Shown one piece after another: positions 1 through 64,000 of a DNA stretch of 64,000 bases; position 1 is the first letter of the stretch; each line of letters begins with the position of its first letter. The notes below the pieces were generated by a model. That model had not been told where the DNA came from. It worked only from the letters and a program-made list of their open reading frames with translations, and ran no database searches. The position numbers and the translations under genes were made by a program. This stretch comes from a virus: the IMG/VR virus record IMGVR_UViG_3300009161_000023, positions 96,001 through 160,000 of that record; one strand, 5' to 3'.

Positions 1-269
1 ATTGGAAGCTCCTTGCTAGTGCATCTCCTCTTTATACATTTACTAAAACAGTTTATAATTCTGAAGATTCTTCCATTTATTGTAAATTAGTTTATCACGC
101 TGGTGCTATTGCTGGTCAAATGTGTAAGAAAATTATTTATGAATATGATGAAAGTGAAAATGTCATTGGAGTATGTGAAATACCTTATATTTTAAAAAAT
201 GATGATTTAATATATCCAGCAACTACAACTACAACTACAACTACAACTACAACTACTCCTACTCCTTAA
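1..269 (+). CDS. 3' end of a gene truncated by the window edge; poly-Thr C-terminal tail
   Basis: Open frame 3 to TAA at 267-269, ending ...YPATTTTTTTTTTTTPTP (ACTACA repeat); not in ORF track. Confidence 0.7.
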   Translation, partial: WKLLASASPLYTFTKTVYNSEDSSIYCKLVYHAGAIAGQMCKKIIYEYDESENVIGVCEIPYILKNDDLIYPATTTTTTTTTTTTPTP

Positions 270-280
270 TTTATAGAAGA

Positions 281-838
281 TTAAATAAAATCATTCCCCC
301 AATTTTTTCTTATTTCATTAATAAGTCTTTCTTTATTCTTTTCTTTTACTAATTGATTTTCTTCAATTATTTTTTTATTTTTTTCAATTATTATTTTCTT
401 TGAATGATGATATAAAGATTCTATTGTAGGTTCCCAATTTCCATCTGGATTATAAACAATTAAATTACTTGATTCTTCGTGATATTTTAAGTATCCTTTA
501 TAATAAAGTTTTATTTCAGAATCAGAATTTAAATATTTAATTTCTAATCCATTTCCATATCTTAAACCATCGTACCATAAACCAATTTGATAGGACACAT
601 TGTTTTCTGAAAATGTTTTAACTTCATCATCTTCTTTATCGTAAAATCCATCGTTTATATCTAGTAAATTTTCTGTTTCCGAACCTTCGTTATCATAAAT
701 AATAGGATCTCCAAGAGCTTGACAAATTAACGCTAGCTTGCCTTGTGTTCCCATTAAATCTTTATTGATAGCTTCTACTATTCTTTGTTGTTTTATTTTA
801 TTATTTATGTCCATACGGATATCTATAATTAGAGACAT
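281..838 (-). CDS. hypothetical protein
   Basis: 185-aa ORF with typical phage composition; no motif recognised. Confidence 0.7.
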   Translation of the reverse strand: MSLIIDIRMDINNKIKQQRIVEAINKDLMGTQGKLALICQALGDPIIYDNEGSETENLLDINDGFYDKEDDEVKTFSENNVSYQIGLWYDGLRYGNGLEIKYLNSDSEIKLYYKGYLKYHEESSNLIVYNPDGNWEPTIESLYHHSKKIIIEKNKKIIEENQLVKEKNKERLINEIRKNWGNDFI

Positions 839-864
839 TTTTTATTTTAACAAAAGGAGTAGTT

Positions 865-2463
865 ATGTTTGATTTAATAAAGTCTATAATTGATAATATT
901 TTTGTTTTAGTTGGATTTAAAAAATCAAAAAAAGAAACTTGTCTTTTCAATAACAAACCAACAGTTCAATTGCTTAATGATCCAACAACACCAAGACTAA
1001 AAATTTCTAAAGTTATTATTCCAGCAAATTTTTTAAACTTTACTGTTAAAGGATTTAATTCAACAGGAAATATTTTATTGAGTGAATCTTGGCAAAAAGA
1101 AAATGTTTATGCAAACATTAATGGTGCATTGGCTTACCTTAAACAATATTTTCCTCAGAATGTTAATAAATGGGCAGCAGTAAACAGTTTGACTGTTGAT
1201 ACTAGAGCAGGTAATGATGCAAATGCATATTACGATAGAAGGAATTTAAAGTTTTTTTATTTTAATGCCAATAAAAAAACTATTTATACATGTGATTCTG
1301 CTGATGTTGTAGTACATGAATTAGGCCATGCTATATTAGATTCTATCAGACCAGATTTTTGGAATTTAGCAGCATTTGAAATTGGTGCATTTCATGAATC
1401 TTTTGGTGATTTAACTTCATTATTAACTTGCCTTAGTTATGATCTATGTTTAAATTCTGTTTTAAAAGATACTAATAATGATTTGAGTAAATCAAATTTT
1501 GTAAGTAAACTTGCAGAACAATTTGGTGTTTCATTAAAAATTGGTAATTCATTAAGAAATGCCTTGAATGATTATAATTATGTTGATCCAAAAACATTGC
1601 CTTATGATGGCAATGGATTGATTCAAGAAATTCATAGTTTTTCTCAAGTATGGACAGGAACATTTTATGATTTGCTAGTTGAATTTTTTAATTTGTATGG
1701 TAAAAATTATGCTGCTTTAGTTAAAGCTAGAGATTTATCAGCAGAATTTTTGTATAATGCAATTCAAAACACACCATCAAATCCTAATTTTTTCAAAGCT
1801 TTAGCAACTAATTATATTTCATACGATTTAACAAAATATAATTCTCAATATAATTCTATTTTAATAAAAGTTTTTACAAAAAGAAATTTAATTTCTGCTT
1901 CTTTATCTGATTCTTTGACAAATAATAAATTTAATATTATGAACGAGGGAAACAATATATTATTTAAAGAAGAAAAATTTGTTTCTTTAGATGCTAAAGA
2001 ATTCGATATAAATATTGATGAATTCAATGTTCAAATTGCAGCCGATACTTACAAGCCAAAAAACAATTCGTTTAACATGCTTTCTATTGAAAATAATATA
2101 GATGAATCTTTAGAAGCAGCAAAATTATTTGTTAGATATTTAAAAAACAAAGATAGTATTGGCAATAATAAAAATCAATCTTGGGAAATTGATTCAAAAA
2201 CAAATTTATTGACAAGAAAATTTTCTTGTTATGGTGATTTGGGATTTATTAACAATTGCACAATTGAAGGTCAGCCAGAGTTTGGCAAGTGTTGGAAAGC
2301 AGAAAATAATTCTGGTTGTTGTCCTTTTGGTTGTAAAACAACCACAGAATCATCAATTCCAGAAAAACCTGTATGTAGCATAAGCTATAACAGCTGCAAT
2401 AAAAGTTCTTATATTAGCTGCAACGGAACAGTTAATAGTGTTTGTAATTGTAAAACAAGATAA
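865..2463 (+). CDS. zinc metallopeptidase (thermolysin M4/M36-like) with Cys-rich C-terminal tail
   Basis: NDANAYY, VVVHELGHAILD (HExxH), AFHESFGD third-ligand motif; SD AAGGAG. Confidence 0.8.
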   Translation: MFDLIKSIIDNIFVLVGFKKSKKETCLFNNKPTVQLLNDPTTPRLKISKVIIPANFLNFTVKGFNSTGNILLSESWQKENVYANINGALAYLKQYFPQNVNKWAAVNSLTVDTRAGNDANAYYDRRNLKFFYFNANKKTIYTCDSADVVVHELGHAILDSIRPDFWNLAAFEIGAFHESFGDLTSLLTCLSYDLCLNSVLKDTNNDLSKSNFVSKLAEQFGVSLKIGNSLRNALNDYNYVDPKTLPYDGNGLIQEIHSFSQVWTGTFYDLLVEFFNLYGKNYAALVKARDLSAEFLYNAIQNTPSNPNFFKALATNYISYDLTKYNSQYNSILIKVFTKRNLISASLSDSLTNNKFNIMNEGNNILFKEEKFVSLDAKEFDINIDEFNVQIAADTYKPKNNSFNMLSIENNIDESLEAAKLFVRYLKNKDSIGNNKNQSWEIDSKTNLLTRKFSCYGDLGFINNCTIEGQPEFGKCWKAENNSGCCPFGCKTTTESSIPEKPVCSISYNSCNKSSYISCNGTVNSVCNCKTR

Positions 2464-2483
2464 AAACTCTTAGAAAGGATTAT

Positions 2484-2606
2484 ATGTTCGATGAAATACT
2501 TTTTTTCTGTGCTGGTTTACTTGTTGGTTGGAATTTAATACCGCAACCAACTTGGGTTAAATTACTTTATGATAAAATAATGTCAAAATTATTTCAAAAT
2601 TCATAA
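2484..2606 (+). CDS. 40-aa membrane peptide (MFDEILFFCAGLLVGWNLIPQPTWVKLLYDKIMSKLFQNS)
   Basis: Translated by hand; SD AAAGGA, one hydrophobic helix; below the ORF-track cutoff. Confidence 0.65.
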   Translation: MFDEILFFCAGLLVGWNLIPQPTWVKLLYDKIMSKLFQNS

Positions 2607-2627
2607 TTTATTTAAATTGATCAATAT

Positions 2628-2667
2628 ATAACAAAAGAAATTTATTTAAATAAATTTCTTTTGTTAT
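2628..2667. terminator. perfect 40-bp palindrome, probable intrinsic terminator
   Basis: ATAACAAAAGAAATTTATTT|AAATAAATTTCTTTTGTTAT followed by a T-rich tract. Confidence 0.6.
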
Positions 2668-2692
2668 TTTGTGTTTTAAAATATAATAAATT

Positions 2693-3133
<441 letters not shown>

Positions 3134-3174
3134 ACAAGAAGCATATAGAAACTATTAAAAAAGGCGGTGTACAA

Positions 3175-4467
3175 ATTAAAACTATCATTGTGATTGGTGC
3201 TGGAATTTCTGGATTATCAGCAGCTAAAAGCTTGAAAACAAAAGGTTATAATGTTACTGTTCTTGAAGCTAAAAATTATATTGGCGGAAGAATTAAAACA
3301 CATGATTTTAATGGTATAAAATTAGAAATGGGAGCTTCTTGGGTACATGGACAAATTGGTAATCCTGTAGGAAAAATTGTTAAAAAACAAGGAGGAAGGC
3401 TTGTTCTTTCAGATTATAAACCTCATATTTACTATAATAAAAAAAATAAAAAATTTAATTTTAAAAAAGGAATTCTTAAGAAATTTTATGATAATTTAAA
3501 AGCTATTAAAAAAGACAAAGTTGACCAATCAATACTTAATGCTTGGAATACTTTTGTAAAAGAATCATTAAAAAATTCAAAAAAATATACTCCTTCACTT
3601 ATTGGCGATTTATTTCAAACCATTATATATGATTTTCAAGCTGAGGTTGGAGGTGATTTATCAGAAATTTCTGCTCAACAATGGGATGAAGATGGCGAAC
3701 TTGAAGGAGGAGATCACTTAGTTTTAAAAGGATATGAAAGAGTAACTGAATTTTTAGCTAATGGTTTAAATATAATCTTGAATACACCAATTAAAAAAAT
3801 TGAAGATAATAAAAAATCTGTTAAGGTAACAACAGTAGGAGGCACTGAATACATTGCGGATTATGTTGTTGTTTCAGTGTCTTTAGGAGTGTTAAAAAGC
3901 AACTCTATTACTTTCATTCCTGCTTTACCTAAAAACAAGAAAATTGCTATAGATACAATTAAAATGAGTAATTTTTTAAAAACTTGGTTAGTTTTTGAAA
4001 AAGATTTTTGGAGCAACGCACAAGATATACAGTTTTTTACAAATCATTTATTTTTAGATTTTTTTAACCCTTTATCAGTATCAGCTAATCACTCGGCATC
4101 TTTTAAAAATCCAATTTTATTGGCAATGCATGGAGGAAAACAAGCTGAAAAGGTTAGAGGACTTACAAGTGATCAGATCTCACAAAAAGTTTATAATGTA
4201 CTTGAAAAAGTTTATGGTGGAAAAACAACAAAACCTACTGTGCATCAGAGTTCATGGCATAACGATCAATATACATTAGGAAGTTATTCGTTTATTCCAG
4301 TTGGAGGCAATATAAGCATGTATGATGATATGGCCAAACCATATGGAAAAATTTATTTTGCTGGGGAGCATACATTTGGTAGATTTCATGCAACAACACA
4401 TGGTGCATTTTGGTCTGGTAAAAGAGCAGCAATCGAAATAGATTCTAGAATTTCTTCAATCATTTAA
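3175..4467 (+). CDS. flavin-containing amine oxidase (polyamine/monoamine oxidase family)
   Basis: IGAGISGLSAA, LEAKNYIGGR, EMGASWVHG, YFAGEHT...THGAFWSGKRAA. The Rossmann strand KTIIV lies upstream of the GTG at 3190, so the start is placed at ATT 3175. Confidence 0.9.
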   Translation: MKTIIVIGAGISGLSAAKSLKTKGYNVTVLEAKNYIGGRIKTHDFNGIKLEMGASWVHGQIGNPVGKIVKKQGGRLVLSDYKPHIYYNKKNKKFNFKKGILKKFYDNLKAIKKDKVDQSILNAWNTFVKESLKNSKKYTPSLIGDLFQTIIYDFQAEVGGDLSEISAQQWDEDGELEGGDHLVLKGYERVTEFLANGLNIILNTPIKKIEDNKKSVKVTTVGGTEYIADYVVVSVSLGVLKSNSITFIPALPKNKKIAIDTIKMSNFLKTWLVFEKDFWSNAQDIQFFTNHLFLDFFNPLSVSANHSASFKNPILLAMHGGKQAEKVRGLTSDQISQKVYNVLEKVYGGKTTKPTVHQSSWHNDQYTLGSYSFIPVGGNISMYDDMAKPYGKIYFAGEHTFGRFHATTHGAFWSGKRAAIEIDSRISSII

Positions 4468-4938
4468 TTTTAATTGAATGTTTTTAACCATAGATATTCT
4501 TATGCTTTTTAAATTTAATATTCCAATAGCCTTGTCTTTAAAAAAACCATTCGAATGTAAATGTTGAATCATGTAAAACAAATAATTAGGATCAATTTTA
4601 TTAGATGTAACTTTTATTCCAATTTTTTCTTTATCAAAATGTTTATTTGGTTTTCCTACTTCTTCAACAGAACCTTTTCTTGTTATCCAAAAATTAGCTT
4701 CTGGTAAATTAACTTTAACATTTGCTATATCTGAAAATTTTAAAATTTCATTATTTTCTAGCTTGTAAAATTTAGGTTTGGGTTTTCTTTTTCTAATACC
4801 AGTTGGTGGCAAGTTACTGAAATCATAATTTAATCCAGGTCCACCTAAACCATTAATCCAACTTGAAATTGCTTGATTGCTAACACCATCTTGATTGTTT
4901 GTCGCAATTTCGTTTAAAAATTTTAAAAATGATTTCAT
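4456..4938 (-). CDS. putative head-internal protein with an HsdS-like C-terminal domain
   Basis: Start MKSFLKFLNE (4938); C-terminal FSDIANVK...IDPNYLFYMIQ...SIRISMVKNIQL resembles a type I R-M S-subunit target-recognition half. Confidence 0.5.
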   Translation of the reverse strand: MKSFLKFLNEIATNNQDGVSNQAISSWINGLGGPGLNYDFSNLPPTGIRKRKPKPKFYKLENNEILKFSDIANVKVNLPEANFWITRKGSVEEVGKPNKHFDKEKIGIKVTSNKIDPNYLFYMIQHLHSNGFFKDKAIGILNLKSIRISMVKNIQLKLND

Positions 4939-4960
4939 AATATTACTAATATATATCATT

Positions 4961-5467
4961 ATGAACAACAAAAATACTTGGAATGGCGTTTTAATTATTG
5001 ATGAATTTATCGTATACAGAGATAAAAAAATAATTTATAAAGAAAATAATATTAATAATATTTTTCATTCTAGTGGGCAGTTTTATTTTTTGAAAATATT
5101 ATTTAAGCATTTAAGTGCTCCTAATAATTATTATTTAGGACTGGATAACAGAAGTGTTGTTACCTTAGAAAACACTCTTGAATCTATTGAAGGTGAACCA
5201 GTAGGAAAAGGATATATAAGACAATCTGTTTCTTCTAATAATTTTCAATTAAATCAAGGACAAAATGGAAACTATAGAGTTGTTGGCCCAACAGTAACAT
5301 TTAACGCAACTACTAACAAATGGGGTCCTGTTAAAAATATATTTCTTACAAATTCTTCTTCGGGAACCGATGGACATTTAATTTCTTCTGCTAATTTAGC
5401 TGAATCTATAACTTTAAATCCTCCAGATTCAGCAACATTGAAATTTGCCTTTGCTTTTTCTAATTAG
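4961..5467 (+). CDS. putative virion tail/structural protein
   Basis: EPVGKGYIRQ...VTFNATTNKWGPV...GHLIS pattern seen in small phage tail proteins; ATATATA 5 nt before ATG 4961. Confidence 0.5.
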   Translation: MNNKNTWNGVLIIDEFIVYRDKKIIYKENNINNIFHSSGQFYFLKILFKHLSAPNNYYLGLDNRSVVTLENTLESIEGEPVGKGYIRQSVSSNNFQLNQGQNGNYRVVGPTVTFNATTNKWGPVKNIFLTNSSSGTDGHLISSANLAESITLNPPDSATLKFAFAFSN

Positions 5468-5855
5468 ATTTTAAATAAAAAGAACTTAATAATTCTTTTT
5501 TGTTTATAAACTTAATATAATGTATGAATTTAACATTTGTATTTTTATTTAAATCATAAGTATTTAATGAACTAAAAAAATTATTTTTTTCTAAAGTTTT
5601 TTTATTTTTTAAATTAATTGAATAACAATTATTTTCACAAGATATTGTTTTTTCTTTTTTATCAAATAAAATTTTATATTTTGTAAATATTTCTTCAATA
5701 TTATTTTTGTGCTTTTCATTTATAAATGAAGATTCAAAAAAAGATCCATATGCTTCAAAGCTTTGTTGTTTTTTAATTAAAGCTAACTTTTCTTCTTCAA
5801 TTACAATTGTGTGACAAATTAAATATAATTTTGATTCAGGTTTTTTAACTTTCAA
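5460..5855 (-). CDS. hypothetical protein
   Basis: 131-aa ORF starting 2 nt after the nuclease stop. Confidence 0.6.
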   Translation of the reverse strand: MKVKKPESKLYLICHTIVIEEEKLALIKKQQSFEAYGSFFESSFINEKHKNNIEEIFTKYKILFDKKEKTISCENNCYSINLKNKKTLEKNNFFSSLNTYDLNKNTNVKFIHYIKFINKKELLSSFYLKSN

Positions 5856-5857
5856 GA

Positions 5858-6628
5858 TTATCCTTTTTTAAAAAATGGACAGATATCATTATAATCGCAC
5901 CTTCTGCAATGTTCTCCGACATTTCCATGTACTTCGTCTGGATCTTTATTTATGATTTTTTTGTAAGTTTCAATTAAAGTTTTTTTGCAATTTTGTAAAG
6001 TTTCTTCGCTAAAGCTTACTGATATTAATTCACATCCATCAAGATAAAACAAAGCTAAAACAATATTTTCTGCTTTTATATTAAACAATTCTTTTACAAC
6101 TAAAGCATAAGTTTGCATTTGCAAATCGCTTTTAATTGTAAATTTATTTTTTCTATAAGGCCCTTTTTTAGTTGTTTTATAATCAATAATAAATATCTTA
6201 TCGTTTTTTTTAATTAATCTATCTATGAATCCATATGCAGTTATATTATTAGGTGGATCTAAATCAAGTTTGAATTCAAATTCTAAATCACCATCAAATC
6301 CTAAGTATTCAGTTATATTTTTAATGGCTCTTACATGATCGCCTATTTTTCTTTGATAGGCAATTGGCAAGCTAATTTTTGATTTATTATCAGAATCTCT
6401 CTGTATAGCAATATTTCCTTCTATTATATTTTTAATATAATGTTCTAAAGTATTGCTGCCTTTTGATTCGACATATAATTCGGCCCCTTTATGAATAATT
6501 TGACCGTATGTAAAATAAATTTGTTGCGGTTTATTTGAAACTACATTAAGATGATATCGGTATTTATACTGCTGTTCGCATAAATCCCAACACTGTTTTC
6601 TACTTACGCTTAAATGTGAAATTTTCAT
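5858..6628 (-). CDS. PD-(D/E)XK exonuclease, Cas4/AddB-like, with Fe-S cysteines
   Basis: GFIDRL...IIDYKT and QMQTY motifs; N-terminal Cys plus C-terminal CRRCDYNDIC. Start moved to MKISHLS. Confidence 0.85.
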   Translation of the reverse strand: MKISHLSVSRKQCWDLCEQQYKYRYHLNVVSNKPQQIYFTYGQIIHKGAELYVESKGSNTLEHYIKNIIEGNIAIQRDSDNKSKISLPIAYQRKIGDHVRAIKNITEYLGFDGDLEFEFKLDLDPPNNITAYGFIDRLIKKNDKIFIIDYKTTKKGPYRKNKFTIKSDLQMQTYALVVKELFNIKAENIVLALFYLDGCELISVSFSEETLQNCKKTLIETYKKIINKDPDEVHGNVGEHCRRCDYNDICPFFKKG

Positions 6629-6656
6629 ACTGTATTTTACACTATTGGAAATAATT

Positions 6657-7658
6657 ATGCAAATTAGTTTTGATGCTTTTAAAGATTGGGCAGATAAAAG
6701 ATTTTCCAACATCTTAATAAAAGGCAATGAAATTAGATTAAATTCTATTTTTTCTGAAGATAAAAGTCATCATATGTGGTGTAATCCTTATGGTGGCAAA
6801 AAAACTATAGATTATGGGGTTTATCATTGTTTTAAAACAGATAAAAAAGGAACTTTGATTGGTTTGGTTATGGAAGTAGATAAGTGTGATTTTTATACCG
6901 CATTAAGGATTTTAAAAGGCGATGCAAGGGTAAGTAATAAACCATTGAATAAAATATTAGATTTTTATGATAATAAAATTTATTCTAAAGTAAGAAAAAT
7001 TAATTTCCCAGAACATTGTTTTAAAATTGATGAATTTTCAAATGATAAAATTCATCAAAATGCAATCGAATATTTAAATAAAAGAAAAATTGATTTTAAA
7101 GATTTTTATGTTTGTTTGAATGGAAATTACAATAATAGAATTATTATACCTTATTTTAATGAAATGAAAGAATTAATTTATTTCAATTCTAGAGCGTTGC
7201 ATGAAACAAAATTAAGATATTTAGGGCCACCAAAAACAATTGGCGTAGGCAAAGAAGATATTCTTTATTTCCCAAGCATTCCAACATCAAAGAAAGTTTA
7301 CCTTACAGAAGGCGAATTTGATGCTTATTCGTTAAAAACATGTGGGTTTAATAGTGCAGCTTGTGGAGGTAAAAATTTATCTGATATTCAAGCATCTATG
7401 TTATCTACTTTTAAAATTTGTCTTTGTTTAGATTTAGATAATGCAGGTACTACCGCTTTGAAAAGCATGAAAAATAAGTTAGATGCTTTTAATTCTTCTG
7501 GATCAAAAAATAGAATTACTATAATTAGACCAGCAGAAGGGTATAAAGATTGGAATGAAATGCTTGTTAAGTTCAACATAGATGTTGTAAATGCATATAT
7601 TGAAAAACACGAAAAATTATTTTCTTTAAGTGACTTTGGAGGCTTCAATGAATTCTGA
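6657..7658 (+). CDS. DNA primase (TOPRIM, DnaG/T4 gp61-like)
   Basis: RIIIPY, YLTEGEFDA, CLDLDNAG, KDWNE; degenerate Zn-binding region YHCFK. Confidence 0.85.
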   Translation: MQISFDAFKDWADKRFSNILIKGNEIRLNSIFSEDKSHHMWCNPYGGKKTIDYGVYHCFKTDKKGTLIGLVMEVDKCDFYTALRILKGDARVSNKPLNKILDFYDNKIYSKVRKINFPEHCFKIDEFSNDKIHQNAIEYLNKRKIDFKDFYVCLNGNYNNRIIIPYFNEMKELIYFNSRALHETKLRYLGPPKTIGVGKEDILYFPSIPTSKKVYLTEGEFDAYSLKTCGFNSAACGGKNLSDIQASMLSTFKICLCLDLDNAGTTALKSMKNKLDAFNSSGSKNRITIIRPAEGYKDWNEMLVKFNIDVVNAYIEKHEKLFSLSDFGGFNEF

Positions 7659-7947
7659 TATTAAAAAAATATTTTTAAATAAAATTTGTACCATAATATT
7701 AAAACCAATTAATAGAAACTTTAACGAAGAACAAAACATTAATTATTTTGTTGGATCTGTTATTGATATTAACGAAGAAGGAATCTTAATGGAACACCCA
7801 GAAAATAAATGTAAAAGTTTTTTTTATAAAAATTCTATTATTGGTTTGGCAGAAGAATTAGTTGTTTATAAAAAAGATGAAGTAAAAAATAAGAATTTTA
7901 ATCCTTATGAAAACATAGATGATTTGACGGATGTTATTAAAAAATAA
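7648..7947 (+). CDS. small hypothetical protein, possible Sm/LSm-like fold
   Basis: SD GGAGG; strand pattern KICTIIL...FVGSVIDINEEGILM...FFYKNSIIGL. Confidence 0.55.
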   Translation: MNSDIKKIFLNKICTIILKPINRNFNEEQNINYFVGSVIDINEEGILMEHPENKCKSFFYKNSIIGLAEELVVYKKDEVKNKNFNPYENIDDLTDVIKK

Positions 7948-7949
7948 TA

Positions 7950-8759
7950 TTAAATATCTGGTATACCAAGACATCCAATTGTTATTCTTGATAGAAAAAT
8001 ATCAAGATCTTTTTTGTTATAACTGTCAATGTTTTCTTCTATGCATCTATAAAGATCATCAACTTTATTCTCTTTGATAGTTAAAATTATTTTTTTATTT
8101 AAAAGTTCTTCAAATTTAGTAATTTGATTTTTAATATCAACTACAAAATCTTTTCTATCAAGATTATTTAACAAGTCTGATATTTTTTCTTTTATTTCTT
8201 TAATTTTTTCAACTAAATATAAATCTGGTTTAGTAGCTTCTTCTGGTTCTTCTGGTTCTTCTGGTTCTTCTGGCTTGCTTGGTTCTGCTAGTTCAGAAGA
8301 AGGTTCTACAGTAACTTTTTTTGCTGCTTCGTATCTTTTTTCGTTTTTTAAAACATTAATAATTACATTTAAAGTATTTTCAATTTCATTTATTTTATCT
8401 GATATTTCTTGAACCATTTTATCTCGACTCAATTCAATTGAATAATAATTAGATTGATTCCAAGTTTTTATAGCATCATAAATTAAATTATATGTTTTTT
8501 CATCAAGACAAAAATCAGGAATGTTGTTGTAAACTGGCTTCTTTTTTCCAAATAATTTTTCTAATACAGTTTTTTTTTCAGAATCAACATCTGGATTCTG
8601 TGTTTTTATTTCAGATTTGCATTTCTCTTTTAAATCATTTAGAAATTTATTATAAGACGGAAAATTGTCATCAACAAAACTTCTTGTTTTGCCAATAAAT
8701 TCTCTTTTTAATTCTTTCAAAGTTGAAACAAGATTATATAACTGTCTTAAGTTTGCCAT
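7950..8759 (-). CDS. hypothetical helical protein with PEE repeats
   Basis: PEEPEEPEEPEE encoded by 9-bp repeats near 8240-8270; ATATATA 4 nt before ATG. Confidence 0.65.
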   Translation of the reverse strand: MANLRQLYNLVSTLKELKREFIGKTRSFVDDNFPSYNKFLNDLKEKCKSEIKTQNPDVDSEKKTVLEKLFGKKKPVYNNIPDFCLDEKTYNLIYDAIKTWNQSNYYSIELSRDKMVQEISDKINEIENTLNVIINVLKNEKRYEAAKKVTVEPSSELAEPSKPEEPEEPEEPEEATKPDLYLVEKIKEIKEKISDLLNNLDRKDFVVDIKNQITKFEELLNKKIILTIKENKVDDLYRCIEENIDSYNKKDLDIFLSRITIGCLGIPDI

Positions 8760-8762
8760 GTA

Positions 8763-9230
8763 CTATATATTATTTTTTTTTAAAAAGCTTCCGATTTTTT
8801 TCAAAGACATTATTTTTGAATCGAAATCATGAAAATCACTATTTGTATACTGTATGTTTAATTCATTGAATTGAGATTCTTCTTCGTTTGAAACAACATC
8901 AAAATAAAAACTTTTTCCTATTTTGCTTATTAATTTAAACTTATGCATTAAAAGATATGCAGCAACTCCTAAATCAGTAACAAAGCAGTCTGAGTTGCTT
9001 TTAATATTAAAATCTTGTAATTTTTTAAGTCCCATTAAACAATGATCAAAGTAATGAAATTCACTTAATAGATAGCTAACAATTAATTCATCAAATTTAA
9101 GTTCATCATTTTCATTAATTTCAAAAAAAAATATTTTTTCTTTTTTACCTAATAAATTAAACTTATTCATTAGCAAATAAGCTGAAATTCCTAAATCTGC
9201 TTGTGATTTAACTATTTTATTATTTATCAT
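8763..9230 (-). CDS. internally duplicated small-domain protein (DUF5659-like x2)
   Basis: ADLGISAYLLMNKF...FDHCLMGLKK and TDLGVAAYLLMHKF...FDSKIMSLKK; ATGA overlap with the actin gene stop. Confidence 0.65.
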   Translation of the reverse strand: MINNKIVKSQADLGISAYLLMNKFNLLGKKEKIFFFEINENDELKFDELIVSYLLSEFHYFDHCLMGLKKLQDFNIKSNSDCFVTDLGVAAYLLMHKFKLISKIGKSFYFDVVSNEEESQFNELNIQYTNSDFHDFDSKIMSLKKIGSFLKKNNI

Positions 9231-10237
9231 GATAAGGATGCCTCTGCTGCAATATAACAGCCTCTAGTTACACTAAACAAAGGATCAGGTGGCATTATTA
9301 CATTTCCAATTGGAATGCTTAAATCGGCACTTTTAATTGTTTGTTCAAATATTTCTTTAAATCCATCTATACTTGCAGTTCCACCAGCTACAACAAAATC
9401 AATTGGTTCAGCAATTCTTACTGATTTACCAGCATTTGCTAATCCATTCTTAATACCGACTACAGTTTTTTCAATCATCAACTTATATTGAGTTTGTATT
9501 GCTCTTTCAATCAAGTTTGTTGGTTCTTTTATTAGACTAACTTTCATTTTTTCTTTATTTATGAAAGTTGGGCTTTCGCCAGTAGCCTTTGCAGCTTGTT
9601 TATCAATCCAATCTCCTGAATTTACTATTGCAAATTGAAAAATTGGATTTCCATACATTGCAAAACAAACATTAACCATGCCCCCACCGCAACTACAACT
9701 TATACCTGTAAAATTTTTATTTCCTAATTCAGCATAGACTAATGCTAATGCTTCATTTATTGGTCTAGATTCTAATTTTGATCCATTGTTAGATTCATAA
9801 GCATTAAAAATAGCTTGTAATACCTTGCTGTGATAATCAGCATCTGTTTCTAAGTTAATTGCATTTGCTGGCACACAATAATACAAAAGAGAATTTTCTT
9901 GAATATCACCAATTAAACTATGTATCATAATGCTTAAAATTTGAAATGCATCTTTTTCTTTAGGATTCACACATCCATCACACATCGGTCTTTTTAATTC
10001 TAAGCTAGGTAAAGTATAAGCCATGTTTACAGCAGATTCGCCTAATGCATATGCTACCTTTCCTTTTTCAATTAATGGAACGCCTGCATTTTTCATCATG
10101 TTGAAAACGAATCTGTTTTCTAAAGGTAGCTCTAAGAAAGCATTAATTTCTTTTTTGTATGAAAACTCTTCTTTGTTTTTCTTGCTACAAATTAAAGTAT
10201 ATGTGCCAACATCGAATCCAATAATTGATTTTGCCAT
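9227..10237 (-). CDS. actin-like ATPase (volactin/MamK-related)
   Basis: Phosphate-1 GFDVGT, connect-1 PINEALA, phosphate-2 SCGGGMVN, adenosine VVAGGTAS, connect-2 PLFSVTRG; SD AAGGAAG. Confidence 0.9.
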   Translation of the reverse strand: MAKSIIGFDVGTYTLICSKKNKEEFSYKKEINAFLELPLENRFVFNMMKNAGVPLIEKGKVAYALGESAVNMAYTLPSLELKRPMCDGCVNPKEKDAFQILSIMIHSLIGDIQENSLLYYCVPANAINLETDADYHSKVLQAIFNAYESNNGSKLESRPINEALALVYAELGNKNFTGISCSCGGGMVNVCFAMYGNPIFQFAIVNSGDWIDKQAAKATGESPTFINKEKMKVSLIKEPTNLIERAIQTQYKLMIEKTVVGIKNGLANAGKSVRIAEPIDFVVAGGTASIDGFKEIFEQTIKSADLSIPIGNVIMPPDPLFSVTRGCYIAAEASLS

Positions 10238-10246
10238 GACTTCCTT

Positions 10247-10489
10247 TTATTTACCAAAGTTTAAATTGTTTGTCTTTGTGGATTTAAAATCAGGTATCTC
10301 CCACATAGGATTTTCTTCTTTTTCTTTAGTATCATTAGTTAAATTTATAATAGTGTTTTGTGGAGAATTTTGAGAATTAAAATTAGGCATACCAGTAAAA
10401 TTGATATTTACATCTAGTGTTATATGAAGAGAACACTCTCCATCTTTTGTAACTACTTTCACTTTATTGTTGTCTATTTTGTAAACCAT
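10247..10489 (-). CDS. small protein upstream of the actin gene
   Basis: Start moved to MVYKID (10489), 4 nt after the upstream gene stop; ends WEIPDF...LNFGK. Confidence 0.6.
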   Translation of the reverse strand: MVYKIDNNKVKVVTKDGECSLHITLDVNINFTGMPNFNSQNSPQNTIINLTNDTKEKEENPMWEIPDFKSTKTNNLNFGK

Positions 10490-10493
10490 AGTA

Positions 10494-11459
10494 TTAAAAA
10501 TATTTATTAATAAGCTCTTCGATTTTTCCAACGAATTCTTCATTAGTTAATTCAGAAACACAAGGTTTATTACTTATTACATTTGTTTTAGTACAAGCAC
10601 CATAATTCCAGCAAGGGCCACAATCCCAATTACCATTTTTCCTATGTCTTTGTAAAACAATTGTATTTTTATAATACTTGCAATATACATATCCATCTAC
10701 ATAGCTAAAAATTGCTAAATTTGGTTTATTTAACCCACCAGAGCAGTGTAAATGTCCTGTATCTACAGTTATTGTTGCTTTTGATAAGTAATGGGCAGCA
10801 ATTACATCATCAAAAGAATTTAAGCATAAAAATGGATATCCTTTTCCTATTAAACTTAAATTAATTTGATTATGTAAAATTATACAATTAATTTTCCTCT
10901 GATATAAATACTTCAATATAAATTCAATTTGACCAACTAATAAATCTTTAGCTGGTTGAGCAGAAAAAGGGCATAATAATACAACAGGAGCTTTATTAAA
11001 TATTATAAATTTTTCAATATAAGAGTTTACTTTGATTATCGATTCTTCTCTTGGAGACAAATACATATTATGATTCTCAGGGTAGACACCACAATGTTCA
11101 GCCCATATGTCACTTCTGTGAGTAACACAATTAACTAAATATTTCCATTCGTGTCTAATGCAAGCATTTTTTAAATCAAATACTTTTATAAAATCATTTT
11201 TATTTATTGATCCTGAATCTGAAATTTCATCTATAAAAGGATGGGATCCTATAGAGTGATAAGCTTTTGGAATTGACCAATTAATATAAAAATGAGGATA
11301 TTTTTTCTTTATATCTTCAAACATCATTCTCATCATTAGAATGTCACCAAACCCACCCATTTCTCTCAAAAATAATATTTTTTTTCTTTTATTATAATAT
11401 TCATCAATTTTATTTATGTAAATATCATTGTTTGGTTTTTTAATTAAACATTTAAGCAT
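10494..11459 (-). CDS. glycosyltransferase family 9 (heptosyltransferase-like)
   Basis: REMGGFGDILM, LLCPFSAQPAKD, ITVDTGHLHCSGGLNKP; Cys-rich tail CGPCWNYGAC. Confidence 0.85.
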   Translation of the reverse strand: MLKCLIKKPNNDIYINKIDEYYNKRKKILFLREMGGFGDILMMRMMFEDIKKKYPHFYINWSIPKAYHSIGSHPFIDEISDSGSINKNDFIKVFDLKNACIRHEWKYLVNCVTHRSDIWAEHCGVYPENHNMYLSPREESIIKVNSYIEKFIIFNKAPVVLLCPFSAQPAKDLLVGQIEFILKYLYQRKINCIILHNQINLSLIGKGYPFLCLNSFDDVIAAHYLSKATITVDTGHLHCSGGLNKPNLAIFSYVDGYVYCKYYKNTIVLQRHRKNGNWDCGPCWNYGACTKTNVISNKPCVSELTNEEFVGKIEELINKYF

Positions 11460-11474
11460 AACTTATTATAATAA

Positions 11475-11504
11475 AAAAAGTCATCTTGTTAAAGATGACT
11501 TTTT
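11475..11504. terminator. intrinsic terminator hairpin
   Basis: AAAAAGTCATCTT-GTTA-AAGATGACTTTTT, 13-bp stem, downstream of the 11529..12095 gene. Confidence 0.8.
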
Positions 11505-11528
11505 ATTTTTTAAAGTTTTATATGCTTT

Positions 11529-12095
11529 TTAGGTATAGCAAATACTTTTTACGCCAGCAATAATTTGAATAGAAGCAGATCCTGCACCAGCAGCAGAGAA
11601 ACCAAGACTAGTAATTTGCAAATCGCCATGATTAAAAGTTTGGGTAGAAGTTGAACCAATTGTGAACTGTGCAGATGGTAATCCGTTTAGTTCGCAAACA
11701 ACATCATCTTCACCATTGTTTGTTATTTGAATAAATGATGCAAATGAATTATAAAGAGTTAAATAATTAATAGCTTCTACAATAGAAGTTGTAACAGTAG
11801 TGACATTAGTTACTACTGGGAAACTATTTTCACTTGGATCATTACTGTATACAGATCCATCATCGGTTACAGTTTCAACAATAGCATCTTCATAAGATGC
11901 TTGAGGATAAGCAAATTTTTTCCAATAGTTACAATCAGTAAAAGTTTCACCATCCATTAATTCTCTGTAAATCCCATTAGGGCCAGCAACATACATTCCT
12001 CTTTGAACAGAAGGATTTATTTGTGATCCATTAGAAGGATTAATGTCTAATTTTCCTTGATCTATATTATTAAGGGCTACTTTAAATTCACTCAT
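11529..12095 (-). CDS. hypothetical beta-rich protein, possibly virion structural
   Basis: SD AAAGGAG; upstream ATATATA; beta-strand-rich C-terminus. Confidence 0.65.
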   Translation of the reverse strand: MSEFKVALNNIDQGKLDINPSNGSQINPSVQRGMYVAGPNGIYRELMDGETFTDCNYWKKFAYPQASYEDAIVETVTDDGSVYSNDPSENSFPVVTNVTTVTTSIVEAINYLTLYNSFASFIQITNNGEDDVVCELNGLPSAQFTIGSTSTQTFNHGDLQITSLGFSAAGAGSASIQIIAGVKSICYT

Positions 12096-12152
12096 TTTTT
12101 CTCCTTTAAGATTTATATTGTATTCTTACAATTATCTAATCTATATATAAAG

Positions 12153-12758
12153 CTAAGAGCTAAAAATGATATTTTCTGGGAAGATTTTCTTATAAATATC
12201 TTTACAATAGCTGTCTTCTACTAGAATTGTTTCTAACCCTCTGTATGCTCCTAGATATAATTCTGGGGATTCTAGACCAGCAATGCATCCTAATTCGTTT
12301 ACATTGTAATCCTCATTAACTATTTCATATCCTTTACTTATAATAAACTCTTTTAGATTTTTAAGCTTGTTTGAATTTAAAGTTGTCCTTCTAGTTGATT
12401 CTATTATTAAACATTTTTTTGATAAATTTTTTACTAGAGGCTCTTTCTTTACAACTAAATTAATATTCGTATCAAGAATCAACGATGTCAATGGATGAAC
12501 CTTGAAGTTTTCTTTACAATCATAAATACAACCAAACTTTTTCTTGTTGTTTATTAAGAAATCAAAATCAATAATGTTTTTTTGTTTATTAAAATTTCCA
12601 GATACTGATTTGTTGAATCCATAAAATATTTTCAACTCTGGGAAATATTCTTCTAGTTTTTTTCTAATTAACAAAAGAATTATTGGTATTTCTAAGTTGT
12701 GACTTAGATATGATATGCAGTAATTATTGTAAATCATATTATAATTTTCAATTATCAT
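12153..12758 (-). CDS. hypothetical protein, degenerate GT9-like C-terminus
   Basis: IAGLESPELYLGAYRGLETI echoes the GT9 motif; ATAAATA 5 nt before ATG 12758. Confidence 0.45.
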   Translation of the reverse strand: MIIENYNMIYNNYCISYLSHNLEIPIILLLIRKKLEEYFPELKIFYGFNKSVSGNFNKQKNIIDFDFLINNKKKFGCIYDCKENFKVHPLTSLILDTNINLVVKKEPLVKNLSKKCLIIESTRRTTLNSNKLKNLKEFIISKGYEIVNEDYNVNELGCIAGLESPELYLGAYRGLETILVEDSYCKDIYKKIFPENIIFSS

Positions 12759-12773
12759 GTATATATTTATTAT

Positions 12774-12935
12774 ATGGATGAAAAACAAAAAACAACTGAT
12801 ATTTTAATTGAAAGCAAAGAAGGTTTACAAGAATTAATGAATAATTTTGATAATAAAGAAGAAGCATTAATTAAATTACTTGAAATTATTAAAGAAAAGG
12901 GGAAATTAGATGAAGCATTTTTTATACCTTTGTAA
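12774..12935 (+). CDS. 53-aa hypothetical protein
   Basis: Hand-translated MDEKQKTTDIL...DEAFFIPL; diverges 15 nt from the ATG at 12758. Confidence 0.5.
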   Translation: MDEKQKTTDILIESKEGLQELMNNFDNKEEALIKLLEIIKEKGKLDEAFFIPL

Positions 12936-13257
12936 AAGGGATAAAAAAGGGGTTATCCTCCTTTTAACTTTAAATGGCGGGAAAATACCAATAACATACC
13001 TTAACGATTTTGATAATATTGGATTGCCAGATAATATAAAACAAAAATGTGAAAGATATTATGATTCTTTAAGATTTAATTGGCAAATTGTCGTTGAGTC
13101 AAATGATAACTTTGATATAATTAAAAAGAATCTTCATAAGAATGGTTATAAAAATATACAATTTGATAATGCTCCTTTGTTTTTCAACTTAGAATCAAAT
13201 AAATTGAATATTTTAGAAAAATTACCAAAAAAGATGTTGCAAAAAAAAATTATTTGA
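12910..13257 (+). CDS. hypothetical protein
   Basis: 115-aa ORF with a purine-rich SD. Confidence 0.6.
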   Translation: MKHFLYLCKRDKKGVILLLTLNGGKIPITYLNDFDNIGLPDNIKQKCERYYDSLRFNWQIVVESNDNFDIIKKNLHKNGYKNIQFDNAPLFFNLESNKLNILEKLPKKMLQKKII

Positions 13258-13319
13258 TTAAACTTAAAATTGTGTTGCTTGTTAAATTTATTTTGCTGTG
13301 TTTAAACACGGAGGTATTT

Positions 13320-13889
13320 ATGAACGGTGTTAAGAATTGGTTGGCATACGCTGGGTTGGCTTGCGTTACAGGCTTTGCAATTTTTCAAAATTATCAAATT
13401 AATAAATTGCAAATGATTAATCAAATTACTTTTGAAGCTCGCCATCTTACTGATGATAGCTTTAAAGAGTTATTCATGATAACAATGGGTAACATTCGTG
13501 ATAACCAAATGGAAAACATCAAAAGCACTGGTAAGGTAGAAGGAATGCTGGCTGTTATTTCAAATCAAAAACCACAAGACAGTGAAACATCTGCATTATG
13601 GCATGCTGGATATTACAGAGGCATTGATCAAAGCCAAGATATGGCTGCAATTTCTTATGAGACTGGATATCATGCTGCTTTAGATGATATTAGTTGTCCT
13701 ATAAACAAAAGACCAAACTCTGAAACCATAAAAGCTAAGAGTCCTTATAACAAAGATTCTTTAGATTCAGAACAAGATAATAAAATCAAGCCTGTTTCTA
13801 ATAATTCTAATGAAGGTAATAAGCCAAAAATTACTACCAGTCCTGAACAAAAAATTGCTCCTGTTAAAGATAAGCCTAATAATAATTAA
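13320..13889 (+). CDS. membrane-anchored hypothetical protein
   Basis: SD GGAGG; N-terminal hydrophobic segment WLAYAGLACVTGFAIF. Confidence 0.65.
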   Translation: MNGVKNWLAYAGLACVTGFAIFQNYQINKLQMINQITFEARHLTDDSFKELFMITMGNIRDNQMENIKSTGKVEGMLAVISNQKPQDSETSALWHAGYYRGIDQSQDMAAISYETGYHAALDDISCPINKRPNSETIKAKSPYNKDSLDSEQDNKIKPVSNNSNEGNKPKITTSPEQKIAPVKDKPNNN

Positions 13890-13906
13890 GGTATTAGTAT
13901 GTAATT

Positions 13907-13949
13907 TTTAAAAAAGCACCATCATTATTAATTTTGGTGCTTTTTTAAA
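13907..13949. terminator. bidirectional terminator between convergent genes
   Basis: TTTAAAAAAGCACCA ... TGGTGCTTTTTTAAA, 15-bp inverted repeat. Confidence 0.65.
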
Positions 13950-14221
13950 TTTTCTTTTTCTATCAGAAATTTGCCTTTTTTAGTTTCAATGATGATTAAT
14001 CCTTCAGTTGAAATTTCTGCGATCCTTCCTCCATGCTTTCTGAAATATTTAGCCATTTCATAATCATCATTATTTGAATCTACACTTTCAATAACTTCTA
14101 ATAAATTAGAAAAGCTTATTTTAGAATAAACTTTAACTCCTATAATATTATTATTATTTGTGTCTTGATCGTTTCCCAGCCATTTTTGAAATCCATCTAT
14201 TGAAAGATAATTTTTACTCAT
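13928..14221 (-). CDS. hypothetical protein
   Basis: 97-aa ORF, ATGA-coupled; N-terminal GFQKWL. Confidence 0.6.
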   Translation of the reverse strand: MSKNYLSIDGFQKWLGNDQDTNNNNIIGVKVYSKISFSNLLEVIESVDSNNDDYEMAKYFRKHGGRIAEISTEGLIIIETKKGKFLIEKENLKKHQN

Positions 14222-15132
14222 AATTTTAAATATTCTATTAGACTTTCTTTGTTTATATATGTAGCAAAATTAAAAGTTTTTTCTAAACCATGGTGAAAAA
14301 TATTTAAATTATTATTTTTTTTCTTTAACCAGAATACCATAGAGTCAATAATTGATTCCGATAATTTATTTTGTTGATATTGATAATGCAATTCATTGTT
14401 GTGTAAAATAGTTGCAGGTCTTTCTTTTTCAAAAGCCTCAGAACAATAAAGTAAAAATATATTTTTTGCATTACAATAATAACAATAATTAATTGCAGCA
14501 CAAATTGGATTTCTATAATCATCTAAATGTTTTGAATCATCATTTTTAACACTTGGATTGTAGTTTTCTAATGGAGTTGGATTGTAAAAATTTATATTTT
14601 TATATTTATAATAATCAATAAATTTATTATAAACCCTAGTGCTTAATAAACAATTTGGATAAAATTTATTACTAATATTGTTTAAGCATTCTTGAAAAGG
14701 ATTGTTTTCAACAAACAAATCAGGTAAAACTTTTATATTATTCCATTTTTTCAAAGAGTTATTAGTTAAAATAATAAATTTTTTATTAATGTTTATTTTT
14801 TCTAAAATGTTTTCTATGTTATTAAAACCAAAACCATCTGAGACTATTATTACATTTTTTTGACTTAAATCTTTTGGTTCAAATCTTGGAATGTTTGAAC
14901 CAATGTTTTTATTATCATTTTCAATGAAGAATTTTATTTCATCATCTTTATAAAGTTTATTAATATCAATTGGTCTTGCATGTGGCAAAGTAAAATTTCT
15001 TACCCATATATTTTTTTCTACATAAATATATTGATTGCCATTTTTATGATTTTTTATTGTTAAATTTTTATCTTTATTTTCTAGGAGGACACGGTATGAT
15101 TGCAAAACAGGGGAGGTCTTCGGCATTTTCAT
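14218..15132 (-). CDS. DUF115/MptE-like nucleotide-sugar-related protein (degenerate)
   Basis: NVIIVSDG, IILTNNSLKKW, PDLFV, PICAAINYCYY...NIFLL echo the DUF115/MAF pattern. Confidence 0.45.
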   Translation of the reverse strand: MKMPKTSPVLQSYRVLLENKDKNLTIKNHKNGNQYIYVEKNIWVRNFTLPHARPIDINKLYKDDEIKFFIENDNKNIGSNIPRFEPKDLSQKNVIIVSDGFGFNNIENILEKININKKFIILTNNSLKKWNNIKVLPDLFVENNPFQECLNNISNKFYPNCLLSTRVYNKFIDYYKYKNINFYNPTPLENYNPSVKNDDSKHLDDYRNPICAAINYCYYCNAKNIFLLYCSEAFEKERPATILHNNELHYQYQQNKLSESIIDSMVFWLKKKNNNLNIFHHGLEKTFNFATYINKESLIEYLKL

Positions 15133-18100
15133 CTCCAGTTAATTTCTTGTAATCAATCTCAACTTTTACTTCTATAGGTGATCCCTTGTAAACCATTTCA
15201 ATCTCTGGATTGTCAGGCATACTTAATTTTATTTCACTTGGAATTGAACCAATAAGTTCAATGTAATCTGGTATGCCTGTTACACTTATACTTGTTGGCA
15301 TGTTTTCAAAGTCAACTTTAATAGTTTTAGGAATTTCAATATCACTATGTAACTTAATAATTGAAGGTAAATTTTCACTGTTAATTTTAATAAATTCTGG
15401 AATTGAACCAGCATCAATGTTAATTTTTTCTGGTATGTTATGATTAATGTTAATTTCATTAGGTATTTGTTGATTAAATATTACATTAATATCTTTAATT
15501 TCTGGAACAATAACTGAAATATATTCTGGTATATCATGCAAAACCATAATATCGTTAATTTCAGGAACAACAAGCTTAATTTCATCTGGAATACCAACAA
15601 AATCATAATTAACTTCCATTCCTAATTCATCGTAGTAACCTTGTCCATTGTCACTAGGAGAAATATTTGTTTTCCCAGAGTTTAAAGCTGCTGACACAGC
15701 ATTCGAAGGACATACAACTCTTACTATACATGAAACAATAGGAGGAGTTCCCCAATCAACAGAAATTCTTGGTGGTCTACCATAATCTAAACTTATATTT
15801 GGAGGATTATCAAATTTAATAATTAATGATGGTGGTTTTCCAAAAGGTATTGGTGCAAATGATGGTGGCTTATCAAATCCAACTTTTGAAAATGAAGGAG
15901 GCGTATCAAAACTTACTTTTCCAAGTGAAGGTTTATCAAATCCAACTTTTGGAAACGAAGGTATATTTTCAAAACTTACCACAATCTTTGGCACTGGCCC
16001 AAAACTTATAAATCCAAATGATGGAGGTTCACAGAAGCTTATACATTCAAATGATGGAGGAGAACCAAAACTTATTAAAAAATTAGATGGTGTACAAAAA
16101 CTAATACATGGAATCTTTACACAAACACTTATGCAAGGCATCACAGAAGGAATTAAAAAGCTAATTGGTGGTATTAATGGTATATTGGAAACAAAACTAA
16201 TTGGTGGTATTTTTGGCGGGGGACAAATGCTAATACAACTAATAATAGGAACATTACAAAAACTTATACAGGGAGGAGTTGACCAACTTACAATTAAAGA
16301 TGGAGCCTTTTCAAATCTTATTTTTTCAAAGCTTGGTGGCTTTTCAAAACTAATAATATTTGGCAATGAAGGTATATTGCAGAAACTTATACATTTAGGA
16401 AAACTTGGTACATTAATAAAACTAATAGGTGTAAAACTTGGTGCATCACAAAAACTAACGCATGGAAACGATGGTGGCTTACAGAAGCTTATGCATGGAA
16501 ACGATGGTGCTTTTGTAAAACTAATAATATTTGGCAGTGAAGGTACATTGCAGAAACTTATACATTGAGGGAAGCTTGGCACATTACAGAAGCTTATACA
16601 TGCAAACGATGGTGCTTTTGCAAAGCTAATAATATTTGGCAGTGAAGGTACATTGCAGAAACTTATACATTGAGGGAAGCTTGGCACATTACAGAAGCTT
16701 ATACATGCAAACGATGGTGCTTTTGCAAAACTAATAATATTTGGCAATGAAGGTATATTGCAGAAACTTATACATTGAGGGAAGCTTGGCACATTACAGA
16801 AGCTTATACATGCAAATGATGGTGCTTTTGCAAAACTAATAACATTTGGCAATGAAGGTATATTGCAGAAACTTATACACTTAGGAAAACTTGGAACATT
16901 ACAGAAGCTTATGCATGTAAACGATGGTGCTTTTGCAAAACTAATAACATTTGGTAGTGAAGGTACATTGCAGAAACTTATGCACTTAGGAAAACTTGGT
17001 ACATTACGGAAACTTATAGCACTTGGTATACTTGGTAAGTTAACAAAACTTATAGATTTTGGTAAACTTGGTAAGTTAACAAAACTTATAGACTTGGGTA
17101 AACTTGGTACATTTACAAAACTTATAGACTTGGGTAAACTTGGTACATTTACAAAACTTATAGTGCAAAAACTTGGCACATTAACAAAACTTATAGTGCA
17201 AAAACTTGGCACATTAACAAAACTAATTGCTGGAAAACTTGGTGGTTTTTTAAAACTAATTGCTGGAAAACTTGGGGTTCTATCAAAACTAATCTTTGGA
17301 AAAGATGGTGGCTTTGCAAAACTAATAACTTTAGGGAAACTTGGTACATTAACAAAACTTATAGACTTAGGGAAACTTGGCAGATTAACAAAACTTATAG
17401 ATTTAGGGAAGCTTGGCACATTAACAAAACTTATAGACTTAGGAAAACTTGGTACATTTACAAAACTTATAGATTTAGGGAAACTTGGGACATTAACAAA
17501 ACTTATAGATTTAGGGAAACTTGGTACATTAACAAAACTTATAGCTCTACAAAAGCTTGGTATATTAACAAAACTAATCGGTGGAAACGATGGTGGCTTC
17601 GTAAAACTAATTGGTGCAAAAGATGGTGGTCTTGTAAAACTCAACTTTGGAAAACTTGGCGGTCTATCAAAGCTTATCTTTATAAACGATGGCGGTCTAT
17701 CAAAACTTATCTTTGGAAAAGATGGCGGTCTATCAAAACTAATCTTTGGAAAGCTTGGTGGTCTATCAAAACTAATCTTTGGAAAAGATGCTGGCTTTCC
17801 AAAGCTAATCTTTGGAAAACTTGGTGGTTTATCAAAACTAATCTTTGGAAAAGATGGCGGTCTTGCAAAACTCAACTTTGGAAAACTTGGTGGTTTATCA
17901 AAACTAATCTTTGGAAAAGATGGCGGTCTTGTAAAACTCAATTTTGGAAAAGATGGTATTGTAAAACTAATTGGTGGAAAAGTTGGTGGTCTTGTAAAAC
18001 TAATTGGTGCAAAACTTGGTGGTTTTCCAATGCTTATTTCTGGGAACTTTGGAGGACAAATACTAATACAAAATTTTGGAGGACAAATACTAATACAAAA

Positions 18101-19321
18101 ACTTGGAGGAAATAATTTAATTCCATCATTTGGATTAAATTTAATATTTATAACAGATGGAATACAAGGAAAAAAACAACTAATTGGTGGAATATTAGAT
18201 GGAGGAATAATCGTTATTACACTTGGAATATAATTTCCAATTGGTGGAATAACTACACTAATAATGCTAGGTATTGGTTCGGTAGGAATAATTAGTATTG
18301 TAGATGGAACATTAATAGGACTAAATTCAATTAATGACGGAATAGTATTTAGTGGGCCAAAATTAATTTGACTTGGTATTGGAGGAACAACTGATATGAT
18401 AGAAGGTATATTTATATTTGGAATACCAATATCAAAATTAGGAAATATTATAGGTGGAAGATTAATTATTGCATCTGGAACTTGAGGAATTGTAATATCT
18501 AAAGGAGGTAAGGCAGGACATTCAGGAATTTGAATAAATACTGGCTCTGGTGCTACTGGCAAAGTAGGTTCATTTGCATTATTTCTTATCGTTGGAGTTT
18601 GAACTATATTACAGTTATTTGTTTCTACATTAACAACTGGATCTATTTGAACAGATGTTGCATATAAATGCGTACCAGTTAATTCATTTGTAGTAGAAGT
18701 TCCATCGCCAAAATCAATTTTAAAATTTTTATAACCACCTATAATTTTTAAATTGTAACTTATAACAGTTCCGCTATTTGGATCTTTGCTTAATGTAATG
18801 ACAGAAAAATTTACATCTGGACATCCATAATCATCAAATATAGGAGGTGTATTGAATAAGTTTCTTATTTTCCAATCTAAAGTTTTTTGATCCTCATCAA
18901 AATCAATTCCAATAAAATTTTCAATATTTACAATTGCTTGAGCTAATTGATTGTGATGCTCAGCTACAACAAGACCTCTAATTGATACACCAGCTAAGTT
19001 ATAGCGAGTTGGCTTGCCACCTATATTCCTGATACAGTCTTTTAAAGCTACAACTTTTCCTGTTTGATAATCTTTATCAACTCTTCTGTAATAAAGAAGT
19101 TCACCTTCTATAGTTGCAAATCCATTATCTGGCCAAGGATCTTCAATTAAATTAGTATTTTTATAACCTTCAATATAAATTATTTCAGACCAAGCTTCAT
19201 TATCTACAACAAGAAATGACTCGGTAGTATTATGTACCTTGTATAAAGTATAATCAGAATCTATTCCTAAAGGATAGATTGGTTGTGGTATGAAGTTTTG
19301 TTCTTTGTCTATACTTTCCAA
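15074..19321 (-). CDS. large virion-associated protein: AEHHN domain, PKD-like domain and Pro-rich repeats
   Basis: TTG start; VVAEHHNQLAQAIVNIE; KIDFGDG; dozens of PSFPxISF units. Confidence 0.75.
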   Translation of the reverse strand: MESIDKEQNFIPQPIYPLGIDSDYTLYKVHNTTESFLVVDNEAWSEIIYIEGYKNTNLIEDPWPDNGFATIEGELLYYRRVDKDYQTGKVVALKDCIRNIGGKPTRYNLAGVSIRGLVVAEHHNQLAQAIVNIENFIGIDFDEDQKTLDWKIRNLFNTPPIFDDYGCPDVNFSVITLSKDPNSGTVISYNLKIIGGYKNFKIDFGDGTSTTNELTGTHLYATSVQIDPVVNVETNNCNIVQTPTIRNNANEPTLPVAPEPVFIQIPECPALPPLDITIPQVPDAIINLPPIIFPNFDIGIPNINIPSIISVVPPIPSQINFGPLNTIPSLIEFSPINVPSTILIIPTEPIPSIISVVIPPIGNYIPSVITIIPPSNIPPISCFFPCIPSVINIKFNPNDGIKLFPPSFCISICPPKFCISICPPKFPEISIGKPPSFAPISFTRPPTFPPISFTIPSFPKLSFTRPPSFPKISFDKPPSFPKLSFARPPSFPKISFDKPPSFPKISFGKPASFPKISFDRPPSFPKISFDRPPSFPKISFDRPPSFIKISFDRPPSFPKLSFTRPPSFAPISFTKPPSFPPISFVNIPSFCRAISFVNVPSFPKSISFVNVPSFPKSISFVNVPSFPKSISFVNVPSFPKSISFVNLPSFPKSISFVNVPSFPKVISFAKPPSFPKISFDRTPSFPAISFKKPPSFPAISFVNVPSFCTISFVNVPSFCTISFVNVPSLPKSISFVNVPSLPKSISFVNLPSLPKSISFVNLPSIPSAISFRNVPSFPKCISFCNVPSLPNVISFAKAPSFTCISFCNVPSFPKCISFCNIPSLPNVISFAKAPSFACISFCNVPSFPQCISFCNIPSLPNIISFAKAPSFACISFCNVPSFPQCISFCNVPSLPNIISFAKAPSFACISFCNVPSFPQCISFCNVPSLPNIISFTKAPSFPCISFCKPPSFPCVSFCDAPSFTPISFINVPSFPKCISFCNIPSLPNIISFEKPPSFEKIRFEKAPSLIVSWSTPPCISFCNVPIISCISICPPPKIPPISFVSNIPLIPPISFLIPSVMPCISVCVKIPCISFCTPSNFLISFGSPPSFECISFCEPPSFGFISFGPVPKIVVSFENIPSFPKVGFDKPSLGKVSFDTPPSFSKVGFDKPPSFAPIPFGKPPSLIIKFDNPPNISLDYGRPPRISVDWGTPPIVSCIVRVVCPSNAVSAALNSGKTNISPSDNGQGYYDELGMEVNYDFVGIPDEIKLVVPEINDIMVLHDIPEYISVIVPEIKDINVIFNQQIPNEININHNIPEKINIDAGSIPEFIKINSENLPSIIKLHSDIEIPKTIKVDFENMPTSISVTGIPDYIELIGSIPSEIKLSMPDNPEIEMVYKGSPIEVKVEIDYKKLTGDENAEDLPCFAIIPCPPRK
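15760..18560 (-). repeat. coding tandem repeat array (33/36-bp monomers, 105-bp higher-order unit)
   Basis: PSFPKISFDRP (11 aa) and PSFPKSISFVNV (12 aa) units; TACATTGAGG recurs at 16561, 16666 and 16771. Confidence 0.9.
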
Positions 19322-19340
19322 TTATTTACTTTCTTCTAAC

Positions 19341-19376
19341 AATAAAGTATATATTAATAAAGTATATATTAATAAA
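19341..19376 (-). promoter_or_regulatory. tandem-duplicated late-promoter-like motif
   Basis: AATAAAGTATATATT x2 plus AATAAA; each unit reads AATATATA on the minus strand. Confidence 0.5.
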
Positions 19377-21609
19377 TTCCCATAAACCATTGCTTTAATA
19401 TTGGTCTTTGATATAATTTACTAAAAGTAAGTTCTAAATTATTGAATTTAACCATACTGTTTTGACTGTAATCATAACTTAAGTACGCAAAATGATCATA
19501 ATTTGATGTTCCTATTAGTGAATTTGATTCTTTATCAAAGCCAGAAGTTGTTTTATCTTGTAAGCTTCTAAAGCTTAAGCTGCTGTTATTACCAGCAACA
19601 TACCATGTGTTTGAACTATCTTCGTAAATTGAAATATTACTTGAATTATTAAAAAAGAATAATCCATTACTCATTGTCAAAAATTGACCTTCTTTATAAT
19701 TAGAATTTGGTAAATCTTGTAATTTTTTAATTGCTATAAAAGGATTACTTGTGCTTCCTATTGTACAATATAAGCTAGAAATTAATATTTCGGTTCCAAT
19801 TAAAGTATTTCTTAAAAAATACCCAGTTTCATTTTTCCAAGTCGATCTATACAAAGAAAAATTACCTGTTATTGTTTTACCACTTTGATTATAAACAGAT
19901 TCATTTTGTTTCAAGTCAATAGCGTTTGCTTGAAATGCATGATCGTTAAAGTCATTAATAGAAACGGTTTTTGAAGCTAAGTTATAAGTTTGTAATTTAG
20001 TTTTTGTTGGTGAAATATAAGCACCATAACCAGAGCTTGTCATACCAAGCATAAAATACGCATTAGATTGTGTGTTTAGAAACAACCAATTATAAGGTCT
20101 TTGAAAAGAATTTTCTGTTTTGTATGTTTTTTCAAATCCATTAAATGTTTTTACATATACTTGCTCGGTGTTTGGTTGATTTTCTTTACTTCTACCAGAT
20201 GCCCAGAATAAAAATGAATCACCTCCATCGCCACTTGTTGATAAGCCAGAAGAACAAAATCCTATATTTCTTTTAAATTCATATTTTTGCACTTCAGAGT
20301 TTGGTTCATTTTCTAAAAAATCGTCATTTGTATTTAATTTTAAAGAATTAGATTGTGGGGCTTTATAGGTTTCAGATATTAAACCAAATTCAGCAGCTTG
20401 AACTTCATCTGTACCAGCTATTATATTGTTTAATTTTTCTTTATATAGCCAATGCCATAAATTAACATTTTCTACAATGTCTATAACATTTTTTTTATTA
20501 GTTATTCTGAAAGATCCTGATTCTGTATCGCATCTAATAATAGCATTGTATACACCACCAGTCTCAAAAAGAGCATTAGTAGATTTTGAATTTGCATGAG
20601 ATATGTCATCTGATAATTCCCAAGCATATAAAACTACAGGATCTATTGGTTTTCCTTGACTGTTTACTTCTTCTCCTGAAAAAGTCTTACCAGTTTCTTG
20701 ATTTATACCATTTGGAATTTTTAAATACAAAACACTATTTGCAGAAGCTCTTATTTTTGAATTTAAGTCACCAGAAGTAATTTGATTTCCTTTTGGATCA
20801 AAAGAAATAACTGCTTCATCTGGTGCTGGATATCTTGAATTAATTAAATTTTTAAAAGTTAATTCATCTTCACCAAATTTATTAATTATTTTAAAGGTAA
20901 CAGTATAATTACCAGGTGTTTCATAAGTTTTTTCAATAGTTTGATTAGTGTTAGTAGTTTCTTTTGAATTATTTAAATATTCAAATGTTCTTATATCTCC
21001 ATCTCCAAAATTCCAAATTGTTTTAATATTATTATTTGCATTATCTGTTGCTAATCTAAAACTTAAATCAGTAAAGGTTATTTTTAGAGGTATGATTCCT
21101 TCTCTTATGTCTGCTTGGAACCATGCTTTTGGTTTTAAGGCAATTCTCCTCAAATAATTAATTCTTGCTTCTACTGAACCAGTTTTTGGAATATTTACTC
21201 TATCATTTCTTACACCAGTAAATTTTTCAATTTCAATTAATGCATCTTTAATATTATTATGATGTTCTGCAACTACATTCAAAGTAATGTTTGTTACTTT
21301 TCCTAGTTTTTTTACATCTGGGAAACCATCTAATAATTCAATATCTAAAAATGTTTGTGTTGCATTATCTTTTAAGCCATAATAGAAACTTATTCCTCTT
21401 TCATCTAAATCAGAACATTGGTCAGTCAATGTAATTATTCCACTTGCTGGGAAAAAAGACATTTCATCTGTAGTGGCGTTTGCATAAATGATTTTATCTT
21501 TTGGATTATAATCTTTTAGCAAAGGAATTCTTAATGAATCTTTAACAGAAAATAAATTTGTATCAGTATCTAAAATGTTTGGATATGTAATTTTTATTTG
21601 GTTTAGCAT
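19369..21609 (-). CDS. AEHHN/PKD-domain virion protein
   Basis: VVAEHHNNIKDALIEIE; PKD motif WNFGDG...TYETPGNYTV. Confidence 0.75.
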   Translation of the reverse strand: MLNQIKITYPNILDTDTNLFSVKDSLRIPLLKDYNPKDKIIYANATTDEMSFFPASGIITLTDQCSDLDERGISFYYGLKDNATQTFLDIELLDGFPDVKKLGKVTNITLNVVAEHHNNIKDALIEIEKFTGVRNDRVNIPKTGSVEARINYLRRIALKPKAWFQADIREGIIPLKITFTDLSFRLATDNANNNIKTIWNFGDGDIRTFEYLNNSKETTNTNQTIEKTYETPGNYTVTFKIINKFGEDELTFKNLINSRYPAPDEAVISFDPKGNQITSGDLNSKIRASANSVLYLKIPNGINQETGKTFSGEEVNSQGKPIDPVVLYAWELSDDISHANSKSTNALFETGGVYNAIIRCDTESGSFRITNKKNVIDIVENVNLWHWLYKEKLNNIIAGTDEVQAAEFGLISETYKAPQSNSLKLNTNDDFLENEPNSEVQKYEFKRNIGFCSSGLSTSGDGGDSFLFWASGRSKENQPNTEQVYVKTFNGFEKTYKTENSFQRPYNWLFLNTQSNAYFMLGMTSSGYGAYISPTKTKLQTYNLASKTVSINDFNDHAFQANAIDLKQNESVYNQSGKTITGNFSLYRSTWKNETGYFLRNTLIGTEILISSLYCTIGSTSNPFIAIKKLQDLPNSNYKEGQFLTMSNGLFFFNNSSNISIYEDSSNTWYVAGNNSSLSFRSLQDKTTSGFDKESNSLIGTSNYDHFAYLSYDYSQNSMVKFNNLELTFSKLYQRPILKQWFMGIY

Positions 21610-21616
21610 ATTTGTT

Positions 21617-22642
21617 TTATCCTACTACTAATATATCTTGTAAAAATACTTTTTTAACATTTTGTGTTTCAAATGTGTCAATAATAAATGGTTTATATTC
21701 ACCTGGCTCATCATAAATATGTTTTACCGTATGTATATTTGGATCACTTATAATTTTATCTTTGCCGTCACCAAAAACAAAAAATCTATTAAGTATATTG
21801 CCGTCAGTCTGATCTACAAAATTATATTCAGTTGGATTTAAATTATTTTTCATTGCTGTTTTTTTAGATATTCCGCCAAACCTTGGCAAAATATAAAACA
21901 AAGGAATTCCATTTTCATTATTTGAATTAATATAATTAGATTTTGTTACTATTCCTTGACCGCCTAATTCATTAATAACATTTAATTGAATAGTAAAAAT
22001 TCCTTCACGAATGTAAGTGTGTTCTGGAGATTCTTCTATAGAAGTAGTATTATCTCCAAAATCCCAAAAATACTTACTATTATTTCCTATTGTAAAGTTC
22101 TTAAATTTAACTGTAAAAGGTGGTTTCCCAATTACTGGAAATCCTCTAAAGATAGGTTTTGGACTTAAAATATCATTTTCTAATGTCTTCAATATTCCAT
22201 TCAAAGAATTTTCTAAAGGAAAGTCTTTTTCTCCAAGTTTATTTTCAATTTTTAAAACAGCATCTTTAACAGCATTATGATGTTCTGCAAAAACACCAGA
22301 TGTTACAGTTGTTCCTTTTGGCCATACTGTAGCTCTTGTATTTTGAAATCCTCTGATAACATTGAGGATTGTATTTCCTTCTTTTTTAAAGTAATATATT
22401 AATTCACTAATGCCATCTTTACTTGAAAGATTTCCTACTTTTAAAATTCCTTGAATTGGAAAGTTAGTAGCATCTTCTAAGTTAATTATTTTTGTATTAA
22501 GACTTATCCCAATTAGTAGTTTAGTCTCAGATAAATTCCTTGCCTCGTATAAGGTAGTAGAAGAATCTATAATTGTTGGAAAACCTGATAGATTCCCAGT
22601 TAAATAGTTTTCATCGTAAGAAGATGCTTTTTGAAAATACAT
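21617..22642 (-). CDS. AEHHN protein with two PKD domains
   Basis: VFAEHHNAVKDAVLKIE; YFWDFGDNTTS...PEHTY and FVFGDG...HIYDEPGEY. Confidence 0.8.
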   Translation of the reverse strand: MYFQKASSYDENYLTGNLSGFPTIIDSSTTLYEARNLSETKLLIGISLNTKIINLEDATNFPIQGILKVGNLSSKDGISELIYYFKKEGNTILNVIRGFQNTRATVWPKGTTVTSGVFAEHHNAVKDAVLKIENKLGEKDFPLENSLNGILKTLENDILSPKPIFRGFPVIGKPPFTVKFKNFTIGNNSKYFWDFGDNTTSIEESPEHTYIREGIFTIQLNVINELGGQGIVTKSNYINSNNENGIPLFYILPRFGGISKKTAMKNNLNPTEYNFVDQTDGNILNRFFVFGDGKDKIISDPNIHTVKHIYDEPGEYKPFIIDTFETQNVKKVFLQDILVVG

Positions 22643-22667
22643 AATGTTCCTGTTTAAATATTTATGA

Positions 22668-23324
22668 TTATTGCATTAATTTATTTACTTCTTTGTTTTG
22701 GTTATTAGAAATATTATTTTGAATTTCATCTAATGCACTTGTAAGTTGTTTTTTTACAATAGAAATATCTGGTAATGCTAAAATTGTTTTACATAACTCT
22801 AAATCTGTAGGAATGTTAAGTAAAAATCTTAAATTCAAGTCATTCCCTAGCTTAGCTGACCAATATTGATTTTGAGATTCAACATCATCAAAAGATTTAA
22901 GTTTTTCTACCTTTTCAATTTCCATAAATGTTTTAACGAAAAAATCTAATTCTTCATTTACACTTTTTAATTTATCGTTGATTTTTTTAAAAACAAAATC
23001 TTTTCTATCATAATTTCTTATCATTTTCTTTAATTTTATTTCTAATATCTTTCTTTTGTATGTACATGATTCTTTTTCAATTAAGGTTTTATATCTATCT
23101 ATTTTTAAAGATAATATTTCATAATTCTCTTCAGAAATTAAAATTTCTTCTTTGTAAGAATCTACTGTTTCTATTCTTGCGTTAATTTCTCTTGTGCATT
23201 GCCATAGCTTAGATTGTAAAGTAGGTTCTTTTCCTACTATGAAGTGATTTAATTGAAAAAATGAATGTCTTTCTTTTAAATCTGAATTATTAATAATTTC
23301 TTTTGCTTTTTCAATTAGTTCCAT
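22668..23324 (-). CDS. hypothetical coiled-coil protein
   Basis: SD AAGGAA before MELIEK; central heptad-like region. Confidence 0.65.
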   Translation of the reverse strand: MELIEKAKEIINNSDLKERHSFFQLNHFIVGKEPTLQSKLWQCTREINARIETVDSYKEEILISEENYEILSLKIDRYKTLIEKESCTYKRKILEIKLKKMIRNYDRKDFVFKKINDKLKSVNEELDFFVKTFMEIEKVEKLKSFDDVESQNQYWSAKLGNDLNLRFLLNIPTDLELCKTILALPDISIVKKQLTSALDEIQNNISNNQNKEVNKLMQ

Positions 23325-23332
23325 GTTTTCCT

Positions 23333-23857
23333 TTAAATTTTTATGCCTACAACAGCTTTTAATTTGCATCCTTCAATTGATGCATTATATCCCCATGATA
23401 ATTTAATAATATCTAAATGGTTATCTTTTCCAAAACCACCTACTTTATTATAAGTGTTTTTATTTATTAATAAACCATTTAAAGGATTTTTTACAAATTC
23501 ATAAATTCTATTTTTAACTGGGAAGATTATATCTTTTTCATTTAGAACAAAAATAGATAACTTTTTAATAAGATGCTTTGTTAAATATGTACCTGCTTGA
23601 ACTAAAAAACACCATTCTGTTTTACAGTTTCTTAAAGCAATATCATAATTTTCTAAAATTTGAAAACTATCAGAATGATAAATATCATATTCCTGACCTT
23701 TGTTGTAATAATCAAATTTTAAATCATTAGTTATTAATATTTTTTTATAATTTGTATAAAAATCATAATAATGCCTTAGTGTTTCATTTATTTTATTTGT
23801 ATCTCTATCAATTGCTACAATTGCCATAGAAACATTAAGCTCTTTTGGCTCATACAT
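23333..23857 (-). CDS. GT-A/GT2-fold-like protein (degenerate)
   Basis: VSMAIVA, ALRNCKTEWCFLVQAG (no DxD), LINKNTYNKVGGF. Confidence 0.5.
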   Translation of the reverse strand: MYEPKELNVSMAIVAIDRDTNKINETLRHYYDFYTNYKKILITNDLKFDYYNKGQEYDIYHSDSFQILENYDIALRNCKTEWCFLVQAGTYLTKHLIKKLSIFVLNEKDIIFPVKNRIYEFVKNPLNGLLINKNTYNKVGGFGKDNHLDIIKLSWGYNASIEGCKLKAVVGIKI

Positions 23858-23878
23858 AATAAAACCCTTTTAAATAAA

Positions 23879-24676
23879 CTATTCTGCCAAGGAAACATCA
23901 AAATCTATTTTAATTATGTCATATTGTGAAATAGAATTCAATAATTGAAATGAAATTAAATCATCATTTAATGAAAATTTATTTTTATGCCATTTACTAT
24001 TTGTATTTGGATTAGCTGGAGGAACAAAAACTTCGAAATCTGAAAATATCTGAACGCCATTTATGAAAACTCTTAAAGTATTATTCATTATCTGCTTAGA
24101 TAAACTCGTAGTGTAGTTTTTATAATCAGATCCTAAAAAAGATGGTTTAGGAGTTACACCATAATAATGAATATGGGCACTTTCTAAAGGATAATTTAAA
24201 TCGGCAGTAAGATTATTAGGAGCATCAAATCTCCATTTTAACGATGAAGAATTTTTTAATTCTAATATTCCTGTTTGAAAGAAAATACCACTGCTAATAC
24301 TTGGAATATTAATATTCAAAGATAAATAATTTGCACCTTCTTGAATTTGAGCTAATTTATTTCTCTCGTCAAGCTTCATTCTTATGTAGCTTATTTCATT
24401 ATAAATTCCATCTTCGTGATAACCAATATTATGTAAAGAAATATCAACCGCAGTTGGCTTTAAATCTCCATTACTAGTTAAAGATTGATTTAATCTAGCA
24501 GCTAAGTCTATTCTTGAACCAATTGAATTTTCTAAAACACCAGTGTTGAAATCAACTGCATCATTTAAAACTTCTTGTCTTTTAATTAATGCTGCAATAG
24601 GTAAATTATCATAAATATAATGATAAGGCTGTAAAGCTTCATAAGATGGAACTGTGATATTATTAATATTTGGCAT
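23879..24676 (-). CDS. hypothetical virion structural protein
   Basis: Lies in the tail module; ATATATA 5 nt before ATG. Confidence 0.55.
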   Translation of the reverse strand: MPNINNITVPSYEALQPYHYIYDNLPIAALIKRQEVLNDAVDFNTGVLENSIGSRIDLAARLNQSLTSNGDLKPTAVDISLHNIGYHEDGIYNEISYIRMKLDERNKLAQIQEGANYLSLNINIPSISSGIFFQTGILELKNSSSLKWRFDAPNNLTADLNYPLESAHIHYYGVTPKPSFLGSDYKNYTTSLSKQIMNNTLRVFINGVQIFSDFEVFVPPANPNTNSKWHKNKFSLNDDLISFQLLNSISQYDIIKIDFDVSLAE

Positions 24677-24706
24677 ATTTTTATATATATTTTAAAATTT
24701 ATTTTA

Positions 24707-25210
24707 TCAAATAAAATTAAGATTCCAATTCCAAGTAATCTGCATTTGATCCGTTTTGTTAATAGCACCAAAGGTTAACATACTGTACAAATCTCCTGTT
24801 CCCATAACTAATGCCATTTCGTTAATTGCATAACCATTAGCATCGTTATAAGTTAAAACAGAAGTGAAAATACCCTGAGTTTGATTAGTTGGATTAACTT
24901 GAGAAATAACAGGCTTAGTAGACCTTGTTATTCCATAAAGACCGTTTCTGTTAGAGTCTACATAAAGCGGAACTCCACCTGATTCTCCACCATCGCCAAA
25001 AATCATTGATTTAATATAATATTCAAAACTAGAAGCTATTTCACCTGCTTCGTTAGTGCATCCTTGTAAATTTCTAGTAAGCGATCTTACAAGGGCTTCT
25101 CTACCAGTCTTTAAAACTGTATTTTTAAAGTGACTTTTAATAGTTGAACCGTTTTTAAATTCTATAATCATGTCTACATCGCCAGTTGTTTCAACTCTAG
25201 AATTATACAT
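24707..25210 (-). CDS. tail-fibre collar/baseplate-associated protein
   Basis: NTVLKTGREAL, FGDGG, DANGYAINEMAL pattern; adjacent to baseplate wedge genes. Confidence 0.55.
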   Translation of the reverse strand: MYNSRVETTGDVDMIIEFKNGSTIKSHFKNTVLKTGREALVRSLTRNLQGCTNEAGEIASSFEYYIKSMIFGDGGESGGVPLYVDSNRNGLYGITRSTKPVISQVNPTNQTQGIFTSVLTYNDANGYAINEMALVMGTGDLYSMLTFGAINKTDQMQITWNWNLNFI

Positions 25211-25211
25211 T

Positions 25212-28200
25212 TTAAACCTGACCTTTCGTATTGTTGCCATCTTTTGTTTCAATTGTAAAAGAAACATTTTCTTCTTGATTAATTATATCTGTTGGCCCAT
25301 CTTTCTTTTGGCCGTTATTTAATGCAATAACAGAATTATTTAAATTATCTAAATTTAAAGGAGAACTATCACATAGATAAATTTCATTATTTTGTTGATC
25401 TTTTCCAGACACCTGATTAGCTCCTCCTCTATTTAAATCATGAATTATTACATAATCACCAGTTGGCTTTAAGTAAATTTGTGGTATTCCATTTTCTCTA
25501 ATGAATTCATCATAATTTAAAGTAATAGTATAAATAATATTTTCTTTTTTCTTAAATTGCTTACAATTTACAGAAATAGAAGTACCGCCACTAAGATATG
25601 TGCCTAAATCTAATGGAAGTCCTTCAATCTCTAAATAATTGACTGATAATTCATTAAAGTAACTTACAATTTTATAAAAAACATCATTTATAACTAAAAT
25701 AAAATTTTCTTTAAAACTGTCATTATCTAATGAACCAGATATGGTTGAATCTTCAAAAACAGGAAGTAATGATGGTTTTTCAATTATTATTTTATTGTAA
25801 GCTAAGTTACCAGTGTGCTCTTTAACAACCCTATCTAATATCTTACCACTTGTTCCTATTACATCACCGTTTTCCCAATTGCTAATATAAAATTCATTTT
25901 CGTTATATCCATAACCTAAAACAACATATTGGGTGTCATCGTTTAAATAATAAAAATAATTTCCTATTTTTATTCTTTCAACTGCTTTGCCAAAATTGCC
26001 ATCATTTCCTATTACTAATCCTTTATTTTCAGAAGTTAAACTTCCATTAGATGAAAAATATATTTTTTCATTGTTTTCATTTAATAAGTCATAGTTAATA
26101 TCATCTATGGTTAAACCTTCTGATAATGAAGGTAAGGTAAAATCATTCTCTAGTACAATTGAACCATCAGGATTAACATCATAAATATTATAAATATTAA
26201 ATGTGTTTGGATATACAATATAATATTTTATTTTCCAACAATCATTTGATCTTTGGTTTTCTACATCTACAACAGTTGTAATATTGTTTTGTTTTTTTTC
26301 ATTTATTATTAGTTCATCTTTAAATGTATAAATGCTTTCTTGCTTAATTGTAAAGTTTGTACCAGTGTAATTTATGTTGCTTAATCTATAAGCAAATTCA
26401 GATTGGTTTATAGGTTGAGAAATTAATGCTTCTTCATATATTCTAATTAGATTTTTTTTAGGCTCAAAAACAGTATATTTACCAGTGTTTGAACTTGGAT
26501 TTAATATTTCAAGCAAAGTATTTACTCTTGAATTAATACCAAGTTCTGAAAAATCTACTAAAGGAGAAAATAGGTTTATTTCTTTGTTGTATCCTTTAAC
26601 TGTTTCATTGCCAAGATTGTCCATTATTGCTAATGCATTACGATGAACAACTCTTTGTAATAATCCCAAAAACATATTTCTATTAAAAGCCATTTGAGCA
26701 TTACCAGAAATAATAGTTTCTGTTAGCTTGTAAGTAATCAAAGCCTCTATTTTTTCTTCTGGCGGAAGAATCATAGTTTCAAAGAAACCAGAATAATTTA
26801 AACTATGTAAAATACTGTGAAATGGCGTAAACTCTTTAAGTACATTGAAAACTTCTTGAATTCTTTCACTGTTTAAATTTTCAATTTCAACATCTAAATT
26901 GTAAAGCGTTGATAAATAACCATTGCATGTATCTAAGAAATTCTTGTCAATATCACAAGGGTTTTCACTCTCTCTTAAAGAACCATTGTATTCATCCATG
27001 TTGTAAATGTTTTCAGAATATGGAAATTCTGTTCTAATATCTCCGAAAACAATTGGATCATGAAATGCGTTTTTAAATGGTATAATTTCATTGATTAATA
27101 CATCATCTTCTTCTATTACTTTGGCATTCCAATTTTTCAACGGATGAATTATATTTAAATCGTTTCTAAGGTCTGCAACAGGTAAACTCCTGATGTAATT
27201 TTCTATTATTTGCTCTGAATCATATTCTACTTTTCTTATTTGATAAATTATTTTTATTGCTTCACCGTCTTTTAATGAAATTCCAATTAATATTAATGTG
27301 CTTTTATTATTACTTGTTTCTATTTCAATGTTAGAAATAGGAATCTCTATAAAACTATTATTCTTAGCACGATAATACAAAACAAAATTTTCATCGTTAA
27401 TTGGTAAGCTTATTTTAGAAAGATCAAATCTTATTTTATTACTATCTCCATAAAAAACATCAACCCAAGTGTATTTTGAGTAAATCTGATAAAGTTGAGT
27501 GTATTTTTTAAGTATTATACCAGCATCACCCAAAGCAGAATTTAATCCATTTAGCGTTCCTTTCATTTTGAAATTAGGAATAGCTTTTGCAATCTGTCTT
27601 CTCCATCTTATTGGATCATTTGATTTAAATTCTAAACGATATAAATTTCCCAGATAAGATAATAAATGCTCTGGTATTAAATTTGAATCAATTAAAGTAG
27701 CAATATTATTTGCTAAGTTCTCAGTATAAGAAAATGCATCTCCTACAGCATTATTAAACTTTTCTAATATTTCTGGACTTACATCCGTTGTACTTAAATA
27801 ATTCTTGTAAAGATCAGGCAAATATCTATTTAATAAATTTGTATACTTTTTTTCATTTGTTTCTAAATTCTTAGGAGAAATATAACTTGATGTATTTGAC
27901 GATAAAGAAAAATAAATACTAGAAGAAAGTAATTGAGAAGATATATTTGGTCGCCAACTATAGGAAATAAAATAATCTCCCTCTCTTAAACCACTTTGCT
28001 CAAATTTAAATTTAAAATGACCATTGACTATGTTGCTATCGTTATCGATAACTTTCTTAATTATAAATCCTTTTTTTTCTGGAGTCCAAACTGGATTTTC
28101 TGAAGATCCAAATTTTGCTACAGCAATTAAATTATCAAATTCAACTTTGTTTAAAGATTTCTGAAGCAAATCCCTTTGTGCAATTTTTAATTTTTCTTTT

Positions 28201-28454
28201 AAATCTTGATTATTTGGATATTCGTATGAAGCTTGTTTTAATTCTAGATACTTTACTTCTAAAGTAGGATCACTTATATTAATATTTCTGAAACTTGATT
28301 TATCATAAACAAAATTTCTTTCAACAAAATATACAGTAATTGATGTTACTTCATAAGGATCTGATTTAAAAACACAATTAGTATTTGGAGTATATAAATC
28401 AAATACTATTGTGTCGCTTACTTTCGGATTTTTTGTGTAATATTTTTCTGCCAT
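25212..28454 (-). CDS. baseplate wedge protein (P2 gpI / T4 gp7-like N-terminal region)
   Basis: RYLPDLY, LIPEHLLSYLG, RRQIAKAIPNFKMKGT; follows the gp6-like gene. Confidence 0.7.
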   Translation of the reverse strand: MAEKYYTKNPKVSDTIVFDLYTPNTNCVFKSDPYEVTSITVYFVERNFVYDKSSFRNINISDPTLEVKYLELKQASYEYPNNQDLKEKLKIAQRDLLQKSLNKVEFDNLIAVAKFGSSENPVWTPEKKGFIIKKVIDNDSNIVNGHFKFKFEQSGLREGDYFISYSWRPNISSQLLSSSIYFSLSSNTSSYISPKNLETNEKKYTNLLNRYLPDLYKNYLSTTDVSPEILEKFNNAVGDAFSYTENLANNIATLIDSNLIPEHLLSYLGNLYRLEFKSNDPIRWRRQIAKAIPNFKMKGTLNGLNSALGDAGIILKKYTQLYQIYSKYTWVDVFYGDSNKIRFDLSKISLPINDENFVLYYRAKNNSFIEIPISNIEIETSNNKSTLILIGISLKDGEAIKIIYQIRKVEYDSEQIIENYIRSLPVADLRNDLNIIHPLKNWNAKVIEEDDVLINEIIPFKNAFHDPIVFGDIRTEFPYSENIYNMDEYNGSLRESENPCDIDKNFLDTCNGYLSTLYNLDVEIENLNSERIQEVFNVLKEFTPFHSILHSLNYSGFFETMILPPEEKIEALITYKLTETIISGNAQMAFNRNMFLGLLQRVVHRNALAIMDNLGNETVKGYNKEINLFSPLVDFSELGINSRVNTLLEILNPSSNTGKYTVFEPKKNLIRIYEEALISQPINQSEFAYRLSNINYTGTNFTIKQESIYTFKDELIINEKKQNNITTVVDVENQRSNDCWKIKYYIVYPNTFNIYNIYDVNPDGSIVLENDFTLPSLSEGLTIDDINYDLLNENNEKIYFSSNGSLTSENKGLVIGNDGNFGKAVERIKIGNYFYYLNDDTQYVVLGYGYNENEFYISNWENGDVIGTSGKILDRVVKEHTGNLAYNKIIIEKPSLLPVFEDSTISGSLDNDSFKENFILVINDVFYKIVSYFNELSVNYLEIEGLPLDLGTYLSGGTSISVNCKQFKKKENIIYTITLNYDEFIRENGIPQIYLKPTGDYVIIHDLNRGGANQVSGKDQQNNEIYLCDSSPLNLDNLNNSVIALNNGQKKDGPTDIINQEENVSFTIETKDGNNTKGQV

Positions 28455-28456
28455 AA

Positions 28457-30004
28457 TTAATTATACAAGAAGTTAATTGTTACGCTTTCTGGTCGAATAA
28501 TTTCATAGTACTTTATTGCAATTGTTTTAGCAAATGGAACTTCTACAGTACTGAAAACAATATCTATTGTTTTAATTTGTTTTAAATCTGACAAAGCTTG
28601 AATAATATCTGATTCTTGTAAAGCTTGACCATAATCCCAATTTGTTAAATTAAAATAAAAATCAATTTTACTCTCCATAGATGCTCTGATGTTGTCTTCG
28701 AATTTCTTGTAGAATTTATCTAAAGTAACATCAATTAAAACATTAACATCTACTACTTCTCCATCTCTAATACAAATATTATCAGTAAGCATTTTAATTT
28801 CATTCAAAGAATCAGTTAGTTCTTCTTTAAATTGACTGCTAGCCTTAGATAAACCACTATTGCCACTTCTAACTAATACAAATAAATCAATGATATTTGC
28901 AGCACATCCATAATTTCTTAATGCAGCAAGTGCTTTTCCAGTTATACCATTGTAAACAGTAGCAAATTGATTTGCAAATGTTTTATAATCTTCTCCAGAT
29001 ACAGCACGATTTTGAGTTCTTAAATATAAAGGTATTTTACTTCTAATGTCTTCTATAGTATCACCTGAATAACCAAATTCTGCTTTTGTGTAATTAGTTA
29101 AACTAACAGTAATTATATTAACGCTTCCTTCAATACTTACTATTGTTTGTGAATTTGCAAAATTTGTAACAATATCTCCGTTGGGACTTCCACCAGTACG
29201 ATAAATTACATTAATATTAGTGCCAGAAGATGGAACTAATCCACCTTTGCCATTTCCAAAAATAAGATTTGCACTGTAATCAGGATTGTATTCTATTAAA
29301 TATTCTTTGTTTGCCGATCCAGAAGTAAAAAAATCAACCTGATCCCATTCTTGCCCATCAACAACTACTCTTATAGAATCTGAAATAATTGATATTGCAT
29401 CTAATTGTAATATTTGATTTATTTCTCCATTAGAAATAAAAGTATTTTCTCTTGTAATACCAGCTACACCAACTATATTTGAATTAATTAATTGACCTGC
29501 TCTGATAACAATTGGTTCATTAAATATAGGCCTGTTTAAAGAATCAGCAGGATAAAGCTCAAACCTACTAGGAATTTGATTTGAAACAATATCAATATTA
29601 AAAGGTGTTTCTATTTTAACATCAAAATCTTGAACAGAATTAATTCTTGCAGAAAACAATGCTTTTGAACCAATAGGAGGCTGAGGCTTTAATCCTGCTA
29701 GTTTTGCTAATCTAAATATATTATCTAATTCTGTAACCGTATCAATAAATACTTCATTTGCAATTTGATCAATTTTAAAAGAAAGGGTATCTGCTAAAAA
29801 TGCAAAATTTTCAATTAACATTATAGCAAGACTAGATTCTACAAAATCGTTGAAATCATTACCAAACTTTTCTTTGATGAAGCTTACCAACCTAGATTTC
29901 ATTGAATAAAAATCTTGATTTGTATAATTTAAAGAAACTATATTTGTTTGTTTTGGAGTTACTCCAATATCATAAGGTGTAATAATATCACATTTTTCTT
30001 GCAT
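28457..30004 (-). CDS. baseplate wedge subunit (T4 gp6 / baseplate J-like)
   Basis: LNYTNQDFYSMK, NDFVESS, FGNGKGG, YRTGG, QNRAVSGEDY. Confidence 0.9.
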   Translation of the reverse strand: MQEKCDIITPYDIGVTPKQTNIVSLNYTNQDFYSMKSRLVSFIKEKFGNDFNDFVESSLAIMLIENFAFLADTLSFKIDQIANEVFIDTVTELDNIFRLAKLAGLKPQPPIGSKALFSARINSVQDFDVKIETPFNIDIVSNQIPSRFELYPADSLNRPIFNEPIVIRAGQLINSNIVGVAGITRENTFISNGEINQILQLDAISIISDSIRVVVDGQEWDQVDFFTSGSANKEYLIEYNPDYSANLIFGNGKGGLVPSSGTNINVIYRTGGSPNGDIVTNFANSQTIVSIEGSVNIITVSLTNYTKAEFGYSGDTIEDIRSKIPLYLRTQNRAVSGEDYKTFANQFATVYNGITGKALAALRNYGCAANIIDLFVLVRSGNSGLSKASSQFKEELTDSLNEIKMLTDNICIRDGEVVDVNVLIDVTLDKFYKKFEDNIRASMESKIDFYFNLTNWDYGQALQESDIIQALSDLKQIKTIDIVFSTVEVPFAKTIAIKYYEIIRPESVTINFLYN

Positions 30005-30007
30005 TTT

Positions 30008-30433
30008 TTATAATTCTCCCCCTGTAGGTAATTGTATCGTCAACACCTCAACATAATCAATTTTTTGTGGATCAAAAAAGCTTATACTTATGCTTAATAC
30101 ATGATCATTTGAATTTAATTCATTTGCATTTTCAGAACTGCTTTCACGACCATTTGTAATATCTATTTGAGAAATAACAATTCTTGGTTCCCAAGATTCT
30201 ATGGAATTTGCTATAAGTCTTTTAGTCTCAGCTACTAACGCTGCATCATTAGGTGAAAACAATAACTTTCTTAAAGGAGTTCCATAACTTGGCAGCATTA
30301 CTCTTTCTTTTGGATTAGTGAGTAATAATTGGATTAAATCAGATTTTAAAGTGGCTATTCCTTCTTGTGAAAATAAATATCCTAACGGACTTTTACTTAT
30401 TGGATAAGGAATACCTTTTAATACGAAACTCAT
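30008..30433 (-). CDS. baseplate wedge protein (gp25/GPW family)
   Basis: LLLTNPKERVMLPSYGTPL, WEPRI. Confidence 0.9.
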   Translation of the reverse strand: MSFVLKGIPYPISKSPLGYLFSQEGIATLKSDLIQLLLTNPKERVMLPSYGTPLRKLLFSPNDAALVAETKRLIANSIESWEPRIVISQIDITNGRESSSENANELNSNDHVLSISISFFDPQKIDYVEVLTIQLPTGGEL

Positions 30434-30460
30434 ACTATTATGTAGTAATTAAATATATTT

Positions 30461-32641
30461 TTAAACAACTAGATTGTTATTATTGTTGTTATTGTTGTTA
30501 TTATTGTTATTTTCATCAGAAACTGGATTAATTGCTGCTATTGATACAACTTTGGCATCGTCACTACAAGAACCAAATATTCTATCTGAAATTCTTAATT
30601 TTCCATCTTTGTAAACAATTACAGGAGCAATACAGAAAGTATCTTCTTTTGTAGATTTAGTTTTACAATCTCCAAGTCCTGCAAGTAAGTAAATCCTTTT
30701 CTTTGATGCATTGAAAAAATATTCATTTACACGATAATCATAATTGTCAGTTATGGATACTCTATCTTTTGTAACTAAACTTAATTTATCTGCTGGATTA
30801 TTTTTAGAATTACCTACAATTTCATAAGTGCTATCATAACTGTATTGTAAATAATTTCCTCCAGCCCTTAAATAAACATAACCTCTTCCAATAGGCCTTT
30901 CTTGCATTTCTAAAACATGAGAACCACGCTCCTTGTTATCTTTTTGTGGTGCAGTTAACCTTAAAAATTGACTAGCTGTTTTTTCTTGATCGTTTCTGTC
31001 GCTCATGTAAAGTTCAAGGCCATAACCACTTCTTAATTGAATATAAGCATTTGTTGCATTGCTCACAGGAAAATTATTCTCAGTCCTACATTCCATACTT
31101 TTTTGGAAAACGCCTTCATCAATCATTTTAAATACATGATTACTAGTAGAATTCATGGTTATTCCACGATTTGAACCACCAGTGCCAGGACATTCAGATA
31201 AAGTTTCATCGCATAAAAATATTTCATTGTTTAATGCAGATTTTATCCTTATTCCGTTATCAGCAGATCTTACTTTAGATGGTTGTTCATAATCAATCAT
31301 TGAAATTGAATGACCTGTACAACTCTTCCAATATGTTCTTCCTAAATACTTATCATTACATCCAAAATCAAAAGATTCTAAAGACCTTTGCCATTCAGGT
31401 GTTCCTCTAGGTTCTTCAACGCTATCATCCATAACAAAAGTATGACCAGATATAGAAAGAAGTTGTATTCCTGTTTGGGGAAGATCACATTTGTTATTCT
31501 GAGGTGTCTGTGGTCCTTTTATTGGCCTACATTCATTTGCTGATTTAAAAAAAGGATTTGTTCCTTTTTGAGTATTTGCGTAAATAGTTCCTTCTGGAGT
31601 ATCGGGATGACCACCAATTACATTTTCAGACTGCTTGCCACAACTTACTGGATTAGGGAAACCTTCTGGAGTTTCTTTTGAAAATGGTAAACCAGGTTCT
31701 ATAATATCAGTTATATAATCAAATCCTTTTGGTTCTTGGAAAGCAGTATCACTTTGTGGCGTTAAAGCAGTAACATCTTCATTGATATTTGGTTCTTTCG
31801 CATCAACATAACAATTTGTACTACCATCTCTGGTTCCATCTCCACATTGAGGATGTGCCCATTGACCAGCGTAGTGTAAATGATCATCTTTAAAAATCAT
31901 CCAATTACCACACCCAGATAAAAGCTCCATCCTTTTCCACTTCCTATTGCATTTACCATCACCATCAACCATTTTAAGCATGTGTTTTTCAGGAGTTTTA
32001 AAACCATAAATATTTGGAAAAGTAGCTCTTTTTAATGCATCTAAATTATTATCTATATCTGTAATTGATGTAATGTCATATCCATTATAACTTTCAGTAT
32101 TCCAAGGAGGTAAAACTTGCGAGCCATTGTTAGGGCCAACTAAATAATTATTTCTTTTTCTTTCATATAAAACATCGTATTCTTCAACTGGTATACCCCA
32201 AGCATGGCTTCCATCAGCACCTCTATCTCTTGTCCATGTTGTTCCAATATAATAAGCAGATTCTTTATTTCCATGCTCAAAAACTAAACAAACTGTTGAT
32301 CCTGCTGGAGGAACCCATGATGATCCAGAATCATCAAATCCTCCAAATGTACTAATTGGAAATGCCCATGGTAAAGCAGTTACTTCTATCGATTGATTAT
32401 TTGCATTTCTTGGATTAACTAAAACTGGATTAAAATATCTTACTCTATTTTGCTTATAAATATCAAATGTATCTATTACAAGAGCAGTGTACATCCCAGT
32501 TATTTGCGTGTCTTGTTTTACAGTATTAGAAGATTTGTTTAAGAATGTTTGAGGTATTTTGTTTACAGCTAAGCTTAATTCATTAATGTATTTTTCTAAA
32601 ACTTTTAATTTGCTATCTAGACTATTAATTTTATTGATCAT
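30461..32641 (-). CDS. baseplate central spike (gp5/VgrG/gpV-like)
   Basis: OB-fold GMYTALV...LPWA...WVPPAGSTVCLVFEHG...YYIG; beta-helix repeats SGHTFVMDD, TGHSISMID; poly-Asn tail. Confidence 0.8.
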   Translation of the reverse strand: MINKINSLDSKLKVLEKYINELSLAVNKIPQTFLNKSSNTVKQDTQITGMYTALVIDTFDIYKQNRVRYFNPVLVNPRNANNQSIEVTALPWAFPISTFGGFDDSGSSWVPPAGSTVCLVFEHGNKESAYYIGTTWTRDRGADGSHAWGIPVEEYDVLYERKRNNYLVGPNNGSQVLPPWNTESYNGYDITSITDIDNNLDALKRATFPNIYGFKTPEKHMLKMVDGDGKCNRKWKRMELLSGCGNWMIFKDDHLHYAGQWAHPQCGDGTRDGSTNCYVDAKEPNINEDVTALTPQSDTAFQEPKGFDYITDIIEPGLPFSKETPEGFPNPVSCGKQSENVIGGHPDTPEGTIYANTQKGTNPFFKSANECRPIKGPQTPQNNKCDLPQTGIQLLSISGHTFVMDDSVEEPRGTPEWQRSLESFDFGCNDKYLGRTYWKSCTGHSISMIDYEQPSKVRSADNGIRIKSALNNEIFLCDETLSECPGTGGSNRGITMNSTSNHVFKMIDEGVFQKSMECRTENNFPVSNATNAYIQLRSGYGLELYMSDRNDQEKTASQFLRLTAPQKDNKERGSHVLEMQERPIGRGYVYLRAGGNYLQYSYDSTYEIVGNSKNNPADKLSLVTKDRVSITDNYDYRVNEYFFNASKKRIYLLAGLGDCKTKSTKEDTFCIAPVIVYKDGKLRISDRIFGSCSDDAKVVSIAAINPVSDENNNNNNNNNNNNNLVV

Positions 32642-32657
32642 TTAAAATACCTTGCTA

Positions 32658-34355
32658 TCAAAACTTCATAATGTTTATGCTGTATAATTCTAATGTAGTA
32701 GTGTAAGATCCAGAATTAATTGTAGACCTGCAAGATTTTACTTGATAAACTTGAGATAATTCTTTATTACAAGCACTTTTAGCTAAAGATTCACATGCAC
32801 CATTTTCATTTGTTGTTACTTTTACACAATATGGATCAATGAAAATAATTTTTATATATGGAGTCTTAAGCCAATTAACAGTATTGGCCCAGTAAGGGTC
32901 ACCATGAATCTCAAGATCTGCTTTAATTGGCCCAACGATTGGTAAATTGTCTAAATCAACACCAGCTATTAAGTTTGCTTGTAATGTTTCAATTTTTATT
33001 GCAGCAATTCTAGAAGGAGGCGTATCATTCATTGTAGCTGGCGTTGGTGAAATATTTACACCTGGCCCATTGCTATAAGTACTTGTAACTGTTGGCTCTC
33101 CTGATTGACCAGTTTTTAAATTTTTTAACCTTGAACAAGAAGGAATTTGAACAACACCTTGCCCAGTTCCAGATGGGCCTCCACCACCAGTTCCTGCTTT
33201 TAATTTTGGAGATTCATTATTTTCTGGATTAACTCTAGCTAATGGAGTGGCTTGAAATTGAGTGTTAAATTTTATTACTGGACTACAATCACCACCACCA
33301 ACAATGTAAGTTGGTATATTATCATAGTTAGTTTCTCCTTTCTCACCTAAACACCAATTTGGTTTCCTGTCTTCTATCATTAAAATTGATGGCTTACCTT
33401 TAGAACCATTATCATAAGCAAAATTAAATCCTTTTTTGCTATTTGTTTGAAATCCATTTAAAAGTTCTCTGTAATATTGAAAAAGAGACAATCTGTTTGG
33501 ATTAAAAACATTAAAAACTCCATTTTTCCCCCCTTGATCAGGCATGAATTCCCATTCCGTAATCTTTTGGTTAGGTTTTGTTGGAATTGTAACGAAAGCT
33601 ACAGTTGTTAGACCATCTTCTTTTTTATTTTCACAATTAAATTTTGCAAATTTGTCTATTGCACCTTTTAATGCACCTTTTAATTTTTCGCTAAAAACAA
33701 TGTTATCTAATCTAGATTCTTCAGTTTTTCCAAATCCATCAGTGAATTTAATAGAAACTTTATATACTCCAGCGTCTGATGAAACATTAACTGATTGCAT
33801 TAGACCATAAATATATGGCCCAGATGTAGTTTCCTTACCGTCACTAATAATTTTGTAACTATTATTATTGTTACTAGTAGCTTTCTGCATTCCGTACTTA
33901 TCTACAGAATCATTACATCCTCTTATAATCCAACCAATATCAATATAAGCTTTAGCTAATGAGGCATCTCCAGACTCATTTCCCATAATAAATTTATCCC
34001 ACTTACAACCTTCTTTAGGCACAATAGAAATTAATTTTTTAACATCATCAAAATCACAAGTAACAAGAGTTATATTTCCTTCAAAACTTGTACCAATAGT
34101 CATTTCAAAACTTTGAATATATGAGTTGTTAAATTTATATTCATTGTTACCAGCTGTTGTAACATTTTGACCAAGTGGATCTGCTGTTGAATATGCTTTA
34201 TCTCCCAAAACAAATAGAACATAAGGAACATAAACACTGTTATCTTTTTTAGTAAAAGGTTCTTTTATTCCACCGCCATTTGTTATGTAATTGAATCCGC
34301 TACCGCTTGCACAGGCGTTTAAAACTTCAAAATTATTTTTGTTGTTACAAGGCAT
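32658..34355 (-). CDS. putative baseplate hub protein (gp27/gpD-like)
   Basis: Position between spike and gp53-like genes; C-terminal ADLEIHGDP...YQVKSCRSTINSGSYTTTLEL. Confidence 0.55.
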   Translation of the reverse strand: MPCNNKNNFEVLNACASGSGFNYITNGGGIKEPFTKKDNSVYVPYVLFVLGDKAYSTADPLGQNVTTAGNNEYKFNNSYIQSFEMTIGTSFEGNITLVTCDFDDVKKLISIVPKEGCKWDKFIMGNESGDASLAKAYIDIGWIIRGCNDSVDKYGMQKATSNNNNSYKIISDGKETTSGPYIYGLMQSVNVSSDAGVYKVSIKFTDGFGKTEESRLDNIVFSEKLKGALKGAIDKFAKFNCENKKEDGLTTVAFVTIPTKPNQKITEWEFMPDQGGKNGVFNVFNPNRLSLFQYYRELLNGFQTNSKKGFNFAYDNGSKGKPSILMIEDRKPNWCLGEKGETNYDNIPTYIVGGGDCSPVIKFNTQFQATPLARVNPENNESPKLKAGTGGGGPSGTGQGVVQIPSCSRLKNLKTGQSGEPTVTSTYSNGPGVNISPTPATMNDTPPSRIAAIKIETLQANLIAGVDLDNLPIVGPIKADLEIHGDPYWANTVNWLKTPYIKIIFIDPYCVKVTTNENGACESLAKSACNKELSQVYQVKSCRSTINSGSYTTTLELYSINIMKF

Positions 34356-34356
34356 T

Positions 34357-34677
34357 TTATATAGTTCTAGGAACCCTTAAAGTAAGACCTGATTTAAATT
34401 CGTAAATATCTTTAATTCCATTAAATTCCATTATGTACCACCAATAATCAACCGTTCCATAAGCTGCGTAAGAAACTAAATCAGGCCTGTATTCAGTAGA
34501 AGAATTTATTAATACAAATTTGTCATTTGAACTTGCTGGTATTGGTTTTCTTTTGTATGTTGAAAAAGTTAATTTATTATTATCACCATAATATAAAACT
34601 TTTGAATTTATATATCTACTTGAAAAATCAACAAACCTTTTTGTTGTAATGTCAGGATAAGAAATTTGATTTGCCAA
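34357..34677 (-). CDS. baseplate protein (T4 gp53/LysM-like)
   Basis: RPDLVSYAAYGTVDYWWYIMEFNGIKD...LRVP; TTG start with SD GGAGG. Confidence 0.8.
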   Translation of the reverse strand: MANQISYPDITTKRFVDFSSRYINSKVLYYGDNNKLTFSTYKRKPIPASSNDKFVLINSSTEYRPDLVSYAAYGTVDYWWYIMEFNGIKDIYEFKSGLTLRVPRTI

Positions 34678-34678
34678 T

Positions 34679-35200
34679 TTATCCTCCTGTTTCTAATATG
34701 TTCTTAGAACCTGGTAAATTAAAAGTTGCATAAACTACTTCAAATGATAATTCAACATCAAATTTCATTGGTAAAAAAGTCGCTTCATCCCACATAACAT
34801 CAACTGGAAATTTAACATTGTAACTTTTTAAAACTGCACATAAAGGATTATCTCCAAGGAGATATCCACATTTTATGGTTACTAATGGAGGTGGAACCAT
34901 CACGGTACTAGTACCTGAATCAGGGTAAACTAAGCTTTCTAAAAATCTTAAATCATACAAATTGTACTGAGATTCTTCTTCGCTCTCAGCAAAAAAGTGA
35001 ACACTCCAACTTATTGACCTTGTGTCACCATGAGAAAAAACTTTTAATGGTGCAGACCTACCGATGCCACTTTCGTCTGAATAATTAGCTTGTTTTTGAT
35101 CACTAATATCAGGTAAAATTTTCATTTCTAAAGTTGTTTTACCTGATTTAATGTAGCAGTCTGTTAATCTTCTTAATTTACCGTTTACTGTTGCTTTCAA
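34679..35200 (-). CDS. tail tube initiator / baseplate-tube junction protein (gp48/gp54-like)
   Basis: GRSAPL...RSISWSVHF, LVYP...PPPLV, VDVMWD; TTG start. Confidence 0.65.
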   Translation of the reverse strand: MKATVNGKLRRLTDCYIKSGKTTLEMKILPDISDQKQANYSDESGIGRSAPLKVFSHGDTRSISWSVHFFAESEEESQYNLYDLRFLESLVYPDSGTSTVMVPPPLVTIKCGYLLGDNPLCAVLKSYNVKFPVDVMWDEATFLPMKFDVELSFEVVYATFNLPGSKNILETGG

Positions 35201-35229
35201 TTTATTTCCTTTTATTATTATTATATAGT

Positions 35230-35952
35230 ATGGAATTTACACAAACTAAATTAAAATTTATAGTTACTGGTACTGGTAGATGCGGAACATTGTATTTATC
35301 AAAATTATTATCTTTTTGTAATACTTTTTGTGGTCATGAAACTATTTTTGATTATTCTTCATGGAACACAATTCTTCAGAGATTGTTTAATGATAAAAAA
35401 CTAATTTTAAGTAAAATAGCAAAAGATACCTATGGAGATTACTTAGAAGATAAAAACATCGAAGCTGATTCTAGTTATATGGCAATGCCATACATACACC
35501 TTAATATATTCAATAGTTGTAATTTTATTCATGTAATAAGACATCCAGAAAATGTTATTAATTCGTTTTGTCATTATTTAAATTATTTTTACGATGAATC
35601 TTTTTTTTCTTTAAAAGAATATGATAAAAAATATTTAAATTTTATTTATAAAAATGTACCAGATATTAAAAAATATAAAAATCCTTATGATAGAGCAGCA
35701 TATTTTTATCTCTATTGGAATAATCAAATAGAAGAAAAATTAAAAAATAAAAATAAAATATTAATTAAAATTGAAGAAATTAAAAATAATAAATTATTAG
35801 AAGATTTTGTTGGAATTAAAGTACCTGATGATTTTGAAAAAATATCAACAAATAAAATTGAATATAAAAGATTTAAATTAAAAAATATAAAAAATATAAA
35901 AATAAGAAATGATATATTTAATTTTTGTGAAAAACATGAATATAATTATTAA
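35230..35952 (+). CDS. sulfotransferase-fold protein
   Basis: IVTGTGRCGT (5'-PSB loop), IHVIRHP. Confidence 0.7.
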   Translation: MEFTQTKLKFIVTGTGRCGTLYLSKLLSFCNTFCGHETIFDYSSWNTILQRLFNDKKLILSKIAKDTYGDYLEDKNIEADSSYMAMPYIHLNIFNSCNFIHVIRHPENVINSFCHYLNYFYDESFFSLKEYDKKYLNFIYKNVPDIKKYKNPYDRAAYFYLYWNNQIEEKLKNKNKILIKIEEIKNNKLLEDFVGIKVPDDFEKISTNKIEYKRFKLKNIKNIKIRNDIFNFCEKHEYNY

Positions 35953-36236
35953 TGAGAATAAACAACAAGAAAAACTTTAAGAAATATATTAAATCTTGTT
36001 TTTTTTGCAATGAAAGTAACTTGAACTTACTTGATGTTCATAGAATTTATGAAGGTCATAAAGGAGGTGGATACTACCACGAAAATGTTTTAGTTATTTG
36101 TGCAAATTGCCACAGAAAAGTTCATGCAAGTGAAATTTATAATATTAAAAAATATAAATCTTATGGTGGTATTAGCTTGTTTCAAGTAATGTATTTTATT
36201 GAAGATAAAGAATATTTTAAGCCTTGTGATTATTAA
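35952..36236 (+). CDS. HNH endonuclease
   Basis: CFFC...LDVHRI...ENVLVICANCHRKVH. Confidence 0.85.
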   Translation: MRINNKKNFKKYIKSCFFCNESNLNLLDVHRIYEGHKGGGYYHENVLVICANCHRKVHASEIYNIKKYKSYGGISLFQVMYFIEDKEYFKPCDY

Positions 36237-36841
36237 TCGCTTAATTTAAATGGAGCTTTTTTTCCTGCATTATTAAATTTTTCATTATCTGGTTTATCTT
36301 TTCTACCTTTTATATGTTTTATGCTAAATGGCTTATCATCCATAGCATCGTTATGCTTTTCATTGTCTGGCTTATCTTTTCTACCTTTTATATGTTTTAT
36401 GCTAAATGGATGCCCATCCATAGCATCGTTATGTCTTTCATTGTTTTTTTTATGTTGCGTTGGTTTTAAATGACTTATATTAAAAAGACCACCATCTCCA
36501 GAAGCATTATGTTTCCAATTATCAGTTGGTTTGCCATTGCCTTTTATGTGAGTTATTTTAAAAGGTGATTTTTCCCCAGCCTTATTGTGTATTTCATTAT
36601 TATTGTTTGGTTGCTTTGGCTTTAAATGATTAATTTTAAAAGGATTTTTTTCGCCAATATTATTCCATAAACGATCATCTTTACTTATGTATAAAATTGC
36701 ATCAGCAGAAGCTGGAATAAAATAAGCTGGTGGCAGTAAACATAATCCACCATATCCACATGGATACAGAAGTGTCTTTCCAGCAGTTGCACCTTCTACT
36801 ATTTTATTTTCTTCTTGTATTAGCCATTTTTTAAATGTCAT
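36233..36841 (-). CDS. basic His-containing protein with 26-aa repeats
   Basis: About 5.5 copies of HNxxxxxxPFxIxH(I/L)K; N-terminus MTFKKWLIQE. Confidence 0.7.
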   Translation of the reverse strand: MTFKKWLIQEENKIVEGATAGKTLLYPCGYGGLCLLPPAYFIPASADAILYISKDDRLWNNIGEKNPFKINHLKPKQPNNNNEIHNKAGEKSPFKITHIKGNGKPTDNWKHNASGDGGLFNISHLKPTQHKKNNERHNDAMDGHPFSIKHIKGRKDKPDNEKHNDAMDDKPFSIKHIKGRKDKPDNEKFNNAGKKAPFKLSD

Positions 36842-36875
36842 GATGTATATATTGTTATTTTATATATTCTTACTG

Positions 36876-43733
<6,858 letters not shown>

Positions 43734-43757
43734 TAATTAGCCTTAAACATTATTATT

Positions 43758-44243
43758 TTATAATCTAGTTATTTGATCAGCGTTTATATTTGTATTGTTA
43801 TTTATTTGATTACTAACATCATTTCTAATAATACTTGCTTCTTTTGGTGTTAAAACTCTTGCAATTCCAATAATGTTTAAAAAAGCATCACAATCAAATA
43901 TTTTAACGCTTCGCATTCCAACTTTTTTATATTTCCTATAAGCTTTTATTATATATCCACTTCCTTTTACTAAATTGTATCCAAAGTTAGGATTTCCACA
44001 GGCATTGAATTTTTTGCCAAGAAGTTCTTTTATTGTATAAAATGTTAATGCGTGTATGTTTAAGCCAGAAATATATTTAGTAGTAAGCTTAGTTACTATT
44101 ATGGTAGGATATGGGTCATGTTTAAAGAAGTCATATTTGAATGCAATTATAGAACCTTTTCCTAATGTTTTAGGCCCTAGTCTTTTAGTTGATTTACCAA
44201 AATCTTTTGGTAAATCTTTTGAATAGAAAGGATCTTCAGCCAT
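43758..44243 (-). CDS. DNA end protector-like protein (T4 gp2-like)
   Basis: GSIIAFKYD...DPYPTIIV...SGLNIHAL. Confidence 0.55.
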   Translation of the reverse strand: MAEDPFYSKDLPKDFGKSTKRLGPKTLGKGSIIAFKYDFFKHDPYPTIIVTKLTTKYISGLNIHALTFYTIKELLGKKFNACGNPNFGYNLVKGSGYIIKAYRKYKKVGMRSVKIFDCDAFLNIIGIARVLTPKEASIIRNDVSNQINNNTNINADQITRL

Positions 44244-44244
44244 A

Positions 44245-44754
44245 TTAAAGACCAAATCCATTTTTGGAGTAAACTTGGTTTGAATAATCAGTACCAGTAT
44301 TTCTAACAACGATTGAGCCAGCTTTATCACCAGCAGATTGACCATCAATAATTTTTCCCATTAATTCATCTTCTGCAAATTTAGAGTGTTTGAAAAACTT
44401 TCTAATTTCCAATGCAACTTCTTTAACTAATGTTTCAGTAGCTTCTTTTTTTTCAGCTTCGACATTACATATTTGATTGAATAAATCATTAATATCTAAA
44501 GCTCTAGCTAATCCATATGGTAAAGTTTCTTTTGTTTTGCAAACTTGAAATGACATAGTTTGACCATTTTCAAATATTCTAATTCCTTCAAAATCTAAAT
44601 TATTCAAAGGATTAAAACAAAATATATATGGCTTTGATTCACCTAGAAAAGAATCTACTCTTAATCCATCTTTTTCAAGAATCTTTTTTACTAGATTAAG
44701 TCTTTCTTCTGTTTCTTTATGTTGTGCAAAGGCAAATTCTAAAAAAGTTTTCAT
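44245..44754 (-). CDS. hypothetical protein
   Basis: 169-aa ORF starting MKTFLEF. Confidence 0.65.
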   Translation of the reverse strand: MKTFLEFAFAQHKETEERLNLVKKILEKDGLRVDSFLGESKPYIFCFNPLNNLDFEGIRIFENGQTMSFQVCKTKETLPYGLARALDINDLFNQICNVEAEKKEATETLVKEVALEIRKFFKHSKFAEDELMGKIIDGQSAGDKAGSIVVRNTGTDYSNQVYSKNGFGL

Positions 44755-44757
44755 AGT

Positions 44758-46086
44758 TTAGCAATTTCTAAGCAACATTTCAGGTGCAGAAGGAATGCAT
44801 CTTTGCAAAACTTTCAAATCACTTGGGTTGCCATTATAAGGTATAGATTTAATGTTAATACCAGTAAAAGAATAAGCAGCTTCTTTTACAATTTCTTCAC
44901 TGGCAATTAAAAATAGAACGCCATCTCTTCTTGCCATAAATTCTATATTTTGCTTAATAGGTTTTCCTGATTCATCAAGTTCACCAGTATCTTTTTGATA
45001 TAATATTTTAACATCAGAAGCAGTAATAATATTATTATCTTTATCAATAATCGCTTCTGAGTTTTCATTTTCATAAAACTGAACAATTATCTTGCCTTTG
45101 TTATATGCAGATTTCAATGCTGTAGAAAGATCTAATCCCAGCATGAATATAGTTCCATCTTCATTAACAACATTTACTAAAAAAGACCTTTTTTTAAAGA
45201 AGCTAGAAATGCTATCAATTATAATTCTTTTTCTTAGAATATCTTTTTCTTCAGGTGCTCCATTTTCTAATCTTTCTATTTCTGAATCAGATAGATATTT
45301 TTCTGGTTCATCAGCAGTCATGAACCATCTTCCTAGATCAACAGATCCAAATTTAGAATTCATTCTAGTTGAAATCTTAATTGAATAATCTTTTTGATTA
45401 AATACTAAATCTTCATTTAAGCCACCAGATCCAACTTGAACTGATAACAGCAAGGAGGCTATGAATTTTCTATGTAGATCGCCTTTTAGTCCATGAAGTC
45501 CAATTAGCTTAATGAATACATTTGCAACATCAGGAGAGCTTTGTAAGCTATTGATTATGTGGTTAGTCAAAGAAACAGAAGGATTGTTTTGATCTAATTC
45601 TTCTTTTATTAATTTTCTAATTTCGTTAGATACTTTTTCAATATTAGCTTGTTGTCTTAAAAAGCAAATTTGAAGATTATCTTCAACAAACTTTCTACGA
45701 TGTGGATCAAGATCATAATCTCTTACTTTTTGAATCATATTAATAAGTTTGTTTGTATCGCCTTTAATAGTTTCTTTAAAGTAATCACTTTCCCAAGTAT
45801 CATAATCAAAGTCTTTTGCTTCTTCTGGCATATCAGGAGAAGCTGGATCATTTGATGGATCTGGTTTATCTGCTGGTTTTGGTTCAAGTTGTTCAGGGGC
45901 ACTACCAGAGATTTTATCATTTAAGTTTGCAACATTATTATCTTCTGATGGTGGCATTTTAGCTCCAGCACCTGGTAAAAATGCTTGTTGGGAATCTGAT
46001 GGAACACCAGCAAGTGATTCAGGGCCACCGCCAACGACAGGATCTTGTTCATTAATTAGCCATGCTTCAAGAATCGATATATTCAT
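44758..46086 (-). CDS. hypothetical protein with Pro/acidic N-terminal linker
   Basis: 442-aa ORF starting MNISILEAWLINE. Confidence 0.7.
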   Translation of the reverse strand: MNISILEAWLINEQDPVVGGGPESLAGVPSDSQQAFLPGAGAKMPPSEDNNVANLNDKISGSAPEQLEPKPADKPDPSNDPASPDMPEEAKDFDYDTWESDYFKETIKGDTNKLINMIQKVRDYDLDPHRRKFVEDNLQICFLRQQANIEKVSNEIRKLIKEELDQNNPSVSLTNHIINSLQSSPDVANVFIKLIGLHGLKGDLHRKFIASLLLSVQVGSGGLNEDLVFNQKDYSIKISTRMNSKFGSVDLGRWFMTADEPEKYLSDSEIERLENGAPEEKDILRKRIIIDSISSFFKKRSFLVNVVNEDGTIFMLGLDLSTALKSAYNKGKIIVQFYENENSEAIIDKDNNIITASDVKILYQKDTGELDESGKPIKQNIEFMARRDGVLFLIASEEIVKEAAYSFTGINIKSIPYNGNPSDLKVLQRCIPSAPEMLLRNC

Positions 46087-46516
46087 TTTTTTCTTTATCC
46101 TTTACATTATTAAGAGCTTCTATTATGGAGCGTCTATCTGTAATATGTATGTGATTCGTTTGATTTGTTAAAGCTTTAGAGTTATTTTTTTCTTTAATTT
46201 TAAGAGAAGTTAACAAATCTGCCATTTTAGTTTTTTTATCTAATATATCACTTTTAATTTTTGTTAAATTTACTACAGCTTCTTTAGAAGAGCTACTTAC
46301 ATCTCCTCCGTTAAAAACCATATCTGTAAAATTTGATAAAAGGCCATCTACTTCAATTCTATCAACTCTAATATCTTCTAATATTTCTCTATACAAACCT
46401 AGTAAATATTCATCTCCAATTAATCCTGTGTATTCTTCAACGACAGGCTGTTTGTTTTCTATATTTACAATTTCTGGTACGATATTATCTACTTCGTCAC
46501 TTTTAATTTCATCCAT
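46067..46516 (-). CDS. hypothetical protein
   Basis: SD AGAGGTG; 149 aa. Confidence 0.65.
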   Translation of the reverse strand: MDEIKSDEVDNIVPEIVNIENKQPVVEEYTGLIGDEYLLGLYREILEDIRVDRIEVDGLLSNFTDMVFNGGDVSSSSKEAVVNLTKIKSDILDKKTKMADLLTSLKIKEKNNSKALTNQTNHIHITDRRSIIEALNNVKDKEKNEYIDS

Positions 46517-46584
46517 AATAATTCACCTCTAATATTATTTACTTTAAATTAATATAAAATTAACAAATTTGCCATAAATATAAT

Positions 46585-47070
46585 ATGGTTTTAAAAAATA
46601 ATAATAATAATGATGCATTTCAAGCAAATTATAATTTCTTGCAACTTAGCGATTCTATTAAAGAAATTGCAGTTATGATTTCAAAAACTGATATTCATTT
46701 GGAAAATATAAAAGCTCAGCAATTTGAGTCTATAAAAAAAATCGAGAGAATTGAAGAATTTATGAATAATTTTTCAAATTTAGAAAATAAAATTAAAATT
46801 ATAGAGCAAAAAGATTTGGTTATTATTAATAAAGAAATTGATTATCTTAAATCTGAATTTGATAAAGCAAAAGATTGCATTGATGAGTTATTTAAAAAAA
46901 TTGATAGTCATAAGACTAAGATATGGGAAGTTAAAGGAGACACAAGAGAAATTAAAGTTTTCAATGAAGATTTTAAAAGCAGGTTAAAGTTTATGGCAGA
47001 TTTATTTTTTAAAATTGCAATTGGATTATTCTTAAGTTTCGCAGCATATAAAATGGGATGGGAAAAATGA
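46585..47070 (+). CDS. coiled-coil protein with C-terminal TM helix (XhlA/holin-like topology)
   Basis: Long heptad region then FFKIAIGLFLSFAAYKMG; ATAAATA 4 nt before ATG. Confidence 0.5.
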   Translation: MVLKNNNNNDAFQANYNFLQLSDSIKEIAVMISKTDIHLENIKAQQFESIKKIERIEEFMNNFSNLENKIKIIEQKDLVIINKEIDYLKSEFDKAKDCIDELFKKIDSHKTKIWEVKGDTREIKVFNEDFKSRLKFMADLFFKIAIGLFLSFAAYKMGWEK

Positions 47071-48344
47071 ATATATTTGAAAATGAAGATTACATGCCAA
47101 AAGTAAAATTACAGAAGAAGTCTACTGTTCCTTACTTGAAGCCATTTTTTGTAAATAGTCAGACTAATTCTGCTTTGCAGCCTATTATTGATAGTTTCAA
47201 CAATTCTGATTCTGTAAATGTTGGGTATACGACTATAAAAAAAGATGGAGAGGAAGAATCTCCATCTTTGAAAAAGAAAACTATTTGGCTTACTGGAAGT
47301 TCTTTAAGAAATCATTTATCAAATGAAACATTTTACAATTACACTTGTGTAACAAATGCTTCTCCAGATGAAATTAAAATGATTTTAAATCAATCAAGTT
47401 ATGATTTTCAGCAAGTTAAACCTAAAGGAGAAATTGGAAATATAGAAAAATATAAAAATTTACCTGATGAAACTAATGATAAATATTTTTTTTATATAAG
47501 TAAAGTAGATGAGCAAAACAACGAAATGGAAGTTACAGCATCTGTTTCTGGAAATCTTGTTTACATAAGTACTTTAAACAGCAATATTAAATTTAAAATT
47601 GGCAATGATAAACTTAGAAAATTTACTTCATCTATTTCTGAAGATGCAAAAGGAAGAGATTTTTCTGTTAATGCTATTTATTTAAAGCTTAAAGATTCAA
47701 ATGGCAACAACAATGATATTTCTGATCCTGTTGGAGGAATGCATGATATTGCCAACAATAATATTAAATTATTAAATTCAACTTCGTTTACATTTAAAAC
47801 AAATCCAGCTTTGATTATTACTTTTTGCGAATTAAGTTCAAAGTTTAATAAAGATAAAAAGATAGAAAGAAGTGATTTAGTTTCAATTAAAAAAAACATT
47901 GATAATTTTAAAGATTATCCAAAACTATTTATTAGAACTTTAAGAAATTCAGTTAATAGTTCATCTACTCCAATATTTAGTTTTTTAAATAATCTTTATA
48001 TTACTGGGATGTTTGGAAAAATGTTTTCAGGTCTTAAAATAAGTTTGCCTCACATGGGATTACCTAGATATTTTGATTTTGTAATTGGTTATTTATTACA
48101 CGAGAATGAAAAAGAAAAAGTATCTATGGTTTTGTCTGAATTAGATTTTAATAAATTTGATATTAAAGAAGTTGAATTTACTATGGATTTAACAAAATGG
48201 ATTAAAACAGAAGACGATTCAATACTTAAATCTTTGCTTGATAATCAAAACAATCAATCTATAAATAAAATATACAATTATTTAAAATCTTTTGGAAAAG
48301 ATGTTATTTTTAAGAATGCAGCTAAAAAATATTTAGAAATGTAA
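47067..48344 (+). CDS. class II CCA-adding enzyme/poly(A) polymerase homologue with degenerate active site
   Basis: WLTGSSLRNHL...YNYTCVTNASP, EDAKGRDFSVNAI, DPVGGMHDI; ATGA overlap with the upstream gene. Confidence 0.75.
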   Translation: MNIFENEDYMPKVKLQKKSTVPYLKPFFVNSQTNSALQPIIDSFNNSDSVNVGYTTIKKDGEEESPSLKKKTIWLTGSSLRNHLSNETFYNYTCVTNASPDEIKMILNQSSYDFQQVKPKGEIGNIEKYKNLPDETNDKYFFYISKVDEQNNEMEVTASVSGNLVYISTLNSNIKFKIGNDKLRKFTSSISEDAKGRDFSVNAIYLKLKDSNGNNNDISDPVGGMHDIANNNIKLLNSTSFTFKTNPALIITFCELSSKFNKDKKIERSDLVSIKKNIDNFKDYPKLFIRTLRNSVNSSSTPIFSFLNNLYITGMFGKMFSGLKISLPHMGLPRYFDFVIGYLLHENEKEKVSMVLSELDFNKFDIKEVEFTMDLTKWIKTEDDSILKSLLDNQNNQSINKIYNYLKSFGKDVIFKNAAKKYLEM

Positions 48345-48356
48345 TTATTTTAAAGT

Positions 48357-49205
48357 ATGCACTTTTTAACAATAGCAGAAGATACTCCTTATTATCAATG
48401 GCAAATTGAATTATTAATTGAATCGTTCAAGATGAAAAAACTTGAAGACAAATTATTCATATATCTTATAAAGACTGAAAATTCAGTTGATGGTATAAAA
48501 AACAACATTAATAGTCATCCTAATTTATTTTATTACAATTCAGATAGGATAAAAACTTGTAGTTTAAATTTTGATTTTCATCAATGTATTTTAAATTATA
48601 GAAATAATTTTCCACTAGAAAATTTTATGATTTTAGATACTGATAACTTATTAAAAAACATTGATGAATCTGATTTTAATTTACAAAATTTAGTTTATCA
48701 GATTGATCAAAAGGAAAACGATGAGTTGTCTTTAATATTAAAACTATCAAGAAGTAAATATAATTATAGTTTTTATCCTATGACATCGATTATTTACTTT
48801 AGTGCATTTTATTCATATGATTTTTTCAAATCTGCATTTTTAATACTAGAAGACTTAATTAAAATTTCTTTTTTTTGTAATATTGATAATGAAAAACATG
48901 AACCAGATTTAGATTTATATAAATATTCTTATTTGATTCTTTCATTAATGTATAACATTAAAGTTAATCCTTCATATAAGCTTTTAAATTATGCATATGA
49001 AGGCACTGACATGGATGTAAATTTTATTTCTTACAAGCATGATGTTAAACCTTACTTTTATAAAAAAAATTACTTTCAAAAGGATTTTAAAAATCTATCT
49101 TTGAGTTATACTGACCCATTTGAAAACATGTTAGATTTACCAGATTTTGTTGGTTGTTCTTTTATAAAAAGCATTGTTTTAAGTTATCAAAATTTTTCTG
49201 ATTGA
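48357..49205 (+). CDS. putative GT-A glycosyltransferase (HPAT/SERGT-like N-terminal motif)
   Basis: YYQWQIELLIESF and FMILDTD (DxD). Confidence 0.45.
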   Translation: MHFLTIAEDTPYYQWQIELLIESFKMKKLEDKLFIYLIKTENSVDGIKNNINSHPNLFYYNSDRIKTCSLNFDFHQCILNYRNNFPLENFMILDTDNLLKNIDESDFNLQNLVYQIDQKENDELSLILKLSRSKYNYSFYPMTSIIYFSAFYSYDFFKSAFLILEDLIKISFFCNIDNEKHEPDLDLYKYSYLILSLMYNIKVNPSYKLLNYAYEGTDMDVNFISYKHDVKPYFYKKNYFQKDFKNLSLSYTDPFENMLDLPDFVGCSFIKSIVLSYQNFSD

Positions 49206-50281
49206 GTTAAAGCACTAGCTACTACTTGATCCATATTATAATATTGATATTTTCCTAATCTTCCGCCAAATATAATTTGATCATCATTCATTAGGCTAAC
49301 ATATTTTTCATAGATTTCTTTATTTTTACTTGTTGGTACTGGATAATATGGTTCATTGCCTTCTTGAACATTATAATCCTGTGGATATTCTTTTGTTATC
49401 CATGATCCAGTTACTGTTTCATCGTGAAAGAACTTAGATTCAAATATTCTAGTATAAGGTATTTTTTCATCTGTATAATTAATAATAGAATTTCCTTGAT
49501 AATCATTTTTATGAAATGTTTCTTCAAATCTCAATGATCTATACTCAAGCAACCCATAAGAATAATTGAAATATTGATCTACCTTACCAGAGTAAATTAT
49601 TTTCTTATAATTTTTTAAATAAAAGTTTTTGTTTTCAAAGAAATCTGTATTTAAAATAACTTTGATTTTTGGATTATCTAAAAGTTTTTCAAATATTTCA
49701 GTATATCCATTTGTTGGTATACCTTCAAATTTGTCATCAAAATATCTATCATTGTAATTTAATCTAATTGGTATTCTTTTAATTATAGAAACTGGTAATT
49801 CTTTTGGATCTTTATTCCATTGTTTTTTCGTATATCCTTTTATAAAAATTTCATAAAGCTCTCTGCCGATATTTGCCAAACAAAATTCTTCTAAGTTTTT
49901 AGGATCAGCTATACTTAACTTTTTATCTTCAAGGATACTCTTGGCATGGTCAGGAGTAATACAACCATAGACTTGATTTAAAGTAAAAAGATTTATTGGA
50001 AATGAATATAGTTTGTCTTCATAAATAACTTTAGTATGTTGTTTTTTATTGTTAAATTTTACAATTCCATTCATGTATGACCAAATTCTTTGATTGTTTG
50101 TATGGAATATATGAGGGCCATACTTGTGTACTGGTATATTATTTTTAATTTCAGTATAACAGTTGCCACCAAAATGATTTCTTTTGTCTAAGACATCTAC
50201 AAAATATCCTTTTTTAGCTAATTCGCTAGCTAATACTGAGCCATAAAGACCAGAACCTACAACAAGAATTTTATGCTTCAT
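49187..50281 (-). CDS. glf: UDP-galactopyranose mutase
   Basis: VVGSGLYGSVLA, GGNCY, HKYGPHIFHTN, DRYFDDKFEGIP, EPYYP, GRLGKYQYYNMDQ. Confidence 0.95.
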   Translation of the reverse strand: MKHKILVVGSGLYGSVLASELAKKGYFVDVLDKRNHFGGNCYTEIKNNIPVHKYGPHIFHTNNQRIWSYMNGIVKFNNKKQHTKVIYEDKLYSFPINLFTLNQVYGCITPDHAKSILEDKKLSIADPKNLEEFCLANIGRELYEIFIKGYTKKQWNKDPKELPVSIIKRIPIRLNYNDRYFDDKFEGIPTNGYTEIFEKLLDNPKIKVILNTDFFENKNFYLKNYKKIIYSGKVDQYFNYSYGLLEYRSLRFEETFHKNDYQGNSIINYTDEKIPYTRIFESKFFHDETVTGSWITKEYPQDYNVQEGNEPYYPVPTSKNKEIYEKYVSLMNDDQIIFGGRLGKYQYYNMDQVVASALTQSEKF

Positions 50282-51131
50282 ATAATTTAATCTCTTCTGT
50301 TATTTCTTTATTATCGTTCATTACGAAATCATCAATTGGTTTTCTATAATTATTTTTAATAAGGTTTTTGTTCATAATTGGTCTTGAAACGCCTATTAAG
50401 ATTTCAGGGCCTTTATTATTGTAAATTTTATCAAAGTATTCTAAATTAAAATAAACATTTGATGAAATATTTTCCATATAAATATTTAATTTTTTATTAT
50501 ATTTAGGATTTTTATCACTTATAGAAAGAAGAGTTTTAAAACCTTTTAAATCAATATTAATATTTATTTTTCTTGACACATCTCTACAGATATATTTATT
50601 ATTAGATTGATGACAAAAAAACGAAAGAAATATTTCTAGTCCTTTACCAAAATTTTCAGTTGATATATTAAAATCAATAAAATTACTTAATATATCTTTT
50701 CTTACAGCAAAACATCTAGGGTCAGGACATTTAATAATATTAAGTCCATAAAATTTATTAATATTATAATTTAAAGGATCATTGAAGTAAAAATATTTAG
50801 AATAATTTAAATTAAAATCTAGAATACCAGCATCAAAATAATATTTATCAAAAAACCATTTTGTTTTTTTTATTAAGTATGGTATTTCTTTATATGCATC
50901 AAATGAACCATGCAAGAAAAAACATACTTCTTCTTTTTGACTTAACATTCTTATGAATAATTTTTTTAAATTTTTACTTTTGTAATTTATTATTTTAATT
51001 TTTTTACTTTTAAGCTTTTTGCTAAAATTAAATAAAGAAAATTTAATTTTGTGTTTTCTTAAAAAATTAATAAGATCATAATTTATTTTTTCATGTTTAA
51101 AACGAAATATAATAAATCTTAATTTTATCAT
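50271..51131 (-). CDS. hypothetical protein, possibly glycosyltransferase-like
   Basis: Within the glycan island; no intact motif. Confidence 0.5.
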   Translation of the reverse strand: MIKLRFIIFRFKHEKINYDLINFLRKHKIKFSLFNFSKKLKSKKIKIINYKSKNLKKLFIRMLSQKEEVCFFLHGSFDAYKEIPYLIKKTKWFFDKYYFDAGILDFNLNYSKYFYFNDPLNYNINKFYGLNIIKCPDPRCFAVRKDILSNFIDFNISTENFGKGLEIFLSFFCHQSNNKYICRDVSRKININIDLKGFKTLLSISDKNPKYNKKLNIYMENISSNVYFNLEYFDKIYNNKGPEILIGVSRPIMNKNLIKNNYRKPIDDFVMNDNKEITEEIKLYEA

Positions 51132-51913
51132 TATTTTCTACTCAGTTCATATAGTATTTCATTCAAAGAGTCTTCAGTTTTGACTGGGTGAACAATAGAG
51201 AGTTGTTTATTAATTTCACTTGCTTCTATAGGGGGCCTAAATCTCATCATGTATTTCTTATTCATTCCTTGCCAAGAAAAATCTTCTTCTTTGAATCTGG
51301 TATAACTAAAAACATTTAACTTGTTGTACATGCAAATAGTTGGAAGTAAGACTTCAATAACATCATATTGATGAAAATTTGGATAAAATCCTTGAGGCAT
51401 AAGACTTGTGAAATTTAAAAATTTTTCAAATATTTGATTACAAAGAATTTCCATTAAATTTCTTTTAATGAAATAACAACATCCTAAGATACAATAATAA
51501 TCTTCAAAGCTTACATCTAAACATTTTTTGAACATATCATCTTCGCAAAAAACATGTCTAAAATCATTTGCTATTAAGCTGTAATTTTCATTAATATATT
51601 GAAAATCATTTTTGAATTTTTCATTTAAAATAAAGTTATCAAACTCACTAAATAAATACCAATCTGCATTAGGAAAAAGTTCGTATGTTTTTTTCAAATT
51701 TAACATTACATTTTTAAATGGATTCCTTGCAGCAGTATGTTTGAATCCTTCTATTACATTAACATCAGAAAAGTAATCTAAAGGCCATTCTTCATAAGAA
51801 GTTCCTTCTATTAAAACTGAAATATCATGAGTAACATTCTTCTTTAGAAGATCAATATTTCTTCTTGCTAAAGATGGATCGTTATGAACATTTAAACTTG
51901 CAGCGAATATCAA
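51131..51913 (-). CDS. putative GT-A glycosyltransferase
   Basis: ADWYLFSEFDNFIL, GCCYFIKR, IVHPVK. Confidence 0.55.
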   Translation of the reverse strand: MIFAASLNVHNDPSLARRNIDLLKKNVTHDISVLIEGTSYEEWPLDYFSDVNVIEGFKHTAARNPFKNVMLNLKKTYELFPNADWYLFSEFDNFILNEKFKNDFQYINENYSLIANDFRHVFCEDDMFKKCLDVSFEDYYCILGCCYFIKRNLMEILCNQIFEKFLNFTSLMPQGFYPNFHQYDVIEVLLPTICMYNKLNVFSYTRFKEEDFSWQGMNKKYMMRFRPPIEASEINKQLSIVHPVKTEDSLNEILYELSRK

Positions 51914-51922
51914 TTTTTACCT

Positions 51923-52504
51923 CTATTTTATTATATTGCTTTTTAATACAATAAAATCAAATTTTTTCTTATTTAAATAATAAATTTTCCATTCATTAAT
52001 ATTTAAAAGGTAATCTATTTTCTTAAAGAAATAATCATCTATTCCTTCTATAATAATAAATTTTTCTGGTTTAATATTATTAAATATAATATCATAAAAA
52101 CTATCGCTATTATTTTTTTTAATATAATTATTTATAAAAAGAAGATCTACGCTAATATTACATTTAAACAATATATTTTTTGAATTTTCATATAATAATA
52201 ATTCAATGTCATCTATGTAATTAATTAATTCATAATAGCTTAAGTTAATTTCATCATCTATTTTTGCTAATAATTTTGGTTTTCCTGCAAGTAGTGCTAT
52301 GCTTGGTAAATTAAAAAATGAATTTACTTGAAATACACTATCGCAATCTTCTGCTATGAGTTTTAATATTTTTAAATTTTCTTCATAGTCTTCTATTATG
52401 TCTTTTTCAATGCAATCACTATGAATGAATTTATAAATTGGGTCTTTGTATTTTTTAAATAAATTTAAATAAATATCAGTAATGTTTTTTATTTCTTGCA
52501 CCAT
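51923..52504 (-). CDS. class I SAM methyltransferase-like protein (degenerate)
   Basis: ALLAGKPK, VDLLFIN; lacks a canonical glycine SAM loop. Confidence 0.45.
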   Translation of the reverse strand: MVQEIKNITDIYLNLFKKYKDPIYKFIHSDCIEKDIIEDYEENLKILKLIAEDCDSVFQVNSFFNLPSIALLAGKPKLLAKIDDEINLSYYELINYIDDIELLLYENSKNILFKCNISVDLLFINNYIKKNNSDSFYDIIFNNIKPEKFIIIEGIDDYFFKKIDYLLNINEWKIYYLNKKKFDFIVLKSNIIK

Positions 52505-53583
52505 TTTTTTACTAAGTCTATGATTTTATCAACATCATTGTATTTTAAGTTATTGTGAACAGGTAAATTTATACCATTATCATAAAAGTTTTGACTCTGA
52601 TCAAATGTTCCTACACAATATTTTTTAAACTTTTTTATTGTATGTAATGGAGGAAACCTTAGCACTGTATAAACTTCATTTTTCAACATATATTTTGCAA
52701 ATTCATTTCTGTTTTTAATAGTAACTAAATAAGAAAAATAAGATTCTTGTTTTGATTTATCATATTTTTGACATATTTTAATATTTGGTAATTTTTCAAA
52801 TTCTTTTTGATAAATTTCCCAAATTCTTTTTCTCTTGTTTTGATTTCTTGTAAGATTTTTTAATTGTTCTAAAGCAAAAATACAAGCAATATCATTTGGC
52901 ATGTATTTTACATTATTATTAATATAATCGAAATCCCACCACATTTTTTCTTGTGAATTTTTATTTCTTATTATGCCATAATTTCTAAATGCTAATGCTT
53001 CATTAAGTAAATCATCATTAAAGCATACTCCTCCTAAATCTGGTGTAGCTATATTTTTTATAGAATCAAAGCTAAAACATCCTACATCTCCTATTGCACC
53101 AGCATAACTATTATTAATTTTAGAATTAACTACTTGAGCAGCATCTTCTAAGATTTTAACCTTATAGTTCTTAAATGAAATTAAATCTTCGGTTATTTTA
53201 CCACCATAATGAACTACCATTATGCATTTAATTTTTTTATCAAATACCTTGTTTACAGTAGATAAGCTTAAATTTGCATCATGATCTACATCACAAATAA
53301 CTGGCGTAAGATTCGCAGATAATATTGCTTGTATGCAGCCAAAAAATGTAAATGAAGGCAATAATACCTTATCCCCTTTTTTTAATTTCAATAAATGTAA
53401 TCCTAAATGCAAAGCATTAGTACCATTATTAACAGAAATGAATTTTTTATTAATTCTTTCTGAGAATTTTTTTTCAAATTCCTCGGTGTACTTTCCAATT
53501 CCAATCCATCCATTTTTTATACAATTTTTAACATCAGTTACTATATTTTTATAGTTGTGTTTTGAGCTAGAAACATTGATCAT
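52489..53583 (-). CDS. DegT/DnrJ/EryC1/StrS sugar aminotransferase
   Basis: NNGTNALHL, LEDAAQ, GCFSFDSIKNI (PLP lysine). Confidence 0.95.
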   Translation of the reverse strand: MINVSSSKHNYKNIVTDVKNCIKNGWIGIGKYTEEFEKKFSERINKKFISVNNGTNALHLGLHLLKLKKGDKVLLPSFTFFGCIQAILSANLTPVICDVDHDANLSLSTVNKVFDKKIKCIMVVHYGGKITEDLISFKNYKVKILEDAAQVVNSKINNSYAGAIGDVGCFSFDSIKNIATPDLGGVCFNDDLLNEALAFRNYGIIRNKNSQEKMWWDFDYINNNVKYMPNDIACIFALEQLKNLTRNQNKRKRIWEIYQKEFEKLPNIKICQKYDKSKQESYFSYLVTIKNRNEFAKYMLKNEVYTVLRFPPLHTIKKFKKYCVGTFDQSQNFYDNGINLPVHNNLKYNDVDKIIDLVKKWCKK

Positions 53584-53596
53584 GTATTAATATAAT

Positions 53597-54385
53597 ATGT
53601 TTAAAATTAAATTTAATGATATAAAGTTCCATATAAGAATAATTACTTATCCAAGAAATGGCAAAACAAAAAATATTTTGCCAAAGACATTAGATTCTAT
53701 ATTAAAGCAAACTTATAAAAACTGGGAAATTTATCTTTTTGGTGACGATTACAGTCCAAAAGAAGAGTTGCTAGAAATAGCGAGTGTAATACCAGATAAA
53801 AAAATAAAAATAAGAAACTTAGATGTTAATTCTGAAAGATACCATTACAGTGGTATGGATTTATGGTATTGTGCAGGTGTAAATGCATGTAATTATGTGT
53901 TAGATTGGATGCATAATGATGGAGTTAAAATAGTAGCTCTTTGTAACGATGATGATATTTGGTTGCCGAATCACTTAGAAACATTAGCTTCTGGGTATAA
54001 TAAATTCCCAGAAGCTAGTTTTGTTTACACAAGAGGAAATCATTTGCAGCTTGGCAAATTGCCTTTTCAAGAAGTGCATAATTTGTATTACAATAACATG
54101 CCAATTGAAGAATATAATGCTATTTTCTCGGCAACAAGCTGGAGATTAGATAAAATAAATTTAAGATTTAAAAATTGTTCAAGCCAAAAAATTCCATCAG
54201 ATGCAGATTTATGGATAAGAATTAAAAAGCATTGTTTTGCTACTAATTTAAAATTTCTTTATATACCAAAGATTACTGTTGATCATGAATCTCATAAACC
54301 AGAAGGAACTGAAAAAACAAAACAATTACCAAAAAATTTAGATGAAATAAAATCAATTAAATCTAAAAGAAACTTGTTATTTTAA
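53597..54385 (+). CDS. glycosyltransferase family 2
   Basis: LDSILKQTYKNWEIYLFGDD, LCNDDDIWLPNHLE. Confidence 0.85.
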   Translation: MFKIKFNDIKFHIRIITYPRNGKTKNILPKTLDSILKQTYKNWEIYLFGDDYSPKEELLEIASVIPDKKIKIRNLDVNSERYHYSGMDLWYCAGVNACNYVLDWMHNDGVKIVALCNDDDIWLPNHLETLASGYNKFPEASFVYTRGNHLQLGKLPFQEVHNLYYNNMPIEEYNAIFSATSWRLDKINLRFKNCSSQKIPSDADLWIRIKKHCFATNLKFLYIPKITVDHESHKPEGTEKTKQLPKNLDEIKSIKSKRNLLF

Positions 54386-54389
54386 ATAT

Positions 54390-55658
54390 ATGAAAAAAAA
54401 CATACTTGTTTTTCCAAGTGCTTCTAATTTAGCAATTGAAATATTCTATTCTTTATCTAAAGATAAAAATATTAATTTAATTGGATGTTCTTCTTGTATC
54501 GATAATGAAATTACAAAAATATTTAAAAATAATGTGATTATTAAAAAATTCATACATGATATAAATTTTTTGAATGAATTAAATAAAATAATAAAAACGC
54601 AAAAAATAGATTTGATTTATCCACTAAGTGATGATGTTAGTTTGTTTTTATGCAAGAACAAAAAAAGAATTAAATGTGATGTCTTATCTTCATCATCATT
54701 AAACACTCAACAATTACTAAGATCTAAACTTAAAACATATGAATTTCTAAAAAATTCAATAAGTACCCCAGTTGTTTATTACGACTTTAAAAAAATAAAA
54801 AAATACCCAGTTTTTATTAAGCCCCAAGAAGGAAATTCCTCTAAAGATTGTTATTTAGTAAAAGATAAAAAAGAATTAAATTTTTATTATAAAAAAATTA
54901 AAAATCCAATTGTAATGGAGAATTTACCATATCAAGAATTTACAGTAGATTGTTTTACAAATTATAAAAAAGAACTTATTTTTTCTCAGCCAAGGTTAAG
55001 AATAAACAAAAGTTTAGGTGCTTCTTCATATACTAAAATAATCGACAATAAAATTTTAATCGATATGGCAAATGATATAAATTCTATTTTAGATTTTAAC
55101 GGTTCTTGGTTTTTTCAAGCAAAAATTGATTATGTTGGATGTCCCAAAATTCTTGAAATATCTCCAAGAATAGGTGCTTCTTGTGGCGTAAATAGAATAA
55201 ATGATATAAATCTCCCTCTTCTAAACATTTACAATCATTACAAAGAAGATGTTCAAATATGTTCAAATATGCTTCAGGTAATTGGATTTAGATATTTAAA
55301 TTACAATTTTGATTTTTCATTTTCTAGTTTTAAAAATGTTTACATAGATTTCGATGATACATTAATTATTAATAAAAAAATTAATTCAAATCTTATGAAA
55401 TTCTTGTTTGATTTTAAAAATGAAAAAATAAAAGTATTCTTGATTTCAAAACATAAAGGAAATTTAAATGAACATCTTAACAAGCTCGGCATTTATAATC
55501 TTTTTGATGGAATAATACATTTAAAAAACAATGAAAACAAATCTGATTATATGATGAAAGATTCTTTTCTTATAGATGATAGTTTTTTTGAAAGAAATCA
55601 AGCTAGAGAAAAAGGATTTATAGCCTTCCCTGTAGAATTCTTTTATTCTGAATGCTAA
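54390..55658 (+). CDS. ATP-grasp ligase fused to a HAD-like domain
   Basis: PVFIKP, EFTVD, LEISPRIG; C-terminal YIDFDDTL and LIDDS. Confidence 0.85.
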   Translation: MKKNILVFPSASNLAIEIFYSLSKDKNINLIGCSSCIDNEITKIFKNNVIIKKFIHDINFLNELNKIIKTQKIDLIYPLSDDVSLFLCKNKKRIKCDVLSSSSLNTQQLLRSKLKTYEFLKNSISTPVVYYDFKKIKKYPVFIKPQEGNSSKDCYLVKDKKELNFYYKKIKNPIVMENLPYQEFTVDCFTNYKKELIFSQPRLRINKSLGASSYTKIIDNKILIDMANDINSILDFNGSWFFQAKIDYVGCPKILEISPRIGASCGVNRINDINLPLLNIYNHYKEDVQICSNMLQVIGFRYLNYNFDFSFSSFKNVYIDFDDTLIINKKINSNLMKFLFDFKNEKIKVFLISKHKGNLNEHLNKLGIYNLFDGIIHLKNNENKSDYMMKDSFLIDDSFFERNQAREKGFIAFPVEFFYSEC

Positions 55659-56383
55659 ATGATTTTAGTGTTTTTATTAAAAAAATTGATTTCTTCTTGT
55701 CTGGTTTTAAAATAATTTGAATTTGAAAAATCAGAATTTAATTTTACAACATTGTATTTTTTATTTGCAAAATAAGATATAGTTAATCTTTCATAAAAAT
55801 AAGCACAGTTTACATGCATTTTATGATTTTGAAAATTGTAACTATCGTAATCGTAATTTATTCCATATTTTTCAAAGAAATAATTAAATTCTTTTATCCA
55901 CCATCTCAAAAAATCAATCATTATTGATTTTGTACAAATAAAATTATTACTGTAAAAACTCATTCCTGTTTTTTTAAATTTATTTCTTTCAAGCAATTCA
56001 TCCATATAAACATTTATCCCAATATGGTTTTCGCAGCTTTCATTATACCAATTTGAAATTGGGGCAGCTACATACACACTACTTTTTTTAAATTTATCAT
56101 GTAATGAAGGTACTTTTTCTATTGGAATTACTTTTTTTTCTGTATCAACTTTGTATTTTTCATTCCATCTTGCAGACGCTATCCCAATATATTCATATTT
56201 TCCAACTATTGATAAATTGTTTGCAAGATACCAAATAAATCTATTTTCTGCTAATGCATTTATTCTATAAATTTTATTACCAGATAATTTATTTAAATTG
56301 ATTATTTCTATATGTTTATTTACTTTGATTTTTTTCAAGTAATTTTCATCATTATGTAATACAAATATTTTTAAATTATTCAT
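55655..56383 (-). CDS. putative glycosyltransferase (DUF4422/GT111-like)
   Basis: YEYIG...RW, NNFICTK, YERL. Confidence 0.5.
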   Translation of the reverse strand: MNNLKIFVLHNDENYLKKIKVNKHIEIINLNKLSGNKIYRINALAENRFIWYLANNLSIVGKYEYIGIASARWNEKYKVDTEKKVIPIEKVPSLHDKFKKSSVYVAAPISNWYNESCENHIGINVYMDELLERNKFKKTGMSFYSNNFICTKSIMIDFLRWWIKEFNYFFEKYGINYDYDSYNFQNHKMHVNCAYFYERLTISYFANKKYNVVKLNSDFSNSNYFKTRQEEINFFNKNTKII

Positions 56384-56384
56384 G

Positions 56385-57182
56385 TTAAATAAACTGTTTT
56401 GTTACAAAAGGGTTATTAAGCCACAATCCATTTGGCAGTTTAAATCCTTGGTTTTTTTGGTTTAATTCTCCATATTCTTTTCCATAAGTTGCATTTTTTT
56501 GATCACTGTATTTATTCGTATGATATTGAATATATATTTTTTTTAATTGTGCTAATTTGTCTTTTAAACATCCAACGAATATTGCATGATGAATAATTGC
56601 TTGTGGTGTCACAGGAGCGTGTGGCCCATTTACAAAATATTCTTCTGGCATAAAATCGTGTCTTACATTAGCATGATGGATTAAATCATTCAGTATGTCT
56701 TGGTCTGCAAATTCAGGCTTGTTTACCTTTAGCTCATCTTTTATTTTTTTAATTAAAGTGTTAATTTCCAAAGTATTTCTTAATAAGTAATACCCACCAT
56801 TATATCTTTCATAATAGTGTGCTGAATTATGTTCCATAATACCAAAAAAATCTAATTTTCTACTATCCATAATATTTGTTGCTTGGAAAAGATTCATTGG
56901 GTTTAGATATTGAATATCAACATCATTGAAAACTATAATTTCTCGTTTTTCTACTTGGCTTAAGTTTTCTAAAATCCAATCTAATTTTAATATACCTGCT
57001 TCGTACCACGATGGAGTGCCGAATCCAAATGAATTAAATGAAGTTAAATTTATTTTTTTAAAATTAAGAGTAAATGCTTTTTCGTACTTTTTTAAAGATT
57101 TAAGATACAGATAATATAATGGTTTTATATTATCTGACCAAACTCCAATTAAACGCATCTTTTTAGAAATACAATTCATCAT
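56385..57182 (-). CDS. nucleotide-diphospho-sugar transferase (GT77-like)
   Basis: VFNDVDI, NGGYYLLR, DQDILN. Confidence 0.75.
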   Translation of the reverse strand: MMNCISKKMRLIGVWSDNIKPLYYLYLKSLKKYEKAFTLNFKKINLTSFNSFGFGTPSWYEAGILKLDWILENLSQVEKREIIVFNDVDIQYLNPMNLFQATNIMDSRKLDFFGIMEHNSAHYYERYNGGYYLLRNTLEINTLIKKIKDELKVNKPEFADQDILNDLIHHANVRHDFMPEEYFVNGPHAPVTPQAIIHHAIFVGCLKDKLAQLKKIYIQYHTNKYSDQKNATYGKEYGELNQKNQGFKLPNGLWLNNPFVTKQFI

Positions 57183-57217
57183 ATGTTTATATAATATATA
57201 TAAATAAAAATAATAAT

Positions 57218-58027
57218 ATGCTATTAATTGAAATTATTTATGGTAAATTTATTAATGATTTATTATTTTATATTATGGAAAACATTCTTTATTTTTTGCA
57301 TATACCAAAGACAGCTGGTACATCCTTAAACAAATTAATTAAATCTAAATATAAAAGTGAAAAAGTTTATCCTTTTTCAACTTATCATCAAATTTATACA
57401 AATAAAAAGTTGAATATTGATGATTATGATATTATTTCTGGTCATTTTACACATTCCTATATTCTAAATATTACAAAGCCAGTAAATGTTATAACAGTTT
57501 TAAGAAATCCAGTAAGCAGAGTAGTTTCTGCTTACAATCATCTTATGAGAGAACCAATTGCTAATTTTGAATTTAATAAATTTAAAAAATGTCAAATTAA
57601 AGACGCTTTAAATTTGTATCCTTGGTTGTTTTCAAATCAACAAACCAAGCATCTAGGATGGACTAGTAATGTTTTAAAGATGCCAAGATCTAAAATACCA
57701 ATACCATTTAGTATTGAAAACTGGCTAGAATTTCGTCAAAACATAAACATGGATGATATTTATCAAAATGCTTGTAATGCGATTGATAATATGTTTCTAT
57801 TTGGATTTACAGATAGACTGGATGAATTTGTAAAAATATTATTTGAAAAAATGAAATGGACGATGCCAGTAGAAATACCGAAATCAAATCCTTCTAAGGA
57901 AAATCAATTACTTGAAGATGAAGTAAATAATGTTAATTTAAAGAAAATTGAATCTCTTAATTATTATGATATAAAATTATATGAATATGCTAGAAAAAAA
58001 TATAAAGATTTACATAGACAAGATTAA
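57218..58027 (+). CDS. sulfotransferase (Sulfotransfer_2-like)
   Basis: FLHIPKTAGTSL, TVLRNPVSRVVSAY; alternative start at 57275. Confidence 0.85.
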   Translation: MLLIEIIYGKFINDLLFYIMENILYFLHIPKTAGTSLNKLIKSKYKSEKVYPFSTYHQIYTNKKLNIDDYDIISGHFTHSYILNITKPVNVITVLRNPVSRVVSAYNHLMREPIANFEFNKFKKCQIKDALNLYPWLFSNQQTKHLGWTSNVLKMPRSKIPIPFSIENWLEFRQNINMDDIYQNACNAIDNMFLFGFTDRLDEFVKILFEKMKWTMPVEIPKSNPSKENQLLEDEVNNVNLKKIESLNYYDIKLYEYARKKYKDLHRQD

Positions 58028-58533
58028 ATTTTATTATAAATAGACCATAAGTATTCATCGTCAATTTTAGCATTGTCAATCTTTTCAAAGTAATCAATTA
58101 AATCATCTAAGCTGCCAAACATGTTCTTGTGTGATAGCATTCCATAATACCAAACTGGAACTAATTCTTTTCCTTCTGGGCAAACTATGTATGTTGGTTT
58201 GTTTGCTTTTATACTTTGAAATATCTCACATGGAACTCCATGGGTTGCAACTCCATAAGGTAAGTAAGCAATTAATCCATCAGATTTATCAACCATCAAA
58301 CAATCTTTAAGGTAAAATTTTCTAGCTATACTTGCTATTTTGTCATAATCTTTTTCTTTTCTTGCTTCTGTTATCTGCTCTTTCCATTGTTGTTTTGGAT
58401 CTAAAAATGGATCATAAATATTTAAATCAAATTTCTTAATAATATTATCTTTAAACTCATATCTCCAATTATCTGTCCCAAATTCAATTGGGGAAGATAA
58501 ATAAAATGTTTTTTTCGAAAGAAGTTTATTCAT
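58024..58533 (-). CDS. nucleoside 2-deoxyribosyltransferase-like protein
   Basis: FYLSSPI, IYDPF, DCLMVDKSDGLIA, GVPCEI. Confidence 0.7.
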   Translation of the reverse strand: MNKLLSKKTFYLSSPIEFGTDNWRYEFKDNIIKKFDLNIYDPFLDPKQQWKEQITEARKEKDYDKIASIARKFYLKDCLMVDKSDGLIAYLPYGVATHGVPCEIFQSIKANKPTYIVCPEGKELVPVWYYGMLSHKNMFGSLDDLIDYFEKIDNAKIDDEYLWSIYNKI

Positions 58534-58598
58534 GTATCCTTTTTAATTTATTTTTGCAAAAATGCAACAATATTTATTGTTTTTTAATATATTATTGT

Positions 58599-59162
58599 AT
58601 GAAAACATTACTTAATCAAAATCGTAAAGAAAAATTAGATATTTATATTAAATTGGCAAATTCACTAAATGGAGACTTTGCGGAAGTTGGAGTTTACAAA
58701 GGTGGCAGTGCTGAAATAATAGCTAAAAATAAAAATGAAAATAAGAATTTATATCTATTTGACACTTTTGAAGGAATGCCAGAAGCTAATTTAGATTTTG
58801 ATAACTTTCATAAAAAAAATGATTTCAATGATACATCTTATTCAGATGTTTGCTTGGGTCTAAAATGTTATAAAAATGTTTTTATTTACAAGGGACTATT
58901 TCCAAATGACCATGGTCATAAAATACAAGATATAAAATTCTCTTTGGTTCATATAGATGTTGATATTTATAAAAGTTATATTGATTGCTTAAATTTCTTC
59001 TATCCAAAAATGGTAGATGGTGGAATTATTATTTTAGATGATTATTTTGCTCCAACTTGCAAAGGTGCAAGATTAGCAACTGATGAATTCTTCGCAGATA
59101 AACCCGAAAAACCAATATGGGAAGTAAAGCCTCAAGTTTGCATTGTCAAACAACCAAAATGA
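58599..59162 (+). CDS. TylF/MycF-family sugar O-methyltransferase
   Basis: GDFAEVGVYKGGS, LFDTFEGMP, HIDVDIY, ILDDY. Confidence 0.9.
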   Translation: MKTLLNQNRKEKLDIYIKLANSLNGDFAEVGVYKGGSAEIIAKNKNENKNLYLFDTFEGMPEANLDFDNFHKKNDFNDTSYSDVCLGLKCYKNVFIYKGLFPNDHGHKIQDIKFSLVHIDVDIYKSYIDCLNFFYPKMVDGGIIILDDYFAPTCKGARLATDEFFADKPEKPIWEVKPQVCIVKQPK

Positions 59163-59821
59163 TAATAAAAACAAAATTTAAAATTTATCCCTCTATATTT
59201 ATTCACATTCCTAAATGTGGAGGCAGTTCTATAAAACAAATATTAAACGATATTAACGAAAAAGAAGTTATTCATTCAAAAATAAAAGATGATTTTGAAT
59301 TACTTCTCAATAAACAAATTGATTTCGAAAAATATTTTATATTTGCAGTAATTAGAAATCCTTGGGATAGAATGATTTCTTATTATTTCTTTTATAAAAA
59401 TATAATAAAAAAAGAAGAAAGCATATCAGTAAATGCTAAGAAATATAAATTTAAAGATTGGTTGAAAATAATCTTTGAAAATAAAAAAGAATACTTTTTT
59501 ATTCATGAAAACTACCTTGATTATTTGACATATGAAGAAAAGGTTTACATTGATTACGCAATGAATTTTAACTTATTTAACGAAGAATGTAATTTATTAA
59601 AAAGTATATTGAAAATAAACTCTGAAGATTTTCATTTAAACAAAACAATACATGCGAATTATAAAAAATATTATTCAGATAAAGAAATTAAATTTGTTGA
59701 AGAAATTTATAAAAAAGATATAGAATTTTTTAATTTTGATTTTTATAATACAATTCAAATGAAAGAAATAAAAAATCATGATAAAATAAAACTTGTTTCA
59801 AGTAAAAAACTTTTTATGTAA
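59159..59821 (+). CDS. sulfotransferase (Sulfotransfer_2-like)
   Basis: IFIHIPKCGGSSI, VIRNPWDRMISYY; ATGA overlap with the methyltransferase. Confidence 0.85.
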   Translation: MIIKTKFKIYPSIFIHIPKCGGSSIKQILNDINEKEVIHSKIKDDFELLLNKQIDFEKYFIFAVIRNPWDRMISYYFFYKNIIKKEESISVNAKKYKFKDWLKIIFENKKEYFFIHENYLDYLTYEEKVYIDYAMNFNLFNEECNLLKSILKINSEDFHLNKTIHANYKKYYSDKEIKFVEEIYKKDIEFFNFDFYNTIQMKEIKNHDKIKLVSSKKLFM

Positions 59822-59830
59822 AGGGCTAAA

Positions 59831-60013
59831 ATGATTTTAATACCGTTGGAAATTAAAATTTCTGTCACCTTTGGATCAATTGATTTAAATTCAAATTCTG
59901 TTGTAAAAAAAGACAGTTTTACAATTGATTTGCAAAAACTTGATAGGGATTTGTTCCTAGAAGCATTTGATTCTTTAGTTAAAATAAAAGAAGAATTAAT
60001 CAATCAAAAATAA
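59831..60013 (+). CDS. 60-aa hypothetical protein
   Basis: SD AAGGG; follows the sulfotransferase. Confidence 0.5.
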   Translation: MILIPLEIKISVTFGSIDLNSNSVVKKDSFTIDLQKLDRDLFLEAFDSLVKIKEELINQK

Positions 60014-60051
60014 ATATTTTAATAAAATTAATTCTAAGTGATAAATAAAAC

Positions 60052-60684
60052 ATGAAAGACATGTTAAAATTTAAAGTATGGTTGGAATCTGAAGATAAAG
60101 AATTCTATGACCAACTAGTTGAAGAAGGATTGATTCCACCTTGGCTTAGAAATGTATTTCTTGCTGGCACTATAGCTATGGGATCATACTTAGTAAGCCC
60201 AACTGAAGCTCAGGGTGCTGAAGTTACATCTCAGTCAATAATTGATGTAAAAAAAGAAAAAATAGAAATTAATGTTAAATTACCAATAAAGATAACAAGA
60301 TTGGATTTAGCATCAGAAACCATAAAAGCATCAATTAAAAAAGAACTTTTAAAATTTCTACAAAATCAAGAACGAGAACGCTTAGATTCTAAAGAGAAGT
60401 ATATAATTAACTTAAAAACTTCTGTATTTGTAGATGTAGAAGAAAGAGACATTAATCCTTTGTTGACTAAGTTTGATTTAAGAGAACTTCTTCCAAGTTG
60501 GAAATTTGGCGATCAAGATAAACTTTCAAGGTTATTGAATGTTTTTATTAAATCAACTGAATCTGAGAAAAAAATTGGATTTCAAAATGTAAAATTTACT
60601 ATTTATTATGAAAAAATTAAAATACCAAATTCTCCTAGTGCAAATCCTAAAAATAATCCAACTCAGTCAAATATTTTAAAATAA
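60052..60684 (+). CDS. hypothetical protein with CTS-like N-terminus and a hydrophobic segment
   Basis: MLKFKVWLE; VFLAGTIAMGSYLVSP; ATAAATA 4 nt before ATG. Confidence 0.65.
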   Translation: MKDMLKFKVWLESEDKEFYDQLVEEGLIPPWLRNVFLAGTIAMGSYLVSPTEAQGAEVTSQSIIDVKKEKIEINVKLPIKITRLDLASETIKASIKKELLKFLQNQERERLDSKEKYIINLKTSVFVDVEERDINPLLTKFDLRELLPSWKFGDQDKLSRLLNVFIKSTESEKKIGFQNVKFTIYYEKIKIPNSPSANPKNNPTQSNILK

Positions 60685-60713
60685 AAATTTAACTTGGAAC
60701 ATAAATATTTATT

Positions 60714-61871
60714 ATGGAAACAATATTAGATTTAATTTACAAAGGTTTGAATGTAAAGAAAGAAAATGTCGGAGCTTTAAATAAATTTGATAGATTTTTA
60801 AATTCTTTTACTAATAAAACATCGAAAATAAAAAAATTAAATATTAAGATAAATTTAATAAAAAACGAAAACAAACATAGTTTGGCAGCTTTAATTCATA
60901 ATAAAATAATATTAACCGAAAGAATAAAGACACTTCAGCGTACTTTTGGCATGTCTGAAGATATAGATGTAGATAAGATAAAAAGATTTAAACTAAAAAT
61001 CCAATATTTAAATATGATATTGGAAAAAATTAGCACTGAAAAATATGATCTTATTTCAAATATTAGTACTTTACCAAAGCAAAACATTGTAGAAAATTTC
61101 TTAAAAAAAGAAGTTGATTATTTAAAAGAAATTGTTTTTGATAATGTTTTTTCAAGCTTTAAATTACACAAACAAGAATGTTTAGATTTTTTCGAAAAAG
61201 TAAAAAAAGAAAATGATTCAAATTCTATTGAAGTAATTCCACAATTAACCTTTGCTACAGTTGATGTTACTACTACGCCTAATGCTATAGTTGATGTTAC
61301 TACTACGCCTAATGCTATAGTCGATGTTACTACTACGCCTAATGCTATAGTCGATGTTACTATATCTAATGATACATTTGATCCTAGTTTAAGTGAATGC
61401 ATAGAAGAATATAAATTTTATTTAAATAGCATCGAATCTAAATATGAAGAAGTTGGAATTTCTCTTAATAATTTAATTATAACATTTAATGAAGAATGTG
61501 AAAAATATAAAGAGTTTTATAGTGAAGCAAATACATTTTTAGATAAAATAGAAAATTATAATAATACTATTAAAGTTTCTATAGACCATCAAAGTCTATT
61601 AACTAATTTGAATGTATTAAATTTTAAAAATAATTATAATTTATTGTATGATTTTAAAAAAAATCTGTCAGATATTATTGATACAGAAACAGAATATGAT
61701 ATTGAAATAAATAAACTTTCTTTAATTATTAAAGAATTAAAATTTCTTATTAATAAGCATACTATAAAAAATTTACACGATCAGTTAATTTGGATAGATG
61801 ATTATTTGATTATTTTAAATGATAAAGCAAGAGAGATAAGAAATTTAATCATTGTAAACGATAAACAATAA
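60714..61871 (+). CDS. coiled-coil protein with a 10-aa internal repeat
   Basis: (VDVTTTPNAI)x3 between helical halves. Confidence 0.65.
   Translation: METILDLIYKGLNVKKENVGALNKFDRFLNSFTNKTSKIKKLNIKINLIKNENKHSLAALIHNKIILTERIKTLQRTFGMSEDIDVDKIKRFKLKIQYLNMILEKISTEKYDLISNISTLPKQNIVENFLKKEVDYLKEIVFDNVFSSFKLHKQECLDFFEKVKKENDSNSIEVIPQLTFATVDVTTTPNAIVDVTTTPNAIVDVTTTPNAIVDVTISNDTFDPSLSECIEEYKFYLNSIESKYEEVGISLNNLIITFNEECEKYKEFYSEANTFLDKIENYNNTIKVSIDHQSLLTNLNVLNFKNNYNLLYDFKKNLSDIIDTETEYDIEINKLSLIIKELKFLINKHTIKNLHDQLIWIDDYLIILNDKAREIRNLIIVNDKQ
61260..61361 (+). repeat. 30-bp tandem repeat, about 3.4 copies
   Basis: GT(T/C)GATGTTACTACTACGCCTAATGCTATA. Confidence 0.9.
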
Positions 61872-61887
61872 GATAATAAATTTAATT

Positions 61888-62553
61888 TTATCTAATTCTT
61901 TCTTCTTTTATTATTTTATCTAATTTTTTTCTGTATTCTTCTTTTAATGGATTTTCTAATTTTAAAATATTATTTTCTGGTTTCCACTCTACTGGCAATT
62001 TCATATCTAAATATCCAAATATTCTATTCATTGTTCTTAAAGGATCTTCTGTAAAATTTTCATAAGAAATGCAAATATAATCTTCACCTTCTAAAAAATC
62101 ATCCCAATTATTCCAAAACAACAAAGTTTCTTTATAAATACTTATTAATTCTTGTTTGTTAAATGGAATACTAGCATTTTCATATTTTTCCATTTTTCTT
62201 TTTTGGTTTTTCTTAATAAAAGAAACTCTTAAGCCTTTATGAAAATATTGAGAAATTGTATGTGCTACTGGGTCTTTTCTTCTTAATAAAATAAACTTAA
62301 TATTTGGATGATAAGTTTTAATTACATTTTTTTTAATCTGGCTAGAAACATTTTTATAGTGGGTTTTTAATATTTTAGCATTACATGGTAGCCACTCTTT
62401 GTAGTTTCCCATTCCAATTTGGTGCTCATGAAAATGTTCATTAAATGTAGAAGAAAATTGATTTGTTGAGTTTAATAAACTACTTAAAAAAGTTGATCCT
62501 GATCTTTGGTTGGTTAAAATCCACGCTGGTACAGTACATTTGTTCATTTTCAT
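61888..62553 (-). CDS. Stf0-like sulfotransferase
   Basis: ILTNQRSGSTFL, ILLRRKDPVAHTISQY, ISYENF. Confidence 0.8.
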   Translation of the reverse strand: MKMNKCTVPAWILTNQRSGSTFLSSLLNSTNQFSSTFNEHFHEHQIGMGNYKEWLPCNAKILKTHYKNVSSQIKKNVIKTYHPNIKFILLRRKDPVAHTISQYFHKGLRVSFIKKNQKRKMEKYENASIPFNKQELISIYKETLLFWNNWDDFLEGEDYICISYENFTEDPLRTMNRIFGYLDMKLPVEWKPENNILKLENPLKEEYRKKLDKIIKEERIR

Positions 62554-62720
62554 TTTTTTCCCTCTATCCATTCTTTAAATGATTTAATTTTTTTCTTTAT
62601 TACTTTTTCTGGTAAAGAAGAAAAATCTGTTTCTTTAGCCCACTCATCACAATCAACTTTTCCACCAAAACCATCAGTGGCAAAACATTTTTTCATTTGA
62701 GCTTTACTTAAAAACGGCAT
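62550..62720 (-). CDS. 56-aa protein (MPFLSKAQMKKCF...KSFKEWIEGKK)
   Basis: Hand-translated; SD AAGG; ATGA-coupled to the sulfotransferase. Confidence 0.65.
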   Translation of the reverse strand: MPFLSKAQMKKCFATDGFGGKVDCDEWAKETDFSSLPEKVIKKKIKSFKEWIEGKK

Positions 62721-62992
62721 AAATACCTTTCTTCAATGTATTTATATTTTTTATTATAATTTTTTTGTTATTTTATTATTTTTTCATATGATAATAAGAC
62801 AGCAAAAATATAACAAGGATAATTGATTGTGAAAATAAATAGCAAAACTTCATTAATTTTTCTTTTAATAATTATTTTTTGTTTTTTTTCGTACTTAAAT
62901 GATTATTTTGATAATTGTCGTTTAATAAAACAAATCGAAGTTATTCTCGTTGAGAATTAATATTTTTTAATAAAAACATAATATATAATTAC

Positions 62993-63283
62993 ATGAAAAA
63001 CAATTATTTATTATATTTATCTGGTGTAATTTCAGAAGAAAAACTTATAGAGAATTCAAAAGAACATGAGCTTGACAACTATATGTTTTTTCAAAATTTA
63101 CAAACTGTGAAAGAATGCATAGATGAAATTTTAAAAATGAATTCATCTGAAGTAGACAGTTTACTTTCTGATGGACATGATTGGGCTAATGATCATGTAT
63201 CTGGTGCTAAAACTTCATTAGAACAAGTTTGCGATTGGTTGAAAAATTCTTTAAATAAAGAACAGAATTTAGAAGGTTTATAA
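62993..63283 (+). CDS. hypothetical protein
   Basis: NYMFFQNL...DGHDWANDHVS; ATATATA 5 nt before ATG. Confidence 0.7.
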   Translation: MKNNYLLYLSGVISEEKLIENSKEHELDNYMFFQNLQTVKECIDEILKMNSSEVDSLLSDGHDWANDHVSGAKTSLEQVCDWLKNSLNKEQNLEGL

Positions 63284-63441
63284 TGGGTGGTGGAAGCGAA
63301 TCAATTGTAACTTGTAAAGATAAGAATAATCCAAATTTTCAAATTTGGGGTGCTATGTCAGATCTTGGATGTAATAAAAAGAAAAAAAGAAATTTTAAAT
63401 CTTTTAAAGAATGGTTGATTTTAAAAAATAATAAAAAATAA
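63283..63441 (+). CDS. 52-aa protein (MGGGSESIVTC...KSFKEWLILKNNKK)
   Basis: Hand-translated; TAATG overlap with the upstream gene. Confidence 0.6.
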   Translation: MGGGSESIVTCKDKNNPNFQIWGAMSDLGCNKKKKRNFKSFKEWLILKNNKK

Positions 63442-63768
63442 CTCCATGCTATCTTCATCCCATTTATTATTGTCCCATTTTTCTCTACTCCATAAATTTA
63501 AATTTTCAAATAAAGGAACTTTCCAAAATATTCTTTTAAATAAATACTTATCTTTTTTGGAGTATTGTATTTCTATTATCGTTGCATTTGAATGTTCTTT
63601 AATTACTTCTAAAAGAACTTTTTCTATTTTTACTGCATCTTTATAAAAGATTTTTCTTCCATTATCGCTATGAACTTCAATTATCATATTCTTTTTAAAA
63701 TTTATATTTAAAAAAAACGGTATTGATAATAAAAATCTTCTTCTGTTAATGTCAATTTCGTAATCCAT
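63421..63768 (-). CDS. hypothetical protein
   Basis: 115-aa ORF; N-terminal RRRFLL. Confidence 0.45.
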   Translation of the reverse strand: MDYEIDINRRRFLLSIPFFLNINFKKNMIIEVHSDNGRKIFYKDAVKIEKVLLEVIKEHSNATIIEIQYSKKDKYLFKRIFWKVPLFENLNLWSREKWDNNKWDEDSMELFFIIF

Positions 63769-63812
63769 GTAATATTATAATTAAAAATTATTATAAATAA
63801 AAAACTTATCAT

Positions 63813-63820
63813 TATAAATA
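63813..63820 (+). promoter_or_regulatory. T4-type late promoter TATAAATA
   Basis: Exact consensus 4 nt before ATG 63825; second copy at 63792-63799; another at 57199-57206. Confidence 0.65.
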
Positions 63821-63824
63821 AATA

Positions 63825-64000
63825 ATGAAGTTAAATTTTAAATTATGGTTTGAAGCTATTACTCTTGGCACTGAAGAAGTAGATGAGAGACAAATTGATT
63901 CTGCTTATAAAAATGCAAAGTATGCTGTTAAACTTGTTCAAATGTATGACAAATCTTTGCCTTTAAATGATAAATTGCTTTTAAATGTAAGTACTATAGC
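63825..64000 (+). CDS. 5' part of a gene truncated by the window edge
   Basis: MKLNFKLWFEAITLGTEEV..., open to the end of the window. Confidence 0.65.
   Translation, partial: MKLNFKLWFEAITLGTEEVDERQIDSAYKNAKYAVKLVQMYDKSLPLNDKLLLNVSTI

Follow-up and report, generated by a model that had tools for sequence, protein, structure and literature searches.

The cytoskeletal polymers described so far in phages are the tubulin spindles of PhuZ and a few actins of the ParM and Alp types. In the ParM/ParR/parC system, a short C-terminal peptide of ParR docks on the actin ParM. The AlpC/AlpA/alpS system of the Corynebacterium prophage CGP3 includes a partner protein, AlpA, which is encoded upstream of the actin gene and whose binding sites are 24 alpS repeats of the promoter region; the system was proposed to couple phage cargo to the filaments and is needed for efficient phage replication (PMC4446434, PMC5539076). 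In archaea, VolA (HVO_2015) of Haloferax volcanii, the founding member of the volactin family, forms dynamic filaments in vivo and has a role in the rod-to-disk shape transition (Schiller et al. 2024, PMC10869688).

The locus described here lies in a 64,000-nucleotide stretch of a viral record (positions 96,001 to 160,000 of IMGVR_UViG_3300009161_000023), referred to below as the window. A first-pass annotation, made from the letters alone, had pointed to an actin-like gene flanked by two small partner genes, and the three open reading frames (translation table 11) exist as it described them. All are located on the minus strand: p80 (80 aa, 10247-10489), the 336-aa actin (9227-10237) and p155 (155 aa, 8763-9230), which together span about 1.7 kb with essentially no intergenic space around them. 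An AAGGAAG box is placed 3 nt 5' of the actin ATG, and the start codon of p155 overlaps the actin stop codon in an ATGA that can be read directly in the sequence, as had been claimed for the coupling of these two genes. The upstream frame could be extended to 98 aa (10247-10543) if its first ATG were used; the 80-aa start at 10489 is nevertheless the right one, because homologues are about 77 aa long and their alignment begins at this codon.

The first-pass annotation had named volactin as a better match for the 336-aa protein than MreB, ParM or FtsA, and both the Pfam search and the phylogeny agree with it. The Volactin family (PF25216) matches the protein with 203 bits (E 1.1e-59, cut-off 35) over model positions 3-321 of 321, and the relatives of the protein score 200-245 bits. 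The MreB/Mbl family (PF06723) reaches 21.9 bits, which is below its gathering cut-off of 27, and covers residues 58-133 only, while no Pfam match was obtained for the Hsp70, sugar-kinase or FtsA families. Among 14 control genomes, PF25216 rose above its cut-off in Haloferax volcanii alone. PHROGs, NCBIfam and PADLOC contain no family for the actin, p80 or p155, and a sequence search of the PDB with the actin returned chance matches only.

The five actin/Hsp70-fold nucleotide-binding motifs noticed earlier are present in the 336-aa protein, in order, and conserved when 91 members of the family are aligned. Invariant or nearly so in this alignment are G7, D9, G11 and T12 of phosphate-1, E162 of connect-1, S182, G184, G186 and N189 of phosphate-2, G208, D209 and D212 of the GDWID loop, and G285 and G286 of the adenosine motif. 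The reported lack of Asp in phosphate-2 is real: S182 is conserved in at least 90% of the 91 members, and judged from this alignment the replacement of Asp by Ser characterises the volactin family as a whole and is not a mark of decay. The 336-aa protein is thus a bona fide actin of the volactin family, the nucleotide-binding site of which is intact. The actin of one relative (L003) is 712 aa long and contains a Hint/LAGLIDADG intein, and 16 representatives are intein-interrupted at three sites, i.e. after S182, after M187 and at the glycine of GDWID, all of which fall in the most conserved nucleotide-binding loops (phosphate-2 and GDWID). The position of these sites is indirect evidence suggesting that the loops are indispensable.

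The AF2 model of the actin (pLDDT 96.3, pTM 0.93) has as its top Foldseek matches MreB/Mbl, MamK, BeeR and eukaryotic actin, with E-values from 1e-15 to 1e-13 and TM-scores of 0.65-0.74 against MreB, MamK, BeeR and actin; identity to MreB-type structures is 14-19%. Among the matches listed, ranks 1-48 are occupied by filament-forming actins throughout, and the first non-cytoskeletal ASKHA protein, EutJ, appears at rank 49. The nearest structures are polymerising actins and the protein did not group with non-polymerising ASKHA enzymes.

The window actin shares with VolA its family, recognised over the full length of the HMM, and the same set of motifs including the Ser in phosphate-2. VolA is, however, archaeal, whereas the window actin originates from a tailed huge phage, belongs to a clade of its own and is accompanied by two phage-only partner genes. 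The role of VolA in shape transition need not carry over to the phage protein.

In the phylogenetic tree (IQ-TREE, 94 rows, with a single MreB-like outgroup and with ParM, crenactin and salactin left out), the actins of trio-bearing loci form one clade (SH-aLRT 97). The nearest neighbours of this clade are other phage-context volactins, and the acidic cellular volactins, about 30% identical to the phage clade, are placed elsewhere. The MreB-like outgroup is attached by a branch of length 6.3, and the phage clade is nested among PF25216-type representatives.

More than 1000 relatives of the actin were found in a set of 5.8 billion proteins, and actin relatives make up 838 clusters at the 50% level; the Atlas clusters closest to the window actin are 92-96% viral. 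IMG/VR yielded 126 actin matches, on contigs of up to 572 kb, and GenBank two uncultured huge phages, LR756511.1 (595 kb) and LR745208.1 (485 kb), whose actins are 61.5% and 28.7% identical, respectively, to that of the window. Among 50,697 records, no isolated phage matched the actin, and 18 kb of the window gave no megablast match to GenBank phages. The relatives are carried by phage genomes of about 250-600 kb, and the window itself contains tail and baseplate genes. The window derives from a huge uncultured phage, and the setting proposed by the first-pass annotation is borne out both by these genes and by the presence of relatives on 250-595-kb phage genomes. Two large records bear the label 'provirus' in IMG/VR. 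Three MAG contigs, assigned to Acidimicrobiaceae, Chloracidobacterium and Neisseriaceae, also matched the actin. Their interpretation as cellular sources was rejected; these contigs are most likely binned phage DNA, because they share the gene neighbourhood of the phages (p188, GT, primase, nuclease) and have been assigned to mutually incompatible taxa.

Two CheckV-complete genomes, of 533 kb and 572 kb (the latter with terminal repeats), contain exactly one volactin gene each. No tubulin was found in the five large records of the clade that were searched, which include both of these genomes. The likeness to PhuZ of the Chimalliviridae (PMC7950403, PMC8314001) is that of a cytoskeletal polymer of a very large phage, which presumably organises the infected cell; the difference is that PhuZ has the tubulin fold and the protein studied here the actin fold. 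Judging from their gene content, these tubulin-less half-megabase phages probably build actin filaments of their own.

For the analysis of the neighbourhood, 83 related loci with actins 64-93% identical were compared, the GC content of which spans 27 to 56%; among them are the complete 533- and 572-kb genomes and LR756511. The actin is the best conserved of 14 neighbourhood genes, with a median identity of 67% versus at most 48% for the other 13, and the comparison points to strong purifying selection acting on it. The flanking genes were found to be conserved along with the actin. A p155 gene is located downstream of it in all 83 loci, and p80 upstream of it in 72 (tblastn) or 76 (ORF-level blastp) of the 83. 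Both are co-oriented with the actin in every locus where they were found, and the distance is usually no more than some tens of bases. In the complete 533- and 572-kb genomes, as well as in a 64%-complete record of 323 kb, p80 and p155 are single-copy and occur solely beside the actin, and LR756511.1 has the same p80-actin-p155 trio. Locus L094, at 43% actin identity, still encodes a protein similar to p80 upstream and a p155 homologue with one domain. The more distant phage volactins of L089 and L091 are encoded without recognisable p80 and p155, and both partners therefore appear, at the level of detectable homology, to be lineage-specific and not universal among phage volactins.

The small acidic protein p80 (median pI 5.2) consists, as seen in an alignment of 37 sequences, of an N-terminal beta-rich segment (VKVxTKDGE..LDLNINLN), an acidic linker that varies between members and, at the C-terminus, a tail which is invariant, WxIPDF...(I/L)NFGK. 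In this clade p80 has no transmembrane segment. The equivalent small upstream protein of the sister lineage L090 has a predicted transmembrane helix, and its tail (...DMF...KFG) is similar to the one in p80.

The second partner, p155, had been described as a duplicated-domain protein, and its halves are indeed 48% identical (E 2e-18). The DNA repeat D1, the only long repeat in 7000-13000, is the internal duplication of this gene. AF2 models the protein (pLDDT 93.5) as a tandem of two domains of about 70 aa, each with a beta-alpha-beta-beta-alpha-alpha topology. Compared with solved structures, the model gave nothing at E<=0.001 in Foldseek; in the wide VIA search the best Z was 4.8, for generic alpha/beta sandwiches and within background, and no RHH or HTH match was found. 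A shape search of the ESM Atlas with the p155 domain retrieved viral single-domain proteins of about 71 aa (TM 0.80) and a DUF5659 cluster model (TM 0.72, rmsd 2.3 over 68 residues). A weak likeness, at low TM, to SpoVG and to portions of primase-type proteins also emerged, which we treat as a lead only. The single-domain homologue from L094, P0276, is recognised by hhalign (97.7%, E 2e-12) and matches DUF5659 (PF18903) with E 0.0015 and 18.7 bits, below the cut-off of 23.6, while the window p155 and its halves have no DUF5659 match in Pfam. The domain is called DUF5659-like only, because its scores are below the Pfam cut-off and the fold agrees with a TM of 0.72; the predicted folds are similar, but the cut-off is reached by no p155 member. 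No mention of DUF5659 was found in the literature. In basal relatives the protein consists of one domain. Since L094, L073, L039 and LR756511 have single-domain forms, p155 is a fused dimer (pseudo-dimer) that arose within the clade. Weak Pfam matches to LidA_Long_CC, a Legionella effector family, were observed in 32 of 35 p155 members (best 30.6 bits); homology was rejected, as the match spans 67 of the 177 positions of the model and is without supporting context, and the signal was attributed to one repeat that is similar locally or in composition. The median pI of p155 is 6.4.

The operon was initially considered to consist of three genes. The trio stands, but it is not the full extent of the unit, as two further minus-strand genes are packed in with it. 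Upstream, GT321 (321 aa, 10494-11459) ends 4 nt before the start of p80. Its product gives weak signals of the GT9 (heptosyltransferase) type (Pfam E 0.0088, TIGR02193 E 1.2e-6, a PDB heptosyltransferase E 0.07), all of which are below the curated cut-offs. GT321 was detected in 56 of the 83 loci, and GT9-like genes adjoin the actin also in L090 and L094, the relatives with 42-43% identity. Downstream, p269 (269 aa, 7950-8759), which encodes a fast-evolving protein with a Pro/Glu-rich linker, has its start 3 nt beyond the stop codon of p155. In 78 of 82 loci this position is occupied by a co-oriented gene, 155-737 aa long; 71 of these 78 are members of a single family, whose conserved part is the N-terminal ~40%, and the window p269 groups with its two nearest relatives and no others.

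A 13-bp hairpin with a T-run is located at 11475-11504 on the minus strand (intergenic 11465-11504), in the 70-nt gap upstream of GT321. The best promoter-like match of the region, a sigma70-like TTAACA-16-TATAAT, overlaps this hairpin. Terminator-like sites number 7 versus 2.1 expected, and promoter-like sites are not enriched. The hairpin/promoter region is likely both a boundary and the start of the actin transcription unit, the promoter call being weak, and the unit itself is likely composed of GT321, p80, the actin, p155 and p269, from first to last gene. It is situated at the far end of a long series of genes on the minus strand that encode PKD, baseplate and tail proteins. A primase gene (6645-7658, plus strand) and a PD-(D/E)XK nuclease gene (5858-6727, minus strand) are 1.1-2 kb from the trio, in line with the proximity reported earlier, and adjoin the unit in about 50 of the 83 loci. 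No iterated repeat families were found in 7000-13000. The window is rich in sugar-modifying enzymes.

On balance, we lean towards reading the trio as a dedicated phage actin cytoskeleton module, composed of a filament, a p80 tether and a p155 hub and serving to position cargo. The actin would polymerise with ATP into dynamic filaments, by analogy with Haloferax VolA in vivo. p80 would act as the tether, docking on the actin through its invariant WxIPDF...FGK tail, and its N-terminal beta segment may replace the transmembrane helix of the equivalent protein of the sister lineage. p155 might be a bivalent hub, linking the tether or the filament to phage cargo. The filaments would then position this cargo, i.e. 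replicating DNA or assembling particles, in the infected cell, on the same principle as in ParM/ParR, AlpC/AlpA or PhuZ. We infer the ATP-driven filament, the tether and the hub because VolA forms filaments and because ParM/ParR and AlpC/AlpA provide precedents.

Both precedents differ from the window in several respects. As in the case of AlpC and AlpA, a phage-encoded actin is predicted to be co-transcribed with a small partner; here, however, the actin is of another family, the partners are two and non-basic instead of one, repeats are lacking in 7000-13000 and the genomes are half-megabase in size and of virulent type. As in ParM/ParR/parC, the actin is followed by a small dimeric protein, in the window the ATGA-coupled p155, but there are no parC-like iterons in 7000-13000, p155 is a DUF5659-like alpha/beta protein with no RHH match, and the candidate docking tail is found on a separate protein, p80. 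Because p155 and p80 are acidic to neutral and 7000-13000 is devoid of iterated repeats, there is no support for an adaptor that, like ParR or AlpA, would bind a DNA centromere.

Different functions of the actin can be considered. It might form an envelope or cell-shape scaffold, in which the actin and the GT9-like enzyme redirect host envelope or glycan synthesis, or enlarge or reshape the host for very large virions, in an MreB- or VolA-like manner, with p80 and p155 as regulators or anchors. The GT9-like enzyme, by its presence in the unit, hints at an envelope or glycan link rather than at cargo transport. GT321 heads the same tightly packed unit, such genes also neighbour the actin in L090 and L094, the L090 equivalent of p80 is predicted to be membrane-anchored, the known phenotype of VolA concerns cell shape (PMC10869688), and sugar-modifying enzymes abound in the window. 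On the other hand, the GT9 assignment is weak, GT321 is present in 56 of 83 loci versus 83 of 83 for p155, p80 of this clade has no membrane segment, and the low identity to MreB-type structures makes co-assembly with host MreB improbable, so that we regard such a scaffold as unlikely. Somewhat poorer still are the prospects of a type II partition system (ParMRC- or AlpACS-like), in which the actin would segregate or position phage DNA via p155 as a centromere adaptor, e.g. in a plasmid-like carrier state. The order of the genes, an actin and then a small dimeric protein, is that of parM-parR, with translational coupling, and the AlpC/AlpA prophage system is a precedent (PMC4446434). The adjacent primase and nuclease, the weak Atlas likeness of the p155 domain to primase-type parts and SpoVG, and the two records labelled as proviruses would also fit. 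Yet p155 is not basic and has no RHH/HTH match, scant intergenic space is left at the trio, and the unit lies at the end of a strand run of tail genes and not in a cassette for early functions or replication; because neither partner is basic and no centromere-like repeats (iterons) are present nearby, in 7000-13000, a copy of the classic ParMRC system is improbable.

The actin may also polymerise with p80 and p155 being not adaptors but regulators of assembly (nucleator, capper, sequesterer), or with both genes being merely syntenic. The distant phage volactins that manage without p80 and p155 would agree with this, as would the fact that neither protein matches a known functional domain. We give this little credence in view of the strict 1:1:1 single-copy association in complete genomes, the translational coupling of the actin and p155, and the retention of the trio down to 43% actin identity while neighbouring genes change. 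That the 336-aa protein has nothing but the fold in common with actins, and is an ASKHA ATPase that does not polymerise, similar to chaperones, kinases or EutJ, is very improbable. A phosphate-2 motif without the canonical Asp might be cited in its favour, but the Ser is common to the volactin family, whose founding member polymerises in vivo, all listed structural neighbours up to rank 48 are cytomotive actins, and the Pfam families of Hsp70, sugar kinases and FtsA do not match.

Returning to the dedicated cytoskeleton module, a broader version of it can be formulated, which we put forward tentatively, as a possible but not the expected outcome. In this version, a three-part actin machine (volactin filament, p80 tether, p155 hub) would, in half-megabase phages without tubulin, actively organise replication or virion assembly as the actin counterpart of the PhuZ spindle, and phages would constitute a major, possibly ancient, reservoir of volactins.

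In the available parts of the literature mentioning volactin, no description of a phage volactin was found, and the jumbo-phage reviews and comparative papers make no mention of a phage actin of the volactin type. The locus contains a real, conserved and so far undescribed phage actin module, the mechanism of which is only inferred. An actin of the volactin family that is strongly conserved and has partners of its own would represent a phage cytoskeleton of a new kind, carried by more than 100 viral contigs, including complete genomes of 533-595 kb, and might be relevant to the way in which replication and assembly are organised in the largest phages. The picture of volactin changes as well: hitherto treated as a haloarchaeal shape protein, it now belongs to a family in which the closest relatives of the window actin are, in the databases searched, mostly viral.

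The phage volactin, an actin-fold ATPase, is split in relatives by inteins with Hint and LAGLIDADG domains, which occupy three distinct insertion sites, all three within the phosphate-2 or GDWID nucleotide-binding loops. Their boundaries are of the classic type, with Cys as the first residue and a terminal HN that Cys directly follows. Intein-bearing volactins include L003:5369-7507 (plus strand; Hint and LAGLIDADG) and, among other family representatives, P0126, P0133 and P0205.

The actin gene is separated from that of p155, the tandem DUF5659-like protein, by an extra 600-1100 bp in approximately 14 loci (L002, L025, L030, L031, L035, L036, L044, L046, L048, L049, L051, L053, L055 and L081), and these insertions may contain mobile endonuclease genes. 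The p155 homologue of L002 is lengthened to 269 aa. A gene follows p155 in 78 of 82 loci (window 7950-8759 here). Its product varies from 155 to 737 aa, with conservation limited to the N-terminal ~40% and, frequently, Pro/Glu/Thr-rich linkers, and may represent a fourth, rapidly evolving part of the actin module.

Elsewhere in the window, auxiliary genes at 47058-55658 and 865-4467 serve sugar modification and metabolism, a repertoire typical of huge phages. Their products are a nucleotidyltransferase of the CCA-adding/poly(A)-polymerase type, UDP-galactopyranose mutase, a DegT-type aminotransferase, a flavin amine oxidase, an ATP-grasp enzyme and a metallopeptidase resembling M36/M4. A 2285-aa ORF within the structural gene run (36876-43733, minus strand) gave no Pfam or PHROG matches.

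Complete phage synteny around the actin was also found on contigs assigned to bacterial MAGs of Acidimicrobiaceae, Chloracidobacterium and Neisseriaceae. These loci, L001, L002 and L003 (CAYVOK010000005.1, JAYVUD010000122.1 and RXKI01000042.1), are probably phage DNA mis-binned into the MAGs. In the cellular MAG GCA_964580675.1, two volactin genes (381 and 517 aa) lie in tandem at L092:4001-6770, with acidic proteins and GatB close by, which suggests that paralogous volactin pairs exist in some cells.

Two very large records of the clade, G004 (532,729 bp, carrying L036) and G007 (carrying L039), bear the IMG/VR class label 'provirus', and direct terminal repeats are present in G005 (572 kb). 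Across loci L004-L083 the GC content ranges from 27 to 56%, while actin identity is still at least 64%, which implies either that the hosts are very different or that composition has drifted strongly around an actin under tight constraint.
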